From the NCBI GenBank assembly GCA_031416075.1, contig JANOSY010000091.1, forward strand, positions 32,001-96,000: a stretch of DNA of 64,000 nt. Direction: 5' to 3'. How positions within the stretch are numbered: the first letter of the stretch is position 1; every line of letters begins with the position of its first letter. A program made the translations under genes and the position numbers. The DNA comes from Candidatus Tenderia sp. GTDB taxonomy: Bacteria > Pseudomonadota > Gammaproteobacteria > Tenderiales > Tenderiaceae. The notes under the pieces were generated by a model. The model saw only the letters and a program-made list of their open reading frames with translations. It was not told the DNA's origin and made no database searches. Of the stretch, positions 1 through 64,000 are shown piece after piece.

Positions 1-1
1 C

Positions 2-550
2 CTCAACACCCTCTGTATAGGTACCCACTCCCCAACCAGAGGAGGATGTTGTCAGATAAAAGTCGTGCTGAACCCCAGTATCAACAATAAATTTATACTT
101 TTCGCCACGAATCACCGCCAGCTCTTTACCTTCAACACCATTCACCATAAAACCAACATCCTGGCCATGACCAAACTCAGGGTGAGCGCGAGATTTACGC
201 TCAGCCATTACCAGAAACGTATTTGGATCAGTGGGAATTTTATGCGCTGTTTTATTGACAGGGACTGGGGCAGCCACTAGCGCTGGCGCGTTCTCTCGGG
301 CCGGAGCAGAAGCCACAACCTGCGCGGGAAGTGCCTCAACTTTACTTTCCATTGGAGCCGCCTCCACCGCCTTAATCGGTGCCGGTGCCACCACAGTCGC
401 TTCCTTTACAGGCTGCTCAACCGCTACCGCTGACATACTTTTACCAGACTCAACTCCTGACACACTGTCTGCCTGCTTTTCCGGGGTAGAACCACACCCA
501 GCCAGCACCGCCACAACCGCCAAAGACAATAGTTTATTTCCTGATTCCAT
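2..550 (-). CDS. Lipoprotein with Ala/Pro-rich linker and a cupredoxin-like C-terminal domain (partial, runs off window start)
   Basis: Manually translated, not in ORF track: MESGNKLLSLAVVAVLAGC (lipobox) ... GKELAVIRGEKYKFIVDTGVQHDFYLTT; GGGAGAG SD upstream. Confidence 0.6.
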   Translation of the reverse strand, partial: MESGNKLLSLAVVAVLAGCGSTPEKQADSVSGVESGKSMSAVAVEQPVKEATVVAPAPIKAVEAAPMESKVEALPAQVVASAPARENAPALVAAPVPVNKTAHKIPTDPNTFLVMAERKSRAHPEFGHGQDVGFMVNGVEGKELAVIRGEKYKFIVDTGVQHDFYLTTSSSGWGVGTYTEGVE

Positions 551-631
551 TATCAACTCTCCCTACCGCGTCTGTTAACCTCACCAGACCATTGCTACTC
601 AACAGCCCGGAGCTTTTTCAATCTCTAGTAT

Positions 632-655
632 AAAGAAGGCCGCCCGGAGGCGGCC
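632..655 (-). terminator. Rho-independent terminator after the cytochrome cluster
   Basis: GGCCGCC-N4-GGCGGCC stem followed by TTCTTT on the minus strand. Confidence 0.6.
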
Positions 656-682
656 ATCTCATCACTTCAAGAAACTTAACGG

Positions 683-1423
683 TTATCTCCAAGGATTCTT
701 GAGAGTTGCATCACTCAATGGAGGCTGCCAATTAGCAGGCTTTGGCTTAGAGTGGCACTTCTTACATGACTTGGTAGTGATCGGGAAGGATACTTTACCG
801 TGACATACACCACACTTTTGGCCCAGCAGAATGGCAGACATATTGATCTGATTTGCCCCTTTCTGTGGAATGAAGATCGCTGGATGACAGTTTTGGCACG
901 CCAACCACTCAGTATGCTGACGATGCGGGAAAACCACATCAGGCACTGAAGCCTTCACTTCACGCACAATATCTAGATCCATGACAAAAGGCTCTTCACT
1001 TGAATCAACCCGATCCCAACGTGGAGCAAGCGTTTTCTCATCAATAGCCTTTACCCAGTCAACATAGTTACCAAACTCCGTCACTGGCAAACCTTTGTAC
1101 GCTTCAATCGGCGCCTGGAGCACAAACGTTCCTTCGTTTTCGGTGTCATGAATACCATCTTCTGGGGGTGGCGCGTTTTTCATCTTATCCACTTTTAAGT
1201 TACGGTTAAAAGTGTTCACGCCAGCCACCTGTGCCACATGCAGCACCTGCTGCTCAGACGGAGCAACCTCATCCACAGGTGTGTAGTCAGGTGCATAACT
1301 CAAAGACTTTGCTGCCACACCACCAGAGTGAATCTCCACATACCCCTGCGAACAAGCAGGGCCAGCAACAGCCAATGTCAACGCAAAGGACAACAACATA
1401 CTTTTGCTACGCAATTTCATCAT
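683..1423 (-). CDS. Periplasmic triheme cytochrome c (c7-like domain) with N-terminal extension
   Basis: Signal peptide; CQNCH, CGVCH, CKKCH; VVFPH..H motif typical of c7-like cytochromes. Confidence 0.85.
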   Translation of the reverse strand: MMKLRSKSMLLSFALTLAVAGPACSQGYVEIHSGGVAAKSLSYAPDYTPVDEVAPSEQQVLHVAQVAGVNTFNRNLKVDKMKNAPPPEDGIHDTENEGTFVLQAPIEAYKGLPVTEFGNYVDWVKAIDEKTLAPRWDRVDSSEEPFVMDLDIVREVKASVPDVVFPHRQHTEWLACQNCHPAIFIPQKGANQINMSAILLGQKCGVCHGKVSFPITTKSCKKCHSKPKPANWQPPLSDATLKNPWR

Positions 1424-1435
1424 TGATTCCCTCCC

Positions 1436-1864
1436 TTATTTCTTCTGTTCTACGGGCTTGTAGGCTGGCGCAATCAAACGCTGAACCGTACTGCCGTGGA
1501 AGTGAGTGGGAGTCCCCGGAATTCCTGAGTGACACATAGCGCAGTTTTCAACCGACCAAGCAATTTCACCATTGTGGCAAGCACCGCAGAACTTACCATC
1601 AATAATTTTTGCCATCGTGATCTTGTTACCGCCGGCTTTAAACTCAAAACCAAGATCAGCATGACAAACCTTGCATCTAAAACGTATACGATGAAACCAG
1701 TGCGGGAACACTACCGGTCGAATTCCGGCCGCATCAGCATAGTTGTTGATAACCACATCTGCATACTCTGCATGTGCCGCCTGTGGCAACAGGAACGCGG
1801 ATACCCACGCTGCCGCCCCAAGCAGAACATACTTCCACTTACTATGCTTGATCTTGCTAGACAT
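1436..1864 (-). CDS. Periplasmic triheme cytochrome c (c7-like)
   Basis: Signal peptide; CKVCH, CGACH, CAMCH; VVFPHWFHR. Confidence 0.88.
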   Translation of the reverse strand: MSSKIKHSKWKYVLLGAAAWVSAFLLPQAAHAEYADVVINNYADAAGIRPVVFPHWFHRIRFRCKVCHADLGFEFKAGGNKITMAKIIDGKFCGACHNGEIAWSVENCAMCHSGIPGTPTHFHGSTVQRLIAPAYKPVEQKK

Positions 1865-1931
1865 AGTGAACGCTCTCCTCGACTAGTATTAAATGAAATT
1901 TGAAACATTATATTATTATGAGCATGTCCGT

Positions 1932-3704
1932 TTAAAAACGGCGCATAACTCTGAAGTATACCAGATCATAGTTGCGCATGTCAGTCTGAGTCAATCGATA
2001 ACTCATGCTGGTATCGAGCTTACCTATGCTGTAAGTCACTCGATTATCCCAGTCTTGTCTGTCAATAGCCCCTTCCGTTGATATTCTGGAGACCATGTAA
2101 TCAGAGACAAATCCCAATCGTGGCACCCCCAGAAGCTGGGAGTGGGAGAAAAAAACCCGCGCTGTTGATGTTGTTGTATCGGTCTCACTCACGCCCCCCA
2201 GCCCATTATCAAACTCACTACCGACATATTGCAACGTCAAATCCCCGGTAATCGAGCTGCGCCGCCCCAAATCCTGACCACGACTCAACTGGACATGCAT
2301 CATCTGCTGCACCTCCGTACCCCCCAACTCCCTCGAATCGGAGAGCGTCAGCAGGGCAAGCGTGTCCCCACCCCACACCCGCTGATTAAATGAGATAGTC
2401 GCAGAATTATCAAAATATCGTCCCGCGTCCTTGGCGTTGATGGCCCCACTGTCCTGATATCGTAACGCCTCATTAACACTGAACCGCACTGACGTGGGAG
2501 ACGTCAACTCTCCCAGCCACCAAGTGCTGCTCAAATTATGGCCCGCCATGGACTGAATATCACCATAGCTGTCATCAGGCTCCGCTACACGATCAAGCCC
2601 CGCGCTTGCATACGCCTGATACATAAACCCTTTTATCTCATACCAGTCGGTCTGATACATGGTGGCAACGTGCTGGCGATGAAACCCCTGCTGCAGATCC
2701 GCCGTCTTCCTGAAGGTTGAGGTTAAGCTGGCATCAAAACGAAGGTTGTTGTTATAAAAATAGAAGGCACCGGCGTTCATAGCTGTCTGCATCTGATCAT
2801 TAGCCGCCACACCCCCTTGAGCACCATCCATGGTCAATACCCGCAACCCGCCACTCACCGACAGCGGCGACGCCTCTGGCCGCCAAAAGAGAAAACTCGA
2901 CGCCTGGGCAATACTGGTTGTGGTCAGTCGTGTATCGCTGCTGCTGGGATCCAGAAAAGAGCGATCGGTATCATAGAGACTGGCCCGACTATCCACCCGC
3001 AAGCCCCGCACCGGGTAGTAGTAATCATTTAACTCAAGGATCGTATTTTTGTTAGTCCGCTCAACCAGTGAGTGTTCGTTGGTCTGATAACTGGCACGGG
3101 CAATAAAATGGTTTTTTGGCATTCGCAAATCGGCCTCAGCACCAATCAGCGTATCGTCATAACCACCGCCCGGCTGGGAGTCCCAGCTTCGCAGATCAAT
3201 ACGTGCCTGGTACCGGCCACCATTGCCGGTAATATAAGATTGGCGCAAACCCAAATAACTGGATGAGTAGTCCTGCCCAACAAAGGTAATAGGGACCTCC
3301 CCCGTGCCCGCACGATCAATGCGACTATCCGAGCGCTGATATTGCAGGCTGAAAGGGGTTTTGCTATCCGGAATAATGGACAGCGTCCAATCCCCTGTCA
3401 CCAGCTGTGCATCAGCAGTTGCTGCCGAAACATCCCCATCACTCTTTGAGGCATCACTCGCAAAACTTAGGGAGAGACGACTGGTCGCCAACCACGGCTC
3501 CCAAAAATAGTTATTTGCATTCAAATTTGCCAACAGCTGATGGCTACTATCTTCACGTCCCCCGCTCTCACTTAGTGAGCGATAGCTGTACCCAATCGCA
3601 CCCGACAGATCAACCGGACCGACCACGGGCGCAGCCACGCCTGCCCCGGCCACGACCAAACAGGCGGCAATAGCAAACCGAGCCGACTTATGACGACTGT
3701 TCAT
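1932..3704 (-). CDS. Large outer-membrane beta-barrel protein (porin of a porin-cytochrome conduit)
   Basis: Signal peptide from MNSRHK; amphipathic Ser/Thr/Tyr-rich beta-strand pattern; C-terminal Phe (YFRVMRRF). Confidence 0.72.
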   Translation of the reverse strand: MNSRHKSARFAIAACLVVAGAGVAAPVVGPVDLSGAIGYSYRSLSESGGREDSSHQLLANLNANNYFWEPWLATSRLSLSFASDASKSDGDVSAATADAQLVTGDWTLSIIPDSKTPFSLQYQRSDSRIDRAGTGEVPITFVGQDYSSSYLGLRQSYITGNGGRYQARIDLRSWDSQPGGGYDDTLIGAEADLRMPKNHFIARASYQTNEHSLVERTNKNTILELNDYYYPVRGLRVDSRASLYDTDRSFLDPSSSDTRLTTTSIAQASSFLFWRPEASPLSVSGGLRVLTMDGAQGGVAANDQMQTAMNAGAFYFYNNNLRFDASLTSTFRKTADLQQGFHRQHVATMYQTDWYEIKGFMYQAYASAGLDRVAEPDDSYGDIQSMAGHNLSSTWWLGELTSPTSVRFSVNEALRYQDSGAINAKDAGRYFDNSATISFNQRVWGGDTLALLTLSDSRELGGTEVQQMMHVQLSRGQDLGRRSSITGDLTLQYVGSEFDNGLGGVSETDTTTSTARVFFSHSQLLGVPRLGFVSDYMVSRISTEGAIDRQDWDNRVTYSIGKLDTSMSYRLTQTDMRNYDLVYFRVMRRF

Positions 3705-3735
3705 ACACGCCGCCCAGACACTCCCCAATGCCCAA

Positions 3736-4743
3736 TTATCGTTTTGTTGCCTCAGCATCCACCCAAATCTTTTTTGTTGTTATAGCTTTATCGTAGATTT
3801 CAAGCCGCGCATTAGCGCGCACTGTCTGCAACACCTCCCTCCAGGCATCATCAGACAACTCCCTTTGCAACAATCCAATGGCACGTGCACTCACGCGCTC
3901 AAACGGATTGACAACCTCTGGCTGACGCTCCAGCAACTTAAATAGCGCAAACCCCTGCAACAAGCCAACGGGCGCGGAGACCTCACCAACCTTCAGCATA
4001 TCCACCACCGCCTGCGCCTCCAGCGCCAACATCCCCCGATGTACAAATCCCAGATCACCGCCCTGTTCCGCCGACGCGTCGCTGGAATGGACCAGCGCCA
4101 ACTCCGCAAAATCGGCACCCGCAGCCAATTTCTGCCGCAAACGCAACGCCTCCTGCTCCGCAGCCTTCCAGCTCTCAGTGGAAGCCGAAGGCGAAACCTT
4201 TAATAAAATCAATGCCAAATGCACACGTGCAGGTGTCGTAAACTTATCCAGATGCTGAGCATAATAACCACGCGCATCCCGCTCTGAAGGCCCCTCAACT
4301 GCCCGCACCCGCTTCTCCAGCACCTGCAGCAGCAACCGCTCAGCCACCACACCACGCAACATCTGCTCCAGATGTCGCGCCTGCTGCTCCGTCACCGACT
4401 GCTGACGATAACGGCCAAGTTCATGCTCAACCTGCTTATCAACCGCTGATGGCTCCACTTTCACACCCTGGCGCAACGCCTCATGCCGCAACAATACCCT
4501 GTCAATCAACTCTCCGGCGACCTGATGTCGCAGCTCAGAGAGTCCGGCATCATCAACACGCCCATGATAGAACCGCTGCCGCAAGGCCACACTCACCGCC
4601 GTCTCATATTCCACCTGGGTAATCGACTCATCTGCCACTTTAGCAAAGATGGCCGCTGACGGCTCAGCATTAACTACCCTTCCCCACAGGCACAGAACAA
4701 CAACCCCAACCAGCCAACGACTCACCACATATCGCCCAATCAC
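3736..4743 (-). CDS. Parvulin/PpiC-type peptidyl-prolyl isomerase (SurA-like)
   Basis: VHLALIL...GADFAELALVHSSD.SAEQGGDLG rotamase motif; start overlaps the upstream stop. Confidence 0.88.
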   Translation of the reverse strand: MIGRYVVSRWLVGVVVLCLWGRVVNAEPSAAIFAKVADESITQVEYETAVSVALRQRFYHGRVDDAGLSELRHQVAGELIDRVLLRHEALRQGVKVEPSAVDKQVEHELGRYRQQSVTEQQARHLEQMLRGVVAERLLLQVLEKRVRAVEGPSERDARGYYAQHLDKFTTPARVHLALILLKVSPSASTESWKAAEQEALRLRQKLAAGADFAELALVHSSDASAEQGGDLGFVHRGMLALEAQAVVDMLKVGEVSAPVGLLQGFALFKLLERQPEVVNPFERVSARAIGLLQRELSDDAWREVLQTVRANARLEIYDKAITTKKIWVDAEATKR

Positions 4744-5555
4744 TTGTTATGACAGGTCAGACAGACCTGACTACCGGCAGGGTCAATACGCAAAAAGGTT
4801 GGGTTATAGTCCACATGGGGATCGTGGCAAGAGGCGCACTCCACATAAGGTTGAGGCTCACCCACAAAACCACCCACTGTCGCCGTGCGGGCATACAACT
4901 TCATGTCTGTACGCTCAAAACTGGCCGTACCGCCCGCTGTATTTACCCACCAGTTACGACTCACCCCTGAAATCTCCGATGAGGCTGGATGGAAGTCTTT
5001 ATCGTAACCAGGGCCCGCAGGGTTTGAGAGTGCATACCCACCGCCCGCATACTGGATTCCAACAGGGTGGTCATTGGTCAGATCCTTACCTAAATTAGTC
5101 ACCACTGTTGGTGAACCGATACGCCCGCCCACCGCTGCCGCCTGACCGCTCCACAATCCACGGGAAAACCCAGGCACATCACGCCCCGAACCCGGCTCAT
5201 TCAACACCGAATCCATCGCCTGAGTACCGTCATGGCACGACAAACAAGCCAACGACACAGACCCCACCGGCTCCACCCCCGCATCAAGCGTTGTTGTCCC
5301 CATCTGGTCATAGGTAGCAAAACCACGGGGATCGATATTACGATTCCACAACGGCGCATCTGCCGCACCATCACCACCATGGGGGGTATGGCAAAAAACA
5401 CAAACCTCACGAGTACCATCAAAGGTACTCGCAGCATTTAAACCGGTAGCACCCAAATTATGTTTGCTGTTGAAAACCCCGGCCTGGGTGCCAGCAGTGA
5501 TCAAAACCAGCAGCCCTCCCGCCAGGACCGCCATCTGTCGGCGATTAATTATCAT
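4740..5555 (-). CDS. Tetraheme cytochrome c (doubled-CXXCH type)
   Basis: Signal peptide MIINRR..TQA; SKHNL; CVFCHTPH, CLSCHDG, DLTNDHPVG, CASCHDPH, CLTCH. Confidence 0.88.
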   Translation of the reverse strand: MIINRRQMAVLAGGLLVLITAGTQAGVFNSKHNLGATGLNAASTFDGTREVCVFCHTPHGGDGAADAPLWNRNIDPRGFATYDQMGTTTLDAGVEPVGSVSLACLSCHDGTQAMDSVLNEPGSGRDVPGFSRGLWSGQAAAVGGRIGSPTVVTNLGKDLTNDHPVGIQYAGGGYALSNPAGPGYDKDFHPASSEISGVSRNWWVNTAGGTASFERTDMKLYARTATVGGFVGEPQPYVECASCHDPHVDYNPTFLRIDPAGSQVCLTCHNK

Positions 5556-5635
5556 CAACGCACTTCTCCACGTATTACGGTTTTCTAACATGCCCTTAAC
5601 GATACTGTCAAACAACAGCGCTATTTATTCACTAC

Positions 5636-5668
5636 AAAAAAAACGGGCACCCAAAGGCACCCGTTTTT
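5636..5668 (-). terminator. Rho-independent terminator after porin
   Basis: CGGGTGCC/GGTGCCCG stem plus T8. Confidence 0.75.
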
Positions 5669-5690
5669 ATTCATCAAGCTTCTACCGCTA

Positions 5691-6761
5691 TTACATAGAA
5701 GAAAACTTCATGTTGATACCTACAGCTACAGCTGAGGCCGCACCGCCATTTACACCAGCCGCACCGACACCGCTGACCAAGTCGTAAGAGTCGGAATTGT
5801 CACTATCGATCTTGCTATAAATGCCATAAACCTCAGTCTTGTCAGACAGTGCTTTATTAACACCTACCGCAAAGAACATGGCGCCAGTGTCAGAACTATT
5901 GCCCACATCGCCTTTCTGACCAATGGCCAGATTTGCAGTCATGCCGTTACCCAGGCCATGGCTACCGCTAACATAGACATTGGACTGGTCATTGCTATTG
6001 CCACCCATGTCAACATTTTCATACACAAAACCTACTTTAGTTGCCGCATTCAGCGCGTAACCAAGACCCAGCTTAACTGCGGTTGTGTCATCAAATTTGG
6101 AACCTGCCATCACAGCAGAGCCTTCATTCATCTGCTGATAGGCAAGGCTGGCATCCAACGGCCCTTGCTTGTACATACCTGCCAAACTGATAGCCCCCTG
6201 TTTACGGGCAACCGTTGCTGATGTTGTGATGGTATCGGCTAGATTATCATCCACGTAATCGGTCACAATCGCCGCCGCCACTGAAAAACCACTCATGTCT
6301 GGTGAAAGATAGGCCAAGACGTTTTTAGAACGGGCATCTTGATTAGAATCAATCACAGAGTTGTAGTCACCGTGGGTATCGACAAATGGGTCCAGGCTAC
6401 CGGTAGCCATTTTGTACGGGGTATCGTGCGTTCCCAGTACTACAGTACCAAAGTTACCACCCAAACCAACAAAGGTGTTACGCACGCCCAAAGTGCTGCT
6501 TCCATCGGTATAGTCAACACTGCGCTCAATCTGCCACATGGCCTTCATGCCACCACCCAGATCTTCAGACCCTTTAAATCCCAGACGTGAGGCATGACTG
6601 GTGATGCTCAGCTTGCTGTCTTCCTTAGCTGGGTTTGGATCATCATTGCTGATGAGACCTGCTGACAGACGGGCCTTACCGTATACTTCAACGCCAGCCT
6701 GTGCCGCCATAGGAGCGGCCAATATTCCCGCTACCGCCAAAGCTACAATTTTTTTCTGCAT
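5691..6761 (-). CDS. Gram-negative trimeric porin
   Basis: MQKKIVALAVA signal; VEVYG; SRLGFKGSEDLGGG.KA.WQIE; RNTFVGL.GNFG. Confidence 0.93.
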   Translation of the reverse strand: MQKKIVALAVAGILAAPMAAQAGVEVYGKARLSAGLISNDDPNPAKEDSKLSITSHASRLGFKGSEDLGGGMKAMWQIERSVDYTDGSSTLGVRNTFVGLGGNFGTVVLGTHDTPYKMATGSLDPFVDTHGDYNSVIDSNQDARSKNVLAYLSPDMSGFSVAAAIVTDYVDDNLADTITTSATVARKQGAISLAGMYKQGPLDASLAYQQMNEGSAVMAGSKFDDTTAVKLGLGYALNAATKVGFVYENVDMGGNSNDQSNVYVSGSHGLGNGMTANLAIGQKGDVGNSSDTGAMFFAVGVNKALSDKTEVYGIYSKIDSDNSDSYDLVSGVGAAGVNGGAASAVAVGINMKFSSM

Positions 6762-6839
6762 TACAAATATCCTCCCAAAATATGTGGCACAAGCGCCACA
6801 AGCGATGAAAAAACTACACTACAAATGTAGCTTGGTCAA

Positions 6840-6866
6840 CTGTCGGCTGAAATTACAGATACTTTA
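6840..6866 (-). promoter_or_regulatory. sigma28 (FliA)-like promoter for the porin
   Basis: TAAA-gtatctgtaatttca(15)-GCCGACAG, ~80 nt upstream of ATG. Confidence 0.55.
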
Positions 6867-6904
6867 GGGGCTATTTACACTTTTTTTCACCCGCCCAGAC
6901 AAAC

Positions 6905-6943
6905 AAAAAGCCCCGCTACTCTATTGAATAGCGGGGCTTTTTT
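6905..6943 (-). terminator. Terminator after tRNA-Gln
   Basis: AAAAAGCCCCGCTA...TAGCGGGGCTTTTT hairpin. Confidence 0.8.
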
Positions 6944-6949
6944 AAAATT

Positions 6950-7023
6950 TGGCTGGGGAACTAGGATTCGAACCTAGATTGACGGAGTCAGAGTCCGTAG
7001 TCCTACCATTGGACGATCCCCCA
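6950..7023 (-). tRNA. tRNA-Gln(CTG)
   Basis: Reverse complement TGGGGGATCGTCCAATGGTAGGAC..CTCTGAC..GGTTCGAATCC..CCCAGCCA; 74 nt with encoded CCA. Confidence 0.95.
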
Positions 7024-7140
7024 ATAACAACACACTACCTGCCGATGATTTGCTACACCACATCCGCAGAGAACACACAAGGTAAAAATGCCGACGCATA
7101 TTGAATATGCCCCGGCACTTTAACCGATCCAAGCCGGTGA

Positions 7141-7533
7141 TTAACGCTTGGAGAACTGTGGACGTTTACGTGCTTTGTGCAGACCGATCTTCTTACGCTC
7201 AACTTCACGAGCGTCACGAGTCAGGTAGCCTGAACGGCGCATAACAGAGCGAAGCTCTTCATCCCGAACCACCAGGGCGCGTGCCAGACCGTGGCGGATA
7301 GCACCCGCCTGACCACTTGCGCCACCACCGACAACAGTCACAAAAACGTCAAGCTTGTCAGACAGCTCGGCGGCTTCCAACGGCTGGCGCACGATCATGC
7401 GCGCTGTTTCACGGGCAAAGTATTTTTCAATACTGAGCGCGTTAACGGTGATATTGCCAGTACCTGGCTTAACAAACACACGTGCCGATGCGGTTTTGCG
7501 GCGGCCGGTGCTGAGTTGATTCATCTCTGCCAT
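7141..7533 (-). CDS. rpsI: 30S ribosomal protein S9
   Basis: [11 protein letters not shown]; [14 protein letters not shown]; [10 protein letters not shown]. Confidence 0.98.
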
Positions 7534-7559
7534 GCTTCAGATTCCTGTTGCTCTATTTT

Positions 7560-7988
7560 TTAAATTTCCAGCGGCTTTGGCTGCTGGGCAGTGTGATTGT
7601 GCTCGGCACCGGCATAAAGCTTGAGCTTACGCAGCATTGCACGGCCCAGAGGATTCTTTGGCAACATGCCTTTAACAGCCAGCTGAAGAATCTGTTCAGG
7701 TTTTTTGACAACCAGCTTTTCAAAGCTAATGGACTTCAAGTTACCAACATAACCAGTGTGATGATAATACATTTTGTCGGTACGCTTGTTGCCTGTTACT
7801 GCAATCTTTTCAACGTTGACCACTACGATGTAGTCGCCCGTATCAACATGTGGTGTATATTCGGCTTTGTGCTTACCGCGCAAGCGGCTCGCAATTTCAC
7901 TGGCCAAACGGCCAAGAGTTTTGCCATCGGCGTCAACAATAAACCAGTCGCGCTTGACGGTGGCAGGTTTTGCACTAAACGTTTTCAT
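7560..7988 (-). CDS. rplM: 50S ribosomal protein L13
   Basis: [17 protein letters not shown]; [17 protein letters not shown]. Confidence 0.98.
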
Positions 7989-8086
7989 CAGGTAAACCCC
8001 AAATCTTTGGATCACTTCCAGAAAGACGGCGAATCTTACACGAGCGCCGCGTATCAGACAAGTCCCAAAATAAGATAATCGGACGG

Positions 8087-8395
8087 CTAAATCTTTAAGC
8101 GCGCCACTGGCCGGCCATTGACCATATGTTCGTCGATAATTTCATCAACGTCCTCCTGGTCCACATAGGTGTACCAAGTTTCGTCCGGGTAAACTACCAC
8201 TACTGGCCCTTCACTACAACGGTCAAGACAGCCTGCGCCATTAATCCGCACCCCCCCTTGGCCATTTAGCCCCATTGCTTTGATGCGCTGTTTGGCGTGT
8301 TCGCGCATCGCCTGGGCGTTATGGTTCTGGCAACAGGCGGAGCCATCTTCACGCTGGTTGGTGCAAAAAAAGAGGTGATGTTTAAAGTAGGACAT
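8087..8395 (-). CDS. Thioredoxin-like [2Fe-2S] ferredoxin
   Basis: [11 protein letters not shown]; [19 protein letters not shown]. Confidence 0.9.
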
Positions 8396-8506
8396 AGACG
8401 CTCCATGACACCCTATGGGTGTATCCGTTGCCGCACTCATAGGGGAGGTGCGAAAGGGGCTATAATAGCCAAATCATACCCACTATGTGCAACCATCGGA
8501 TCTGTA

Positions 8507-9730
8507 TTGAACATTGATTCTAAAATTAAGGATGAGGCTGATCGCTGTGTCATGTGTGGTCTATGCCTGCCGCACTGCCCCACTTATTATAAGACCCAGA
8601 ATGAGGCCGAGTCACCACGTGGCCGTATCTCACTGATTCTGGCACTGGCCAACAACCAGTTGGAGGCCGATGAGGCGCTCCGTGGCCATCTGGATAGCTG
8701 TCTGCTCTGTCGTGCCTGCGAGTCCAAGTGCCCGTCCGGGGTTCAGTTTGGCGAGATTATGGATGGTGCACGCAATACAATCGCCCAATCCCACCCCCGC
8801 CTACCACAACGCATTAACTTTGCGGCCCTCGCCGCCAGCAAGGGTGCTCAGCGCCGCCAGTCGGCGCTGTTATGGCTGGCGGACAAGAGCGGCCTGCGGG
8901 CACTGGGGCGTGGTTTTGGCGTGACGCGGGCGCTGGGGCTGGAGCGCCTTGAACAGCTTGCCCCCCGCATCAATCGGCCACACGGTTGGCACCACTACTA
9001 TCCGGCCGAAGGTGTCCATCAGGGCGATGTTGGGCTATTTATCGGCTGTTTTAGCGACATGTTCGATCAGGCTACCCTGGAGTCAGCCATCGCTGTACTG
9101 AACCTGTGTGGCTATGGGGTTTACGTGCCCAACAGCCAAGCCTGCTGCGGCGCACTGCACCAGCACAGTGGCGATACGGCACAAGCCCTGCGTCTGGCTG
9201 AGCAGAATCTGGCCACTTTTGGCGCACTGGATATTGTGGCTGTCATCAGCTGCGCCACGGGCTGCGGCAGCCATCTGCAGGAGTATGAGCGGCTGGTGGG
9301 CACAAAGATAAACAGCTGCGATATCAATACCTTTCTTGATCAGATTCAATGGCCTGCCGGTGTAAAGATTGCCCCCTTCAACGGACGTATTGCCGTGCAT
9401 GAGCCGTGCAGTTTACGCAACGTGCTCAAGGAAGCCGCCCCTCTTTATCACCTGTTAAAACGCATTCCAGCCGCCGAGATCGTGGCGCTGCCCGGTAACG
9501 AGCGCTGCTGCGGTGCGGCGGGCAGCTATATGGTTGAGCAGCCAGCGATGGCGGACGCACTGCGCCAGGACAAACTTGACGGGATTGAAGCCAGTCTCCC
9601 CAGCATACTGGTGACAACCAACATCGGCTGTGCCCTGCACATTGCCGCCGGGTTGCGCCAGTCGGGCCAGGGCCTTGAAACACTACACCCCGTTACATTA
9701 CTGCGACGCCAACTGGAGATGCCCTTGTAG
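8507..9730 (+). CDS. Fe-S oxidoreductase, GlcF-like (2x[4Fe-4S] plus two CCG domains)
   Basis: CVMCGLCLPHCP, CLLCRACESKCP, CCGAL, HEPC, CCGAAGSY, NIGC; start probably TTG 8507 rather than 8297. Confidence 0.85.
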   Translation: MNIDSKIKDEADRCVMCGLCLPHCPTYYKTQNEAESPRGRISLILALANNQLEADEALRGHLDSCLLCRACESKCPSGVQFGEIMDGARNTIAQSHPRLPQRINFAALAASKGAQRRQSALLWLADKSGLRALGRGFGVTRALGLERLEQLAPRINRPHGWHHYYPAEGVHQGDVGLFIGCFSDMFDQATLESAIAVLNLCGYGVYVPNSQACCGALHQHSGDTAQALRLAEQNLATFGALDIVAVISCATGCGSHLQEYERLVGTKINSCDINTFLDQIQWPAGVKIAPFNGRIAVHEPCSLRNVLKEAAPLYHLLKRIPAAEIVALPGNERCCGAAGSYMVEQPAMADALRQDKLDGIEASLPSILVTTNIGCALHIAAGLRQSGQGLETLHPVTLLRRQLEMPL

Positions 9731-9760
9731 CCCCCACCGCCATCGGGTATCGTTACCCGG

Positions 9761-10405
9761 ATGAAACAGCGCCGCTATACCACCGTAGATCAACTGATCG
9801 GCAATTTTGATACTGCCGTCCGTACCATTTTTGGCAAGCCAAGGCTAAGTGAACGGGGCGACCCGAGCACCGGGCTTGAGGAGCCAGCCCTGTCAGCAGC
9901 GGAGCGCGCGCTGGCCGCCGGGCTGATGCGGGTCAACCACGCGGGCGAAGTGTCGGCACAGGGGCTGTATGCCGGTCAGGCGCTGACCGCCAGGCTGCCC
10001 GAGGTGCGGGAGAAGATGGAACGTGCCGCGCTGGAGGAGAACGACCATCTGGCCTGGTGTGAAAAGCGGGTGACGGAGCTGGGTGAGGGGGTCAGTATTC
10101 TCAGTCCGCTCTGGTATGTCGGCTCCTTTGGCATTGGCGCGATTGCCGGGATTGCTGGCGATAAGTGGAGCCTGGGGTTTGTTGCCGAGACTGAACATCA
10201 GGTGGTCCGCCATCTTGACAGCCATCTACAGCAACTTCCCGCGCAGGACCGCAAAAGCCGCGCCATTGTGGCGCAGATGCGGGAGGATGAGGCACACCAC
10301 GCCACGGTGGCATTGGAACATGGTGGTGCCGCGCTGCCGGCACCGGTCAAACGGCTGATGGGGCTTACCTCAAAGGTGATGACAACACTGGCGCAGCGGC
10401 TTTAG
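9761..10405 (+). CDS. coq7: Demethoxyubiquinone hydroxylase (di-iron)
   Basis: LMRVNHAGEVSAQGLY; EENDHLAWC; ETEHQV..HL; DEAHH. Confidence 0.95.
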   Translation: MKQRRYTTVDQLIGNFDTAVRTIFGKPRLSERGDPSTGLEEPALSAAERALAAGLMRVNHAGEVSAQGLYAGQALTARLPEVREKMERAALEENDHLAWCEKRVTELGEGVSILSPLWYVGSFGIGAIAGIAGDKWSLGFVAETEHQVVRHLDSHLQQLPAQDRKSRAIVAQMREDEAHHATVALEHGGAALPAPVKRLMGLTSKVMTTLAQRL

Positions 10406-10437
10406 CCCCCCATCCACCATGCCTCTAACCCCATAAT

Positions 10438-10466
10438 AAAAAAAGCCGCTGTTAACAGCGGCTTTT
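10438..10466. terminator. Bidirectional terminator coq7/speD
   Basis: AAAAGCCGCTGTTAACAGCGGCTTTT perfect palindrome. Confidence 0.8.
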
Positions 10467-10481
10467 AATACTGCGTTGCGG

Positions 10482-11294
10482 CTACAGGCCGCGCCGCAGA
10501 TTTCGGCCATAAAATATCTCCGCCATCTCGCGTTGCAACATCTGATCAATGACCGCCACCGTCTCTTCGTCCAGCTCATCCGGATGCAGATCAAAAAGGT
10601 AGTTATCAAGGTCGTACTCTTTCACTAACATCTTGGTGTGAAAGATATTTTCCTGATAAACATTTACATCAAGTGTCTGATACTTATCCTTGGTATCTGA
10701 GGATATGTAGTTCTGGATTGAGGTGATGTCGTGGTCAATAAAGTGTTTTTTGCCCGTCACGTCGCGGGTAAAACCACGCACCCGGTAGTCCATGATGACA
10801 ATATCGGAATCAAAGCTGTGGATCAGGTAGTTAAGCGCCTTCAGTGGCGAAATACGACCACAGGTGGAGACATCGATGTCAACACGGAAGGTGCTGACCC
10901 CCCCTTCCGGGTGGCTCTCCGGGTAGGTGTGCACGGTGATGTGGCTCTTATCCAGATGCGCCACAACCGATTCAGGCAGCGGGCCGGGGGTCTCTGCGTT
11001 AGAGATCGAGTCTGCAGCCACCGGCTCTTCAGAGATTAAGATGGTGACACTGGCCCCCTGGGGATCATAGTCCTGATGGGCAATGTTGAGGATGTTGGCA
11101 CCAATAATATCGGTCACCTTGGTCAAGATTTCGGTTAACCGTTCGGCGTTATAGACCTCATCGATATACTCAATATACTCCTCGTGCTGTTTTGGGGTGA
11201 CCGCGTAACAGATATCGTAGATATTGAAACTGAGTGTCTTGGTAAGATTATTGAAGCCGTGCAGTTTCAACTTTTCAATCTGTTTGATGGACAA
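10482..11294 (-). CDS. speD: S-adenosylmethionine decarboxylase proenzyme
   Basis: [18 protein letters not shown]; [14 protein letters not shown]; DVSTCG. Confidence 0.96.
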
Positions 11295-11351
11295 TTGACG
11301 CCCCTCCTTGCTCGTATAAATACAGGCGCGGAATTATCCCCCATCCGCTTC

Positions 11352-11759
11352 TCACATGGAACCCTTATAGACAATCGGGGGGTGATAGATCATCTGCACG
11401 GTATTGGCGGCCGGGTCCAGACAGTAGAAGCTGCGGGCACCATCACGGTGGCTCCGTGGCGCGGTCTTCATGGGCACATCGTGGCCACGCAGAAAGTCAA
11501 ACCAGAGATCAACTTCGGCCTCTTCATCAATAATGAAGCCGATATGGTCAAGCCGCTGATCACCACGAGTGTCAAAACCTGCGGGGGCACGATGCAGCGC
11601 CAGGTTGTCGTTGCCGGAGGTGAGATAGAGGTTGTCACCATCGGGACGCCACTCTACCTTCATCCCCAGTAGCTCAACATAAAATGTCTCACACCCCTCC
11701 AGATCGCTCACAAACAGGGCAACATGGCGCATGCCTGAGGTCGGTTTAGGTCTGATCAT
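11352..11759 (-). CDS. VOC/glyoxalase family protein
   Basis: MRHVAL; LDHIGF; RSFYCLDP.N.VQ. Confidence 0.85.
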   Translation of the reverse strand: MIRPKPTSGMRHVALFVSDLEGCETFYVELLGMKVEWRPDGDNLYLTSGNDNLALHRAPAGFDTRGDQRLDHIGFIIDEEAEVDLWFDFLRGHDVPMKTAPRSHRDGARSFYCLDPAANTVQMIYHPPIVYKGSM

Positions 11760-12184
11760 GCGTCAGACTCCGCCTCACGCACCTCAAAGCCGTGGCTGAT
11801 CTCAACACTTTTACCCAGCATGATCGAGGCAGAACAGTACTTTTCCGCCGACAGCTCCACCGCCCGCTGCACCACACTCTCCTTCAAACCACGCCCCGTC
11901 ACAATGAAGTGCATATGGATTTTGGTGAACACTGCAGGCACGCCATCGGCACGCTCCGCCTCCAGCTCACAGACACAATCGCTCACCGGGTGACGCCCCT
12001 TACGCAGGATGTGAACCACATCATAAGCACTGCATCCGCCCGTTCCTAACAGCAACATCTCCATGGGACGGCAGCCCAGATTACGGCCACCACCATCGGC
12101 CGGACCATCCATGACCACAGCATGGCCACTGCCAGACTCGCCAACAAACATCGCCTCATCTACCCACTTCACACGCGCCTTCAT
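11756..12184 (-). CDS. OsmC/YhfA family protein
   Basis: RPMEMLLLGTGGCSAYDV; LSAEKYCSASIML; divergent from crp as in other gammaproteobacteria. Confidence 0.92.
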   Translation of the reverse strand: MKARVKWVDEAMFVGESGSGHAVVMDGPADGGGRNLGCRPMEMLLLGTGGCSAYDVVHILRKGRHPVSDCVCELEAERADGVPAVFTKIHMHFIVTGRGLKESVVQRAVELSAEKYCSASIMLGKSVEISHGFEVREAESDA

Positions 12185-12228
12185 CTGCTATTCCTTTTTG
12201 CGGCTCTATTAAAAAACCAATGATAACT

Positions 12229-12255
12229 CAAAGCTTGATCGATATTGGCCGATAG
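12229..12255 (+). promoter_or_regulatory. sigma28-like promoter for crp
   Basis: CAAA-gcttgatcgatattg(15)-GCCGATAG, 35 nt before ATG. Confidence 0.5.
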
Positions 12256-12290
12256 ATATCCGTACCGCTCATAGACCCACGGGAAGAGAC

Positions 12291-12950
12291 ATGACGCCGC
12301 TGATCAAGATAAAAATTGAACCAAACCCTGTTATTGATAAATTTTTGTCACACTGCCACCGCCGCAACTACCCCAAAAAGAGCATTATTATCCACGGTGG
12401 CGACACACCAAACTCGCTCTATTACATCACCAAGGGGTCGGTCAGTGTCATTGCCGAGGATGACAGTGGCCATGAAATTGTGCTGGCGTATCTAAATAGT
12501 GGTGCCTTTTTTGGTGAGATGGGACTGTTCAGCCATGGCCCGGAGCGCAGTGCCTGGATTCGTGCCCGTGAGGAGTGTGAGGTGGCGGAGATCAGTTACG
12601 ACCGTTTTCGCCAAGTAGCCACCGCCGAGCCGGAGCTGATCTTCAAACTGGCCTCGCAGATGGCACTGCGGCTGCGACGCACATCCAGCATGGTTACCCG
12701 TCTCGCCTTTATGGATGTCAGCGGCCGGATTGCCCGTACACTGCTGGACCTGACCAGAGAACCGGACGCCATGACCCACCCCAATGGCATGCAGATCCGC
12801 ATCACCCGCCAGGAGCTGGGGCGTATTGTGGGTTGCTCACGGGAGATGGTAGGGCGGGTACTCAAAAGCATGGAGGCTCAAGGGCTGATTACCGCCAAGG
12901 GCAAGACCATTGTGGTCAACGGTGCCCGCCAGGAGCCTATCAAGCCTTAA
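12291..12950 (+). CDS. crp: cAMP receptor protein CRP/Vfr
   Basis: FLSHCHRR.YP; FFGEMGLF; ERSAW; ITRQELGRIVGCSREMVGRVLK HTH. Confidence 0.95.
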   Translation: MTPLIKIKIEPNPVIDKFLSHCHRRNYPKKSIIIHGGDTPNSLYYITKGSVSVIAEDDSGHEIVLAYLNSGAFFGEMGLFSHGPERSAWIRAREECEVAEISYDRFRQVATAEPELIFKLASQMALRLRRTSSMVTRLAFMDVSGRIARTLLDLTREPDAMTHPNGMQIRITRQELGRIVGCSREMVGRVLKSMEAQGLITAKGKTIVVNGARQEPIKP

Positions 12951-14182
12951 AACTGCAGGCCAATCCGGCCCGAAAAGTCCAACCCATCCTGATTGATTGA
13001 CATTCCAACATCTGCCACCGCGCCAAACAGCCCAAAGCCGCTGCCGATCGTCATCATGCTGGTTTTAGTATTGCTGATATTGTGGCGGTAACCACCACGC
13101 AGACGCACATTTTTGGTCAGTGACAGCTCCCCGCCCACGCTCAGGTATTGACTGTTTGCCCCCAGCCCCACGGCCTTGGCCTCGTTAAGATCAAGATCCA
13201 GTGCCGTTGCAAACCATTCGCTACTATGGGTGACGCCCATGCGCGCCTGCGGCTGAATCCTGATAGCCCCGCCTGCCAACGCTGTTGGGTAGCGGTGAGA
13301 GATCAGGTTTTTAACCGCCAGACCACCCCGCCAGCCCCCATCACGCTTTGCGATCACCCCCAGATCGACGTTATAGCTGGGGTAGTGCTGCTGTCCACTC
13401 TGGCCGTCATATGAGGCGTTGACTAGCGACTGCAGTGAGTCAAAGGTGGTCACATCCACATACTTGGGGGTAATGCCCACCTCCAGTGTCTGCCCACGCC
13501 ACTCCACCTCGCGCACCATCGCCAGACCGACCTCGCGAATCATCGCGCCACGGGAGTGCATCCGGCTCAGCATATTACGTCCAGGGCCACTAATGACGAT
13601 ATTAAACACCTCATCGTCCGGCCCTTTTTCCGTTTTGTTCAACCCATCATCTATCAACGCCACAAACCGTGCCCGCTCTTGTGCCACGTTCACCAGGCGG
13701 GCACCGCCCACCGTCTGCTGCTGCACCACCAGGGTCATCGGTCTATCTGGCAGGCTCACCGCCAGCCCCAAACTCACCTCCCGCTCAATGGAGCGAGAAG
13801 CGAAACGGTTCAACTGGGTCACCATGTTCTGTGTCGCTGTTGCCAGATTAGTACGCGGGGTGGATGTGGCTGAGTCAGCTTTAAAGGCGATCAGCGCCGC
13901 CTCAAACAGCGACTCGATCTCGTCACTCTGGTAGTTATCAACCTCATCCTGCAGATTCTGGGGGTCAGAAAACCGCAATACCGCCGCCGCCTCCATCTCC
14001 CGTTGTGGCTGACTCCCTGGCACCAACGCGGGGTTGGTGAACACCGCGCTGGCACTGGGCATCGCCGCCACCCCCGCCCCGCCCATGGCGTTGGCACGGA
14101 CATCAAATGAGATAAACGGCACCGCCTGCGCCTCCACCGAGCACAACAGCAACCCCAGCGCCAACACCCGTTTATGCCCCAT
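12947..14182 (-). CDS. TraF-like (TraF_2 family) outer-membrane beta-barrel, paralog 2
   Basis: DVRANAMGGAGVAA..NPAL; GITPKY; NVDLG; DLDLNE; C-terminal Phe; start moved to 14182 because the 14287 start lies in a terminator. Confidence 0.78.
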   Translation of the reverse strand: MGHKRVLALGLLLCSVEAQAVPFISFDVRANAMGGAGVAAMPSASAVFTNPALVPGSQPQREMEAAAVLRFSDPQNLQDEVDNYQSDEIESLFEAALIAFKADSATSTPRTNLATATQNMVTQLNRFASRSIEREVSLGLAVSLPDRPMTLVVQQQTVGGARLVNVAQERARFVALIDDGLNKTEKGPDDEVFNIVISGPGRNMLSRMHSRGAMIREVGLAMVREVEWRGQTLEVGITPKYVDVTTFDSLQSLVNASYDGQSGQQHYPSYNVDLGVIAKRDGGWRGGLAVKNLISHRYPTALAGGAIRIQPQARMGVTHSSEWFATALDLDLNEAKAVGLGANSQYLSVGGELSLTKNVRLRGGYRHNISNTKTSMMTIGSGFGLFGAVADVGMSINQDGLDFSGRIGLQF

Positions 14183-14270
14183 CCACCCCATGCCCAGATC
14201 CCTGAATCTACTATTGATAGTGTGTTGTGCAGTGTACCCGAAAGCGTTGCCCGACCAGAACCGCATAACG

Positions 14271-14294
14271 AAAAAACCCCGCATCAAGCGGGGT
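14271..14294 (-). terminator. Terminator between the TraF-like paralogs
   Basis: ACCCCGC-N4-GCGGGGT stem plus T-run on the minus strand. Confidence 0.7.
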
Positions 14295-14317
14295 CTGTTT
14301 ACACCATCAAGCCATTA

Positions 14318-15607
14318 CTAGAAGCGAAAACCCAGCTGCACAGCTGCCGCAGTCTCGGACTCATTAGCCGCCGCCGCAATATCAATATGCACGCCAAACG
14401 GTGAGAGTCCCAAGCCAACCGTCGGCATACTGGTGCTGGAGTCACTCATGTTATGACGATACCCCAGGCGCAACTGGACCGACTTAAAGACATTCAACTC
14501 CGCCCCCAAACCGATGTACTGTGTCTCCGCATCAAAACCAAACGATTCACTCTTGTTCAGATCCACGTCCACAGAGACGGTTGTCCACTCGGCAAAGTGC
14601 GCCACCCCTACCCGCGCCTGCGGCGCAATTTTCAGGGTAGCGACCGCCGGAGTGGTCAGGCCGGGGGTCACATATGGCGCGGTATCATACTCATTTGAGA
14701 TCAGGTTTTTGACCACCATGCCAACCTTCCAGCCGTTGGCGTAATCCTTAGCAATACCGATATCCAAATTAAAGTCGTTGTACTCTTTTTTGCCCTGCTC
14801 GGCGTCGATCGAGGCGGTATTGACCCCCATCTTGTAGTCAAACGTACTCACCGATTGGTATTTGGGGGTTATCCCCACCGCAAAACCCTGGCCGACCACC
14901 GTAAACTCCCGCGCCAGTGTCAACCCCACTTCCGCAACAACCGCGCCACGCGCCTGCAGATTTGAGGTGAGCTTTTTTACCACGTCCTGGCCTGCAGCCT
15001 GGTCCATGATGTCCGAGTTGGTGGCCAGCGCAATGGCAGAGTTATTGCCATCAGCAATGATTCCATTCACCAGTGTATTATCGGCGGCTGTCACCTCCAG
15101 CATGCCCCCCCCCACTACCCGTGCGTTGGTGGAGAGTGAGACCCCTAGCTTTTTACTGGGAATCCCCACCACAAAGCCAGCACTAAACTCCCCTTGCGCC
15201 GACTTGTTGGCAAGTTTGTTCAGCTGCGTCCAAAGCGCCCCGGCCTCCACCGCCACTGCGGCGGCATTGCCATCGGTGGGCATCGCACTAAAAGCATTGA
15301 TGGCGGCGGTCAGGTTCGACTCCAGATTGTTATTTTGATAGCTATCAATCTCATCCACCAGGTTGTGCTCATCCATAAACCGCCCGCCGATAATGGGAAG
15401 TTCAAGACTGAAGTCATCATCCTGCTGCGTGGCCGCCAGCAACGCCGGATTCATAAAGGCGGCATTGCCGCTGCTGCCCGCCGCCGTCCCGGTGCCACCC
15501 ATGGAGAGCGAGCGGGGATCAATCGACTGAAAGGGCAGTGCTGCCGCCTGCGCAGAAAACAGTACCAGCAGTGGCACCACACTTTTAAACATTGTTTTAT
15601 GACTCAT
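14318..15607 (-). CDS. TraF-like (TraF_2 family) outer-membrane beta-barrel, paralog 1
   Basis: Signal peptide; DPRSLSMGGTGTA..NPALLA; GITPKY; FNLDIG; GLGLSPFG; ends LGFRF. Confidence 0.82.
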   Translation of the reverse strand: MSHKTMFKSVVPLLVLFSAQAAALPFQSIDPRSLSMGGTGTAAGSSGNAAFMNPALLAATQQDDDFSLELPIIGGRFMDEHNLVDEIDSYQNNNLESNLTAAINAFSAMPTDGNAAAVAVEAGALWTQLNKLANKSAQGEFSAGFVVGIPSKKLGVSLSTNARVVGGGMLEVTAADNTLVNGIIADGNNSAIALATNSDIMDQAAGQDVVKKLTSNLQARGAVVAEVGLTLAREFTVVGQGFAVGITPKYQSVSTFDYKMGVNTASIDAEQGKKEYNDFNLDIGIAKDYANGWKVGMVVKNLISNEYDTAPYVTPGLTTPAVATLKIAPQARVGVAHFAEWTTVSVDVDLNKSESFGFDAETQYIGLGAELNVFKSVQLRLGYRHNMSDSSTSMPTVGLGLSPFGVHIDIAAAANESETAAAVQLGFRF

Positions 15608-15654
15608 GAATATAGTTACCTGATTGATAGCCGTGTCCAGACACATGTACCGGG

Positions 15655-15682
15655 CTATCGGCACCCGGTAGAGCGGCCTTTA
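15655..15682 (-). promoter_or_regulatory. sigma28-like promoter for TraF-like paralog 1
   Basis: TAAA-N16-GCCGATAG between the trpC stop and ATG 15607. Confidence 0.5.
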
Positions 15683-15690
15683 AATCGCCA

Positions 15691-16485
15691 TCAAAAAAAG
15701 AGGATTTTTAGCGCTTCACCCGGCTCAGGGGCGCGCATAAAGGCCTCCCCCACCAGGAAGGCATTGATGTTATGACTCCGCATAAACTCCACATCCGCCG
15801 GGGTATGAATGCCACTCTCTGTTACCACAATCCGGTCACGGGGGATCTGCTGCAGCAGCTCAGTAGTGGTGGTCAGGCGGGTCTCAAAGGTTCGCAGATC
15901 ACGGTTATTGATGCCGATCAATTTCATGGGCAGCTTGAGCGCCCGTGCCAGTTCATGACCATCGTGCACCTCCACCAGCACATCCATCCCTAAGTGGGTC
16001 GCCAGCTGGCTCAACTCCAGCAGCATGGTATCGCCCAGTGCCGCAACAATCAGCAGGATGGCGTCGGCCCCCATCACACGGGCCTCATAAACCTGATAAG
16101 GATCAATAATAAAATCCTTGCGGATCACCGGCAGCCCACACGCACCACGGGCCTGTTTGAGATGCTCTTCATGGCCCTGAAAAAAATCGGCGTCGGTCAG
16201 TACTGAGAGGCAAGCCGCACCCCCTTTTTCATAAGAAACAGCAATCTCGGCGGGACGAAAATTTTCCCGCAGCAACCCCTTGCTGGGTGACGCCTTTTTA
16301 ATCTCAGCAATCACCGCCGCGCTGCCGTCAGCCAGTTTTTTTTCAATGGCCGCAACAAAACCACGGGGCGGTGAAGCGGCCTGTGCCAGTAACATCAGCT
16401 CACGCAGGGGCAGGCTGCTGCTGCGCTCTACTACCTCCTCCACCTTGCGTTGCAGGATCTTTTTCAGGATATCGGACTGGCTCAT
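15691..16485 (-). CDS. trpC: Indole-3-glycerol phosphate synthase
   Basis: [12 protein letters not shown]; LSVLTD; RKDFI; GINNRDL; ESGI. Confidence 0.97.
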
Positions 16486-17522
16486 GTTATCTGTTTTCCA
16501 GAGAGTTGCTGACTCAGCGCCACCAACGCATCAAGTTTGGCACGGGCCGCCCCTGATGCAATGACCTCAACGGCACGTTGAACACCAGCGGCCAGGGTCT
16601 CGGCAAGCCCCGCTACGTAGATCGCGGCACCGGCATTCAGGACAACGATGTCACGCGCTGGCCCCGCCTGGTTGGCAAACACTGCTTTGATCATCGCCAG
16701 ACTACTCGCCGCCCCGTCTACCGCCAGGGTAGTGATGCTGGCGCGACTCATACCAAACTGTTCGGGCGTGAGGGTATGGCGTATCACCTCCCCCCCCTTC
16801 AACTCAGCCACCTGAGTCGCTGCACCGATACTGATCTCATCCATGCCGTCGTCAGAGTGCACCACCAATACGTGACGGCTGCCAAGCCGCGCCAGCACCT
16901 CGGCCAACGGCATTAGCCAGCGTTCGCTGAATACACCCAGCACCTGATTCGGAGCAGCGGCTGGATTGGTCAGTGGCCCCAGCACATTAAAAAGGGTCCG
17001 CACCCCCATTTCACGCCGCACGCTCGCGGTATATTTCATGGCACCGTGATGTTTAGGCGCGAACATAAAACCAACCCCGATCTGCTCAACACACTGCGCC
17101 ACCTGCGCGGCGGTTAGCTCAAGGCAGACCCCCGCCGCCTCCAGCACATCGGCACTGCCAGACTTGCTTGAGATAGAGCGGTTGCCATGTTTGGCCACCT
17201 GACCGCCGGCCGCCGCCACCACAAAGGCGCTGGCGGTAGAGATATTAAAGGTTGCAGAACCATCCCCACCCGTACCACAGGTATCCACCAGGTGCTGACA
17301 ACCACCCCCTATCTGTACCGGTGTTGCCAACGCCCGCATCACCCCAACGGCGGCGGCAATCTCATCCACCGTCTCGCCCTTCATTCGCAGTCCGATCAGA
17401 AAGCCCCCCATCTGCGCCGGGGTGGCTGCGCCACTCATGATTAAACCCATCACCTCAGCCATCTCCGTGGCACTCAGGTCGTGCCCCTCGGTAACGGCGT
17501 AGATGGCGGCTTGCATATCCAT
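16482..17522 (-). CDS. trpD: Anthranilate phosphoribosyltransferase
   Basis: [14 protein letters not shown]; [17 protein letters not shown]. Confidence 0.97.
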
Positions 17523-17588
17523 AACGTATCCCTTTTGGTGTTTTATATTTTTTTAGAACCTACAACAGCGGCGGGGGCGTGTTCAATC

Positions 17589-17924
17589 TCAGGGCCTTGC
17601 CTCAAGCTCTATGGTCATCACTGCATGTTTCAGGGTGCTACCACGCTCGGCGCGGCAACTGACCTGCGCCGTTGTATCCTCAACACGCCATTCACCTTGT
17701 ACAACAATGCTACGCCCCTCATCCCACCAGGAGGCCGTCCAATTATACGGGGTGATATTTCGCTCTTTAAAATAGTAGGCCGATTTTTTCTTGCACCACA
17801 CCTTGACCACTGCCGAGCTATCAACGTGCTGCTTTTCGTCATCGTCCACATCGGTCGCGACTACTTGAGTCGTGACCACACATAACGACAGGCCAATGGC
17901 CAACCACAATGAGCGATGTATCAT
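17589..17924 (-). CDS. Small secreted hypothetical protein with two Cys
   Basis: Signal peptide; ATGA overlap with the trpG stop. Confidence 0.65.
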
Positions 17925-18514
17925 GCGGGCTGCCTGTCCTGTTCCAGAAAGTTACGCAACAATTGGTGGCCATGCTGGGTCAAGATCGATTCAGGATGGA
18001 ACTGCACCCCTTCTAGGGCGAGTGTTCTGTGGCGCACCCCCATGATTTCATCAACACCACCATCAGCCATCTCTGTCCAGGCGGTAATCTCCAGACACTC
18101 AGGCAATGTCTCCCGCTCAATCACCAGCGAGTGGTAACGGGTCGCCTCAAACGGGTTATCCAACCCGTTAAAAACACCGATGTTATTGTGTCTTACTGGC
18201 GATGTCTTACCATGCATGATCTGTTTGGCGTGCACCACCTTGCCGCCAAAGGCTTGGCCAATCGCCTGATGGCCAAGGCAAACCCCCAGGATGGGCAGCT
18301 TACCGGCAAAGTAGTTAATGGCGGCAACTGAAATACCCGCCTCGTTGGGCGTGCATGGCCCGGGGGAGATCACCAGATGTGCGGGGGCCAACCGCTCTAT
18401 CTCTTCGATGGTGATCTGGTCATTACGATGGACCTGCACATCGGCACCCAACTCACCAAAATACTGCACTAGGTTGTAGGTGAAGGAGTCATAGTTATCA
18501 ATCATCAGCAACAT
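17921..18514 (-). CDS. trpG: Anthranilate synthase component II (glutamine amidotransferase)
   Basis: [11 protein letters not shown]; SPGPCTP; GVCLGHQ; QFHPES. Confidence 0.95.
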
Positions 18515-18701
18515 TGTTTATTCACCCCTGGCCAACTAAATTTAGCGGCACATTCTACCATGAAAAATAAAACCGCCACTCCAAAGCCACTATGATCGCC
18601 CGCCCCATTTGGGGGCCATTTGCTCCCCCGCACCACAACTACCCCACTAAAAAAAGCTATGCTACACTCGCCCGCGACATTCAGATGATGATGACTCTTC
18701 A

Positions 18702-21700
18702 TTGACGTCCACTCACCAAGCCACCGGTACCATTACAAGAGACGGAAGAATACTTTTGGAATTGCGTCACCGTCCCAGCCCTTTCATCAGCCGCGTCGCC
18801 GCCAGTCTACTGGCACTTGTTCTATCGTTTAGCGCCGTCAACGTTTATGCCGAGCCATTCAGCGAGTATGACCTACTCCTGCTCGACTTCACCCTGGAAC
18901 GTGAGCGTTTAGCCCAATCCGTCACCGCCTATACTGTTAACAACACCATAGTGGTTTCACTGGCCGAGGCCGCCGCTGCCCTGGAGTTCCCTATCGCTGT
19001 TGATGCCGCTAACGGCACCGCAAAGGGATGGTTTCTAAACAGGGAGCGCCATTTTGAACTCAACATCAACGCTGGCACAGTCACCATTGAAGGCAAAACA
19101 ACTGCCTTAACACCCGGCGACGCCATGGTTCATGAAGATGCCATATATGTCCCACTCGAGGCGTTTTCCCGTTGGTTTCCGGCAACCCTTATACCGGAGC
19201 TTACCAAAATGGCCGTTGAGGTTGAGGCGCGGGAGCCGCTCCCCATCCAGCATCGCGCAGAACGTCGCAAGCTGGCCGGCACACGCTTCATTATGACAGC
19301 AGCATCACTCCCTGAAATAGGGCTGCCCTACCAACTAATTGGCCCTCACACCACCGATCTGGCATTGGCATACAACATTCGCCGCAATGCCGACACCAAT
19401 AGCTCGCCCGATGCCAGCCTAAACCACTCGATGCTGATACGTGGCGAACTTGCTTACATGAATTCCGCCATCTACCTGAATGGTAACGACACAAAGCCTG
19501 TGAGCCAGGCCCGCCTGACCCTGTCACGCGACCGGCCTGACACACCAACCGGCATCAGCCGAATAGAGTTCGGCGATATTTCGCCATCGGTACTCTCGGG
19601 TGCCCCCCAAACCGATATAGAGCGCGGCGTGCTGATCAGAGGCTCCACTTTCCAGGATGCATACCTCTACAATCTCGACGGCACCAAAACAAACATCAGC
19701 GGCGACATCCTGCCCGGCTGGGAAGTAGAATTACTGCATAACGGCATACGTGTTGATTACCAGATCATCGGCCCTGAAGGTCGTTATGACTTTCGCGACC
19801 TGGATCTTTACAGTGGCGCCAATACCTTTGAGCTAATTTTCTATGGCCTTGCCGGTGAACGACGCACGGAAATCGTCACTCGCTACGCCGGAGTGGACAC
19901 CATCCGCGAAGGTAACCTCAGTTATCAACTCACCGCCTCGCAAAAGGGAAAATCACTTTACGAAACCGGATTAAATCCAATTAACAATCTGCCTGATCGA
20001 GGCACAGGGCGTTACACCGCACGAATGGATTATGGCCTCTCTGGCAATCTATCCGTTCGTAGCGGTTGGAATAGCACTGTCGAAAACGATGAACGGCTAA
20101 ACTACTACAGCGCCGGATTTCGCACCGGTTGGCGCGACCTTTATCTAATCCTCGACGCCACACGCGACCCCCTGGGGGGTACCATTTGGGACGGGGCAGT
20201 TCACACGCCAGTCACCATGCGTCTGTGGGGATTTAATACCCAGTTTCAACACACCCAGTACGCCAACTCTGTCCTCGCCAAAGACAATACCACTGATCTC
20301 CAGATCACAAGCCGCAGCGCTGTTGTGTTAACCAGGGCCAGCAGAAAACTCTCCAGCCGTTTTGCCGCTGCCCACAACCAGCTCACCCTCGGCTCGACCA
20401 CGATCTATTCCGCCGACCTAAGCACAAATATCAATACTCACCGCATCGGCAACACCCTTAACTATCAAAATTTCAATAACCCGAACACCCCAGATCAACC
20501 CGCAGAGTTCATCGGCAACCTCTACCTCAACAGCAGACTTAACCCCTTTGATATACGCGGCAACATCCTCTATCAGCTCCAACCCAAAAATGAACCCCTG
20601 CAATACCAACTCAAAGCAGACCTGCGCATTTCTCAGGACATGGGCATGTATTTTGGGCTGGACTACACCCCGCTCACTGACCTCACACTCTATACCTCAG
20701 GGCTGAACTGGCAACTCAAATACCTCACCCTCTCACCACGACTCAACTATGATTCCAATAGCAACTACACCGGATTTATTTACGCCAGCACATCACTGTC
20801 CCCCAAACCTGACCGTTTGGGCGTCTTGGTTAGCGGCCAATCCATGGCCAATAACGGCGGCGTGGCCGCGCGTGTCTTTGTCGATAATGACAACAACAAC
20901 AAATTCAACCCAGGTGACACACCGATCCCCCATGTTGATGTCTACGCCTCTCAAGCATTCAGCCACGCAACAACCGATAAACACGGCACCGCCTACCTGA
21001 CTGCGCTACGCCCTGGCAAGGCCACCGACATTCGTCTCGATCAAGGCACGCTACCCAACATATCGCTGATCTCCAACCACGCCGGCAACTCGGTACAACC
21101 ACGCCCGGCCCGTTGGGCAGTGGTCGATTTTCCCGTCATTGCCAGTGGCGAGATCGACGGCACACTCTACCAGCGGCGCGACAATACGCTCCGCCCCCAG
21201 CCCGGCATGTTGGTAGAGCTGCGTGATGTCAATAACGAGGTGGCTGCCTTCAAGATTAGTGGCCGCGATGGTTTTTTCCTCTTCGAACAAGTCCCCCTGG
21301 GTGCCTATACCGTCACACTCGCTGAAGAGGCCCGCGACCGTCTGACCTCTCCACCCGCCCACGTCAAACTAAGCCAGGAAACCCCCAGCCAAACGGGCAT
21401 CGAACTTGTTCTATCAGCGCCAAAAGCCGCCCAGGCAACGCTGTTTCCCACGCAAAAAAACCGTGTATTTGTACCCACCACCCAGCAAACAACACCAGCC
21501 CCCACACTCAACAACCCTGCTAAGGCAGCCCCTACAGCGCCCATAACCACTCTGGCCACCTCCTACGTGCTACAGCTGGGTGCATTTAACAGCCAAGCCT
21601 CAGCAGCGGCAGCATCAACAGAGCTACGTCAGCGTTACAACAACCTGCTACAGGGGCTGGAGATGCAAATCGAACGCGCCGACCTAGGCCCCAAGGGGGT

Positions 21701-21824
21701 GTTTTACCGTGTATTTGCCCGCGGCAACATGGATGCAAACGAAGCAAAGGCACGCTGTAACCAACTGGGTACGCGTGGCCAGAACTGTCTGGTGGCCCCA
21801 CACAGAAATACAGCAACGCCTTAA
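18702..21824 (+). CDS. Usher-like outer-membrane protein with C-terminal Ig/carboxypeptidase-regulatory-like domains and a SPOR domain
   Basis: Signal peptide; ISGDILPGWEVELLHNG..GRYDF..L..GAN..ELIFYG.GE usher-plug-like segment; RVFVDNDNN; IDGTLY; C-terminal YVLQLGAF..FYRV..A.A.C..L....NC SPOR pattern; exact start uncertain. Confidence 0.7.
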   Translation: MTSTHQATGTITRDGRILLELRHRPSPFISRVAASLLALVLSFSAVNVYAEPFSEYDLLLLDFTLERERLAQSVTAYTVNNTIVVSLAEAAAALEFPIAVDAANGTAKGWFLNRERHFELNINAGTVTIEGKTTALTPGDAMVHEDAIYVPLEAFSRWFPATLIPELTKMAVEVEAREPLPIQHRAERRKLAGTRFIMTAASLPEIGLPYQLIGPHTTDLALAYNIRRNADTNSSPDASLNHSMLIRGELAYMNSAIYLNGNDTKPVSQARLTLSRDRPDTPTGISRIEFGDISPSVLSGAPQTDIERGVLIRGSTFQDAYLYNLDGTKTNISGDILPGWEVELLHNGIRVDYQIIGPEGRYDFRDLDLYSGANTFELIFYGLAGERRTEIVTRYAGVDTIREGNLSYQLTASQKGKSLYETGLNPINNLPDRGTGRYTARMDYGLSGNLSVRSGWNSTVENDERLNYYSAGFRTGWRDLYLILDATRDPLGGTIWDGAVHTPVTMRLWGFNTQFQHTQYANSVLAKDNTTDLQITSRSAVVLTRASRKLSSRFAAAHNQLTLGSTTIYSADLSTNINTHRIGNTLNYQNFNNPNTPDQPAEFIGNLYLNSRLNPFDIRGNILYQLQPKNEPLQYQLKADLRISQDMGMYFGLDYTPLTDLTLYTSGLNWQLKYLTLSPRLNYDSNSNYTGFIYASTSLSPKPDRLGVLVSGQSMANNGGVAARVFVDNDNNNKFNPGDTPIPHVDVYASQAFSHATTDKHGTAYLTALRPGKATDIRLDQGTLPNISLISNHAGNSVQPRPARWAVVDFPVIASGEIDGTLYQRRDNTLRPQPGMLVELRDVNNEVAAFKISGRDGFFLFEQVPLGAYTVTLAEEARDRLTSPPAHVKLSQETPSQTGIELVLSAPKAAQATLFPTQKNRVFVPTTQQTTPAPTLNNPAKAAPTAPITTLATSYVLQLGAFNSQASAAAASTELRQRYNNLLQGLEMQIERADLGPKGVFYRVFARGNMDANEAKARCNQLGTRGQNCLVAPHRNTATP

Positions 21825-21977
21825 CTCATCGCTGCCCCACCAGACGCTACGGCTTAGCTCAACCATTTGAGTAATCCGCCCCTGACATGACGAGCTCGCC
21901 ATCATAAAGTATCTGCCCCAAGGGACGCTTGGGGCACAATGTGCTTTGGATACAGAAAAGTTATTTACGCCCCCCCC

Positions 21978-22004
21978 TAAAGTTATCCTCACAACCGCCG
22001 AATT
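21978..22004 (+). promoter_or_regulatory. sigma28-like promoter
   Basis: TAAA-gttatcctcacaacc(15)-GCCGAATT upstream of the 22118 ORF. Confidence 0.5.
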
Positions 22005-22117
22005 AACCCCTAGCACGCCTGATCCCTGACAAGAACATATGGGACAGCACATCTCCGGCTAACAATGGATTCAGTGAACGTCGGTGACAAATATAATCAT
22101 TCCAGAGATCTCCAGTC

Positions 22118-22813
22118 ATGAAACCTAGCCAGTCAAAAGTAAACAACAGCTTCCCCCTGCTCGCCATTGCCACATTGTGCCTGACCGCAGCCACACCCGT
22201 AACACAGGCAGCAGAGGAGTCCGCGGGTGGGGTTCGCTCTTTTTTATCTGACCCCCAACGGGTAGGCTCGCTGACCGGCACTATCCTCGGCGGTGCCCTG
22301 ACAGCTCATCCAATCGGGACACTGGCAGGCAGCATAATCGGCTTTTTTATCGGCAAAGAGACCATGCACAAAGACCCCGAGCAGCAACAGCCCGCTCAAT
22401 ATAGCTATGCTCAGCGCAGCTTCATTCCAACAACAACTAAAGAGTCCGCAATCCCCATGTTGGCCTTAGAGACATCGACCCCGGCAACAATGGCGCTACC
22501 AGCACCTGTAACCACCTTGATCACATCAGCACCACCAGCCACCCACGTTGCCTCCGCAACTCAGAACAAATCACCGTCAATACCAGTAACGGCAGCTCCA
22601 CCTGCTGTAGCTGTATCACTTCTATCACCACCAACAATGAATACCGACCTACGCTCAATCGAAACAGTGACCATGGCGATGGACTATGTCCCTACAGCAA
22701 ACAAGCTATCGCCGCTGGAACAGATCGCCTCCCTCTGCTACGGCAATAGTGGGCAAATCAAAACCAGTAACCCCGACCTGCAGTCACTCTGCTACTACCA
22801 CCAGTCCAGCTAA
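22118..22813 (+). CDS. Secreted hypothetical protein: glycine-zipper, Pro/Thr-rich linker, C-terminal Cys pair
   Basis: Signal peptide; GSLTGTILGGALTAHPIGTLAGSIIGFFIG; LCYG..LCYYH. Confidence 0.65.
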   Translation: MKPSQSKVNNSFPLLAIATLCLTAATPVTQAAEESAGGVRSFLSDPQRVGSLTGTILGGALTAHPIGTLAGSIIGFFIGKETMHKDPEQQQPAQYSYAQRSFIPTTTKESAIPMLALETSTPATMALPAPVTTLITSAPPATHVASATQNKSPSIPVTAAPPAVAVSLLSPPTMNTDLRSIETVTMAMDYVPTANKLSPLEQIASLCYGNSGQIKTSNPDLQSLCYYHQSS

Positions 22814-23012
22814 ATTCGCAAACGTAATAGCAGGGGCTGATCTTCAGCATCGGCTAACTCGACCCACTTAAAACTTGTGTATTTATAGAAGCCACAGCCC
22901 TGCAAGAGAGCAATTAGGTGACGGGATAAATGGGGCATCAGCCGCCATTATGTGAGGGCATAAAGAGATAACATTTTACAACGCGCTGACCACCTGAAAG
23001 TGCGGGTTTATC

Positions 23013-23978
23013 TCAGTAGGTCACCGTTAAAGAGTAGGTGCCGCTATAGGCACCATTCAAATACGCCTTATTGGTGAGTTCTGTCTCCAGCGTAGCGCCA
23101 ACTTTAATTTGCAGCTCACCCATAGCATCGGTTCTGGCACCCGGAGAATTGGGGGAGGTGACAAAACTTTTCACCACAAAACGCGCCGCACTTAACCCCT
23201 CTGCCACATGGGTAAGAAATATATCTGTTGCCTGAGGGGTAATCGTCACCACATTATTGGGTGCCGCGCCGGTGACTCGAATCAAACCAATCTGCGCCCC
23301 ACCCAGAGGCAAAATACGCGCCCCCCCCGAGTTCGCCACACTAAGCGCGCCGTTCACCCCTAACGTCATGCTGGCGACCACACCAGGGTTGGAAAATGCC
23401 GCAATCAAACCAAAAGAGAGCGGCTGTGCCTCTGTAACGCTGAAGACAGACTGCAGTTGCGCAACCAGTGTCACCACGCCATAGTGGATCAAATAACCAC
23501 CATCCGGCTCCGACCAGTAACGCACACGCACCTGGGTTGTTCCACTGTAGGGGGCATCCACATACATAATGCCACTGGCACTGGTCTTAAGCGTCGCCCC
23601 CACCGGCACCACCGCCTCGCCAAAGGCATCCGCCGCCAACGTTGGATTGACGTAGTTGGTCACCTGAAGATGCTCCGGCAGACCACCGCCGCCAGCACTC
23701 AAGGTCGCATTATCCCATTGCAGCTCCAGCAATACACCCGGCGGGAATCCAGACAACCGGTACTGGCCACGGACAGCACCTCCCATCGGGATAATTTCAC
23801 CCGTATTGCTCACAGCACCTGCTGAGGAGATCGTTAGAGTAGAGACAACGCCATTTGTCTTAACCGCTAACAGACCAAAATTTAACGGCACATTCGCCGT
23901 CACGGCCGGTGCTGCAGAGACGCTGACAGAAACAGACAGCAGCAGCAACGCCGTCACTTTGCACAACCAACTCGGCAT
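23013..23978 (-). CDS. Two-domain DUF4402-like pilin (minor subunit or tip adhesin)
   Basis: Two repeats, each starting PL[NS]FG and ending VGATL...YSGT (C-terminus GAYSGTYSLTVTY). Confidence 0.72.
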   Translation of the reverse strand: MPSWLCKVTALLLLSVSVSVSAAPAVTANVPLNFGLLAVKTNGVVSTLTISSAGAVSNTGEIIPMGGAVRGQYRLSGFPPGVLLELQWDNATLSAGGGGLPEHLQVTNYVNPTLAADAFGEAVVPVGATLKTSASGIMYVDAPYSGTTQVRVRYWSEPDGGYLIHYGVVTLVAQLQSVFSVTEAQPLSFGLIAAFSNPGVVASMTLGVNGALSVANSGGARILPLGGAQIGLIRVTGAAPNNVVTITPQATDIFLTHVAEGLSAARFVVKSFVTSPNSPGARTDAMGELQIKVGATLETELTNKAYLNGAYSGTYSLTVTY

Positions 23979-24051
23979 CCACCCACTAATCACGCCCTGC
24001 TCCTCTGTGCTTTTATTTAACATCCGTATCATCAGGCAATACTGTTTATAA

Positions 24052-24081
24052 CAAACAAAACAGGGGCCCCAAGGCCCCTGT
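24052..24081 (-). terminator. Hairpin/terminator after the major pilin
   Basis: CAGGGGCC-N4-GGCCCCTG followed by TTTTGTTT on the minus strand. Confidence 0.7.
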
Positions 24082-24111
24082 GCATCTCTTTCAAACCACT
24101 TCTATTATCTA

Positions 24112-24807
24112 TTAATAATTGGCGGTCACAGTGAAACTTCCTGAATAAGTGGTTGGCTGATAAGCGGTATTACCACTAGAAATATCGGTAAGAATGGTCG
24201 CGCCGATTTTAAAATTCAACGCAGTGGAACCAAAAGCAGGGGTAATCTGACAGGCATATAGCGCATCAACAACATTAGTGCACAGGCTATTTGCTGTGCC
24301 TCCGGTAACAGTCCCCACCGTAAACTGGGCCAACTGGAACTTGGCCACAGATGGATCAGCAGCCGAAACCAATACCAGGTTGCTGCCCGTAAGCGCACCG
24401 ATATTTGTGCCAAAGGTAGCGGCACCTAACGCCACGGTACTCACCTCTGCACCCGGTAGTGTCAGCGTGACAGGAGTGGTCGAACTGACCGCAATAGTAG
24501 CCGAAGCAGGCACATGCCCACCCAGGGCGATCAATGGTTTATCAGCTGCGCTGCCCGGAACATGGGCCCCAACCGTACCGGCTGGACTCAAAACCAATGC
24601 CCCATAAGTCTCACCCGCGACCCCTGATGCTGTGTTGGCGTACAAGGTACCCAGATTCATGCCGACAATATTAGTAATGGCAACAGTAGTCTGCACAGTG
24701 GCAGTGACCGGAAATGATTCTGCTGACACCGCCCCACTCATGGCCATGCTCAACATGGCCACTGAAGCTGCGATAGATGTCTTGCGGAAAGAAAAATTCA
24801 TGCTCAT
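24112..24807 (-). CDS. DUF4402-like pilin, probable major subunit
   Basis: Signal peptide; VTATVQ N-terminal extension; MNLGTL; one Cys pair; FKIGATI..YSGSFTVTANY terminal strand. Confidence 0.75.
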   Translation of the reverse strand: MSMNFSFRKTSIAASVAMLSMAMSGAVSAESFPVTATVQTTVAITNIVGMNLGTLYANTASGVAGETYGALVLSPAGTVGAHVPGSAADKPLIALGGHVPASATIAVSSTTPVTLTLPGAEVSTVALGAATFGTNIGALTGSNLVLVSAADPSVAKFQLAQFTVGTVTGGTANSLCTNVVDALYACQITPAFGSTALNFKIGATILTDISSGNTAYQPTTYSGSFTVTANY

Positions 24808-24850
24808 GGTGTTGCTCCATCATTCATTCTTAATTGTTGTATGTAACGGA

Positions 24851-24934
24851 TATTTATTATTTATTATTTATTATTTATTATTTATTATTTATTATTTATT
24901 ATTTATTATTTATTATTTATTATTTATTATTTAT
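24851..24934. repeat. Perfect heptanucleotide tandem repeat (TATTTAT)x12
   Basis: 84 bp counted directly; 43 nt lie between it and the pilin ATG. Confidence 0.97.
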
Positions 24935-24956
24935 AAATTCACCGTTTCCGAGAATG

Positions 24957-24983
24957 ATATCGCCTCACTGTTCTGAATCTTTA
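24957..24983 (-). promoter_or_regulatory. sigma28-like promoter for the major pilin
   Basis: TAAA-gattcagaacagtga(15)-GGCGATAT. Confidence 0.5.
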
Positions 24984-25067
24984 AAAAATTGTAAAAAATG
25001 TTATGACCACCTCACAAATGTTTTAAACCGCTTCCGCCCCCCCCAATAAAGATAAAACCACCGATAG

Positions 25068-25949
25068 TTAACGTATCTGGAAGACCTTCTCATCCCAGAG
25101 TATGCCGGCGTACTCATCCACACCTTCGTAGGCCACACGCACCCACGCCCCCGCCGGGATACTACTGTCACGCAAGTTCACGACTAACCGGCGCTTACCA
25201 ACTTCCGCAAAAATACTGATGTTATCAGCCGTCCCGATACGCTCTACAGCAGCCCCGGCATTACGCTGCATATCAACACTCACCCGCCCAACGCAGCCCG
25301 CCAGACCACTGCTCTCCATAAGCACTGCAAGCTGAAGCGGCTGCCCTAGCTCTGTTGCTGGCACAACATCGACACTCGCGATCTTTACCTGTGGAGTCTC
25401 AGCCACCTGATGTCTCACCACCACTGGAATCGCCACGGACATCTGCATGCTCACCATCAGCGTCATCCCCTTATTATCACCTTCACCCATAATCTTCTGA
25501 ACACTCATGGGCTCCGAAAGCTCCTCGACGACACGGAATATCATATGTGAGCGATACTCCCCTGGCTTCATCCCCTTTCCTGGTTTAAATTCAACACGTA
25601 CACTCTGGTTAGAATTGGGCAGCACCGTGATTTGGCGCGGTGAGAGACGCAGGTAAGGACTGGCAGACGCATGTTTCTGCTCTTCTCCCTCTTTGTATTC
25701 ACTGTAAACACCATCCTCTGACATGCGCTGCTCAAGCCACTCCAAACGATAGGTGCGTGGACCAGAACTAGGGTTACGTAAAATGACTGTGGCCGACCGT
25801 TTGTCATCATCCAGATAAACACGTTGCGGGCTGACCAATACATCCGCCCGTAGTGGCAATGCCAGCAGCATTGCCAGAATAAATGCCACCAAAACCGCCA
25901 TCGAGCCACACTTACGATACCAACCGTGCGCCACCGAACTAAAATGCAT
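25068..25949 (-). CDS. Periplasmic pilus chaperone (PapD-like)
   Basis: VLVSPQRVYL; ILRNPS; YLRLSPRQITV.PN..QSVRV; GEYRSH; SVAIPVVVR; GGAGG SD before ATG 25949. Confidence 0.85.
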   Translation of the reverse strand: MHFSSVAHGWYRKCGSMAVLVAFILAMLLALPLRADVLVSPQRVYLDDDKRSATVILRNPSSGPRTYRLEWLEQRMSEDGVYSEYKEGEEQKHASASPYLRLSPRQITVLPNSNQSVRVEFKPGKGMKPGEYRSHMIFRVVEELSEPMSVQKIMGEGDNKGMTLMVSMQMSVAIPVVVRHQVAETPQVKIASVDVVPATELGQPLQLAVLMESSGLAGCVGRVSVDMQRNAGAAVERIGTADNISIFAEVGKRRLVVNLRDSSIPAGAWVRVAYEGVDEYAGILWDEKVFQIR

Positions 25950-26013
25950 GAGGCCTCCACATCTTATTTGCCATATTAATAGATTCAAATTTCACAGAAC
26001 TAATACCGCCCCA

Positions 26014-26964
26014 TTACCAGGCCCGGACACGCAGACCCGCGCTATATTTAGGTGCTCCGCCTTCACCCTTATAAACGGCCACTGCGGATTCCGGAAAAAC
26101 CTTTATGACCTCAACCGCCCCCAGGCGGCTCTCAATTTGGTCACTCAGACGAAACAGTTGCAAAGTATCACCGGGGCGAATCAGTGCGGCACCACTGGTG
26201 CTGATATATAAACTATCACCCACTACCTTAGTGACACGGGCCATCAAGGGCAGACAGGCAAGTTTTTTCAAACCCTGCTCAACCTCGGCATTCAATACAG
26301 AATTTAATGCTTCACCCAGCGGCGTAGTGATAAACGCCCCACGCAATAACGGGCTGCGTGCCAAATTGATCACCTCTGACTCGCTCCCCTCGGCCTGTGT
26401 GGCATAAAAGAGAGACGCTATCTGGGTGCCATAAAGGCCATCAAATATCATTAGTTCAGCATCAACCTGGCGTCGCATCCGTAACGATGGAATGGTGTAC
26501 CTGCCAACACCAAACTGGTTGCGACTGGTATGCAGGTTATGAAAACGCACCGCCACCACAAACTGCACATCCAACCGGTTGGCCAGCGCAACAATCCACT
26601 CTTGCTGGAGTGGACCGCTGTGAAGATGCTGGTCACTGGCATTCACCACCAAGAGCCGCCCACTCTCATTCAGACGCTGCTGCAACAGCTCAGACCAGCG
26701 GGCCGTTAATCCCGGCAGATCGCCAGCATCTTGCGGCTGCAATAGTTCCGTCGCCAGCACCGCTACCTTTTTACGGTAGGAAAAGGGCGCACCCTGCTCT
26801 GGATCACAAAAATCTACTTCCACTGGCTTTGCAGGTTCAACCACTTCACTCTGCACCTCAACAACAGCCTGTGGTGCCACCACCTGACCAGCACAACCGA
26901 CCAGCAACAACAGGGCAATAGCCCCGCTGAGAAATTTCGCTAGTAAATTTGTCATGGTCAACAT
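26014..26964 (-). CDS. FlgT-like lipoprotein (flagellar assembly protein T, middle and C-terminal domains)
   Basis: Lipobox LLVGC; YRKKVAV; ACLPLMARV..V.GD..YI..G....IRPGD.L. Confidence 0.68.
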   Translation of the reverse strand: MLTMTNLLAKFLSGAIALLLLVGCAGQVVAPQAVVEVQSEVVEPAKPVEVDFCDPEQGAPFSYRKKVAVLATELLQPQDAGDLPGLTARWSELLQQRLNESGRLLVVNASDQHLHSGPLQQEWIVALANRLDVQFVVAVRFHNLHTSRNQFGVGRYTIPSLRMRRQVDAELMIFDGLYGTQIASLFYATQAEGSESEVINLARSPLLRGAFITTPLGEALNSVLNAEVEQGLKKLACLPLMARVTKVVGDSLYISTSGAALIRPGDTLQLFRLSDQIESRLGAVEVIKVFPESAVAVYKGEGGAPKYSAGLRVRAW

Positions 26965-27038
26965 GAAACGTAGTCCCTGATCCCAAACAATATGTGCATC
27001 ACCCGGCGGCCAATCAACGCGGGCATATTTACCTGGAA

Positions 27039-27054
27039 AGCAAAATGCGCGCCA
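27039..27054 (-). promoter_or_regulatory. sigma54 -24/-12 promoter
   Basis: TGGCGCG-CATT-TTGCT matches TGGCACG-N4-TTGCW with exact spacing, ~75 nt upstream of the flgT-like gene. Confidence 0.65.
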
Positions 27055-27171
27055 CTCTTAAAATAAAATGGTGGCCAAAGAGAAGACGGAGGAATCAGCA
27101 GCCCTGCAACAAGCCAATCTGGCAATACTTGAATGTGATGGCTCAGCCAAACCATACAGCGCCGTAGCCAT

Positions 27172-27211
27172 AAAAAAAGCGGCTATACCCTGTGGGCATA
27201 GCCGCTTTTTT
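27172..27211 (-). terminator. trpE terminator
   Basis: AAAAAAGCGGCTAT...ATAGCCGCTTTTTT. Confidence 0.85.
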
Positions 27212-27280
27212 GAACACTGGCCGACCTCTTCAACAAGGTGCTCGTACCCAGCTACAACCGTTTTATATCAGAGCAGCCCC

Positions 27281-28759
27281 TTACTCCAGGCCTGCTTCAG
27301 CCATGGCGACGGCGCGAAAGATAGCCCGCCCCTTGTTCATGGTCTCATCCCATTCGTTCTTAGCCACTGAGTCAGACACCACACCGGCACCGGCCTGGAT
27401 ATGCAGCTTGCCGTCTTTGATAACGGCCGTGCGAATGGCGATGGCGGTATCCATATTGCCGTTCCAACCAATGTAACCCACGGCACCACCATAGACACCC
27501 CGTTTCACCGGTTCCAGTTCGTCAATAATCTCCATGGCACGAATTTTTGGCGCGCCAGAGAGCGTACCCGCCGGAAATGTGGCGCGCAGTACATCCATCG
27601 CATTGAGTCCTGGCTTTAACTTGCCGGTAACGTTGGAGACGATGTGCATGACGTGTGAATAGCGCTCAACCGCCATCTTTTCCGTAATTTTGACAGAACC
27701 AATCTCGGCAACACGACCCACATCGTTGCGTCCCAGATCGATGAGCATCAGATGCTCCGCCAGCTCTTTGGGGTCGGCCAGTAACTCTTGCTCCAGTGCC
27801 AGATCCTGCTCCGGTGTCGCCCCCCGTGGCCGGGTGCCCGCAATTGGACGCACTGTCACCTCACCATCCTCCAGCCGTGTCAATATCTCCGGTGAGGAGC
27901 CCACCACCTGGAACCCATCCAGATTGAGATAAAACATATAAGGTGATGGATTGAGACTCCGCAGGGCGCGGTAAAGATCCAGCGGCTCCGCTGTATATGG
28001 AATGCTCAGGCGTTGCGACAATACCACCTGCATACAGTCACCCTCAACGATGTACTGCTTAACTCGATTCACTGCTGACTCAAACGCCCGCTTGCCAAAG
28101 CCGGATCTGAAGTCGTTTTCAACCACACGGCGGGGTTCACGCTTCTTGGCGGCGGCTGGCAACGCCTGATGGCGTAGCTGCCCCACAATCCCATCGAGAC
28201 GTTTTTGCCCCTGCTCGTACGCCCCCTCCAGGGCAGGATCAACATGCACAACCACGTATAATCGGCCACGCAGATTATCAAAGACCACCACCTCATCCGA
28301 GACCAACAACAGGATATCCGGCACATCAAGGGGGTCTTCATTCACCTTATCCTTCAAACACGGCTCGATATAACGGACAGTATCGTAACCAAAGTAACCC
28401 ACCAGACCGCCAGTAAAGCGCGGCAAACCTGGAACGGCAGGTACTTTGAACTGGGCGCGAAAGGCTTCAATGGCGGCCAGCGGATCATCCACCGTGGTTT
28501 TGCCCAACACTTTGCCTTCGTGTTCGACACTCATCTCATAGCCACGCACCTTAAGCACCGTGCGGCACGGCAGGCCGATGATTGAATAACGGCCCCACTT
28601 TTCACCGCCCTCAACAGACTCAAAGAGATAGGAGTAGGGTTCACTGGCCAGTTTCAGGTAAATACTTAGAGGAGTATCCAGATCCGCCATCACTTCACGC
28701 ATCAGCGGTATGCGGTTATAACCCTCCGCAGCCAGGGCATCGAACTGTTCATGAGTCAT
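27281..28759 (-). CDS. trpE: Anthranilate synthase component I
   Basis: DLDTPLS; [15 protein letters not shown]; NPSPY; RPIAGTR; [13 protein letters not shown]. Confidence 0.97.
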
Positions 28760-28814
28760 GATCATCACCTTTCAATTACATTTATCCATAAATCCAAACG
28801 CCATACGCGGTGCA

Positions 28815-28883
28815 TCACCATCGTCTGCCAGAGTGGTTCATGACAATATGTACTTGTTGGGTAACTGTTATCCCGTTATTCAT
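28815..28883 (-). other. Putative leader uORF MNNGITVTQQVHIVMNHSGRRW*
   Basis: Starts in an ATGA overlap with the gph stop; ends in Arg-Arg-Trp immediately upstream of trpE. Confidence 0.3.
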
Positions 28884-29563
28884 GCAATTTTCTCAAACAG
28901 CCCTTTCAGATCGGCCAGTGACTCAACCAGATCATCCGGCTTTGCCTCAAGGATATCCTGGCCATGATTATAACCATAAGGCACACAAACCACCTGGAAC
29001 CCCGCATTGCGGGCCGCCTGCACATCATGCATGGAGTCGCCGACCATCAAGCAATCAGCCGCAGCCACACCGAGCTGTTCAGCCGCGTAGAGTAACGGCA
29101 TCGGATCCGGCTTCTTCTTGGCAGTGGTATCACCACTCACCACCAGATCAAACCGGTCATAAATGGCCATATCCTTCAACAACGGCACTGTAAACGCCGC
29201 CGCCTTATTGGTAACACAACCGATCTTGATGCCACTAGCCTTAAGGTACTCAAGCCCCTCAACCACACCCTCATACAGACAGCTGCGGCCACTGGTATTG
29301 TTGGCGTAGAGTTCCATATAGATCGGTAACGCCTTTTCAAACTCGGCAGGATCGGGGTCGACCCACAACTCATTGGTAAGCGCCCGCATTACCAGACGCT
29401 CAACACCATTGCCAACCCACATGCGCACCTTGGCCTCACCCCATGCCGGACGACCTAACGCCTTCATCATCTCGTCAGTGCAATAAGCCAGATCAGGCAC
29501 ACTATCAACCATCGTGCCATCAAGATCGATCAAAACCAGCCTTGGTACTTTGTTCAAGCTCAT
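28880..29563 (-). CDS. gph: Phosphoglycolate phosphatase
   Basis: DLDGTMVDS; TNK; KKPDP; MVGDS. Confidence 0.95.
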   Translation of the reverse strand: MSLNKVPRLVLIDLDGTMVDSVPDLAYCTDEMMKALGRPAWGEAKVRMWVGNGVERLVMRALTNELWVDPDPAEFEKALPIYMELYANNTSGRSCLYEGVVEGLEYLKASGIKIGCVTNKAAAFTVPLLKDMAIYDRFDLVVSGDTTAKKKPDPMPLLYAAEQLGVAAADCLMVGDSMHDVQAARNAGFQVVCVPYGYNHGQDILEAKPDDLVESLADLKGLFEKIA

Positions 29564-29569
29564 CAGCCG

Positions 29570-30259
29570 TTATTTCGCTTTAGCAAGTTCGGCACGCATC
29601 GCAGCAACCACTGTATCGTAGCCGTTAGCATCGCTGCTCTTGCTCGCGCCAAAAATCGCTGACCCAGCAACAAAGGTATCTGCACCTGCTTCAGCAATCG
29701 CACGAATGTTCTCCACCTTAACGCCACCATCAATCTCAAGGCGGATATCACGACCAGAGGCATCGATGATCTTGCGTGCCTCACGCAGCTTATCGAGCGT
29801 GGCAGGGATAAAGCTCTGGCCACCAAAACCGGGGTTAACCGACATCAATAGCACCATATCGACCTTATCAATCACATATTTCAATACATCCAGCGAGGTG
29901 GCCGGATTGAAAACCAGACCCGCTTTACACCCTTCACCCTTAATCAACTGCAAGGTGCGATCGATATGCTCAGAGGCTTCGGGGTGGAAGGTAATATAGG
30001 TGGCACCCGCCTTGGCAAAGTCAGGAATGATCCGGTCAACCGGCTTCACCATTAGATGTACATCGATCGGTGCCGTTACGCCATGTTTGCGTAACGCTTC
30101 ACAAACCAGAGGGCCAATCGTCAAATTCGGTACATAGTGGTTATCCATAACATCAAAATGCACGATGTCCGTACCGGCATTTAATACATTCACCACTTCC
30201 TCACCCAAACGGGCAAAATCGGCGGACAAAATCGAAGGGGCGATTTTGAAATCTAACAT
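29570..30259 (-). CDS. rpe: Ribulose-phosphate 3-epimerase
   Basis: [10 protein letters not shown]; [14 protein letters not shown]; [10 protein letters not shown]; IDGGV. Confidence 0.97.
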
Positions 30260-30415
30260 GGCAAACCTCTACATTGTTTTAGATTAATCAATGACTTCTG
30301 CGGATCTCAGGTAAAGCACGCAGAGCAAACAGCCGCTAACTCTACCCGAATAGAGCAAAACTTTCACTCTCAGCGACTCAACAATTGCCCCTGCAATTTG
30401 GACCCATCGTAAACG

Positions 30416-31333
30416 GTGCTCATAATAAATATAAAAAACAATAAGTTATATTCTTTTCTCCATTTAGCTTGGTGGTTATTACTCATTACCCCAACACTGC
30501 TAGCTGCTGAAGATTTATCACCCATACAAGCACAAAATGAACTTAACCTGGCAGAAGCACTGGCAAGCAGACTCAACCCCGGTGAGGCGCTCTGGCTGGA
30601 TACAGAGCAAGATAAATTTTTGGCTATATATACACCCAATCTAAACGGCCACCCCAAGGGAGGAACCGTGATCCTTCATGACGCCAACGGCCACCCAGAC
30701 TGGCCCAATGTCATCAAACCACTGCGCAAATCATTACCGCTTTACGGCTGGGCCACCCTCTCAGTCCAGCTGCCTCAACTCAACAACATTGATGGCTACA
30801 TCCCCTATCAACAACTCATCAACAGCCGAATTCAAAAAGCCGTCAAGCACCTACAATCAACCGGCATCAGTAATATCGTGGTCATCGGTCACGGCAGTGG
30901 TGGCATGGCCGCGGCCGCCTATCTTGCCAGTGACAACAGCCCCCCGGAGATCCGCGGTTTTATCGGCATTGGCCTGAGTGTCATTCCATCAGAGCACAAT
31001 GAAAACTACCTACCACTACACCTTGAAAAGATAAAACTGCCCATCCTTGACATCTATGGCAGTCGCGACCTCAGCAGCGTTATCAATACTGCCGGGCAAC
31101 GCTCTCAAGCAGCCAAGCAGTCCAGCCTTAACGCTGCCAACAACAACGAACAAGAACCCTACAAAAAAGCAGGACTATCGATGACCACCAACAACGTGCA
31201 AGGATACATCGCATATCGACAGGTCATCATCGACAGTGCCAATCACAACTTCGAGAGGGAAGCCAACACACTCAGCAAACGCGTGTTAGGCTGGCTCGAC
31301 CGCCATACCAGAGACACAGTCATCCCACCATAG
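30416..31333 (+). CDS. DUF3530-like alpha/beta-hydrolase-fold protein
   Basis: VILHD..GHPDWP.VI.PLR..L...GWATLS; VIGHGSG; LPILDIYG. Confidence 0.75.
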   Translation: MLIINIKNNKLYSFLHLAWWLLLITPTLLAAEDLSPIQAQNELNLAEALASRLNPGEALWLDTEQDKFLAIYTPNLNGHPKGGTVILHDANGHPDWPNVIKPLRKSLPLYGWATLSVQLPQLNNIDGYIPYQQLINSRIQKAVKHLQSTGISNIVVIGHGSGGMAAAAYLASDNSPPEIRGFIGIGLSVIPSEHNENYLPLHLEKIKLPILDIYGSRDLSSVINTAGQRSQAAKQSSLNAANNNEQEPYKKAGLSMTTNNVQGYIAYRQVIIDSANHNFEREANTLSKRVLGWLDRHTRDTVIPP

Positions 31334-31341
31334 AGGTAACA

Positions 31342-31797
31342 ATGTCCATCGCAATCACACTTCACCTGCTCGCCGCCATGATCTGGATCGGCGGAATGTT
31401 TTTCGCCTACATGGTGCTTCGTCCATGCGCCGCACAACTACTGCCACCACCACAACGAATCACACTCTGGCACGGCTGTTTCAAACAGTTCTTTCCATGG
31501 GTATGGGGCAGCATAATAGTACTTGCAGGAACAGGCTACGGCATGACGCTGCTGCTTTTTGGTGGGATTAGTGGCAGTGGTTGGCACATAAAGGTTATGG
31601 GGTTCAACGGCTTACTAATGATCACCCTTTTTATCTATCTATATCTACATCCTTACGCCCAATTTAAACGTCTGGTGGATAAAGAAAACTACCCAGAAGC
31701 CGGGCAGGCATTAGCCACCATCAGAACCGTTATCGGAACCAACCTGATCATCGGCCTATTAACCACTATCACCGCAGCAATGGGCCGAACCAGCTAA
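31342..31797 (+). CDS. CopD-like integral membrane protein
   Basis: LHLLAAMIWIGGMFFAYMVLRP; four TM segments; IR....TNL. Confidence 0.75.
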   Translation: MSIAITLHLLAAMIWIGGMFFAYMVLRPCAAQLLPPPQRITLWHGCFKQFFPWVWGSIIVLAGTGYGMTLLLFGGISGSGWHIKVMGFNGLLMITLFIYLYLHPYAQFKRLVDKENYPEAGQALATIRTVIGTNLIIGLLTTITAAMGRTS

Positions 31798-31927
31798 GGA
31801 ACCTCTGAATAAATCCTCCGTTCGTGGTGAGCTTGTCGAACCATGAATAGAGGACAGTTAACAATCAATAGGTTATGTTGCCAGCCCTTCGACAGGCTCA
31901 GGGCGAACGGGGTTATTCAGAGGTTCT
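31798..31927. mobile_element. 130-bp MITE (IS5-like ends) with an internal REP-like doublet
   Basis: 14-bp perfect TIR GAACCTCTGAATAA (31799-31812) / TTATTCAGAGGTTC (31913-31926); CTAA direct repeats at 31794-31797 and 31928-31931. Confidence 0.75.
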
Positions 31928-31954
31928 CTAACACTAATGGACCAAAATTTTGGC

Positions 31955-31983
31955 AAAAAAAAGCGGGGCACACCCCGCTTTTT
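31955..31983. terminator. Bidirectional terminator at the end of the act operon
   Basis: A8-GCGGGG-N4-CCCCGC-T5. Confidence 0.8.
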
Positions 31984-32006
31984 ACATTCTATAGAAAAGC
32001 TTAATT

Positions 32007-33044
32007 TCAGCTACGGATCAAACCATAACGAGTCAAACTCCACTTCACGGCCACCCAAGAGACCGCTACAACGGCAATAGTCACACCAATATCCCACAAT
32101 GAACTCATCGGCGTATGGTAGTACTGAGGATCAGTAGAACCTGAGATCCACGTATAACGTTCCAACCACGAGCCTATCAAGATGCTAAAGGCCACCATTA
32201 CAATTACAACCGGGTTATGGCGGTTAGGTGTAAATGCCAGCGTACAGAACGGAATGACAAACTTAAGCACCAGGAAGAGCCACCACAGACCACTCATATA
32301 ATCCATCATATTGTCATAACGAATCATCTCCTCAGGCAGACGTCCGTACCACATGATCAGATACTGAGTGAAATAGAGGTAAGTCCAGAGAATAGTCATC
32401 GCCAGCATAAACTGAGCCATAAAATTGAAGATATAACTCTGAACACCACCCGCTACCAATTTGCCTGAGCGATTCAAGAAGAACAGGAAAATAGTGAAGA
32501 AGGCCAAGAACATATGAAAATTACTTTGGAAATGGTACGCACCATAACTGGCACTATGCCAACCAGGGTTCAACCCTTGAGTCATTTCGAAGTCCCACGC
32601 CACCATCGAGCCATAAGCAAAATAGAAAAATGGAATCAGCAGGGCAATATTCCGGAATCGACGTTGCGCCACATATGAACTATCAATTGCGGCTTGATGT
32701 TGAAGCTTAATAAACAGCAGGTAGAGGCCTGCAACAACCAAGAAACCTACCACCTCCCTCGCAACCAGGAATGTATAATTGTGCCAACCAGGCAGATGAT
32801 GCTCAGCATCATGTGCATGAGTCAGCCATGGAAACGCAGCCTCACCAGACGCCAGTATTATCAACAACAATACAAACGCTATTGGAAATAACACCGCCAG
32901 CGAACAGGCCAGATAACGAACCTGGAAACGCCATTGACCGTTACACAGATGTAACACAGCTGACAGGGTCACACCACCCAACGCCAGATATAGCACTAAT
33001 ATGAAGTTGGTCATCACAACCGACCAGAAGCCAAAGTTTTCCAT
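32007..33044 (-). CDS. actF: Alternative complex III membrane subunit ActF (NrfD-like)
   Basis: Multi-TM; WDFEMT..PGWHS; LWTYLYFTQYLIMWYGRLPEE. Confidence 0.8.
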   Translation of the reverse strand: MENFGFWSVVMTNFILVLYLALGGVTLSAVLHLCNGQWRFQVRYLACSLAVLFPIAFVLLLIILASGEAAFPWLTHAHDAEHHLPGWHNYTFLVAREVVGFLVVAGLYLLFIKLQHQAAIDSSYVAQRRFRNIALLIPFFYFAYGSMVAWDFEMTQGLNPGWHSASYGAYHFQSNFHMFLAFFTIFLFFLNRSGKLVAGGVQSYIFNFMAQFMLAMTILWTYLYFTQYLIMWYGRLPEEMIRYDNMMDYMSGLWWLFLVLKFVIPFCTLAFTPNRHNPVVIVMVAFSILIGSWLERYTWISGSTDPQYYHTPMSSLWDIGVTIAVVAVSWVAVKWSLTRYGLIRS

Positions 33045-33077
33045 GCTACCCCTCGTAATTTATTGAATTTTTACTCA

Positions 33078-33620
33078 TTACTTGGCCACAACAGAACTGG
33101 CAGCCGCCGCATGGTCTTTCACTAGACCATTTTTAATGTAATTAACAACGTGCCAGCGTTCTTCAACACTGAGGTCATTAGAGCCACGTTTACCCTGCGG
33201 CACACCGTATGCCGGCATAACATAGCTACCAAACGTAATAGTTCCCCAGAGCCAACCTTCACTTAAGTTTTCTTGGACATAGCTATCTGTCAGACTAATC
33301 GCACCGATCTTGCTACTCACAGGTGAGTCAGCCGCACCTGTCAAACCATGACAAGCCGCACAATATATTACAAACAACCCTTGCCCTTTTTTAAGCGACT
33401 CAGGCGACACAGCTACCGGATTTACCATCTCCTTTGCTTCATCTCTACTAGCAACCTTGGTTGGAATCCCTGTAGTTGGAATAGAGCGCTCAGGAAAGGG
33501 GATCATCACCCCCTCTTGAGGCTTGATGCTCGGCTGGTTCATCATATCGGTTGACCATGGCCAAGCCAACGCCGCAGTTGGCACCATCAGTGCGCCCGCA
33601 ATTACACTCTTAAACCTCAT
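33078..33620 (-). CDS. actE: Alternative complex III monoheme cytochrome ActE
   Basis: DMMNQPSIKPQE; CAACHG; MPAYG; ERWHVVNYI. Confidence 0.82.
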   Translation of the reverse strand: MRFKSVIAGALMVPTAALAWPWSTDMMNQPSIKPQEGVMIPFPERSIPTTGIPTKVASRDEAKEMVNPVAVSPESLKKGQGLFVIYCAACHGLTGAADSPVSSKIGAISLTDSYVQENLSEGWLWGTITFGSYVMPAYGVPQGKRGSNDLSVEERWHVVNYIKNGLVKDHAAAASSVVAK

Positions 33621-34144
33621 TGCGACACCTCTTCACGAATTTCCAGCACTTTATGCTTTTTGAACAGTTCCTTGATCGGATTGATATTTTTTTCATCCAG
33701 CTCCAACAACACCCCAATCTGGTCAAGACTGACCTTCTCGGAGTAAAGCGGATGACGTCTGGTGAACAAACGCGCACTAATGAAAAAGCCGACGACGGTT
33801 GACAGCACTCCGAAGAGGATTAGTAGTTCGTAGGTCAGCACTATATTAGATGGCAAGGGTATAACAGGTTTACCGCCCTGCGGCTGAACCAGGAAACTTG
33901 CCTGAGCTGAAGCCAGGAACAGAAAACCAAAACACATTCCAAAAATCGCACCAAACAAAGTGAACTTCGGTATTGGCGAGCCTCTGTCTCCTAAAACCTC
34001 TTCAATTTCAGGATGCTCTATTGGAGACTTCAAGGTCACATCATCAACCGAAACCCCTGGAACCGCATGGTTACGGATCTCAGCGATGGTGGCAAACGCC
34101 TCCTCAAAGTTGCTAAACAAACCCATGACGTAATAACGCTTCAT
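33617..34144 (-). CDS. actD: Alternative complex III subunit ActD (DUF3341-like)
   Basis: GLFS; SPIEHPE; two TM helices around GGKP...P....TYEL. Confidence 0.82.
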   Translation of the reverse strand: MKRYYVMGLFSNFEEAFATIAEIRNHAVPGVSVDDVTLKSPIEHPEIEEVLGDRGSPIPKFTLFGAIFGMCFGFLFLASAQASFLVQPQGGKPVIPLPSNIVLTYELLILFGVLSTVVGFFISARLFTRRHPLYSEKVSLDQIGVLLELDEKNINPIKELFKKHKVLEIREEVSQ

Positions 34145-34146
34145 GA

Positions 34147-35556
34147 TCAAACTCCCTCTGTACTTGGCGTACTGCCTGGCTGAGGGTCTTCAGCACGACG
34201 ATGCAGTGAGACCGCCAAGTCTGGACGATGTGCTGTACGGCGATGAAACACCATCTCTTTAACTTCATACATAGAGACCGATGGAAACACCTTAACAAAC
34301 ACCAGGAACAGCAGGCCGAACCAGCCAAAACTGCCAAACACGATTGCCCACTGCACCATACCCGGCCAAACGACGGACCAGGCAAACGGCTCATAATTAT
34401 GTGACAGCGTCGGACCCACGATCATCCAGCGCTCCAGCCACATGCCCAGATTGAGGAACAGAGACACCACAAACATGGTTGGCAAGTGCTGGCGCAGCTT
34501 CTCAAAGGCTAGGGCAAACGGCATCACAGAACCCAGGAAGAGCATCATCCAGAAGAACGGCGCATAGGTACCGGTGAACTTCCAGTAGAGCAACTCCTTG
34601 GCGACCATGTCGTGGCCATACCATGTGGCAGCAAACTCAACCAGATTCAGGTAGGTCCAGACCATGGCAATGGCGAAAGTCAGCTTACACACCTTCTCCA
34701 AAATCGGAATGGTCATATACTCTTCAAAGCGGAAGAAATACCGCAGAATGATGAACAGGGTAATGATCGCAGCACAACCTGAATACAACGCCCCAGCTAC
34801 GAAGTAAGGAGGGAAGGTTGTTACGTGCCAGCCCGGCATGATGGACATGGCGAAGTCAGCCGATACGATGGAGTGCACCGATACCGCCAGCGGAATCAGG
34901 AAGCAGGCCATCAACAGGTAGATACGGCGGAAGTTACGCCATTGACGATCGTCACCCTGCCATCCCAAGGACAGTACAGTGTAGAGCTTCTGACGCCAAC
35001 CACGCGCATTGTCACGACAGATCGCCAGGTCAGGAATCATACCGATGAACAGGAATAGCGCTGACGATGTGAGATAGGTCGTAATCGCAAACGCATCCCA
35101 TGACAGCGGTGAACGGAAGTTCGGCCAAATGCCACGGTCACTGACATAGGGCAGCACCCAGTACATATTCCAGACACGCCCCAGGTGGATGATGGGGAAG
35201 AGGCCCGCCGTCATCAACGAGAATGTTGTCATCGCTTCGGCGAAGCGATAGATCGGCTTACGCCAGTCTGCATGAATGATATGGAGAATCGCCGACAATA
35301 ACGTGCCCGAGTGACTCATGCCGATCCAGAAGACGAAGGTGGCTATAAAAGGCCCCCACATCTGCGACCAGGTAAGATTACCTACCCCCAAGCCGACCTG
35401 GTACTGATAGATCTCCGCCACCACCGCACAACTGATCATGGCCAGACAGCACACAACCGCTATCCAGTACCCCATCCGCGGATTTTCCATGCTTCGCAGC
35501 ACATCCGCATTAATTTTTGCCCAAGCTATATTTTCATCAATATCTTTTGTTTGCAT
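34147..35556 (-). CDS. actC: Alternative complex III quinol-binding subunit ActC (NrfD/PsrC family)
   Basis: FVFWIGMSHSGTL.SAIL; RFAEAMT; WPNFRSPLSWD; SVHSIVS.DFA; GMWLERW. Confidence 0.92.
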   Translation of the reverse strand: MQTKDIDENIAWAKINADVLRSMENPRMGYWIAVVCCLAMISCAVVAEIYQYQVGLGVGNLTWSQMWGPFIATFVFWIGMSHSGTLLSAILHIIHADWRKPIYRFAEAMTTFSLMTAGLFPIIHLGRVWNMYWVLPYVSDRGIWPNFRSPLSWDAFAITTYLTSSALFLFIGMIPDLAICRDNARGWRQKLYTVLSLGWQGDDRQWRNFRRIYLLMACFLIPLAVSVHSIVSADFAMSIMPGWHVTTFPPYFVAGALYSGCAAIITLFIILRYFFRFEEYMTIPILEKVCKLTFAIAMVWTYLNLVEFAATWYGHDMVAKELLYWKFTGTYAPFFWMMLFLGSVMPFALAFEKLRQHLPTMFVVSLFLNLGMWLERWMIVGPTLSHNYEPFAWSVVWPGMVQWAIVFGSFGWFGLLFLVFVKVFPSVSMYEVKEMVFHRRTAHRPDLAVSLHRRAEDPQPGSTPSTEGV

Positions 35557-35597
35557 AGGTCACACCACTTTATATTTGTATGGCCATTACGGACGGA

Positions 35598-36443
35598 TTA
35601 GGCTTCACGCACTCGATCCAAATACAACACCTTAGGATCTGTATTCAACCCCTCCAGCACCCGATAACCGCGCAGCTCTTTGTTTTCTTTGCTCTGCTTC
35701 GCCTTCCCCAGCACTACCTGTTGTGACTCCCAGACCTTGCTAACCTTAGAGGTTTTATCCAAGAGATCACCAAAGATAATCGCCTGAGTCGGGCATGTCT
35801 GAGCACACGCCGTAATCACATCGCCGTCTTTCACCACACGCTCCTCACGCTGAGCCGTGTCCTTAGCTGTACGGATACGCTGCACACAGAAAGTACACTT
35901 CTCCATCACCCCCTTATCACGAACACTCAGGTCCGGATTCAACTGCATATGCAGAGGAGCGGGCCATGACTCTTCGTAATAAGAGTAAAAATTGAAATAA
36001 CGGAGACGATATGGACAGTTGTTTGAACAGTAGCGCGATCCGATACAGCGGTTATACACCTGTGCATTCAAACCATCCGGTGTATGGTAGGTAGCCGCGA
36101 CTGGGCAGACCGGTTCACAGGTTGCTGAATTACACTGCTGGCACATCATTGGCAAAACGCTGCCTCCACGCACCTGAAACTCACTGTCATCCCCACCCAA
36201 GTCGGGCTCATCCCAGTAGCGCTCCATCCGCAACCAGTGCATGCCCTGGTGTTTCATCATGCGATCTTTACCAACTGTGGCCAGATTATTTTCTGCATAA
36301 CAGGCAACAGAACACGCATTACAACCAGTGCATTTATTCAGATCGATAGCCATACCCCACATATGTTCATATGTGTGATGGCCACCCTCTTCCGCACCTT
36401 TGCGATAATTCGACCAATTCTCAAGAACATTCTTAAGCGACAT
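35598..36443 (-). CDS. Alternative complex III Fe-S subunit ActB2
   Basis: WGMAIDLNKCTGCNACSVACYAENN; CQQC..ATCEPVCP; CIGSRYCSNNCPY; GVMEKCTFCVQRI. Confidence 0.9.
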   Translation of the reverse strand: MSLKNVLENWSNYRKGAEEGGHHTYEHMWGMAIDLNKCTGCNACSVACYAENNLATVGKDRMMKHQGMHWLRMERYWDEPDLGGDDSEFQVRGGSVLPMMCQQCNSATCEPVCPVAATYHTPDGLNAQVYNRCIGSRYCSNNCPYRLRYFNFYSYYEESWPAPLHMQLNPDLSVRDKGVMEKCTFCVQRIRTAKDTAQREERVVKDGDVITACAQTCPTQAIIFGDLLDKTSKVSKVWESQQVVLGKAKQSKENKELRGYRVLEGLNTDPKVLYLDRVREA

Positions 36444-38649
36444 CAGAGCCTCCTTCTGTCCTTCTGAAAACATCGGCAGCTACGGTAGCAACAAGCTTGC
36501 GCCCCATCTGATATTCACTACCACCAAGACGTGCAAGCTTTGCATGTTTACCCGTCTTGCTAATACGAACCTGGGTTGCATACGCTGCAATCTCGCCACT
36601 CTTCTCTTCAATCGCCGGACTAAGCATCTTCAACACGTTCACGCCCACACCTTTGGCGTAACGACCGTATGCTTCGTGCCCCTGTCCCATTGGGATAGCT
36701 ACAACGTCCGGGTGAACACCTTTAAAGATATAAACCTGCACTTCAACCGCGCCCTGAGCCGATTCAACACGAATAAAATCACCCTCTTTCACACCCAGCT
36801 TATCAGCTGTTTTAGGATGAAGCTCTGCCCAGGAATCCCAGAAAACCTTACTGACTTGGTCGGGAGCCTCCTGCAACCACGGTAAGTTAGCGTTACGTCC
36901 ATCCCACATGTTTTGATGAATAGAAGGAACCAGATGCATTGGATAATCTGCCACCGGTTTCTGACTAACCTGAGTTATATCACCCACAACAGCCGTCAAC
37001 GCCGCGCCACTCGCTGAGGCCTTAATAAAGCCGCGCTGCAAGGTGTCCGCCCAAAAAACATCATCACTCTTTCCATCTTTTAATGAGGCTGGCAGCGACT
37101 TTAAAACACCACGCAAATATGCGTAATAATCATCAAAGTCAGCATACCCTTCAACCCCTCGATGCTTCAACATTCCCAACAGAAGATCACCAAAAGCCCG
37201 TGTTTCAGGGTATAGCTGCTTCATTACAGGCTGAGACATGCTAATCGCCCCACCCTTTGGTTGATATGGGGCCACGTGAGTAGCCCATTCCTCATAAGAT
37301 GAAGACAGCGGCAACACCACATCCGCCACCATTGTGGTTTCATCCATAAACATGGAGAACACTACTTTGAACGGAACTTTAGACAATTTTTCGCTTAACG
37401 CCAAATGGTTCGGGGCACTGTAAACAGGATTTGCACCTTGGAAAAAAACGACATCATATTGCCCATCACCGACGGCCTTTGTGAAGTCAAGCAATGCCCG
37501 ACTACTACCCGTGCGGGCACGTAACTCATCGAACATTACCGAATTGGATGCCTCAATCGTTTTCCCAATGTTGCCCAACAATACATTAAGCATCATGATT
37601 GCCATTGCATTTTGATAGCCATTAACATGGCCATGTGCTGATGCACCCGAAAGAACAACACTTGGCGAGCGCTCTTTTAGATAAGCAGCAATACGAGAGA
37701 CTGTCTCACCCGCTACGCCTGTAATCTCCGTTACTTTTTCAGCACTATACTGTGCAATCACATCACGCTGGGCAGCACTCAAAGATGCACCATCCAGCTG
37801 ATGCTTGGTGAGTAATACGTTTGCTATACCAAGAGCCAAGACACCTTCCGTACCAGGACGCGCAGCAACCCACAGATCTGCGTTCATACCTGTCATTGAC
37901 ATTTTTGGTTCAACTTGTATCAAGACACCACGATCGCCACTGCGGAATTCAGCGTACTCTTGAGAAAAGTGCACTGGCGATAACCAAGTTCCCAGAAAGT
38001 CCGCACCAAACGACAAAACGGCCTTAGCTTTTGCAATGTGGTAACTTGGCATTGCATCCCCTAACACCTCTTTGTTCACCGCCTCACCCACAGCATTATT
38101 AATGGCCTCGTAGGTAAAGTGATCACCACCCCACGCTGTTTTAAGCTCAGCAAGCAACACAGATTGATGGCCACTCACGGTACCCGTAAACCACGCACTT
38201 CGACCCGGAGCAACATTGGATGCTTTTTCCTGCATCAACTTCCAGACTTCATCCCAACTAACGGGAACAAGATCGCCTCCCTGGCGCACCATAGGCTGGG
38301 TAATACGATCAGGGTTATAGTGTGTTTGCACACTCGCCTGCCCCATCTGACACAGACCCACACCATTTATTGGTGAGTCTGGGTTCCCTTCCACTTTAAG
38401 CAGGCGTCCTTCACGTACACGCCCATGTACACCGCACGCAGATGGACACTGTTGACAGGTTGAGGCATACCACACCCCAATTCCAGGAATCACATACTCT
38501 TCAGGCGCAAGGTAGGAGACAACGGTCTCTTTTCCTTCCTCTAGAGTAACGGTAGTTGGCATGTCGCAACCACTTAGAGCTGCCGCACTTACACCACCCA
38601 GACCCATGTACTTCAGGAAGTCCCTGCGGTTGATATCGTTACCACTCAT
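36433..38649 (-). CDS. Alternative complex III molybdopterin-oxidoreductase-like subunit ActB1 (Tat lipoprotein)
   Basis: NRRDFLK twin-arginine plus LSGC lipobox; CQQCPSACG..REGR..KVEGNP..LC; ANLPWLQEAPD. Confidence 0.88.
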   Translation of the reverse strand: MSGNDINRRDFLKYMGLGGVSAAALSGCDMPTTVTLEEGKETVVSYLAPEEYVIPGIGVWYASTCQQCPSACGVHGRVREGRLLKVEGNPDSPINGVGLCQMGQASVQTHYNPDRITQPMVRQGGDLVPVSWDEVWKLMQEKASNVAPGRSAWFTGTVSGHQSVLLAELKTAWGGDHFTYEAINNAVGEAVNKEVLGDAMPSYHIAKAKAVLSFGADFLGTWLSPVHFSQEYAEFRSGDRGVLIQVEPKMSMTGMNADLWVAARPGTEGVLALGIANVLLTKHQLDGASLSAAQRDVIAQYSAEKVTEITGVAGETVSRIAAYLKERSPSVVLSGASAHGHVNGYQNAMAIMMLNVLLGNIGKTIEASNSVMFDELRARTGSSRALLDFTKAVGDGQYDVVFFQGANPVYSAPNHLALSEKLSKVPFKVVFSMFMDETTMVADVVLPLSSSYEEWATHVAPYQPKGGAISMSQPVMKQLYPETRAFGDLLLGMLKHRGVEGYADFDDYYAYLRGVLKSLPASLKDGKSDDVFWADTLQRGFIKASASGAALTAVVGDITQVSQKPVADYPMHLVPSIHQNMWDGRNANLPWLQEAPDQVSKVFWDSWAELHPKTADKLGVKEGDFIRVESAQGAVEVQVYIFKGVHPDVVAIPMGQGHEAYGRYAKGVGVNVLKMLSPAIEEKSGEIAAYATQVRISKTGKHAKLARLGGSEYQMGRKLVATVAADVFRRTEGGSDVA

Positions 38650-38712
38650 AACAATTCATCCGTTCTTTAGTTAATCGTGCTGGCCAGACCCGAAGATCCT
38701 AGACCCACCCAG

Positions 38713-39348
38713 TTACTTATGACACTTCCAGCAATCGGAAGGGCCGCCATTAGCCTCGTGACAACGCACGCAGAACCCCATGTTCAATGGTTTGACTTTT
38801 TGCGCCACTGTCATTTTCTTTACATCTCCATGACAGAAGGCACACACTTCAGAAACATTCTCAACTTTCATGCCTTCATTTTTAAAGACAAACCGCTGCA
38901 AATGTTTTTCATGCGTAAAATGAACATAATCAGGTACGTCATGAACCTTATTCCACTGTGGTGGTTCATTTTTCTCCCAATACTCAGTCAACTGCTTGAT
39001 ACGGGGCTTATCTGTCGCTATCACCGAATGACACCCCATACATTTACTGGTAGGCGGTATCCCGGCAACCTTACTACGCCGTGCATATGTGTGACAATAC
39101 ATGCAATTAATGCCATTTACATCCGCATGAACATCGTGTGGAAACTCAATGGGCTGCGGCACATGCTTGCCATTATGAGTGCCTACAGGAGGCACCGCAT
39201 TAGGCACTTCAGCAGACGCGCTGGCCACAAAAAACAGCCCGCTCAGCCCTAACAACGCGGCGCTCAATGATATCAAGCCGCGACCGAGGCGTGATCGCTT
39301 CATACCAGACCCACCCTGCTTAGAGTTAACGTTATCACTCACAAACAT
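38713..39348 (-). CDS. actA: Alternative complex III pentaheme cytochrome ActA
   Basis: PQPIEFPHDVH; CMYCH, CMGCH, CAFCH, CVRCH, CWKCH; GAGG SD before ATG 39348. Confidence 0.9.
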   Translation of the reverse strand: MFVSDNVNSKQGGSGMKRSRLGRGLISLSAALLGLSGLFFVASASAEVPNAVPPVGTHNGKHVPQPIEFPHDVHADVNGINCMYCHTYARRSKVAGIPPTSKCMGCHSVIATDKPRIKQLTEYWEKNEPPQWNKVHDVPDYVHFTHEKHLQRFVFKNEGMKVENVSEVCAFCHGDVKKMTVAQKVKPLNMGFCVRCHEANGGPSDCWKCHK

Positions 39349-39805
39349 CTCAATCCTCGATCTGTTTAATAGATCCCAAAAGGTATCATTGTAAATATTA
39401 AGAACCATACCCCAGAGCTGAAAATTTAGAATGCGCCAACGTACAGAGAGCGCACGCCATTCATGCTTTGATTTACTGGTACAGATGAACCCCAATTTTA
39501 ATGAACCGGATACACTAAGACCAAACCACAATAGCCCTGCATCCCGCCCTAATACTGCCACCCTGTTTTAATACGGGGTTTTTGTTTTTCCGGGGGTTTT
39601 CCCCGCTTTCCTGCTACTCGACCTAGCCTTTCTATTTATTAGCCCCAACCATTGATCGGGTTTAACTGGTCGTTATTGTTAAGCAATTCCGCATCCTAGA
39701 CCAGTTTTAAGTCGAATGTCAACGCCCAATACTCAACAAATAAAAGATATCAGAACATTCCATTAATTTTGCTGCTGCGATGCTGGATATTCCTACCTTC
39801 TTTTT

Positions 39806-40564
39806 CTAAACAGGGTTATCCACATCGATAAATATATGCTCCAAACCAAATTGATGCGCCAACTGCCCTCCCAGGGCCTGAATGCCATAACGTTCCGTTG
39901 CATGATGCCCCGCAGCAAAGTAATGGATCCCACTCTCACGCGCAAAGTGAGTGGTATGCTCCGACACTTCTCCACTTATAAACGCCTGCACCCCCAGCCG
40001 ACTTGCCGCTTCAATGTACCCTTGTGCAGCGCCAGTACACCACCCTACGCGGTTGATCTCATCACTGCCCGCACCAATATGCAGCGGATCACGGCCAAGG
40101 ACACGACACAAATGCGCTTTAAAACCCTGCGCAGATAACGGCTTCAACAATCTGCCATACATTGCCAGACCATCCTCCTCATCACGCCCAAATCGTCCCT
40201 CCACCACCAAGCCCAATATCCGCGCCAACTCTGCATTATTGCCCAAGGTCGCATGTGCGTCCAAGGGTAAGTGATATGCAATTAAACTGATGTTATTTTC
40301 TATCAACGCGCCCAAACGCCGCCGCTTCAATCCAGTCACAACGGGATTCTCACCTTTCCAAAAAAACCCGTGGTGCACCAAAATTGCATCTGCATTTACG
40401 TTAATCGCTGCATCAATTAACGCCTGACAAGCTGTTACTCCCGTTACCAGCCTTGTAATCTCAGCACACCCCTCCACTTGCAAACCATTGGGGGCATAAT
40501 CATGAAACTTTGCCACTGCCAACAGCTCATCACAATAGCTAACCAGCTTATCCAATCGCACCAT
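39806..40564 (-). CDS. Nif3-like (YbgI) dinuclear metal protein
   Basis: DYAPNGLQVEG; LVHHGFFW; YHLPLDAH; AGHHATE. Confidence 0.93.
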   Translation of the reverse strand: MVRLDKLVSYCDELLAVAKFHDYAPNGLQVEGCAEITRLVTGVTACQALIDAAINVNADAILVHHGFFWKGENPVVTGLKRRRLGALIENNISLIAYHLPLDAHATLGNNAELARILGLVVEGRFGRDEEDGLAMYGRLLKPLSAQGFKAHLCRVLGRDPLHIGAGSDEINRVGWCTGAAQGYIEAASRLGVQAFISGEVSEHTTHFARESGIHYFAAGHHATERYGIQALGGQLAHQFGLEHIFIDVDNPV

Positions 40565-40631
40565 GCAGACATCCTACAGTTACGTTAATATCAATATCTC
40601 AATAAAGTTCATCACAGAGAGTACCGAAACA

Positions 40632-41795
40632 ATGCGTTTACGCAAACTTTTCTCTTTTGCTGCTGAAGCAATCACCGCTGGCCTTGCCTTTGCTTTTGTA
40701 CTGATTTTGCTATTCCGACCCGATTTTTTTGACGGACGTCCTGTAGTAGCCTTTTTGGAAGCGGACACCCCCACCCCCATCAGCAACGAAAGCTCTGCCA
40801 TAAGCTATGCTCCTGCCGTCGAAAAGGCCGCGCCAGCAGTGGTAAACATCTACACACGGAAAGTAGTTCAGGACCAGAGGCCACCATTCGCCATCGATGA
40901 CCCGCTTCTACAGCGCTTCTTTGGCGATCAAATTCCGCAGCAACCCCAGCACCAGGAGAATAGCCTCGGATCTGGCGTTATCGTCAACGCACAGGGGTAC
41001 ATCCTGACCAATAATCATGTTATCCAGGGAGCTGATGAAATTGAAGTGGCGCTTCATGATGGGCGCAGCGCCGCCGCCACTGTTGTTGGAACAGATCCTG
41101 AGAGCGATCTTGCCGTACTCAAAATCGAGCTGGCAGAGATCCCCAGCATTATTTTTGGTCAATCAGAAAAACTTCAGGTGGGCGATGTGGTTCTGGCCAT
41201 CGGCAATCCGTTTGGCGTAGGCCAAACAGTCACCAGCGGCATTGTGAGCGCCACCGGTCGTTCGCGGCTGGGGCTCAGCACCTTCGAAAACTTCATTCAG
41301 ACAGATGCTGCCATTAATCCTGGCAATTCCGGCGGCGCGCTGATTAACGCATACGGCCAGCTGGTCGGCATTAACACCGCTATCTTTTCGCGCACAGGCG
41401 GTTCACAAGGAATTGGCTTTGCAATCCCCGTCAGCCTCGCCAAAGGTGTCATGAAGGAGATTATCGAATATGGCCGCGCCCTGCGCGGCTGGTTAGGCGT
41501 TGAAGTGCAAGATCTCAATCCGGCGCTGGCAGAATCCTTTGGTATCGCCAACGTTAGCGGGGCCTTGGTCGCAGGCGTGCAGGTTGGTGGTCCGGGTGAT
41601 AACGCTGGATTACGTCCCGGCGATGTGATTACGGAGGTGAATAGCAATGCCATTAATGGAAACCACGCCCTGATGAATATTGTTACCAGCAATGCGCCGG
41701 GCACAAAACTTCAGCTAAAGGTTTTACGCGAGGGGCGCACAAACAGCATTGAAGCCGTCATTGGCGAACGTCCACAACCACAAACCGAGCAGTAA
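40632..41795 (+). CDS. degS: DegS/HtrA serine protease with one PDZ domain
   Basis: N-terminal TM; TNNHV; DLAVL; QTDAAINPGNSGG. Confidence 0.88.
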   Translation: MRLRKLFSFAAEAITAGLAFAFVLILLFRPDFFDGRPVVAFLEADTPTPISNESSAISYAPAVEKAAPAVVNIYTRKVVQDQRPPFAIDDPLLQRFFGDQIPQQPQHQENSLGSGVIVNAQGYILTNNHVIQGADEIEVALHDGRSAAATVVGTDPESDLAVLKIELAEIPSIIFGQSEKLQVGDVVLAIGNPFGVGQTVTSGIVSATGRSRLGLSTFENFIQTDAAINPGNSGGALINAYGQLVGINTAIFSRTGGSQGIGFAIPVSLAKGVMKEIIEYGRALRGWLGVEVQDLNPALAESFGIANVSGALVAGVQVGGPGDNAGLRPGDVITEVNSNAINGNHALMNIVTSNAPGTKLQLKVLREGRTNSIEAVIGERPQPQTEQ

Positions 41796-41800
41796 TCAAG

Positions 41801-42604
41801 CTACCGCTCTGTCTGATCCGACGCCATCGCCTCCTCAGCCTCACGTGCCTGCTGCTGCCTGACCACAAAACGCGACAGCAACAGACCAACCTCAAACAGA
41901 ACACAGATAGGCAGCGCTAGAAAGGTTTGCGAAAAGACATCCGGAGGGGTCAACAGCATGGCCACCACAAAGGCCCCGACAATGATATAGCGGCGCTTTT
42001 GTGCCAAGACCTCCGGCGTCACAACACCTACCCACACCAATACAATCGTGACAATGGGGACCTGAAATGCCACTCCAAAGGCGAAAAACATCGACAACAC
42101 AAAATCGAGATAACTGCTGATATCAGTCATCACCGCCACACCCTGCGGTGCAATTTTGACAAAGAACCCAAAGACCATCGGGAAGAAGACAAAATAGGCA
42201 AACAATACACCGCTGTAAAACAGCAGCACACTGCCAAACAACAGAGGGAAAATCATGCGCCGCTCATGTTTATAAAGCCCCGGCGCTATAAACCCCCAAA
42301 AGTGGTACAAAATGATGGGCATTCCCAAAAATGCAGCCAGTACCATGGCAAACCTGAGTGGCGCAAGAAATGGAGACGTCACCGATGTGGCAATCATGTT
42401 GGTGCCTGCCGGCATGTTAGCCATTAACGGCTCAGCCAGCAGGTTGTAGAGGTCATTGGAATAGAATGCCAGTGGCAGAAAAATGATCAGCACTGATACA
42501 AGCATCTTGATCAGCCGATTACGCAGCTCAACCAGATGCCCCACCAGCCCCTGCTCATGCAGCGGGGTCTTGTTGGCTCGACTATTCAACCTTTGGCTGA
42601 TCAA
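41801..42604 (-). CDS. tatC: Twin-arginine translocase TatC
   Basis: HLVELRNRL; FIAPGLYKHE; LTPPD; start uncertain (ORF extends to 42667). Confidence 0.95.
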   Translation of the reverse strand: MISQRLNSRANKTPLHEQGLVGHLVELRNRLIKMLVSVLIIFLPLAFYSNDLYNLLAEPLMANMPAGTNMIATSVTSPFLAPLRFAMVLAAFLGMPIILYHFWGFIAPGLYKHERRMIFPLLFGSVLLFYSGVLFAYFVFFPMVFGFFVKIAPQGVAVMTDISSYLDFVLSMFFAFGVAFQVPIVTIVLVWVGVVTPEVLAQKRRYIIVGAFVVAMLLTPPDVFSQTFLALPICVLFEVGLLLSRFVVRQQQAREAEEAMASDQTER

Positions 42605-42953
42605 CGAACGGCTTTTCCGGCCTTTGATCGGGGTGCGTTCCTGTGGTGATTCCATCCGCCTGCTCAACCTTGCTCACGTCAGCCAAAGAGCTCTGTTCCA
42701 GCGTCTGGGCAACGTTATTTTTTAAAACCCGATGAAGCTCTGCGATCTCGGACTCTTTCTCCATTAATCGCTTCAGCTCGTTAGCCTTATCAATCTCATA
42801 ATTGAGATCTGACTTCATGGCATTCAGAAAGCCTTTCGCCTTACCAATGCCACGTCCTGCACTCTGGACCAGCCCCGGCAGATCTTTGGGCCCCACCACA
42901 AGCAGGGCTACAATACCAACCAGCACCAACTCCCAGAAGCCGATATCAAACAT
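42582..42953 (-). CDS. tatB: TatB
   Basis: MFDIGFWELVLVGIVALLVVGPKDLP. Confidence 0.95.
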   Translation of the reverse strand: MFDIGFWELVLVGIVALLVVGPKDLPGLVQSAGRGIGKAKGFLNAMKSDLNYEIDKANELKRLMEKESEIAELHRVLKNNVAQTLEQSSLADVSKVEQADGITTGTHPDQRPEKPFVDQPKVE

Positions 42954-42971
42954 GGCTGCTCCGTAAAATCA

Positions 42972-43241
42972 CTAAACTTTCTGTTCGCTCTTACTACTGG
43001 TTGATTCACTGTCAATCACACGGGCACCATCTTTATCCTCGTATAACTGTCCCTTAGACTGCTCTGTCGCGCTTCTTTCAGCGCTGGCCTCGGTCTCACC
43101 ATCACGAATCGAACTGCGAAACCCCTTAATTGCACTCCCCAGGTCACCGCCAAGGCTGCGTAATTTTTTGCCGCCAAACAGCAGCAATACAAGTACCAAT
43201 ACAATCAGCAACTGCCAAACACTTATTCCGCCCATGCCCAT
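42972..43241 (-). CDS. tatA: TatA
   Basis: [35 protein letters not shown]. Confidence 0.95.
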
Positions 43242-43265
43242 AATCGCTCTCCAAATTAACCCTGC

Positions 43266-43613
43266 TTACTTAATATCGCTCCGCGCCGCTTTCTCTTCCA
43301 GACCCGAAAGACCAAAACGGCGCGCCAATTCATCCAGCACATCATCGGGGCCGAGCCCCTGATGGGCCAACAGAACCAATGTGTGAAACCAGAGGTCTGC
43401 CACCTCGTAAACTAACTGTGTTTTATCGTCGCCTTTGGCGGCAATCACCGTCTCCGTCGCCTCTTCACCCACCTTTTTAAGAATGGTGTCCAACCCTTTG
43501 GCATACAGCGATGCAACATAGGAGGAGTCTGCAGCAGCACCCTTGCGCGCCTCAAGCACCTCCGCCAATTGAACCAAAACATCATTCCGGGCCACTACTC
43601 TACTCCTTGCCAC
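43266..43613 (-). CDS. hisE: Phosphoribosyl-ATP pyrophosphatase
   Basis: SYVASL; KKVGEEATE; EVADLWFH. Confidence 0.95.
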
Positions 43614-44001
43614 GGTGGGTGTATATCACGGCGGGATCCATTACGACACTCTCCGCCTCCTGCCACTGCCCTTGCACAAAACGGCGGTAAAAACAGCTGC
43701 GTCGCCCAGTATGGCAGGCGATGCCACCCAGCTGCTCAATCTCCAGAAGGATTACATCCTCATCACAATCCAGATAGATCTCTTTCACAATCTGCTCATG
43801 GCCAGACTCTTCCCCTTTGCGCCAGAGTTTTTGCCGGGAGCGCGACCAATAGACCGCCTTGCCACTCGCAACTGTCTCAGTCAATGAGTCTCGGTTCATC
43901 CAAGCGAACATCAGCACCTTCCCTGTGCCCGTCTCTTGGGCAATCACAGGCACCAAGCCATCACCCGTCCATTTAATCTCATCGAGCCAGGCCACCGCCA
44001 T
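43600..44001 (-). CDS. hisI: Phosphoribosyl-AMP cyclohydrolase
   Basis: [15 protein letters not shown]; DCDED; [10 protein letters not shown]. Confidence 0.96.
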
Positions 44002-44762
44002 TACAGACGCACCTCAATATTATGCTGTGCCATGTACTGCTTGGCCTGAGCCACCGTGTATTCACCAAAGTGGAAGATACTCGCCGCCAGCACTGCGTCA
44101 GCCCTGCCCTCAACCACGCCATCTACCAGATGTTGAAGATTCCCCACTCCCCCGGAGGCGATGACTGGCACGGCCACGGCGTCACTCACCGTACGGACCA
44201 GCGCCAAGTCAAAACCATCTTTGGTACCGTCACGATCCATGCTGGTCAGCAACAGCTCTCCAGCACCGTAACTGACCATTTTGCAGGCCCACTCTACCGC
44301 ATCGATACCCGTCGCCTTGCGACCGCCGTGGGTAAAAATCTCCCAACGCCCGGGGGATACCTGCTTGGCATCCATGGCAACAACAATGCATTGGGAACCA
44401 AAGGCGTCAGCCGCCTCTTGCACAAACTCAGGGCGAAAAACGGCGGCCGTATTAATCCCGACCTTATCGGCCCCCGCATTTAGCATGCGGCGAATATCGG
44501 CCTTCTCGCGAATGCCCCCCCCCACAGTCAACGGGATAAAGACCTCTGAGGCGACCTGCTCCACTACGTGGACCATTGTCTCGCGCTCCTGATGCGAGGC
44601 GGTGATATCAAGAAAGACCAGCTCATCCGCCCCGGCTTGATTGTAACGGCGGGCAATCTCAACCGGATCGCCTGCATCACGGATTCCAACAAACTGCACC
44701 CCTTTAACAACACGTCCGGCATCCACATCAAGACAGGGGATAATTCGTTTGGAGAGTGGCAT
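44001..44762 (-). CDS. hisF: Imidazole glycerol phosphate synthase cyclase subunit
   Basis: KRIIPCLDV; FLDITAS; LTSMDRDGT. Confidence 0.97.
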
Positions 44763-45493
44763 CAGGCGTCGCCCACCAAGGCGTTGGCTTCGGCCAGATC
44801 AATGGTCCCTTCATAAAGGGCGCGCCCCAGTATCGCCCCCATAATGCCTTCGCTCTGCACCGCCTTCAGCGCATGCAGATCATCGAGATTGGTCACACCA
44901 CCCGAGGCAATCACCGGAATGCTGATGGCCTGGGCCAGCCGAAGTGTCGCCTCGACATTAACCCCCTGCATCATGCCGTCACGGCTGATGTCGGTGTAAA
45001 TAATCGCCTCGACACCATCACGTTCAAAATGCTGCGCCATATCAATCACATCGTGATGGGAGAGTTTGGACCAGCCATCAATCGCCACCTTGCCATCTTT
45101 GGCATCGAGACCAACAATAATGTGGCCAGGGAATTCAGTGCAGACATCACCCACAAAATGAGGGGCATTCACCGCCTTGGTGCCGATGATGACAAACTGC
45201 ACCCCTGCAGCAAGGTAGGCCTCGATCGTCTCTTCGTCACGAATACCGCCGCCGACCTGAATCGGCAGATCAGGAAAGGCCGCCGCAATCTCGCGAATCA
45301 CGGCGGCATTCACCGGCTTGCCGGCAAAAGCGCCGTCCAGATCCACCAGATGCAGGCGCTTTGCACCCGCCTCAACCCAGCGGCCAGCGACCGCCACGGG
45401 GTCATCGGAAAAGACCGTATCATCCTCCATACGGCCCTGACGTAAACGAACGCACTTGCCACCCTTAAGGTCAATTGCGGGTATCAACAACAT
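44762..45493 (-). CDS. hisA: ProFAR isomerase
   Basis: [17 protein letters not shown]; HLVDLDGA; YTDISRDG. Confidence 0.97.
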
Positions 45494-45528
45494 TGTCGGT
45501 TTCCTTGCAGAGTTTTATCGAAATAAAC

Positions 45529-46179
45529 TTAATTACCATCCCACATCAGAAAGTTGCGGTAAAGACGCAGCCCCGCCTCAGCACTCTTCTCTGGATGAAA
45601 CTGTGTCGCAAACACATTGCCACGGCTCACCGCCGAGCAGAACCGCTGTCCATATTCAGTGGTCGCGGCGCACACACCCGTCGCCAAGCCGTCAGGTAAA
45701 AAATAGCTGTGCACAAAATAGAACGCACTATCCTGCTTGATCTCATGCCACAACGGGTGCGTCGGATCAGTTTGGTGAACCTGGTTCCACCCCATGTGCG
45801 GCACCTTTAAATGGTCAGTCGGCGGAGTGCGGATGAACGCATCACCAAAAAAATCGAGCCGACCGGGCAGCAAACCCATACAGTCCACCCCGCCATTCTC
45901 AGCGCTATGTTCAAGCAGCGCCTGCATACCCACACAGACCGCCAACAGGGGTTTCTTCCGGGAGACCTCTTGCACCACCTCCGGCATTCCCAGACGTTGC
46001 AACTCAGCCATGCAGTCACGAATGGCACCCACGCCCGGCAATACCACCCGGTCAGCGGCCAAAATAACCTCGGGGTCGCTACTCACCACCACACGGGTGT
46101 CGATGGCAACATGCTCCAGCGCCTTGGCAACCGAGTGCAGGTTGCCCATACCATAATCAATCACTGCCACTGTTTTCAT
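45529..46179 (-). CDS. hisH: Imidazole glycerol phosphate synthase amidotransferase
   Basis: DYGMGNL; PGVGA; VPHMGWN; YFVHSY; QFHPEKS. Confidence 0.96.
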
Positions 46180-46216
46180 CAAAAAATTCCGTAACCCAGA
46201 TCGACCTCAGCCGTAA

Positions 46217-46810
46217 TTAGAGCGCACCCTTGGTCGAAGGGATAACCCCCTGCATACGCGGGTCAAGCTCCAGCGCAATACGCAAGGCGCGGCCAAAGGC
46301 CTTAAAGATGGTCTCAGCTACATGGTGGGCGTTGCGGCCACGCAACGAATCAATATGGAGCGATACATGAGCGTGATTCACAAAACCCTGGAAAAACTCG
46401 CGCAGCAGATCTACATCAAAATCCCCAATGCGGGCACGGGGATAGTCAACGTGATACTCCAGCCCAGGACGGCCAGAAAAATCCATCACCACACGTGACA
46501 ACGCCTCGTCCAGTGGCACATAGGCGTGGCCATAACGACGAATCCCTTTTTTATCGGCCAACGCCTGACTCATCGCCTGCCCTAGGGCAATGCCGATATC
46601 CTCCACTGTATGGTGGGCATCAATCTGCAGATCACCTTTGGCTTTAACATCGATATCAATCACCCCATGACGGGCAATTTGATCCAACATATGGTCAAGA
46701 AAAGGGACGCCCGTCTCAAAACAGCCCGTACCGCTGCCATCAAGATTGATACTGACCTCTATCTGGGTCTCAAGGGTGTCACGTTTTACGGTGGCTTTAC
46801 GCTCAACCAT
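46217..46810 (-). CDS. hisB: Imidazoleglycerol-phosphate dehydratase
   Basis: IDAHHTVED; [17 protein letters not shown]; PSTKG. Confidence 0.97.
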
Positions 46811-46848
46811 TTAATCTCTCCATCACCAACTTACGATGCCCAATACAA

Positions 46849-47949
46849 CTACAGTGCTGAAGTCAGCGCCGAGAGGAAGGCTACATTTTCACTGGGCTTG
46901 CCAACCGTTACCCGCAAACAGTCCTGCAACAGTTCGTGGACGCCATTCATGTTTTTGATTAGCACCCCCTTCTTCTGCAAGGCAATATGGATACGGTCTG
47001 CCTGACCTCTGCCAACCCGGAACAGTACAAAATTGGCATCGCTGGGGAACACTTCTGTCCCCTTCAGACGGCGAATACTCTCAGCCAGCCAGGCACGATC
47101 ACGATTAATCTGCCCAATCTGCTCTTCAAACTCATCCTCAAAGCGCAGCACAAATTCCGCCGTCGCCTGGGTTAAGGTATTGATATTGTAGGGCAGACGC
47201 AACTTATCAAACTCGCACAACCAGTTGGTTGGCCCCACCAGATAGCCGAGACGCAACCCGGCCAGACCCATTTTTGACAATGTCCGCATCACCAGCAGAT
47301 TACTGAACTCACCGAGACGATTCATAAAACTGCTGCCAGAGAAGGCCGTGTACGCCTCATCCACCACCACCAGACCACGGCTGGCACGCAGGATCTGCTC
47401 GATATCCCCATCAGCAAAAAGGTTGCCCGTTGGGTTGTTTGGGCTGGCAAGGTAGATCACTGAGGGCTGGTGTTGCTCAATGGCGGCCAGCATCGCAGGC
47501 AGATCAAGGGAAAAATCAGGGTTAAGTGGCACACCAACATAAGGTAGCCCCACATAGGCGGCAATCATACGGTACATGGAGAAGGATGGCTCCGGCACCA
47601 TCACCTTGCTGTCACGCCCTCGCAAAGAGAGGTTGATGATTTGAATCAGCTCATCCGAACCGTTGCCCAGCAACAGATCCATGCCCGCTGGGATACCAAA
47701 AGTCTGGCGTAGGCGGGCCTTCAGCTCAGTCGACTCCGGATCAGGATAGCGGTTGAGCGTAACGTTTTGCATCTCCTCCAACCACTCGCCACGCAAATAT
47801 GCCGGCCAGCTGTAGGGGTTCTCCATCGCATCCAGTTTAATAAGACCACGGGAGGGCGGGACGTGATACTGCTTCAACGCCTGTACTTCAGGCCGGATCA
47901 GATGAATGATCTTCTGGTCTTTTCTATCCACTATAGATATCACTGGCAT
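46849..47949 (-). CDS. hisC: Histidinol-phosphate aminotransferase
   Basis: KLDAMENP; GNGSDELI; PNNPTG; DEAY; RTLSK.GLAGLRLG. Confidence 0.95.
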   Translation of the reverse strand: MPVISIVDRKDQKIIHLIRPEVQALKQYHVPPSRGLIKLDAMENPYSWPAYLRGEWLEEMQNVTLNRYPDPESTELKARLRQTFGIPAGMDLLLGNGSDELIQIINLSLRGRDSKVMVPEPSFSMYRMIAAYVGLPYVGVPLNPDFSLDLPAMLAAIEQHQPSVIYLASPNNPTGNLFADGDIEQILRASRGLVVVDEAYTAFSGSSFMNRLGEFSNLLVMRTLSKMGLAGLRLGYLVGPTNWLCEFDKLRLPYNINTLTQATAEFVLRFEDEFEEQIGQINRDRAWLAESIRRLKGTEVFPSDANFVLFRVGRGQADRIHIALQKKGVLIKNMNGVHELLQDCLRVTVGKPSENVAFLSALTSAL

Positions 47950-48016
47950 GGCGATTTTCCCGATTTTACAATGATTACTTAGGTAAGGCACTACACCCAT
48001 AGCATATTAGCATATG

Positions 48017-49324
48017 CTAACTTTTTATCCGGTACTCCGCCGAACGGGCATGGGCAGTCAAACCTTCACCCCGTGCCAGCACAGAGGCTGTTTTACCCAG
48101 AAAAGAGGCCCCCTCTGCCGAACACATGATCAGACTGGAGCGCTTTTGAAAGTCGTAGACACCCAGCGGCGATGAAAAGCGCGCTGTGCGCGACGTGGGC
48201 AGGACATGGTTGGGGCCAGCACAATAGTCACCCAACGCTTCAGCGGTATAACGACCCATAAAAATAGCCCCTGCATGGCGAATGCCCTCCAGTAGCTCGT
48301 CTGGATCTTCGACAGAAAGTTCCAAATGTTCCGGGGCCACGTGGTTGATCACCTTGGCGGCCTCGTCCATATCAGCCACCAAAATCATGCCGCCACGCCC
48401 ACTGAGTGAGCTACGAATAATATCAGCACGTTCCATGCCCGGCAGCAGGCGGTCAATACTGGCCTGAACCTGATCAAGGAAGGCGGCGCTGGGGGAGACC
48501 AGTATCGACTGCGCATCCTCGTCGTGTTCCGCCTGTGAGAAGAGATCCATCGCCACCCAATCCGGATTGGTCTCGCCATCACAGACCACCAGAATTTCTG
48601 AAGGTCCGGCAATCATGTCGATGCCTACCGCGCCAAACACCATACCCTTGGCGGCGGCCACGTAGATGTTCCCGGGCCCGACGATCTTGTCGACCCGTGG
48701 AACAGTCGCGGTGCCATAGGCCAACGCCGCTACCGCCTGGGCACCGCCGATGGCGAAGGCACGATCCACCCCTACCAGCGCTGCGGCAGCCAGCACCAAA
48801 TCGTTGATCTCACCATCCGGGGTGGGCACAACCATAATAATTTCTGAGACACCGGCCACTTTGGCCGGTACTGCATTCATCAATACAGACGAGGGGTATG
48901 CCGCCTTGCCTCCAGGCACGTAGAGCCCCACCCGATCCAGAGCCGTCACCTTCTGCCCCAGCATGGTGCCATCGGGTTCGGTATAGGACCAGGACTCGGC
49001 GCGTTGGTGTTCGTGATAGGCAAAGAGCCGCTGCAGCGAAAACTCCAGCGCCTTGCGCTGCTCCGCCGGAATACGGTCAAGCGCCTCTTTCATACGCGCC
49101 TGAGATATCTCCAGATCGGCCATGCTGCCAACGTCCATGCGATCAAAACGGTTGGTATATTCAACCAGCGCCTCATCACCACGATGGCGAACGTTGGCGA
49201 TGATGTCACGCACAACCGTGGCCACTCGCTCATCAGAGGCGCTATCCCACGCCAGCAGCGCATCAAGCTGGGGCCAGAAATCGTCATCCCCGGCATTTAA
49301 CCGTTTGATTGCCAGATCACTCAT
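48017..49324 (-). CDS. hisD: Histidinol dehydrogenase
   Basis: [14 protein letters not shown]; IDMIAGPSE; SQAEHD; APEHLEL. Confidence 0.97.
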
Positions 49325-49353
49325 ATCATTACTCCGCTCACTCTACAGCCACC

Positions 49354-50001
49354 TTAACTTCGTTCTGCCACAGCCTTGGCCATGCAGTCGATCAACGGTT
49401 TTACTGCCGCATGTTTCATCTTCATAGAGGCTTTGTTCACGATCAAACGTGAACTGATATCGGCGATATGTTGCAACGGTGCCAAGCCGTTTGCACGCAG
49501 GGTATTACCCGTATCCACCAGATCAACGATCCAGTCGGACAGCCCCACCAGCGGTGCCAGCTCCATGGATCCATACAGCTTAATGATCTCCGCCTGTTTA
49601 CCTTGAGAGGCAAAATAGCGCCGCGCCGAATTGACATACTTAGTGGCAATCCGCAGCCGCGATGACTCGGTCGGCACATCCGTCACACCCGCCACCATCA
49701 GTTTACAGCAGGCAATTTTGAGGTCGAGCAGTTCATACAGACCATCGCCCTCGTACTCCATTAATACATCCTTACCGGCAATGCCAATATCAGCCGCACC
49801 ATAATCAACATAGGTGGGGACGTCAGAGGCGCGGATCAATACCAGCTTCACATCCTTGCGACTGGTATCCAGAATCAGCTTACGGCTGGTCTCCGGATCA
49901 TCAATCGGTACAATGCCAGCCTCAGCCAACAGCGGTAGTGCATCCTTAAAGATACGCCCTTTGGAAACAGCGATGGTTAAAACCTTGCTCACGTCCTTCA
50001 C
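49354..50001 (-). CDS. hisG: ATP phosphoribosyltransferase, short form
   Basis: IAVSKGRI; GKDVL.E; ATKY; GSMELAP; [10 protein letters not shown]. Confidence 0.96.
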
Positions 50002-50004
50002 TCC

Positions 50005-51264
<1,260 letters not shown>

Positions 51265-51334
51265 TCAATAGACCGCTTTTAGGGCGCGTGCAACGCCACT
51301 GAGAAAGAGAGAAAAAACCAAAAAAAACAGCTGC

Positions 51335-51580
51335 TTAACCGTTCTTGTTCGCCCATGACTCAGGGGTATAGGTCTTCATCGACAGGGCATGAATTGCCGA
51401 GCGCATATTATCCCCCAACGCCCCGTATACCAGACGGTGCTGCTCCAACATGCCTTTGCCAACAAAGGCCGGGGATACCACAATGGCCTCAAAATGTTGA
51501 CCATCATCGCCAAAAACCTGCGCCTGACTGCCGGGCAAACCGGTCTCAATCATCTGCTTAATCTGCTCTGCTTGCATCAT
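51335..51580 (-). CDS. BolA family protein (IbaG-like)
   Basis: HFEAIVVS..F; QHRLVY.AL; IHALSMKTYTP. Confidence 0.9.
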   Translation of the reverse strand: MMQAEQIKQMIETGLPGSQAQVFGDDGQHFEAIVVSPAFVGKGMLEQHRLVYGALGDNMRSAIHALSMKTYTPESWANKNG

Positions 51581-51742
51581 ACATAACCTGCTTGATCAAT
51601 CGTGGGGAGAGCCAACGGCTGTTCCGGAACGGCATAGGATACCGCTTATGACGGGACTTTTTAAGTCTGACGTAGAATTTAGGGGCGACCACCCCTCGCC
51701 AAGAAGACGAAGATCACTGACAAAAACACGCCCCATACGGCG

Positions 51743-52096
51743 CTATCGGGGATTCCGGAGTGATAAGACCTGCTCTGGCGAGGCGCTCTCTAACAAAGAG
51801 GGAAAAGCCAATAACTGACCCACCCCCCCTACCCTGGCCAGCCCCAACAGCTGTGCTGGCACATTATGGAAGGTGATGGACCCTTTCTGCTGCCGCGCCA
51901 ACCGCGTCCAGCCCACCAGCAGGGCAAGACCGGCGCTATCGCTACGCTCAACCCCGGCCAGATCGAGGGCCACCGCCGCACCGCCAGCACAGAGCTGTTG
52001 CCCTTGCTGATACAGCTGTGGCACGGTATCGAAGGTTAGTGCGCCAAAGAGGGCACAACCGCCATCCTCACGCCGCTCCAGCCGGGCTGCACTCAC
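51743..52096 (-). CDS. mlaB: STAS-domain protein MlaB
   Basis: LDLAGVERSDSAGLALL; context. Confidence 0.88.
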   Translation of the reverse strand: MSAARLERREDGGCALFGALTFDTVPQLYQQGQQLCAGGAAVALDLAGVERSDSAGLALLVGWTRLARQQKGSITFHNVPAQLLGLARVGGVGQLLAFPSLLESASPEQVLSLRNPR

Positions 52097-52704
52097 TTGC
52101 TGACCTGTTTGTTGCGATCAGCCAGGGTTTTAACCAGCCCGTCCAGCCCACTAACGCGAATCTCCTTAGCGAAGCTGGAGCGGTAGTTGGTTACCAGACT
52201 CACACCATCGATCACCACGTCAAAGACCTTCCACTGCTCACCTTCCTGACGCAGGCGATAATCGATAGGGATGGGAACTCCCCCTGGCTGCGCCACTTCC
52301 GAGTGAACGGTGGCCAGCTCAGGACGCGCCTCCGGACGGAACGGCTTAAAGGTAAGCTTCTGATCAGTATACTGATTTAATGAAGTAGCATAGGTACGCA
52401 CCAATAAGGTCCGGAACTCTTCTACAAAGGCCTTCTTTTGTGCCGGTGTGGCACGCTGCCAGTACTTTGCCAGCACCATCTGCGACATGTACTCAAAATC
52501 AAAATGGGGCAGCACAATCTGGTTGACCAGCTCATAGATTCGCCCCGGCTCAGCCTTAATGACCGCCGCCTCCTCCTTGAGCTTGCCAAGCATCAGTTTC
52601 GAGGTCTCTTCCACCAGCGCCTGTGGTGCCTGAGCGGCAGCCATCGCCGACCCTGCAATCAGGAGCGTTGTCCCCAGTACCATCACTGCCATCAGCCGTC
52701 TCAT
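52093..52704 (-). CDS. mlaC: Periplasmic phospholipid shuttle MlaC
   Basis: PHFDF; LLVRTY; IDYRL...WKVFDVVIDGVSLVTNYRSSF. Confidence 0.93.
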   Translation of the reverse strand: MRRLMAVMVLGTTLLIAGSAMAAAQAPQALVEETSKLMLGKLKEEAAVIKAEPGRIYELVNQIVLPHFDFEYMSQMVLAKYWQRATPAQKKAFVEEFRTLLVRTYATSLNQYTDQKLTFKPFRPEARPELATVHSEVAQPGGVPIPIDYRLRQEGEQWKVFDVVIDGVSLVTNYRSSFAKEIRVSGLDGLVKTLADRNKQVSK

Positions 52705-54047
52705 TTCCTTACTCCAATTACTGACTCAAGCTGAGCCACGTGCATATTGTACTCAAAGGTTGTCTGAATGTAGTCTGAACTGGCCACCACATAGGCTTGG
52801 AACGCCGTCATCACCTTATCAGCCTTCTCCAACCCCGCCTCAAAATCGGTATAACTGGCAATCATCCAACGCCGTGACGAACGGCTCGCCTCAGCCAGAC
52901 TCACCACCGATTCGTGGTACCCTTGAACCTGATAGTACTGCTCTGCCACCTGATAGGGGATCCCCATCCGGGCCAGCGCCGACTTTGATATCAAGGCGTT
53001 CAACTCTGCCTGAGCGGCAGCGGTTTTGCCACGCTGTACCCCCCCTTTCCAATCCCACTTCATGCCTACCACTGGTGTAATACCGGCATCATTAAAGGGA
53101 TCGCTGATGAAGGGGTTTTCAATTCGGTCACGCCCCGGCGCGTAGGAGACAATACCCACCAGACCGGTGTACAGGTTAGGGCGGTTGCCCGCCTTGTTCG
53201 CCTCCAGCAGCGAACGGCGCGCCTTTAACCCCGCCTCCAGCTGCTGCATCTCAGGTCGGTCGCTCAACGCCTGCTGCTTTAGCTCAGCCAGGGACAAGGG
53301 CGGCAGTGCCACCGGCTCCAGTCGCTGATCAACCACCTCGATCTCACCGTCCAACCCCACACCCGTGACCACCTTCAAACCATCGAGGGCAATTTTTTCC
53401 AGCGCCGCCGTCTGCGCCCGGTATTTACCCAGCAGCGCCTGGCCCGCCTGCAGGGCAAACAGGTCTGACTGTTTGGCATCACCGCCATCCTCCAGCCAGC
53501 TGCTGACCAACTCTACGGCGCTCTGGACCCGTTTATCCACATCGGTCAGCAGCAGGCGTGCATCTCGTGCGGCCAGGTAACCGTAGTAAGCCTTTTTAAC
53601 ATCCATCACGGTGGCGTCCCGCTGTAAGCGCACATCGCCACCCTTGATGTCGATATTGGCCTTAGCCGCTGCGGAGTAGTTCTCCAGCTTGCCAAAGGTG
53701 TAGAGCGGTTTGATCAACCCCATCTGCACATTAAACCAACCGGTCAAGCCATCAATATCGTAACGATCATCACGCAGATCACACTTCGTGGCGGTGCAGG
53801 TGCCTCCATCAAATATATTGCCTGATACCTGAGGGGCCAACCCGACAAAGGCATTGGCATCGACAAACCAGTCACCGTTGCCTTTGACCTCCTGCAACAG
53901 GCCACGGGCTGCCTCAACCAGATGCTCTCGCTCTTCGATACGGGGATCGGCATTCAAGGCACGTTCAATCGCCTGATCCAGCGTCAGGCTCTCTGCCAGC
54001 ACCGTCAACGGAGCCAGCAACAACAACGCCGCTAATCGTTTTTTCAC
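52701..54047 (-). CDS. TolC-family outer-membrane channel
   Basis: LTLDQAIERAL..DP; PLYTFGK; VKKAYY; L.QQAL..RPE; two helical OEP-like repeats. Confidence 0.85.
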   Translation of the reverse strand: MKKRLAALLLLAPLTVLAESLTLDQAIERALNADPRIEEREHLVEAARGLLQEVKGNGDWFVDANAFVGLAPQVSGNIFDGGTCTATKCDLRDDRYDIDGLTGWFNVQMGLIKPLYTFGKLENYSAAAKANIDIKGGDVRLQRDATVMDVKKAYYGYLAARDARLLLTDVDKRVQSAVELVSSWLEDGGDAKQSDLFALQAGQALLGKYRAQTAALEKIALDGLKVVTGVGLDGEIEVVDQRLEPVALPPLSLAELKQQALSDRPEMQQLEAGLKARRSLLEANKAGNRPNLYTGLVGIVSYAPGRDRIENPFISDPFNDAGITPVVGMKWDWKGGVQRGKTAAAQAELNALISKSALARMGIPYQVAEQYYQVQGYHESVVSLAEASRSSRRWMIASYTDFEAGLEKADKVMTAFQAYVVASSDYIQTTFEYNMHVAQLESVIGVRK

Positions 54048-54532
54048 TTCCCACCCTCTGTCTTATCACTGCCTTCTGCGGCAGTTTTAAAGAGGAACTG
54101 ACCGATCAGCTGCTCCAGCACCAGCGCCGACTGGGTCATGGTGAGATGGTCATTGGCCTTGAGATACTCGGGATCCCCGCCAGCATCCAGGGCAATATAC
54201 TGCTCACCCAACAGGCCGGAAGTGAATATGCTGGCACTGCTATCAAGCGGCAGTTTATTGTATTCATTATTGATTTTTAACATCACCACCGCTTCATAAG
54301 TAGTGCTGTCAAAACCGATCTGCTCAACACGCCCCACCCGGACCCCCGCCATGGTGACGGGGGCCTGCACCTTCAGTCCACCAATATTGTCAAACCGTGC
54401 CTCCAGCGGATAACCCGCTGCATCGGAAAAACTGCTGAGGTTACTGACCTTGATCGCCAGGATAAAGATCGCGGCCAGCCCCAGCGCCACAAAAATACCG
54501 ACGGAGATCTCTAACGTTCTGTTATGAAACAT
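54044..54532 (-). CDS. mlaD: MCE-domain protein MlaD
   Basis: FDNIGGLK..APV..AGV.VG.V; TSGLLGEQYI; TQSALVLEQLIGQFL. Confidence 0.95.
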   Translation of the reverse strand: MFHNRTLEISVGIFVALGLAAIFILAIKVSNLSSFSDAAGYPLEARFDNIGGLKVQAPVTMAGVRVGRVEQIGFDSTTYEAVVMLKINNEYNKLPLDSSASIFTSGLLGEQYIALDAGGDPEYLKANDHLTMTQSALVLEQLIGQFLFKTAAEGSDKTEGGK

Positions 54533-54582
54533 GGTTTATACCTTTCAAATTAATCCCTGCCGCCCACTGGCAACAGCCAATA

Positions 54583-55356
54583 TCAGTTAAACATCAACGC
54601 CGTCATAATCACATCCAGCCCCAGCACCACCAGCGATGTATGCACCACGGTACGGGTAGTGGCCCGGCTCACCCCTTCGGAGGTAGGTACGGCATCGTAC
54701 CCCTCATATAACGCAATCCACGACGCTGCAAAACCAAACACCACACTTTTAATCATGCCATTAAGCACGTCATCATAAAAATCTATGCGGCTCTGGATCT
54801 GTGACCAGAAGGCCCCCTCGTCCACACCCAGCAGACCCACACCGACAAAGTAACCGCCAAAAACACCCACGGCACTAAAGATCGCCGCGAGCAGTGGCAC
54901 TGAGATAAAGCCAGCCCAGAAGCGCGGTGCAATCACCCGCTGCAACGGATCAACCGCCATCATCTCCATACCTGAAAGCTGCTCGGTCGCCTTCATCAGA
55001 CCAATCTCCGCCGTCAGCGAGGTCCCGGCACGGGCGGCAAACAGGATCGCCGTCAACACCGGTCCCAGCTCCTGCACCAGCGACAGCGCCACCATCACCC
55101 CTAGTGACTCCTCCGACCCAAAGTCGACCAGCGTATTGTACCCCTGCAACCCCAGCACCATGCCGACAAACAGCCCGGCCACCGCCACAATCAGCAGCGA
55201 CAATACACCGATGCTAAAGAGCTGCTGCAACAGCAGACGAAAGCGAATAAACATGCCTGGCGACCCGGCCAGCACATAAAAAAGAAAGATATGACCACGC
55301 CCAAGGCGCTCAAAAAAGTTGAGACCAGAGCGCCCCAGCTGCTGTAACCAGTTCAT
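54583..55356 (-). CDS. mlaE: ABC permease MlaE
   Basis: ELGPVL; AEIGLMKATEQL..MEMMAVDP; GVSRATT. Confidence 0.95.
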   Translation of the reverse strand: MNWLQQLGRSGLNFFERLGRGHIFLFYVLAGSPGMFIRFRLLLQQLFSIGVLSLLIVAVAGLFVGMVLGLQGYNTLVDFGSEESLGVMVALSLVQELGPVLTAILFAARAGTSLTAEIGLMKATEQLSGMEMMAVDPLQRVIAPRFWAGFISVPLLAAIFSAVGVFGGYFVGVGLLGVDEGAFWSQIQSRIDFYDDVLNGMIKSVVFGFAASWIALYEGYDAVPTSEGVSRATTRTVVHTSLVVLGLDVIMTALMFN

Positions 55357-56177
55357 CAATGCTTCTCTCCTGAGAGCAGATCTTCGGCATAGTCGCGGGC
55401 CGGAAAGTGAAACGGCACCGGGCCGTCGGGCAGCCCCTTCATAAACTGCTGCACCCACTCTGAGCCGGAACGATCAAGCTCCTCCGGTGAGCCGTGGCCC
55501 ACCACCTTGCCGTTGGAGATGACATATATATAGTCTGCAATCGCGGCGGTCTCGGCCACATCGTGGGAGACCACAATGCTGCTCAACCCCAGCGCCTTAT
55601 TGATCTTGTGGATCAACTCCACCAAGACTCCCATGGAGATCGGGTCCTGACCGGTAAAGGGTTCGTCATACATAATCATCATCGGATCAAGGGCGATGGC
55701 CCGCGCCAGCGCCACACGCCGCGCCATGCCGCCGGAGAGCTCAGCGGGCATCAAGCCACGGGCACCACGCAGCCCCACCGCCTCCAGCTTCATCAACACC
55801 AGATCACGGATCAGCTCTTCTGGCAGCTGGGTATGTTCACGGACGGGAAAGGCGACATTGTCAAACACGTTAAGATCGGTAAGCAACGCACCGCTCTGAA
55901 ACAACATGCCCATACGCTTGCGGAGCTGAAACAGTTTGGTACGTGAGAGCTGTGCCACATTCTCGCCGTCCACCTCGATAGTACCGGCCAGGGGTCGCAG
56001 CTGGCCACCGATCAACTTCAGCAGTGTGGTTTTACCCGTACCACTCGGCCCCATGATGGCGGTCACCTGGCCACGGCGAATATCGAGATCCAGGCCGTCA
56101 AAAATCATCCGGCTGCCACGCTGAAAACTCAGACCACGGATACGTACCAGCACCTCACTCATATCAGTTCCTGACAT
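55356..56177 (-). CDS. mlaF: ABC ATPase MlaF
   Basis: GPSGTGKT; LSGGMARRVALARA; YDEPFTGQDP. Confidence 0.95.
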   Translation of the reverse strand: MSGTDMSEVLVRIRGLSFQRGSRMIFDGLDLDIRRGQVTAIMGPSGTGKTTLLKLIGGQLRPLAGTIEVDGENVAQLSRTKLFQLRKRMGMLFQSGALLTDLNVFDNVAFPVREHTQLPEELIRDLVLMKLEAVGLRGARGLMPAELSGGMARRVALARAIALDPMMIMYDEPFTGQDPISMGVLVELIHKINKALGLSSIVVSHDVAETAAIADYIYVISNGKVVGHGSPEELDRSGSEWVQQFMKGLPDGPVPFHFPARDYAEDLLSGEKH

Positions 56178-56207
56178 GTACACTCCCCACACCCATACAA
56201 ACCACCT

Positions 56208-57560
56208 TTACTCTCCCGCAACTGTCATGTTACTGATCAGGATGGAGCCGGTGTGGATATTGCCACGGCTGTCCACATCATTACCAATGGCAACGATATC
56301 CTTAAACATCTGTTTCATGTTGCCCGCCACCGTCAGTTCCTCAACCGGGTACTGAATCACCCCGTTTTCGATCCAAAACCCGGCTGCGCCACGGGAGTAG
56401 TCACCCGTGACCATATTGGCCCCCTGCCCCATCATTTCAGTCACCAGCAGACCGGTACCCATCTCACGGCAGAGCCCCTGAAGATCAGAGCCACCACTGC
56501 TGACAAACAGGTTGTGCACCCCCCCGGCATTGCCTGTGGTCTGGCGACCCAGGCGACGCGCCGAGTAGCTATCCAGCACGTAACTCTGCAGTCGGCCATC
56601 AATAATAAAGGCACGATCCTGTGTCGCCACCCCTTCACGATCAAAGGGGGCGCTGCTATTCCCACGCAGTAGCTGTGGCCGCTCATCAATCTGCATAAAG
56701 TCGGGAAAGACCTGCTCACCCAAGGCATCCAGCAGGAAGGATGAACGGCGATACTGGGCACCGCCACGAATAGCGCTCAGAAAACTGCCAATCAGACCGC
56801 TGGCAATCTCCGCCGAAAAGAGCACCGGCACATTGCAGGTTTTAACCCGCCGTGCGCCAAGACGCCTGACCGTACGCTCCGCCGCCTTACGCCCCACCGC
56901 CTCCGGCGACTCCAGCGCATCCGCATGGCGTGACGAGGTATACCAGTAGTCACGCTGCATCCCCTCATCCTGCCCTGCCAGCACCGAACAGCTCAAGCCG
57001 TGACGGGTACCGCCATAGGCCCCTACAAAACCGTGGCTATTGCCATAGACCCGGAAACTCTGGTGGCTGCTGACACTCGCCCCTTCAGAGTTGCTGATAC
57101 GTTTATCAAAGCCCCGCGCCGCCGCCTCACATACCAGCGCCAGCTCAATCGCCTGCTCCGCCGTAATATCCCAGGGGTGGGTCAGATCAAGATCAGGGAT
57201 ATCCTGCGCCATCAGCGCCGCATCGGCCAGTCCCGCATACTCATCCGCCGCGGTATAACGGGCAATGCGACAGGCGGCAGCAACGGTATCTTTGATCGCG
57301 GCATCGGCAAAATCAGAGGTGCTGGCAGAACCTTTCACCTGACCGACATAGACCGTCACCCCCAGCCCCTTATCGTGGTTATGCTCCACCGTCTCCACTT
57401 CGCCCAGCCGCGCCGTCACCGACAGCCCCGACTCAATGCTCACCGCCGCCTCCGCCGCCGAGGCCCCCTGCACACGGGCCTCGGCAAGGATATCAGCCAC
57501 CACATTTTCGAGCTGTTCACGACTATAGATAGAGTTTTTGATCACTGGCATCTGCGCCAT
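56208..57560 (-). CDS. pmbA: Metalloprotease PmbA/TldE
   Basis: MQRDYWY; FDREG; TGNAGG; TGDYSRGAAGFW. Confidence 0.95.
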   Translation of the reverse strand: MAQMPVIKNSIYSREQLENVVADILAEARVQGASAAEAAVSIESGLSVTARLGEVETVEHNHDKGLGVTVYVGQVKGSASTSDFADAAIKDTVAAACRIARYTAADEYAGLADAALMAQDIPDLDLTHPWDITAEQAIELALVCEAAARGFDKRISNSEGASVSSHQSFRVYGNSHGFVGAYGGTRHGLSCSVLAGQDEGMQRDYWYTSSRHADALESPEAVGRKAAERTVRRLGARRVKTCNVPVLFSAEIASGLIGSFLSAIRGGAQYRRSSFLLDALGEQVFPDFMQIDERPQLLRGNSSAPFDREGVATQDRAFIIDGRLQSYVLDSYSARRLGRQTTGNAGGVHNLFVSSGGSDLQGLCREMGTGLLVTEMMGQGANMVTGDYSRGAAGFWIENGVIQYPVEELTVAGNMKQMFKDIVAIGNDVDSRGNIHTGSILISNMTVAGE

Positions 57561-57625
57561 AAAGTACCGTTCCTTTATGTTTCCATAACTATATTTTTTC
57601 GCCCGCATCGGTTACCGTAGCGACC

Positions 57626-58147
57626 ATGCAAAATGACGATCAATTTGAATACGACGAACCCCAGGGCAAAAGCAAATCCCAGCTCAAACGGGAGATGACT
57701 GCCCTACAATCGCTTGGCACCCAGCTGGTCAGACTCTCCAATAAAGAGCTAAGCCATATCCCCCTGCCGGAAAAACTGGCCGAGGCGATCAAACTGGCCC
57801 GCACCATCAACAGCAACAGCGGCCTACGGCGACAGATGCAGTACATCGGCCGCCTGATGCGCGAGATCGACGCAGACCCCATTCAACAGGCCTACGACCT
57901 GCTGATCAGCGGCAAACAGGCGTCAACCCAGCAGTTCCACAACGTTGAAATCTGGCGCGACAACATCATCGCCAATGGCGAGAGCGCCATCGAAACGTTT
58001 CTCGCCGACCACCCCAACGCAGAGCGGCAACGACTACGCCAACTACTGCTCAACATCAAAAAAGAGCAGGACAAAAACCAGCCCCCCAAGTCAGCGCGGC
58101 TGCTGTACCGTTATCTGCGCGAACTGCTGGAACCCGGCGCGGAGTAA
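57626..58147 (+). CDS. yjgA: Ribosome biogenesis factor YjgA (DUF615)
   Basis: SKSQLKREM..LQ.LG; RRQMQYIGRLMR; FH..E.WRD. Confidence 0.92.
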   Translation: MQNDDQFEYDEPQGKSKSQLKREMTALQSLGTQLVRLSNKELSHIPLPEKLAEAIKLARTINSNSGLRRQMQYIGRLMREIDADPIQQAYDLLISGKQASTQQFHNVEIWRDNIIANGESAIETFLADHPNAERQRLRQLLLNIKKEQDKNQPPKSARLLYRYLRELLEPGAE

Positions 58148-58210
58148 GAGTAACACGCACACCCCCCAGACAGCATCACCAGCGGCCTACAACACCCATC
58201 TTTAACCTCA

Positions 58211-58279
58211 TCACCACTCCGCCAGCAGCCCAAAAAGCGGGGTGCCGGTAAGTGCTGTGAGCTTTTTTACGCGGATCAT
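58211..58279 (-). pseudogene. Truncated remnant of a second ankyrin lipoprotein gene
   Basis: MIRVKKLTALTGTPLFGLLAEW* vs MPPFKRLLTLTSTLLFGLLAACG; 31/36 nt identity between 58219-58254 and 59033-59068. Confidence 0.6.
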
Positions 58280-58307
58280 CGCGGCGGCTGGCCCGGCAGG
58301 CGACTCA

Positions 58308-64000: not shown

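Follow-up and report, generated by a model that had tools for sequence, protein, structure and literature searches.

A probable, highly diverged chaperone-usher pilus locus in Candidatus Tenderia with flagellin-type control elements and a FlgT-like/glycine-zipper gene pair

Introduction

Adhesive pili and flagella are usually considered to be oppositely regulated. Among the described chaperone-usher systems, archaic pili are built from SCPU-family subunits with a conserved disulphide. Ushers are, to our knowledge, held to function without dedicated outer-membrane partners, and we know of no FlgT-like or zipper genes in the CFA/I, CS1 and ECP systems. Regulatory leaders on flagellin messages are known from Caulobacter (FlbT) and Salmonella (fliC stem-loops). 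For flaA and CsrA of C. jejuni, an excerpt of the published work likewise describes a sigma28 flagellin message whose 5' leader is structured (PMC4894983).

The window analysed here is a 64,000-nucleotide stretch of a Candidatus Tenderia sp. assembly (GCA_031416075.1, contig JANOSY010000091.1, positions 32,001 to 96,000 of the forward strand), and all positions given below are positions within it. A first-pass annotation had proposed that the window encodes an undescribed class of pilus. Our analysis upheld a chaperone-usher machine whose usher is predicted to have the genuine fold, but placed it as a diverged offshoot of an established assembly pathway, for which a new class is too strong a term. 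We conclude with high confidence that the cluster makes a fibre at the cell surface through a strongly diverged form of the chaperone-usher pathway, and we consider it likely that this fibre is an adhesive pilus with flagellin-type control of its pilin and an accessory protein pair at its usher. The novel elements are the accessory pair in one usher subclade, the conserved sigma28 site of the pilin gene, the shared leader hairpin and the repeat in its loop.

Organization of the locus

The six open reading frames of the cluster were recovered at the places and on the strands first reported, inserted as claimed between trpG (17921-18514) and trpE (27281-28768). A link of this gap to pyocin genes also had been drawn; nothing was found in its favour, and the parallel is one of insertion site alone because one relative carries the pilin genes elsewhere. 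Wherever a metagenome usher locus extended 4 kb or more to both sides (28 of 28), chaperone and pilin genes were co-located with the usher gene, although the loci compared are kin and such counts overstate their independence. The core of DUF4402 pilin, chaperone and usher is widespread. O-antigen-ligase-family/TPR genes were observed within seven clusters, three of which were scanned.

Usher and chaperone

The large plus-strand gene (18702..21824) encodes a divergent outer-membrane usher with a C-terminal, cell-wall-binding SPOR domain (Pfam E 1.1e-7), the domain that the first-pass annotation had named. Its start probably lies near 18756, as a near-identical database protein has 1022 aa. The Pfam Usher family (PF00577) did not match the window protein and matched one homolog below the cut-off (E 0.0021). 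The AF2 model of residues 48-912 (pLDDT 90.4) has 24 barrel strands (6 + 18, counted by hand from the DSSP list), a plug inserted after barrel strand 6 and two C-terminal domains. Foldseek matched the model to FimD at E 8e-29, and the top 16 among the matches listed were FimD or PapC. VIA gave Z 19.7 with an rmsd of 6.2 over 549 residues, and the first unrelated barrel followed at Z 14.3; these alignments mostly began near model residue 159 and left the N-terminal domain unmatched. The model thus predicts the usher-type barrel that had been proposed.

A probable two-domain periplasmic chaperone resembling the PapD superfamily is encoded on the minus strand (25068..25949; Pfam, profiles and alignment), with its start corrected to the ATG at 25949, where it probably lies. 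The PapD_N match was weak in the window protein (Pfam E 0.049) and exceeded the cut-off in two homologs, and profile matches to the PDB entries of FimC, CupB2, PapD and WxLIP also were weak (E 0.006-2). Non-classical (archaic or alternative) chaperones have an invariant Pro and, about 30 residues on, a carboxylate-anchoring Arg. The candidate counterparts here are Pro70, which is invariant, and Arg99, which occurs in 10 of 13 aligned rows, a correspondence judged by spacing only. A classical-type N-terminal Arg motif is conserved as well.

Pilin subunits and terminator

The 231-aa major pilin (24112..24807, minus strand) had no Pfam match, and its Atlas feature matches were DUF4402 clusters at 0.93. 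Alignments and hhalign placed a candidate N-terminal donor strand after its signal peptide. The 339-aa product of a second minus-strand gene (23013..24032) contains two DUF4402 domains (Pfam) and is predicted to be a self-complemented tip or initiator subunit. Its fold model shows two pilin domains connected by a strand that is an exact counterpart of the extension at the N-terminus of the major pilin, and hhalign aligned that extension with the internal strand (probability 99.2). The best match in a structure search was a CfaB-CfaB fusion. Model residues 1-156 resembled donor-strand-complemented pilins and residues 155-299 the CsuA/B, PapG and CupE pilin domains, with Z-scores of 6-8.2, a range that according to the tool can reflect a common arrangement. 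The models and alignments support the pilin-type subunits claimed earlier and predict an incomplete Ig fold with an N-terminal donor strand, the assignment for the major pilin coming from alignment. The two-domain subunit looks like a naturally occurring equivalent of engineered donor-strand-complemented fusions. An archaic pilin was considered and rejected: the SCPU Pfam family did not match the window subunits, the mature two-domain subunit contains no cysteines and alignments of the major pilin revealed no invariant cysteine pair.

The hairpin reported between the two pilin genes folds as an intrinsic-terminator type (24060..24081, minus strand), and a strong hairpin with a U-rich tail followed the major pilin gene in all seven loci folded. 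Such a terminator would set a high ratio of major to tip subunits.

Promoters

Both sigma28-like sites of the first-pass annotation were found, one before the major pilin gene (24957..24984, minus strand) and one before the glycine-zipper gene (21977..22004, plus strand). By a matrix trained on flagellin promoters of the family, the pilin site scored 14.3 (37th of 2589 upstream regions) and the zipper site 13.4, both under the 99th-percentile mark. The pilin site was present in 8/8 close loci, and zipper-type sites at equivalent positions in the eight close loci scored 10.0-23.4. Among accessory-type loci, 8 of 15 first pilins reached or exceeded the 99th-percentile mark, as did 0/61 chaperones, 0/82 ushers and 7/438 other genes. 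A fliA gene was detected in the genome by a profile match over the cut-off.

A sigma54-type -24/-12 site that matches the consensus perfectly precedes the flgT-like and chaperone genes (27039..27054, minus strand). Consensus sites were barely more frequent than chance (5 genome-wide versus 2-3 in shuffles), and the site preceded the flgT-like gene in three of eight close loci, all from one genus. With one mismatch at most, two of the subclade's 18 ushers and one of its 18 chaperones had such a site upstream, and no conserved site was found before the usher in the subclade loci scanned. A sigma54 tier was supported within this genus and not as a general rule.

Leader hairpin and tandem repeat

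Covariation and an RNA model defined a flagellin-type 5' leader hairpin (24846..24945, minus strand) with two stems, a conserved 3x2 internal loop and an apical loop that is expanded here. Its offset from the sigma28 site is 11 nt before pilin and flagellin alike. The leader pattern occurs at two places in this genome, fliC and the major pilin gene; of the 151 genomes sampled from the class, 35 had the hairpin before flagellin genes, and the only other genes that it preceded were these pilins. In the leader alignment 97.6% of cells pair and seven pairs changed on both sides, with the structure derived from the same sequences as the pairing count. The model's one unexplained match within the family preceded a previously unseen pilin locus. 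No leader was detected upstream of the pilin genes in loci that are less closely related, and the model did not match fliC of E. coli K-12. Rfam 15 gave 0 matches at E up to 1 in eight loci holding the element, and tRNA was the only Rfam match in the window. The common promoter type and the uncatalogued hairpin suggest that the fibre is made in step with the flagellar filament, and control of the pilin by FliA and a flagellin leader is, on these sequence features, quite probable. With the site in all close loci and the leader behind it, the sigma28 tier of the major pilin is better founded than was first claimed.

The hairpin loop holds a 7-nt unit repeated in tandem (24851..24934), compared to two units in the sister genome. 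The 12 copies reported earlier were confirmed as perfect (12.0); TATTTAT is the plus-strand reading, and the transcribed strand carries its complement. With the expansion, the predicted outer-stem pairing fell from 0.78 to 0.017 and the RNA model no longer recovered the window's leader copy in full. The length of the repeat could be an assembly artefact, and its role as a working switch is a tentative proposal that we find somewhat doubtful.

The lost pairing and the incomplete recovery also would fit a locus that is decaying or off in this genome, its repeat expansion being damage or an artefact of assembly. We consider this unlikely. All six open reading frames are intact, and synonymous exceeded non-synonymous codon differences between the window and the sister genome in the chaperone (17:4), major pilin (20:5), tip subunit (22:9) and FlgT-like (29:16) genes, with the zipper gene at 12:13.

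FlgT-like lipoprotein and glycine-zipper protein

The minus-strand gene at 26014..26964 encodes a FlgT-like lipoprotein with M and C regions. It is the sole FlgT_M gene of the genome (Pfam E 4.7e-15), its lipobox agrees with the earlier description and FlgT_N was not found by Pfam; the C-terminal region aligns with relatives that score as FlgT_C. An exported glycine-zipper protein (22118..22813, plus strand), whose Pfam match was below the family cut-off, is by its gene neighbourhoods and fusions a putative accessory factor of this usher subclade.

The FlgT-like and zipper pair marks one usher subclade and follows the cluster, not flagella. In the usher tree, 23 of 23 ushers with FlgT-like or zipper neighbours fell on one side of a 99% branch (26 core-only ushers compared), and the two genes are fused at six loci, so the linkage is not unique to this window. 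FlgT_M was detected in 6 of 17 family genomes, all six cluster-bearing, and flagellin-family genes were detected in 16. Two further family genomes (G403 and G412) have cluster parts without a FlgT_M match, both cut at contig ends, and two genomes of another family carry the zipper gene inside the cluster and a full-length FlgT elsewhere. In the genomes sampled, FlgT copies of the flagellar type contain FlgT_N and mostly lie beside an LPP20 or FlgO gene. FlgT-like proteins did not form one clade in a quick tree. An LPP20 (FlgP-family) gene was observed inside one cluster and a FlgO gene adjoining another. Identity with the flagellar H-ring FlgT (N-M-C domains with FlgO/FlgP) was rejected, given the missing FlgT_N, the lipobox and a presence that follows the cluster and not flagellin. 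The cluster has very probably borrowed a flagellar ring-type protein, and we lean slightly towards an accessory pair that works with the usher.

Alternatively, the FlgT-like lipoprotein may still ring the L/P rings and, with the zipper protein, recruit the usher, so that the fibre would stand at the flagellar base after the flagellum is complete. The retained M domain and C-terminal region are relevant here, as in V. cholerae FlgT_M touches FlgH and FlgT_C scaffolds the T-ring according to an excerpt of that study (10.64898/2025.12.02.691832), and the LPP20 and FlgO genes, the FliA promoter and the shared flagellin leader point the same way. The side of FlgT that faces FlgP in the same excerpt, FlgT_N, is however absent, and FlgO was not found in the genome in a search run without a positive control. 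Two nearly complete, flagellated genomes (G406 and G408) have no FlgT-like protein, which is therefore not a required motor part, and a docked fibre appears improbable.

If the pilus were an ordinary divergent one of the chaperone-usher kind, the FlgT-like and zipper proteins would be passengers that serve the envelope in some unrelated way, and the sigma28 site would merely be part of a broad FliA regulon. Most relatives do without the pair, as the core-only ushers show, and in this genome many genes outside the flagellar set have FliA-like sites upstream, type IV pilA included; the retention of the pair with one usher subclade across several rearrangements and a fusion, and a hairpin restricted to flagellins and these pilins, make this explanation quite improbable. 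In place of a discrete pilus, the product might be a thin layer or matrix of polymer that resembles a capsule or spore coat, maybe glycosylated and maybe around the flagellum. This reading has precedents in Caf1 and Mcu and could draw on the O-antigen-ligase-family/TPR genes and on flagellin-like expression control, which suggests bulk production. However, one dedicated subunit of tip type, encoded downstream of a terminator, is what a tipped pilus would have, and a coat appears highly improbable.

Proposed mechanism and significance

In the adhesive pilus that we favour, the chaperone would complete the fold of each subunit. Lacking a free extension and with its first domain complemented from within the same chain, the two-domain subunit would be exported first, as the tip; major pilins would then join by donor-strand exchange. 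The usher would be anchored to peptidoglycan through SPOR, and the FlgT-like and zipper proteins together may serve as its outer-membrane brace or assembly aid, by analogy with TsaP for the PilQ secretin. The platform genes would be made first, with sigma54 in this genus only, and the major pilin and zipper protein upon release of FliA. Since pilin and flagellin mRNAs begin with the same hairpin, both may receive the same post-transcriptional treatment (stabilisation or binding by some factor). The terminator would keep tip subunits rare, and the slippage-prone repeat may tune pilin output in this genome. We give little credence to a bolder version, in which the pilus would be tied to the flagellar programme at three levels: by the FliA promoter, by a shared, uncatalogued flagellin leader RNA read by some factor, and by a co-opted H-ring protein. 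Together with its glycine-zipper partner, this protein would dock the usher at the flagellar base or encircle it, and the repeat in the leader loop would be a phase-variable dial that uncouples pilin from flagellin.

The pilin gene appears to have acquired the promoter and leader of flagellin as one complete module, an arrangement that points to the two appendages being made together. The leader motif offers a handle on post-transcriptional flagellin control outside enterics, with the pilin copy as a natural reporter. The conserved FlgT-like and glycine-zipper pair, which some genomes encode as a fusion, would be an exception to the autonomy of ushers that can be tested, and a parallel to TsaP on secretins.

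Comparison with known systems

The window usher shares the barrel, plug and two C-terminal domains of FimD and PapC, with which its model aligns, but its identity to them is 11-14%, the Pfam Usher family does not match it and its N-terminal domain is mostly unmatched. By spacing, the chaperone resembles EcpB (Pro60/Arg89) in an invariant Pro followed 29 residues on by a mostly conserved Arg; unlike the alternative chaperones, it additionally has the N-terminal Arg motif of classical chaperones. Alpha pili (CFA/I CfaA/B/C/E, CS1 CooA, ECP EcpA) provided the best matches of the subunit model (CfaB, the CfaE pilin domain, DSC-EcpA and CooA) at 7-15% identity. In contrast to these systems, a native donor strand connects the two domains of pilin type in the predicted tip subunit, and the usher carries SPOR as well as an N-terminal domain that looks unrelated. 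The second subunit domain also matched archaic CsuA/B (Z 6.6, rmsd 4.0, 113 residues) and CupE (Z 6.0, rmsd 4.1, 110 residues), within the range that can reflect a common arrangement.

The flagellin leaders of C. jejuni, Caulobacter and Salmonella also are structured 5' leaders on sigma28 flagellin mRNAs. The leader described here differs in its variable apical loop without a conserved GGA, in a genome where CsrA was found and FlbT and FliW were not, and in having no Rfam match.

The M and C regions of the FlgT-like protein are homologous to those of the Vibrio H-ring FlgT, whereas the window protein is a lipoprotein without FlgT_N. TsaP of type IVa pili likewise combines FlgT-C-like domains with a cell-wall-binding domain at the PilQ pilus pore, according to an excerpt of that work (10.1101/2020.05.29.123786), and the FlgT-like protein matched a TsaP profile weakly (E 0.29). 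In the present cluster, however, an usher forms the pore and itself bears the wall-binding domain, SPOR, and the FlgT-like protein retains FlgT_M.

Genomic setting and distribution of the cluster

The cluster is a real, intact and divergent chaperone-usher locus. The six open reading frames between positions 18702 and 27054 of the window (usher and zipper genes on the plus strand; two-domain subunit, major pilin, chaperone and FlgT-like genes on the minus strand), both promoter types, the repeat and the hairpin listed in the first-pass annotation were all found in place. An identical gene order was present in five other genomes of the family (a set of 17 genomes). The host is apparently a gammaproteobacterium with flagella; fliC and fliA both exceeded the cut-offs in its genome.

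In G408 and G410, two relatives that lack the cluster, trpE directly adjoins trpG, and in a third relative about 480 bases separate the two genes, so the cluster represents a gain or a loss at the trpE-trpG junction. The trp position is not essential because the pilin and zipper genes of another relative, G412, are sited elsewhere. A link to the pyocin genes mentioned earlier for this junction, or to phage, was rejected given the absence of such genes from the gap, the contiguity in G408 and G410 and the different site in G412. A recent horizontal island was not indicated by the G+C content (0.41-0.59 across the cluster, lowest at the repeat).

Between trpG and trpD (17589-17924) lies the gene for a 111-aa exported protein that belongs to no known family; the genus retains it, at 53-66% in G402 and G403, but it is missing from that position in G408, G410 and G406. 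Multiheme-cytochrome genes are found at the window start (683-5615), and an operon with NrfD, molybdopterin and cytochrome genes (32007-39561) resembles alternative complex III.

The usher was detected by a single-protein search in 18 of 401 gammaproteobacterial genomes, some matches being partial, and a single-protein scan of genome contigs found one locus. Of 388 candidate usher stretches from metagenomes, 373 were confirmed and 80 were kept. Among these, the 28 loci that extend 4 kb or more to either side of the usher all carry chaperone and pilin genes. G401, a genome of the same genus, contained only pieces of a divergent usher (L198, G401:C242:3460-5555; 26-32% identity) and no FlgT_M match.

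Usher, pilin subunits and chaperone

The usher was not recognized by Pfam, nor was its barrel by sequence-only PDB searches. The AlphaFold model (residues 48-912; 83 sequences in the alignment) had a pLDDT of 90.4 and a pTM of 0.75. With strands counted by hand, it begins with an N-terminal domain, followed by six strands, the plug, a further eighteen strands and a pair of C-terminal domains. FimD and PapC were at the top of both the Foldseek list (best E 8e-29) and the VIA list (Z 19.7, rmsd 6.2, 549 residues), where the first unrelated barrel had a Z of 14.3; the N-terminal domain was mostly unaligned in the structural matches. The model thus upholds the usher-type barrel proposed for the large open reading frame. 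SPOR was annotated on 26 and LysM on three of 82 usher homologs, and cell-wall-binding tails therefore recur among ushers. SPOR domains favor septal glycans. In some core loci, which lack FlgT-like and zipper genes (L121, L126, and L137), SPOR is a separate gene directly after the usher rather than a fused domain.

The model of the two-domain subunit (pLDDT 93.7) best matched a CfaB-CfaB fusion (Foldseek E 1.4e-5; Z 8.2, rmsd 9.8, 239 residues). Residues 1-156 resembled donor-strand-complemented pilins, namely the CfaE pilin domain (Z 7.8, rmsd 3.6, 125 residues) and DSC-EcpA (Z 7.8, rmsd 3.6, 127 residues), and residues 155-299 resembled the pilin domains of CsuA/B, PapG, and CupE (Z 6.0-6.6). 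These matches support the pilin-type fold claimed for the subunits, but their Z values are of middling size and the top place is shared with a glycosidase and a sialidase. Profile alignment placed the first mature residues of the major pilin precisely on the strand of the two-domain subunit after its long hairpin at residues 120-153 (probability 99.2). The two-domain subunit would be a tip completed in cis, and the major pilin would donate its N-terminal extension to a neighbor. The major pilin was not recognized in a sequence-only PDB search; its features are similar to those of DUF4402 clusters, and 144 relatives were found by profile. A literature search on DUF4402 returned nothing.

The chaperone was weakly recognized in Pfam and PDB profile searches and combines a classical-type N-terminal Arg with non-classical Pro/Arg spacing. 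The non-classical spacing is described in PMC4654587, which is also the source of part of the usher clade scheme; the rest of that scheme is general background.

FlgT-like and glycine-zipper proteins

An unrooted FastTree tree of 73 ushers, which excluded 13 near-duplicate loci and had 24 unlabelled rows, placed all 23 ushers with FlgT-like or zipper neighbors on one side of a 99% branch and the 26 core-only ushers apart from them; some of its long branches come together. Six loci encode the FlgT-like and zipper proteins as a single fused protein. The zipper protein gave Atlas leads only, all at 0.80 or below. FlgT_M was detected in 6 of the 17 family genomes, with every copy within the cluster, and a close usher in 7; two genomes with cluster parts and without FlgT_M were both cut at contig ends. 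That the FlgT-like gene is a required flagellar flgT was rejected since flagellin-family genes were present in 16 of the 17 genomes. A quick FlgT tree needed three label changes, so FlgT-like proteins may have been recruited to the clusters twice.

Further H-ring-type parts were observed near usher systems, namely an LPP20 (FlgP-family) lipoprotein gene (L034:432-935) and a FlgO gene (L126:13512-14114), each beside one usher locus. Short FlgT-like lipoproteins without FlgT_N (L199:4977-5648 and L200:11547-12398, from G158 and G291) were located outside any detected usher cluster. Seven subclade clusters (L033:8612-10579, L049:10820-12766, L070, L071, and L076-L078) include a gene for an O-antigen-ligase-family and TPR protein, suggesting pilin glycosylation; this gene is missing from the window's cluster.

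Promoters and the flagellin-type leader

The upstream sites of 17 flagellin genes of the family, one of them probably mis-picked, served to build the sigma28 matrix, and the threshold was the own-genome 99th-percentile score, with 10 near-duplicate loci dropped. With scan windows longer than background windows and loci that are related rather than independent, the threshold was reached before the first pilins of 8 of 15 accessory-type loci (those with FlgT-like or zipper genes) vs. 5 of 51 core loci. It was also reached before 4 of 20 zipper genes and 7 of the 438 remaining genes, and before none of 17 FlgT-like genes, 61 chaperones and 82 ushers. The window's own sites (14.3 and 13.4) scored slightly below the 99th-percentile mark. 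The sigma54 site before the flgT-like gene is a perfect match 74 bases from the start, a distance similar to the 65-81 bases at sites before the flagellar genes flgA, flgB, flgF, fliK, and fliL (named by eye). It was retained in just three of eight close loci, and a general sigma54 tier was rejected. The sigma28 tier is thus general in the lineage and the sigma54 tier local.

FliA-type sites were also detected before a type IV major pilin gene (G000:C26:17713-17739, score 20.2, with a sigma54-like site too) and a second prepilin-type gene (G000:C87:39011-39037) of the host genome, where FliA may govern several pilin types. In the window, two tandem TraF_2-family outer-membrane barrel genes follow trpC (12947-15664), the first with a strong FliA-type site (score 21.8), and such sites also precede crp (12291), a porin gene (5691-6761) and a DUF3530 gene (30416).

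Alignment of the pilin leaders revealed a conserved two-stem hairpin (24846-24945, minus strand, before the major pilin) that the first-pass annotation lacked. A loose DNA pattern of this leader was too unspecific. Of 20 family flagellin genes examined, 19 were preceded by the hairpin pattern. The host genome contains the pattern at two sites only, fliC and the pilin, compared with none or one in each of five shuffled versions. Among 28 leaders, 97.6% of cells pair and both partners change in 7 of 12 pairs, a covariation equaled by none of 500 shuffles, with the structure derived from the same 28 sequences. All 30 loci fetched from matches to the covariance model had a flagellin gene and a sigma28-like site at an 11-base offset, and the sigma28-to-hairpin offset was also 11 in eight of eight pilin leaders. 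The 35 family matches, in 16 of 17 genomes, comprised flagellin sites (assigned by coordinates), five pilin leaders from the training set and a single unexplained match, which precedes a previously unseen major pilin. In more distant loci, a search of 83 sources gave two weak matches and did not detect the leader ahead of the pilins.

As a flagellin 5' RNA motif (G000:C1:1772-1819; L208-L236), the leader is widespread in the class, with model matches in 35 of 151 sampled genomes, and deserves study in its own right. It had no Rfam match and appears to be an uncatalogued RNA motif. Identity with the E. coli fliC leader was rejected because the model did not match K-12 fliC, and FlbT and FliW were rejected as readers because neither was found in the host genome; CsrA was found. 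Our best guess is a 5'-terminal stabilizing stem with a protein-recognized internal loop. Tandem short flagellin-like genes (about 236 aa; L152, L153, L158, and L159, from G408, G410, and G411) have the same promoter and leader hairpin.

The hairpin loop contains twelve 7-base units (24851-24934) in the window and two in the sister genome, G332, and computed outer-stem pairing falls from 0.78 with two units to 0.017 with twelve. The repeat, one of five such repeats in the host genome, may act as a dial for phase variation, or it may stem from damage or faulty assembly.

Comparison with known systems

Titles and abstracts on chaperone-usher systems with FliA or sigma28 described no such system, and literature searches on usher, SPOR and pilus, on usher classification and on flagellin leaders returned nothing on such a locus or on the hairpin; subscription papers and supplements may describe the system or list the motif or loci. 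The main text of a Shewanella cis-RNA screen (PMC2659441) has no flagellin passage.

The cluster is a divergent form of the known chaperone-usher type, notable for its conserved FlgT-like and zipper module and for the apparent capture of a flagellin promoter-plus-leader, RNA motif included. Flagellar-type FlgT copies from other genomes of the class contain FlgT_N, and most of them adjoin an LPP20 or FlgO gene, whereas FlgT_N is missing from the cluster copies, most of which have a lipobox. An alternative is a pilus docked on the flagellum via the FlgT-like protein, a reading based on the contact of V. cholerae FlgT_M with FlgH described in 10.64898/2025.12.02.691832. For a putative FlgT-like protein at the pore of a chaperone-usher pilus, the closest precedent is the FlgT-C-like TsaP around the PilQ secretin (10.1101/2020.05.29.123786). 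WxL pili, as described in 10.64898/2026.10.17.759780, are an analogue of the cluster's pilus but are usher-free.
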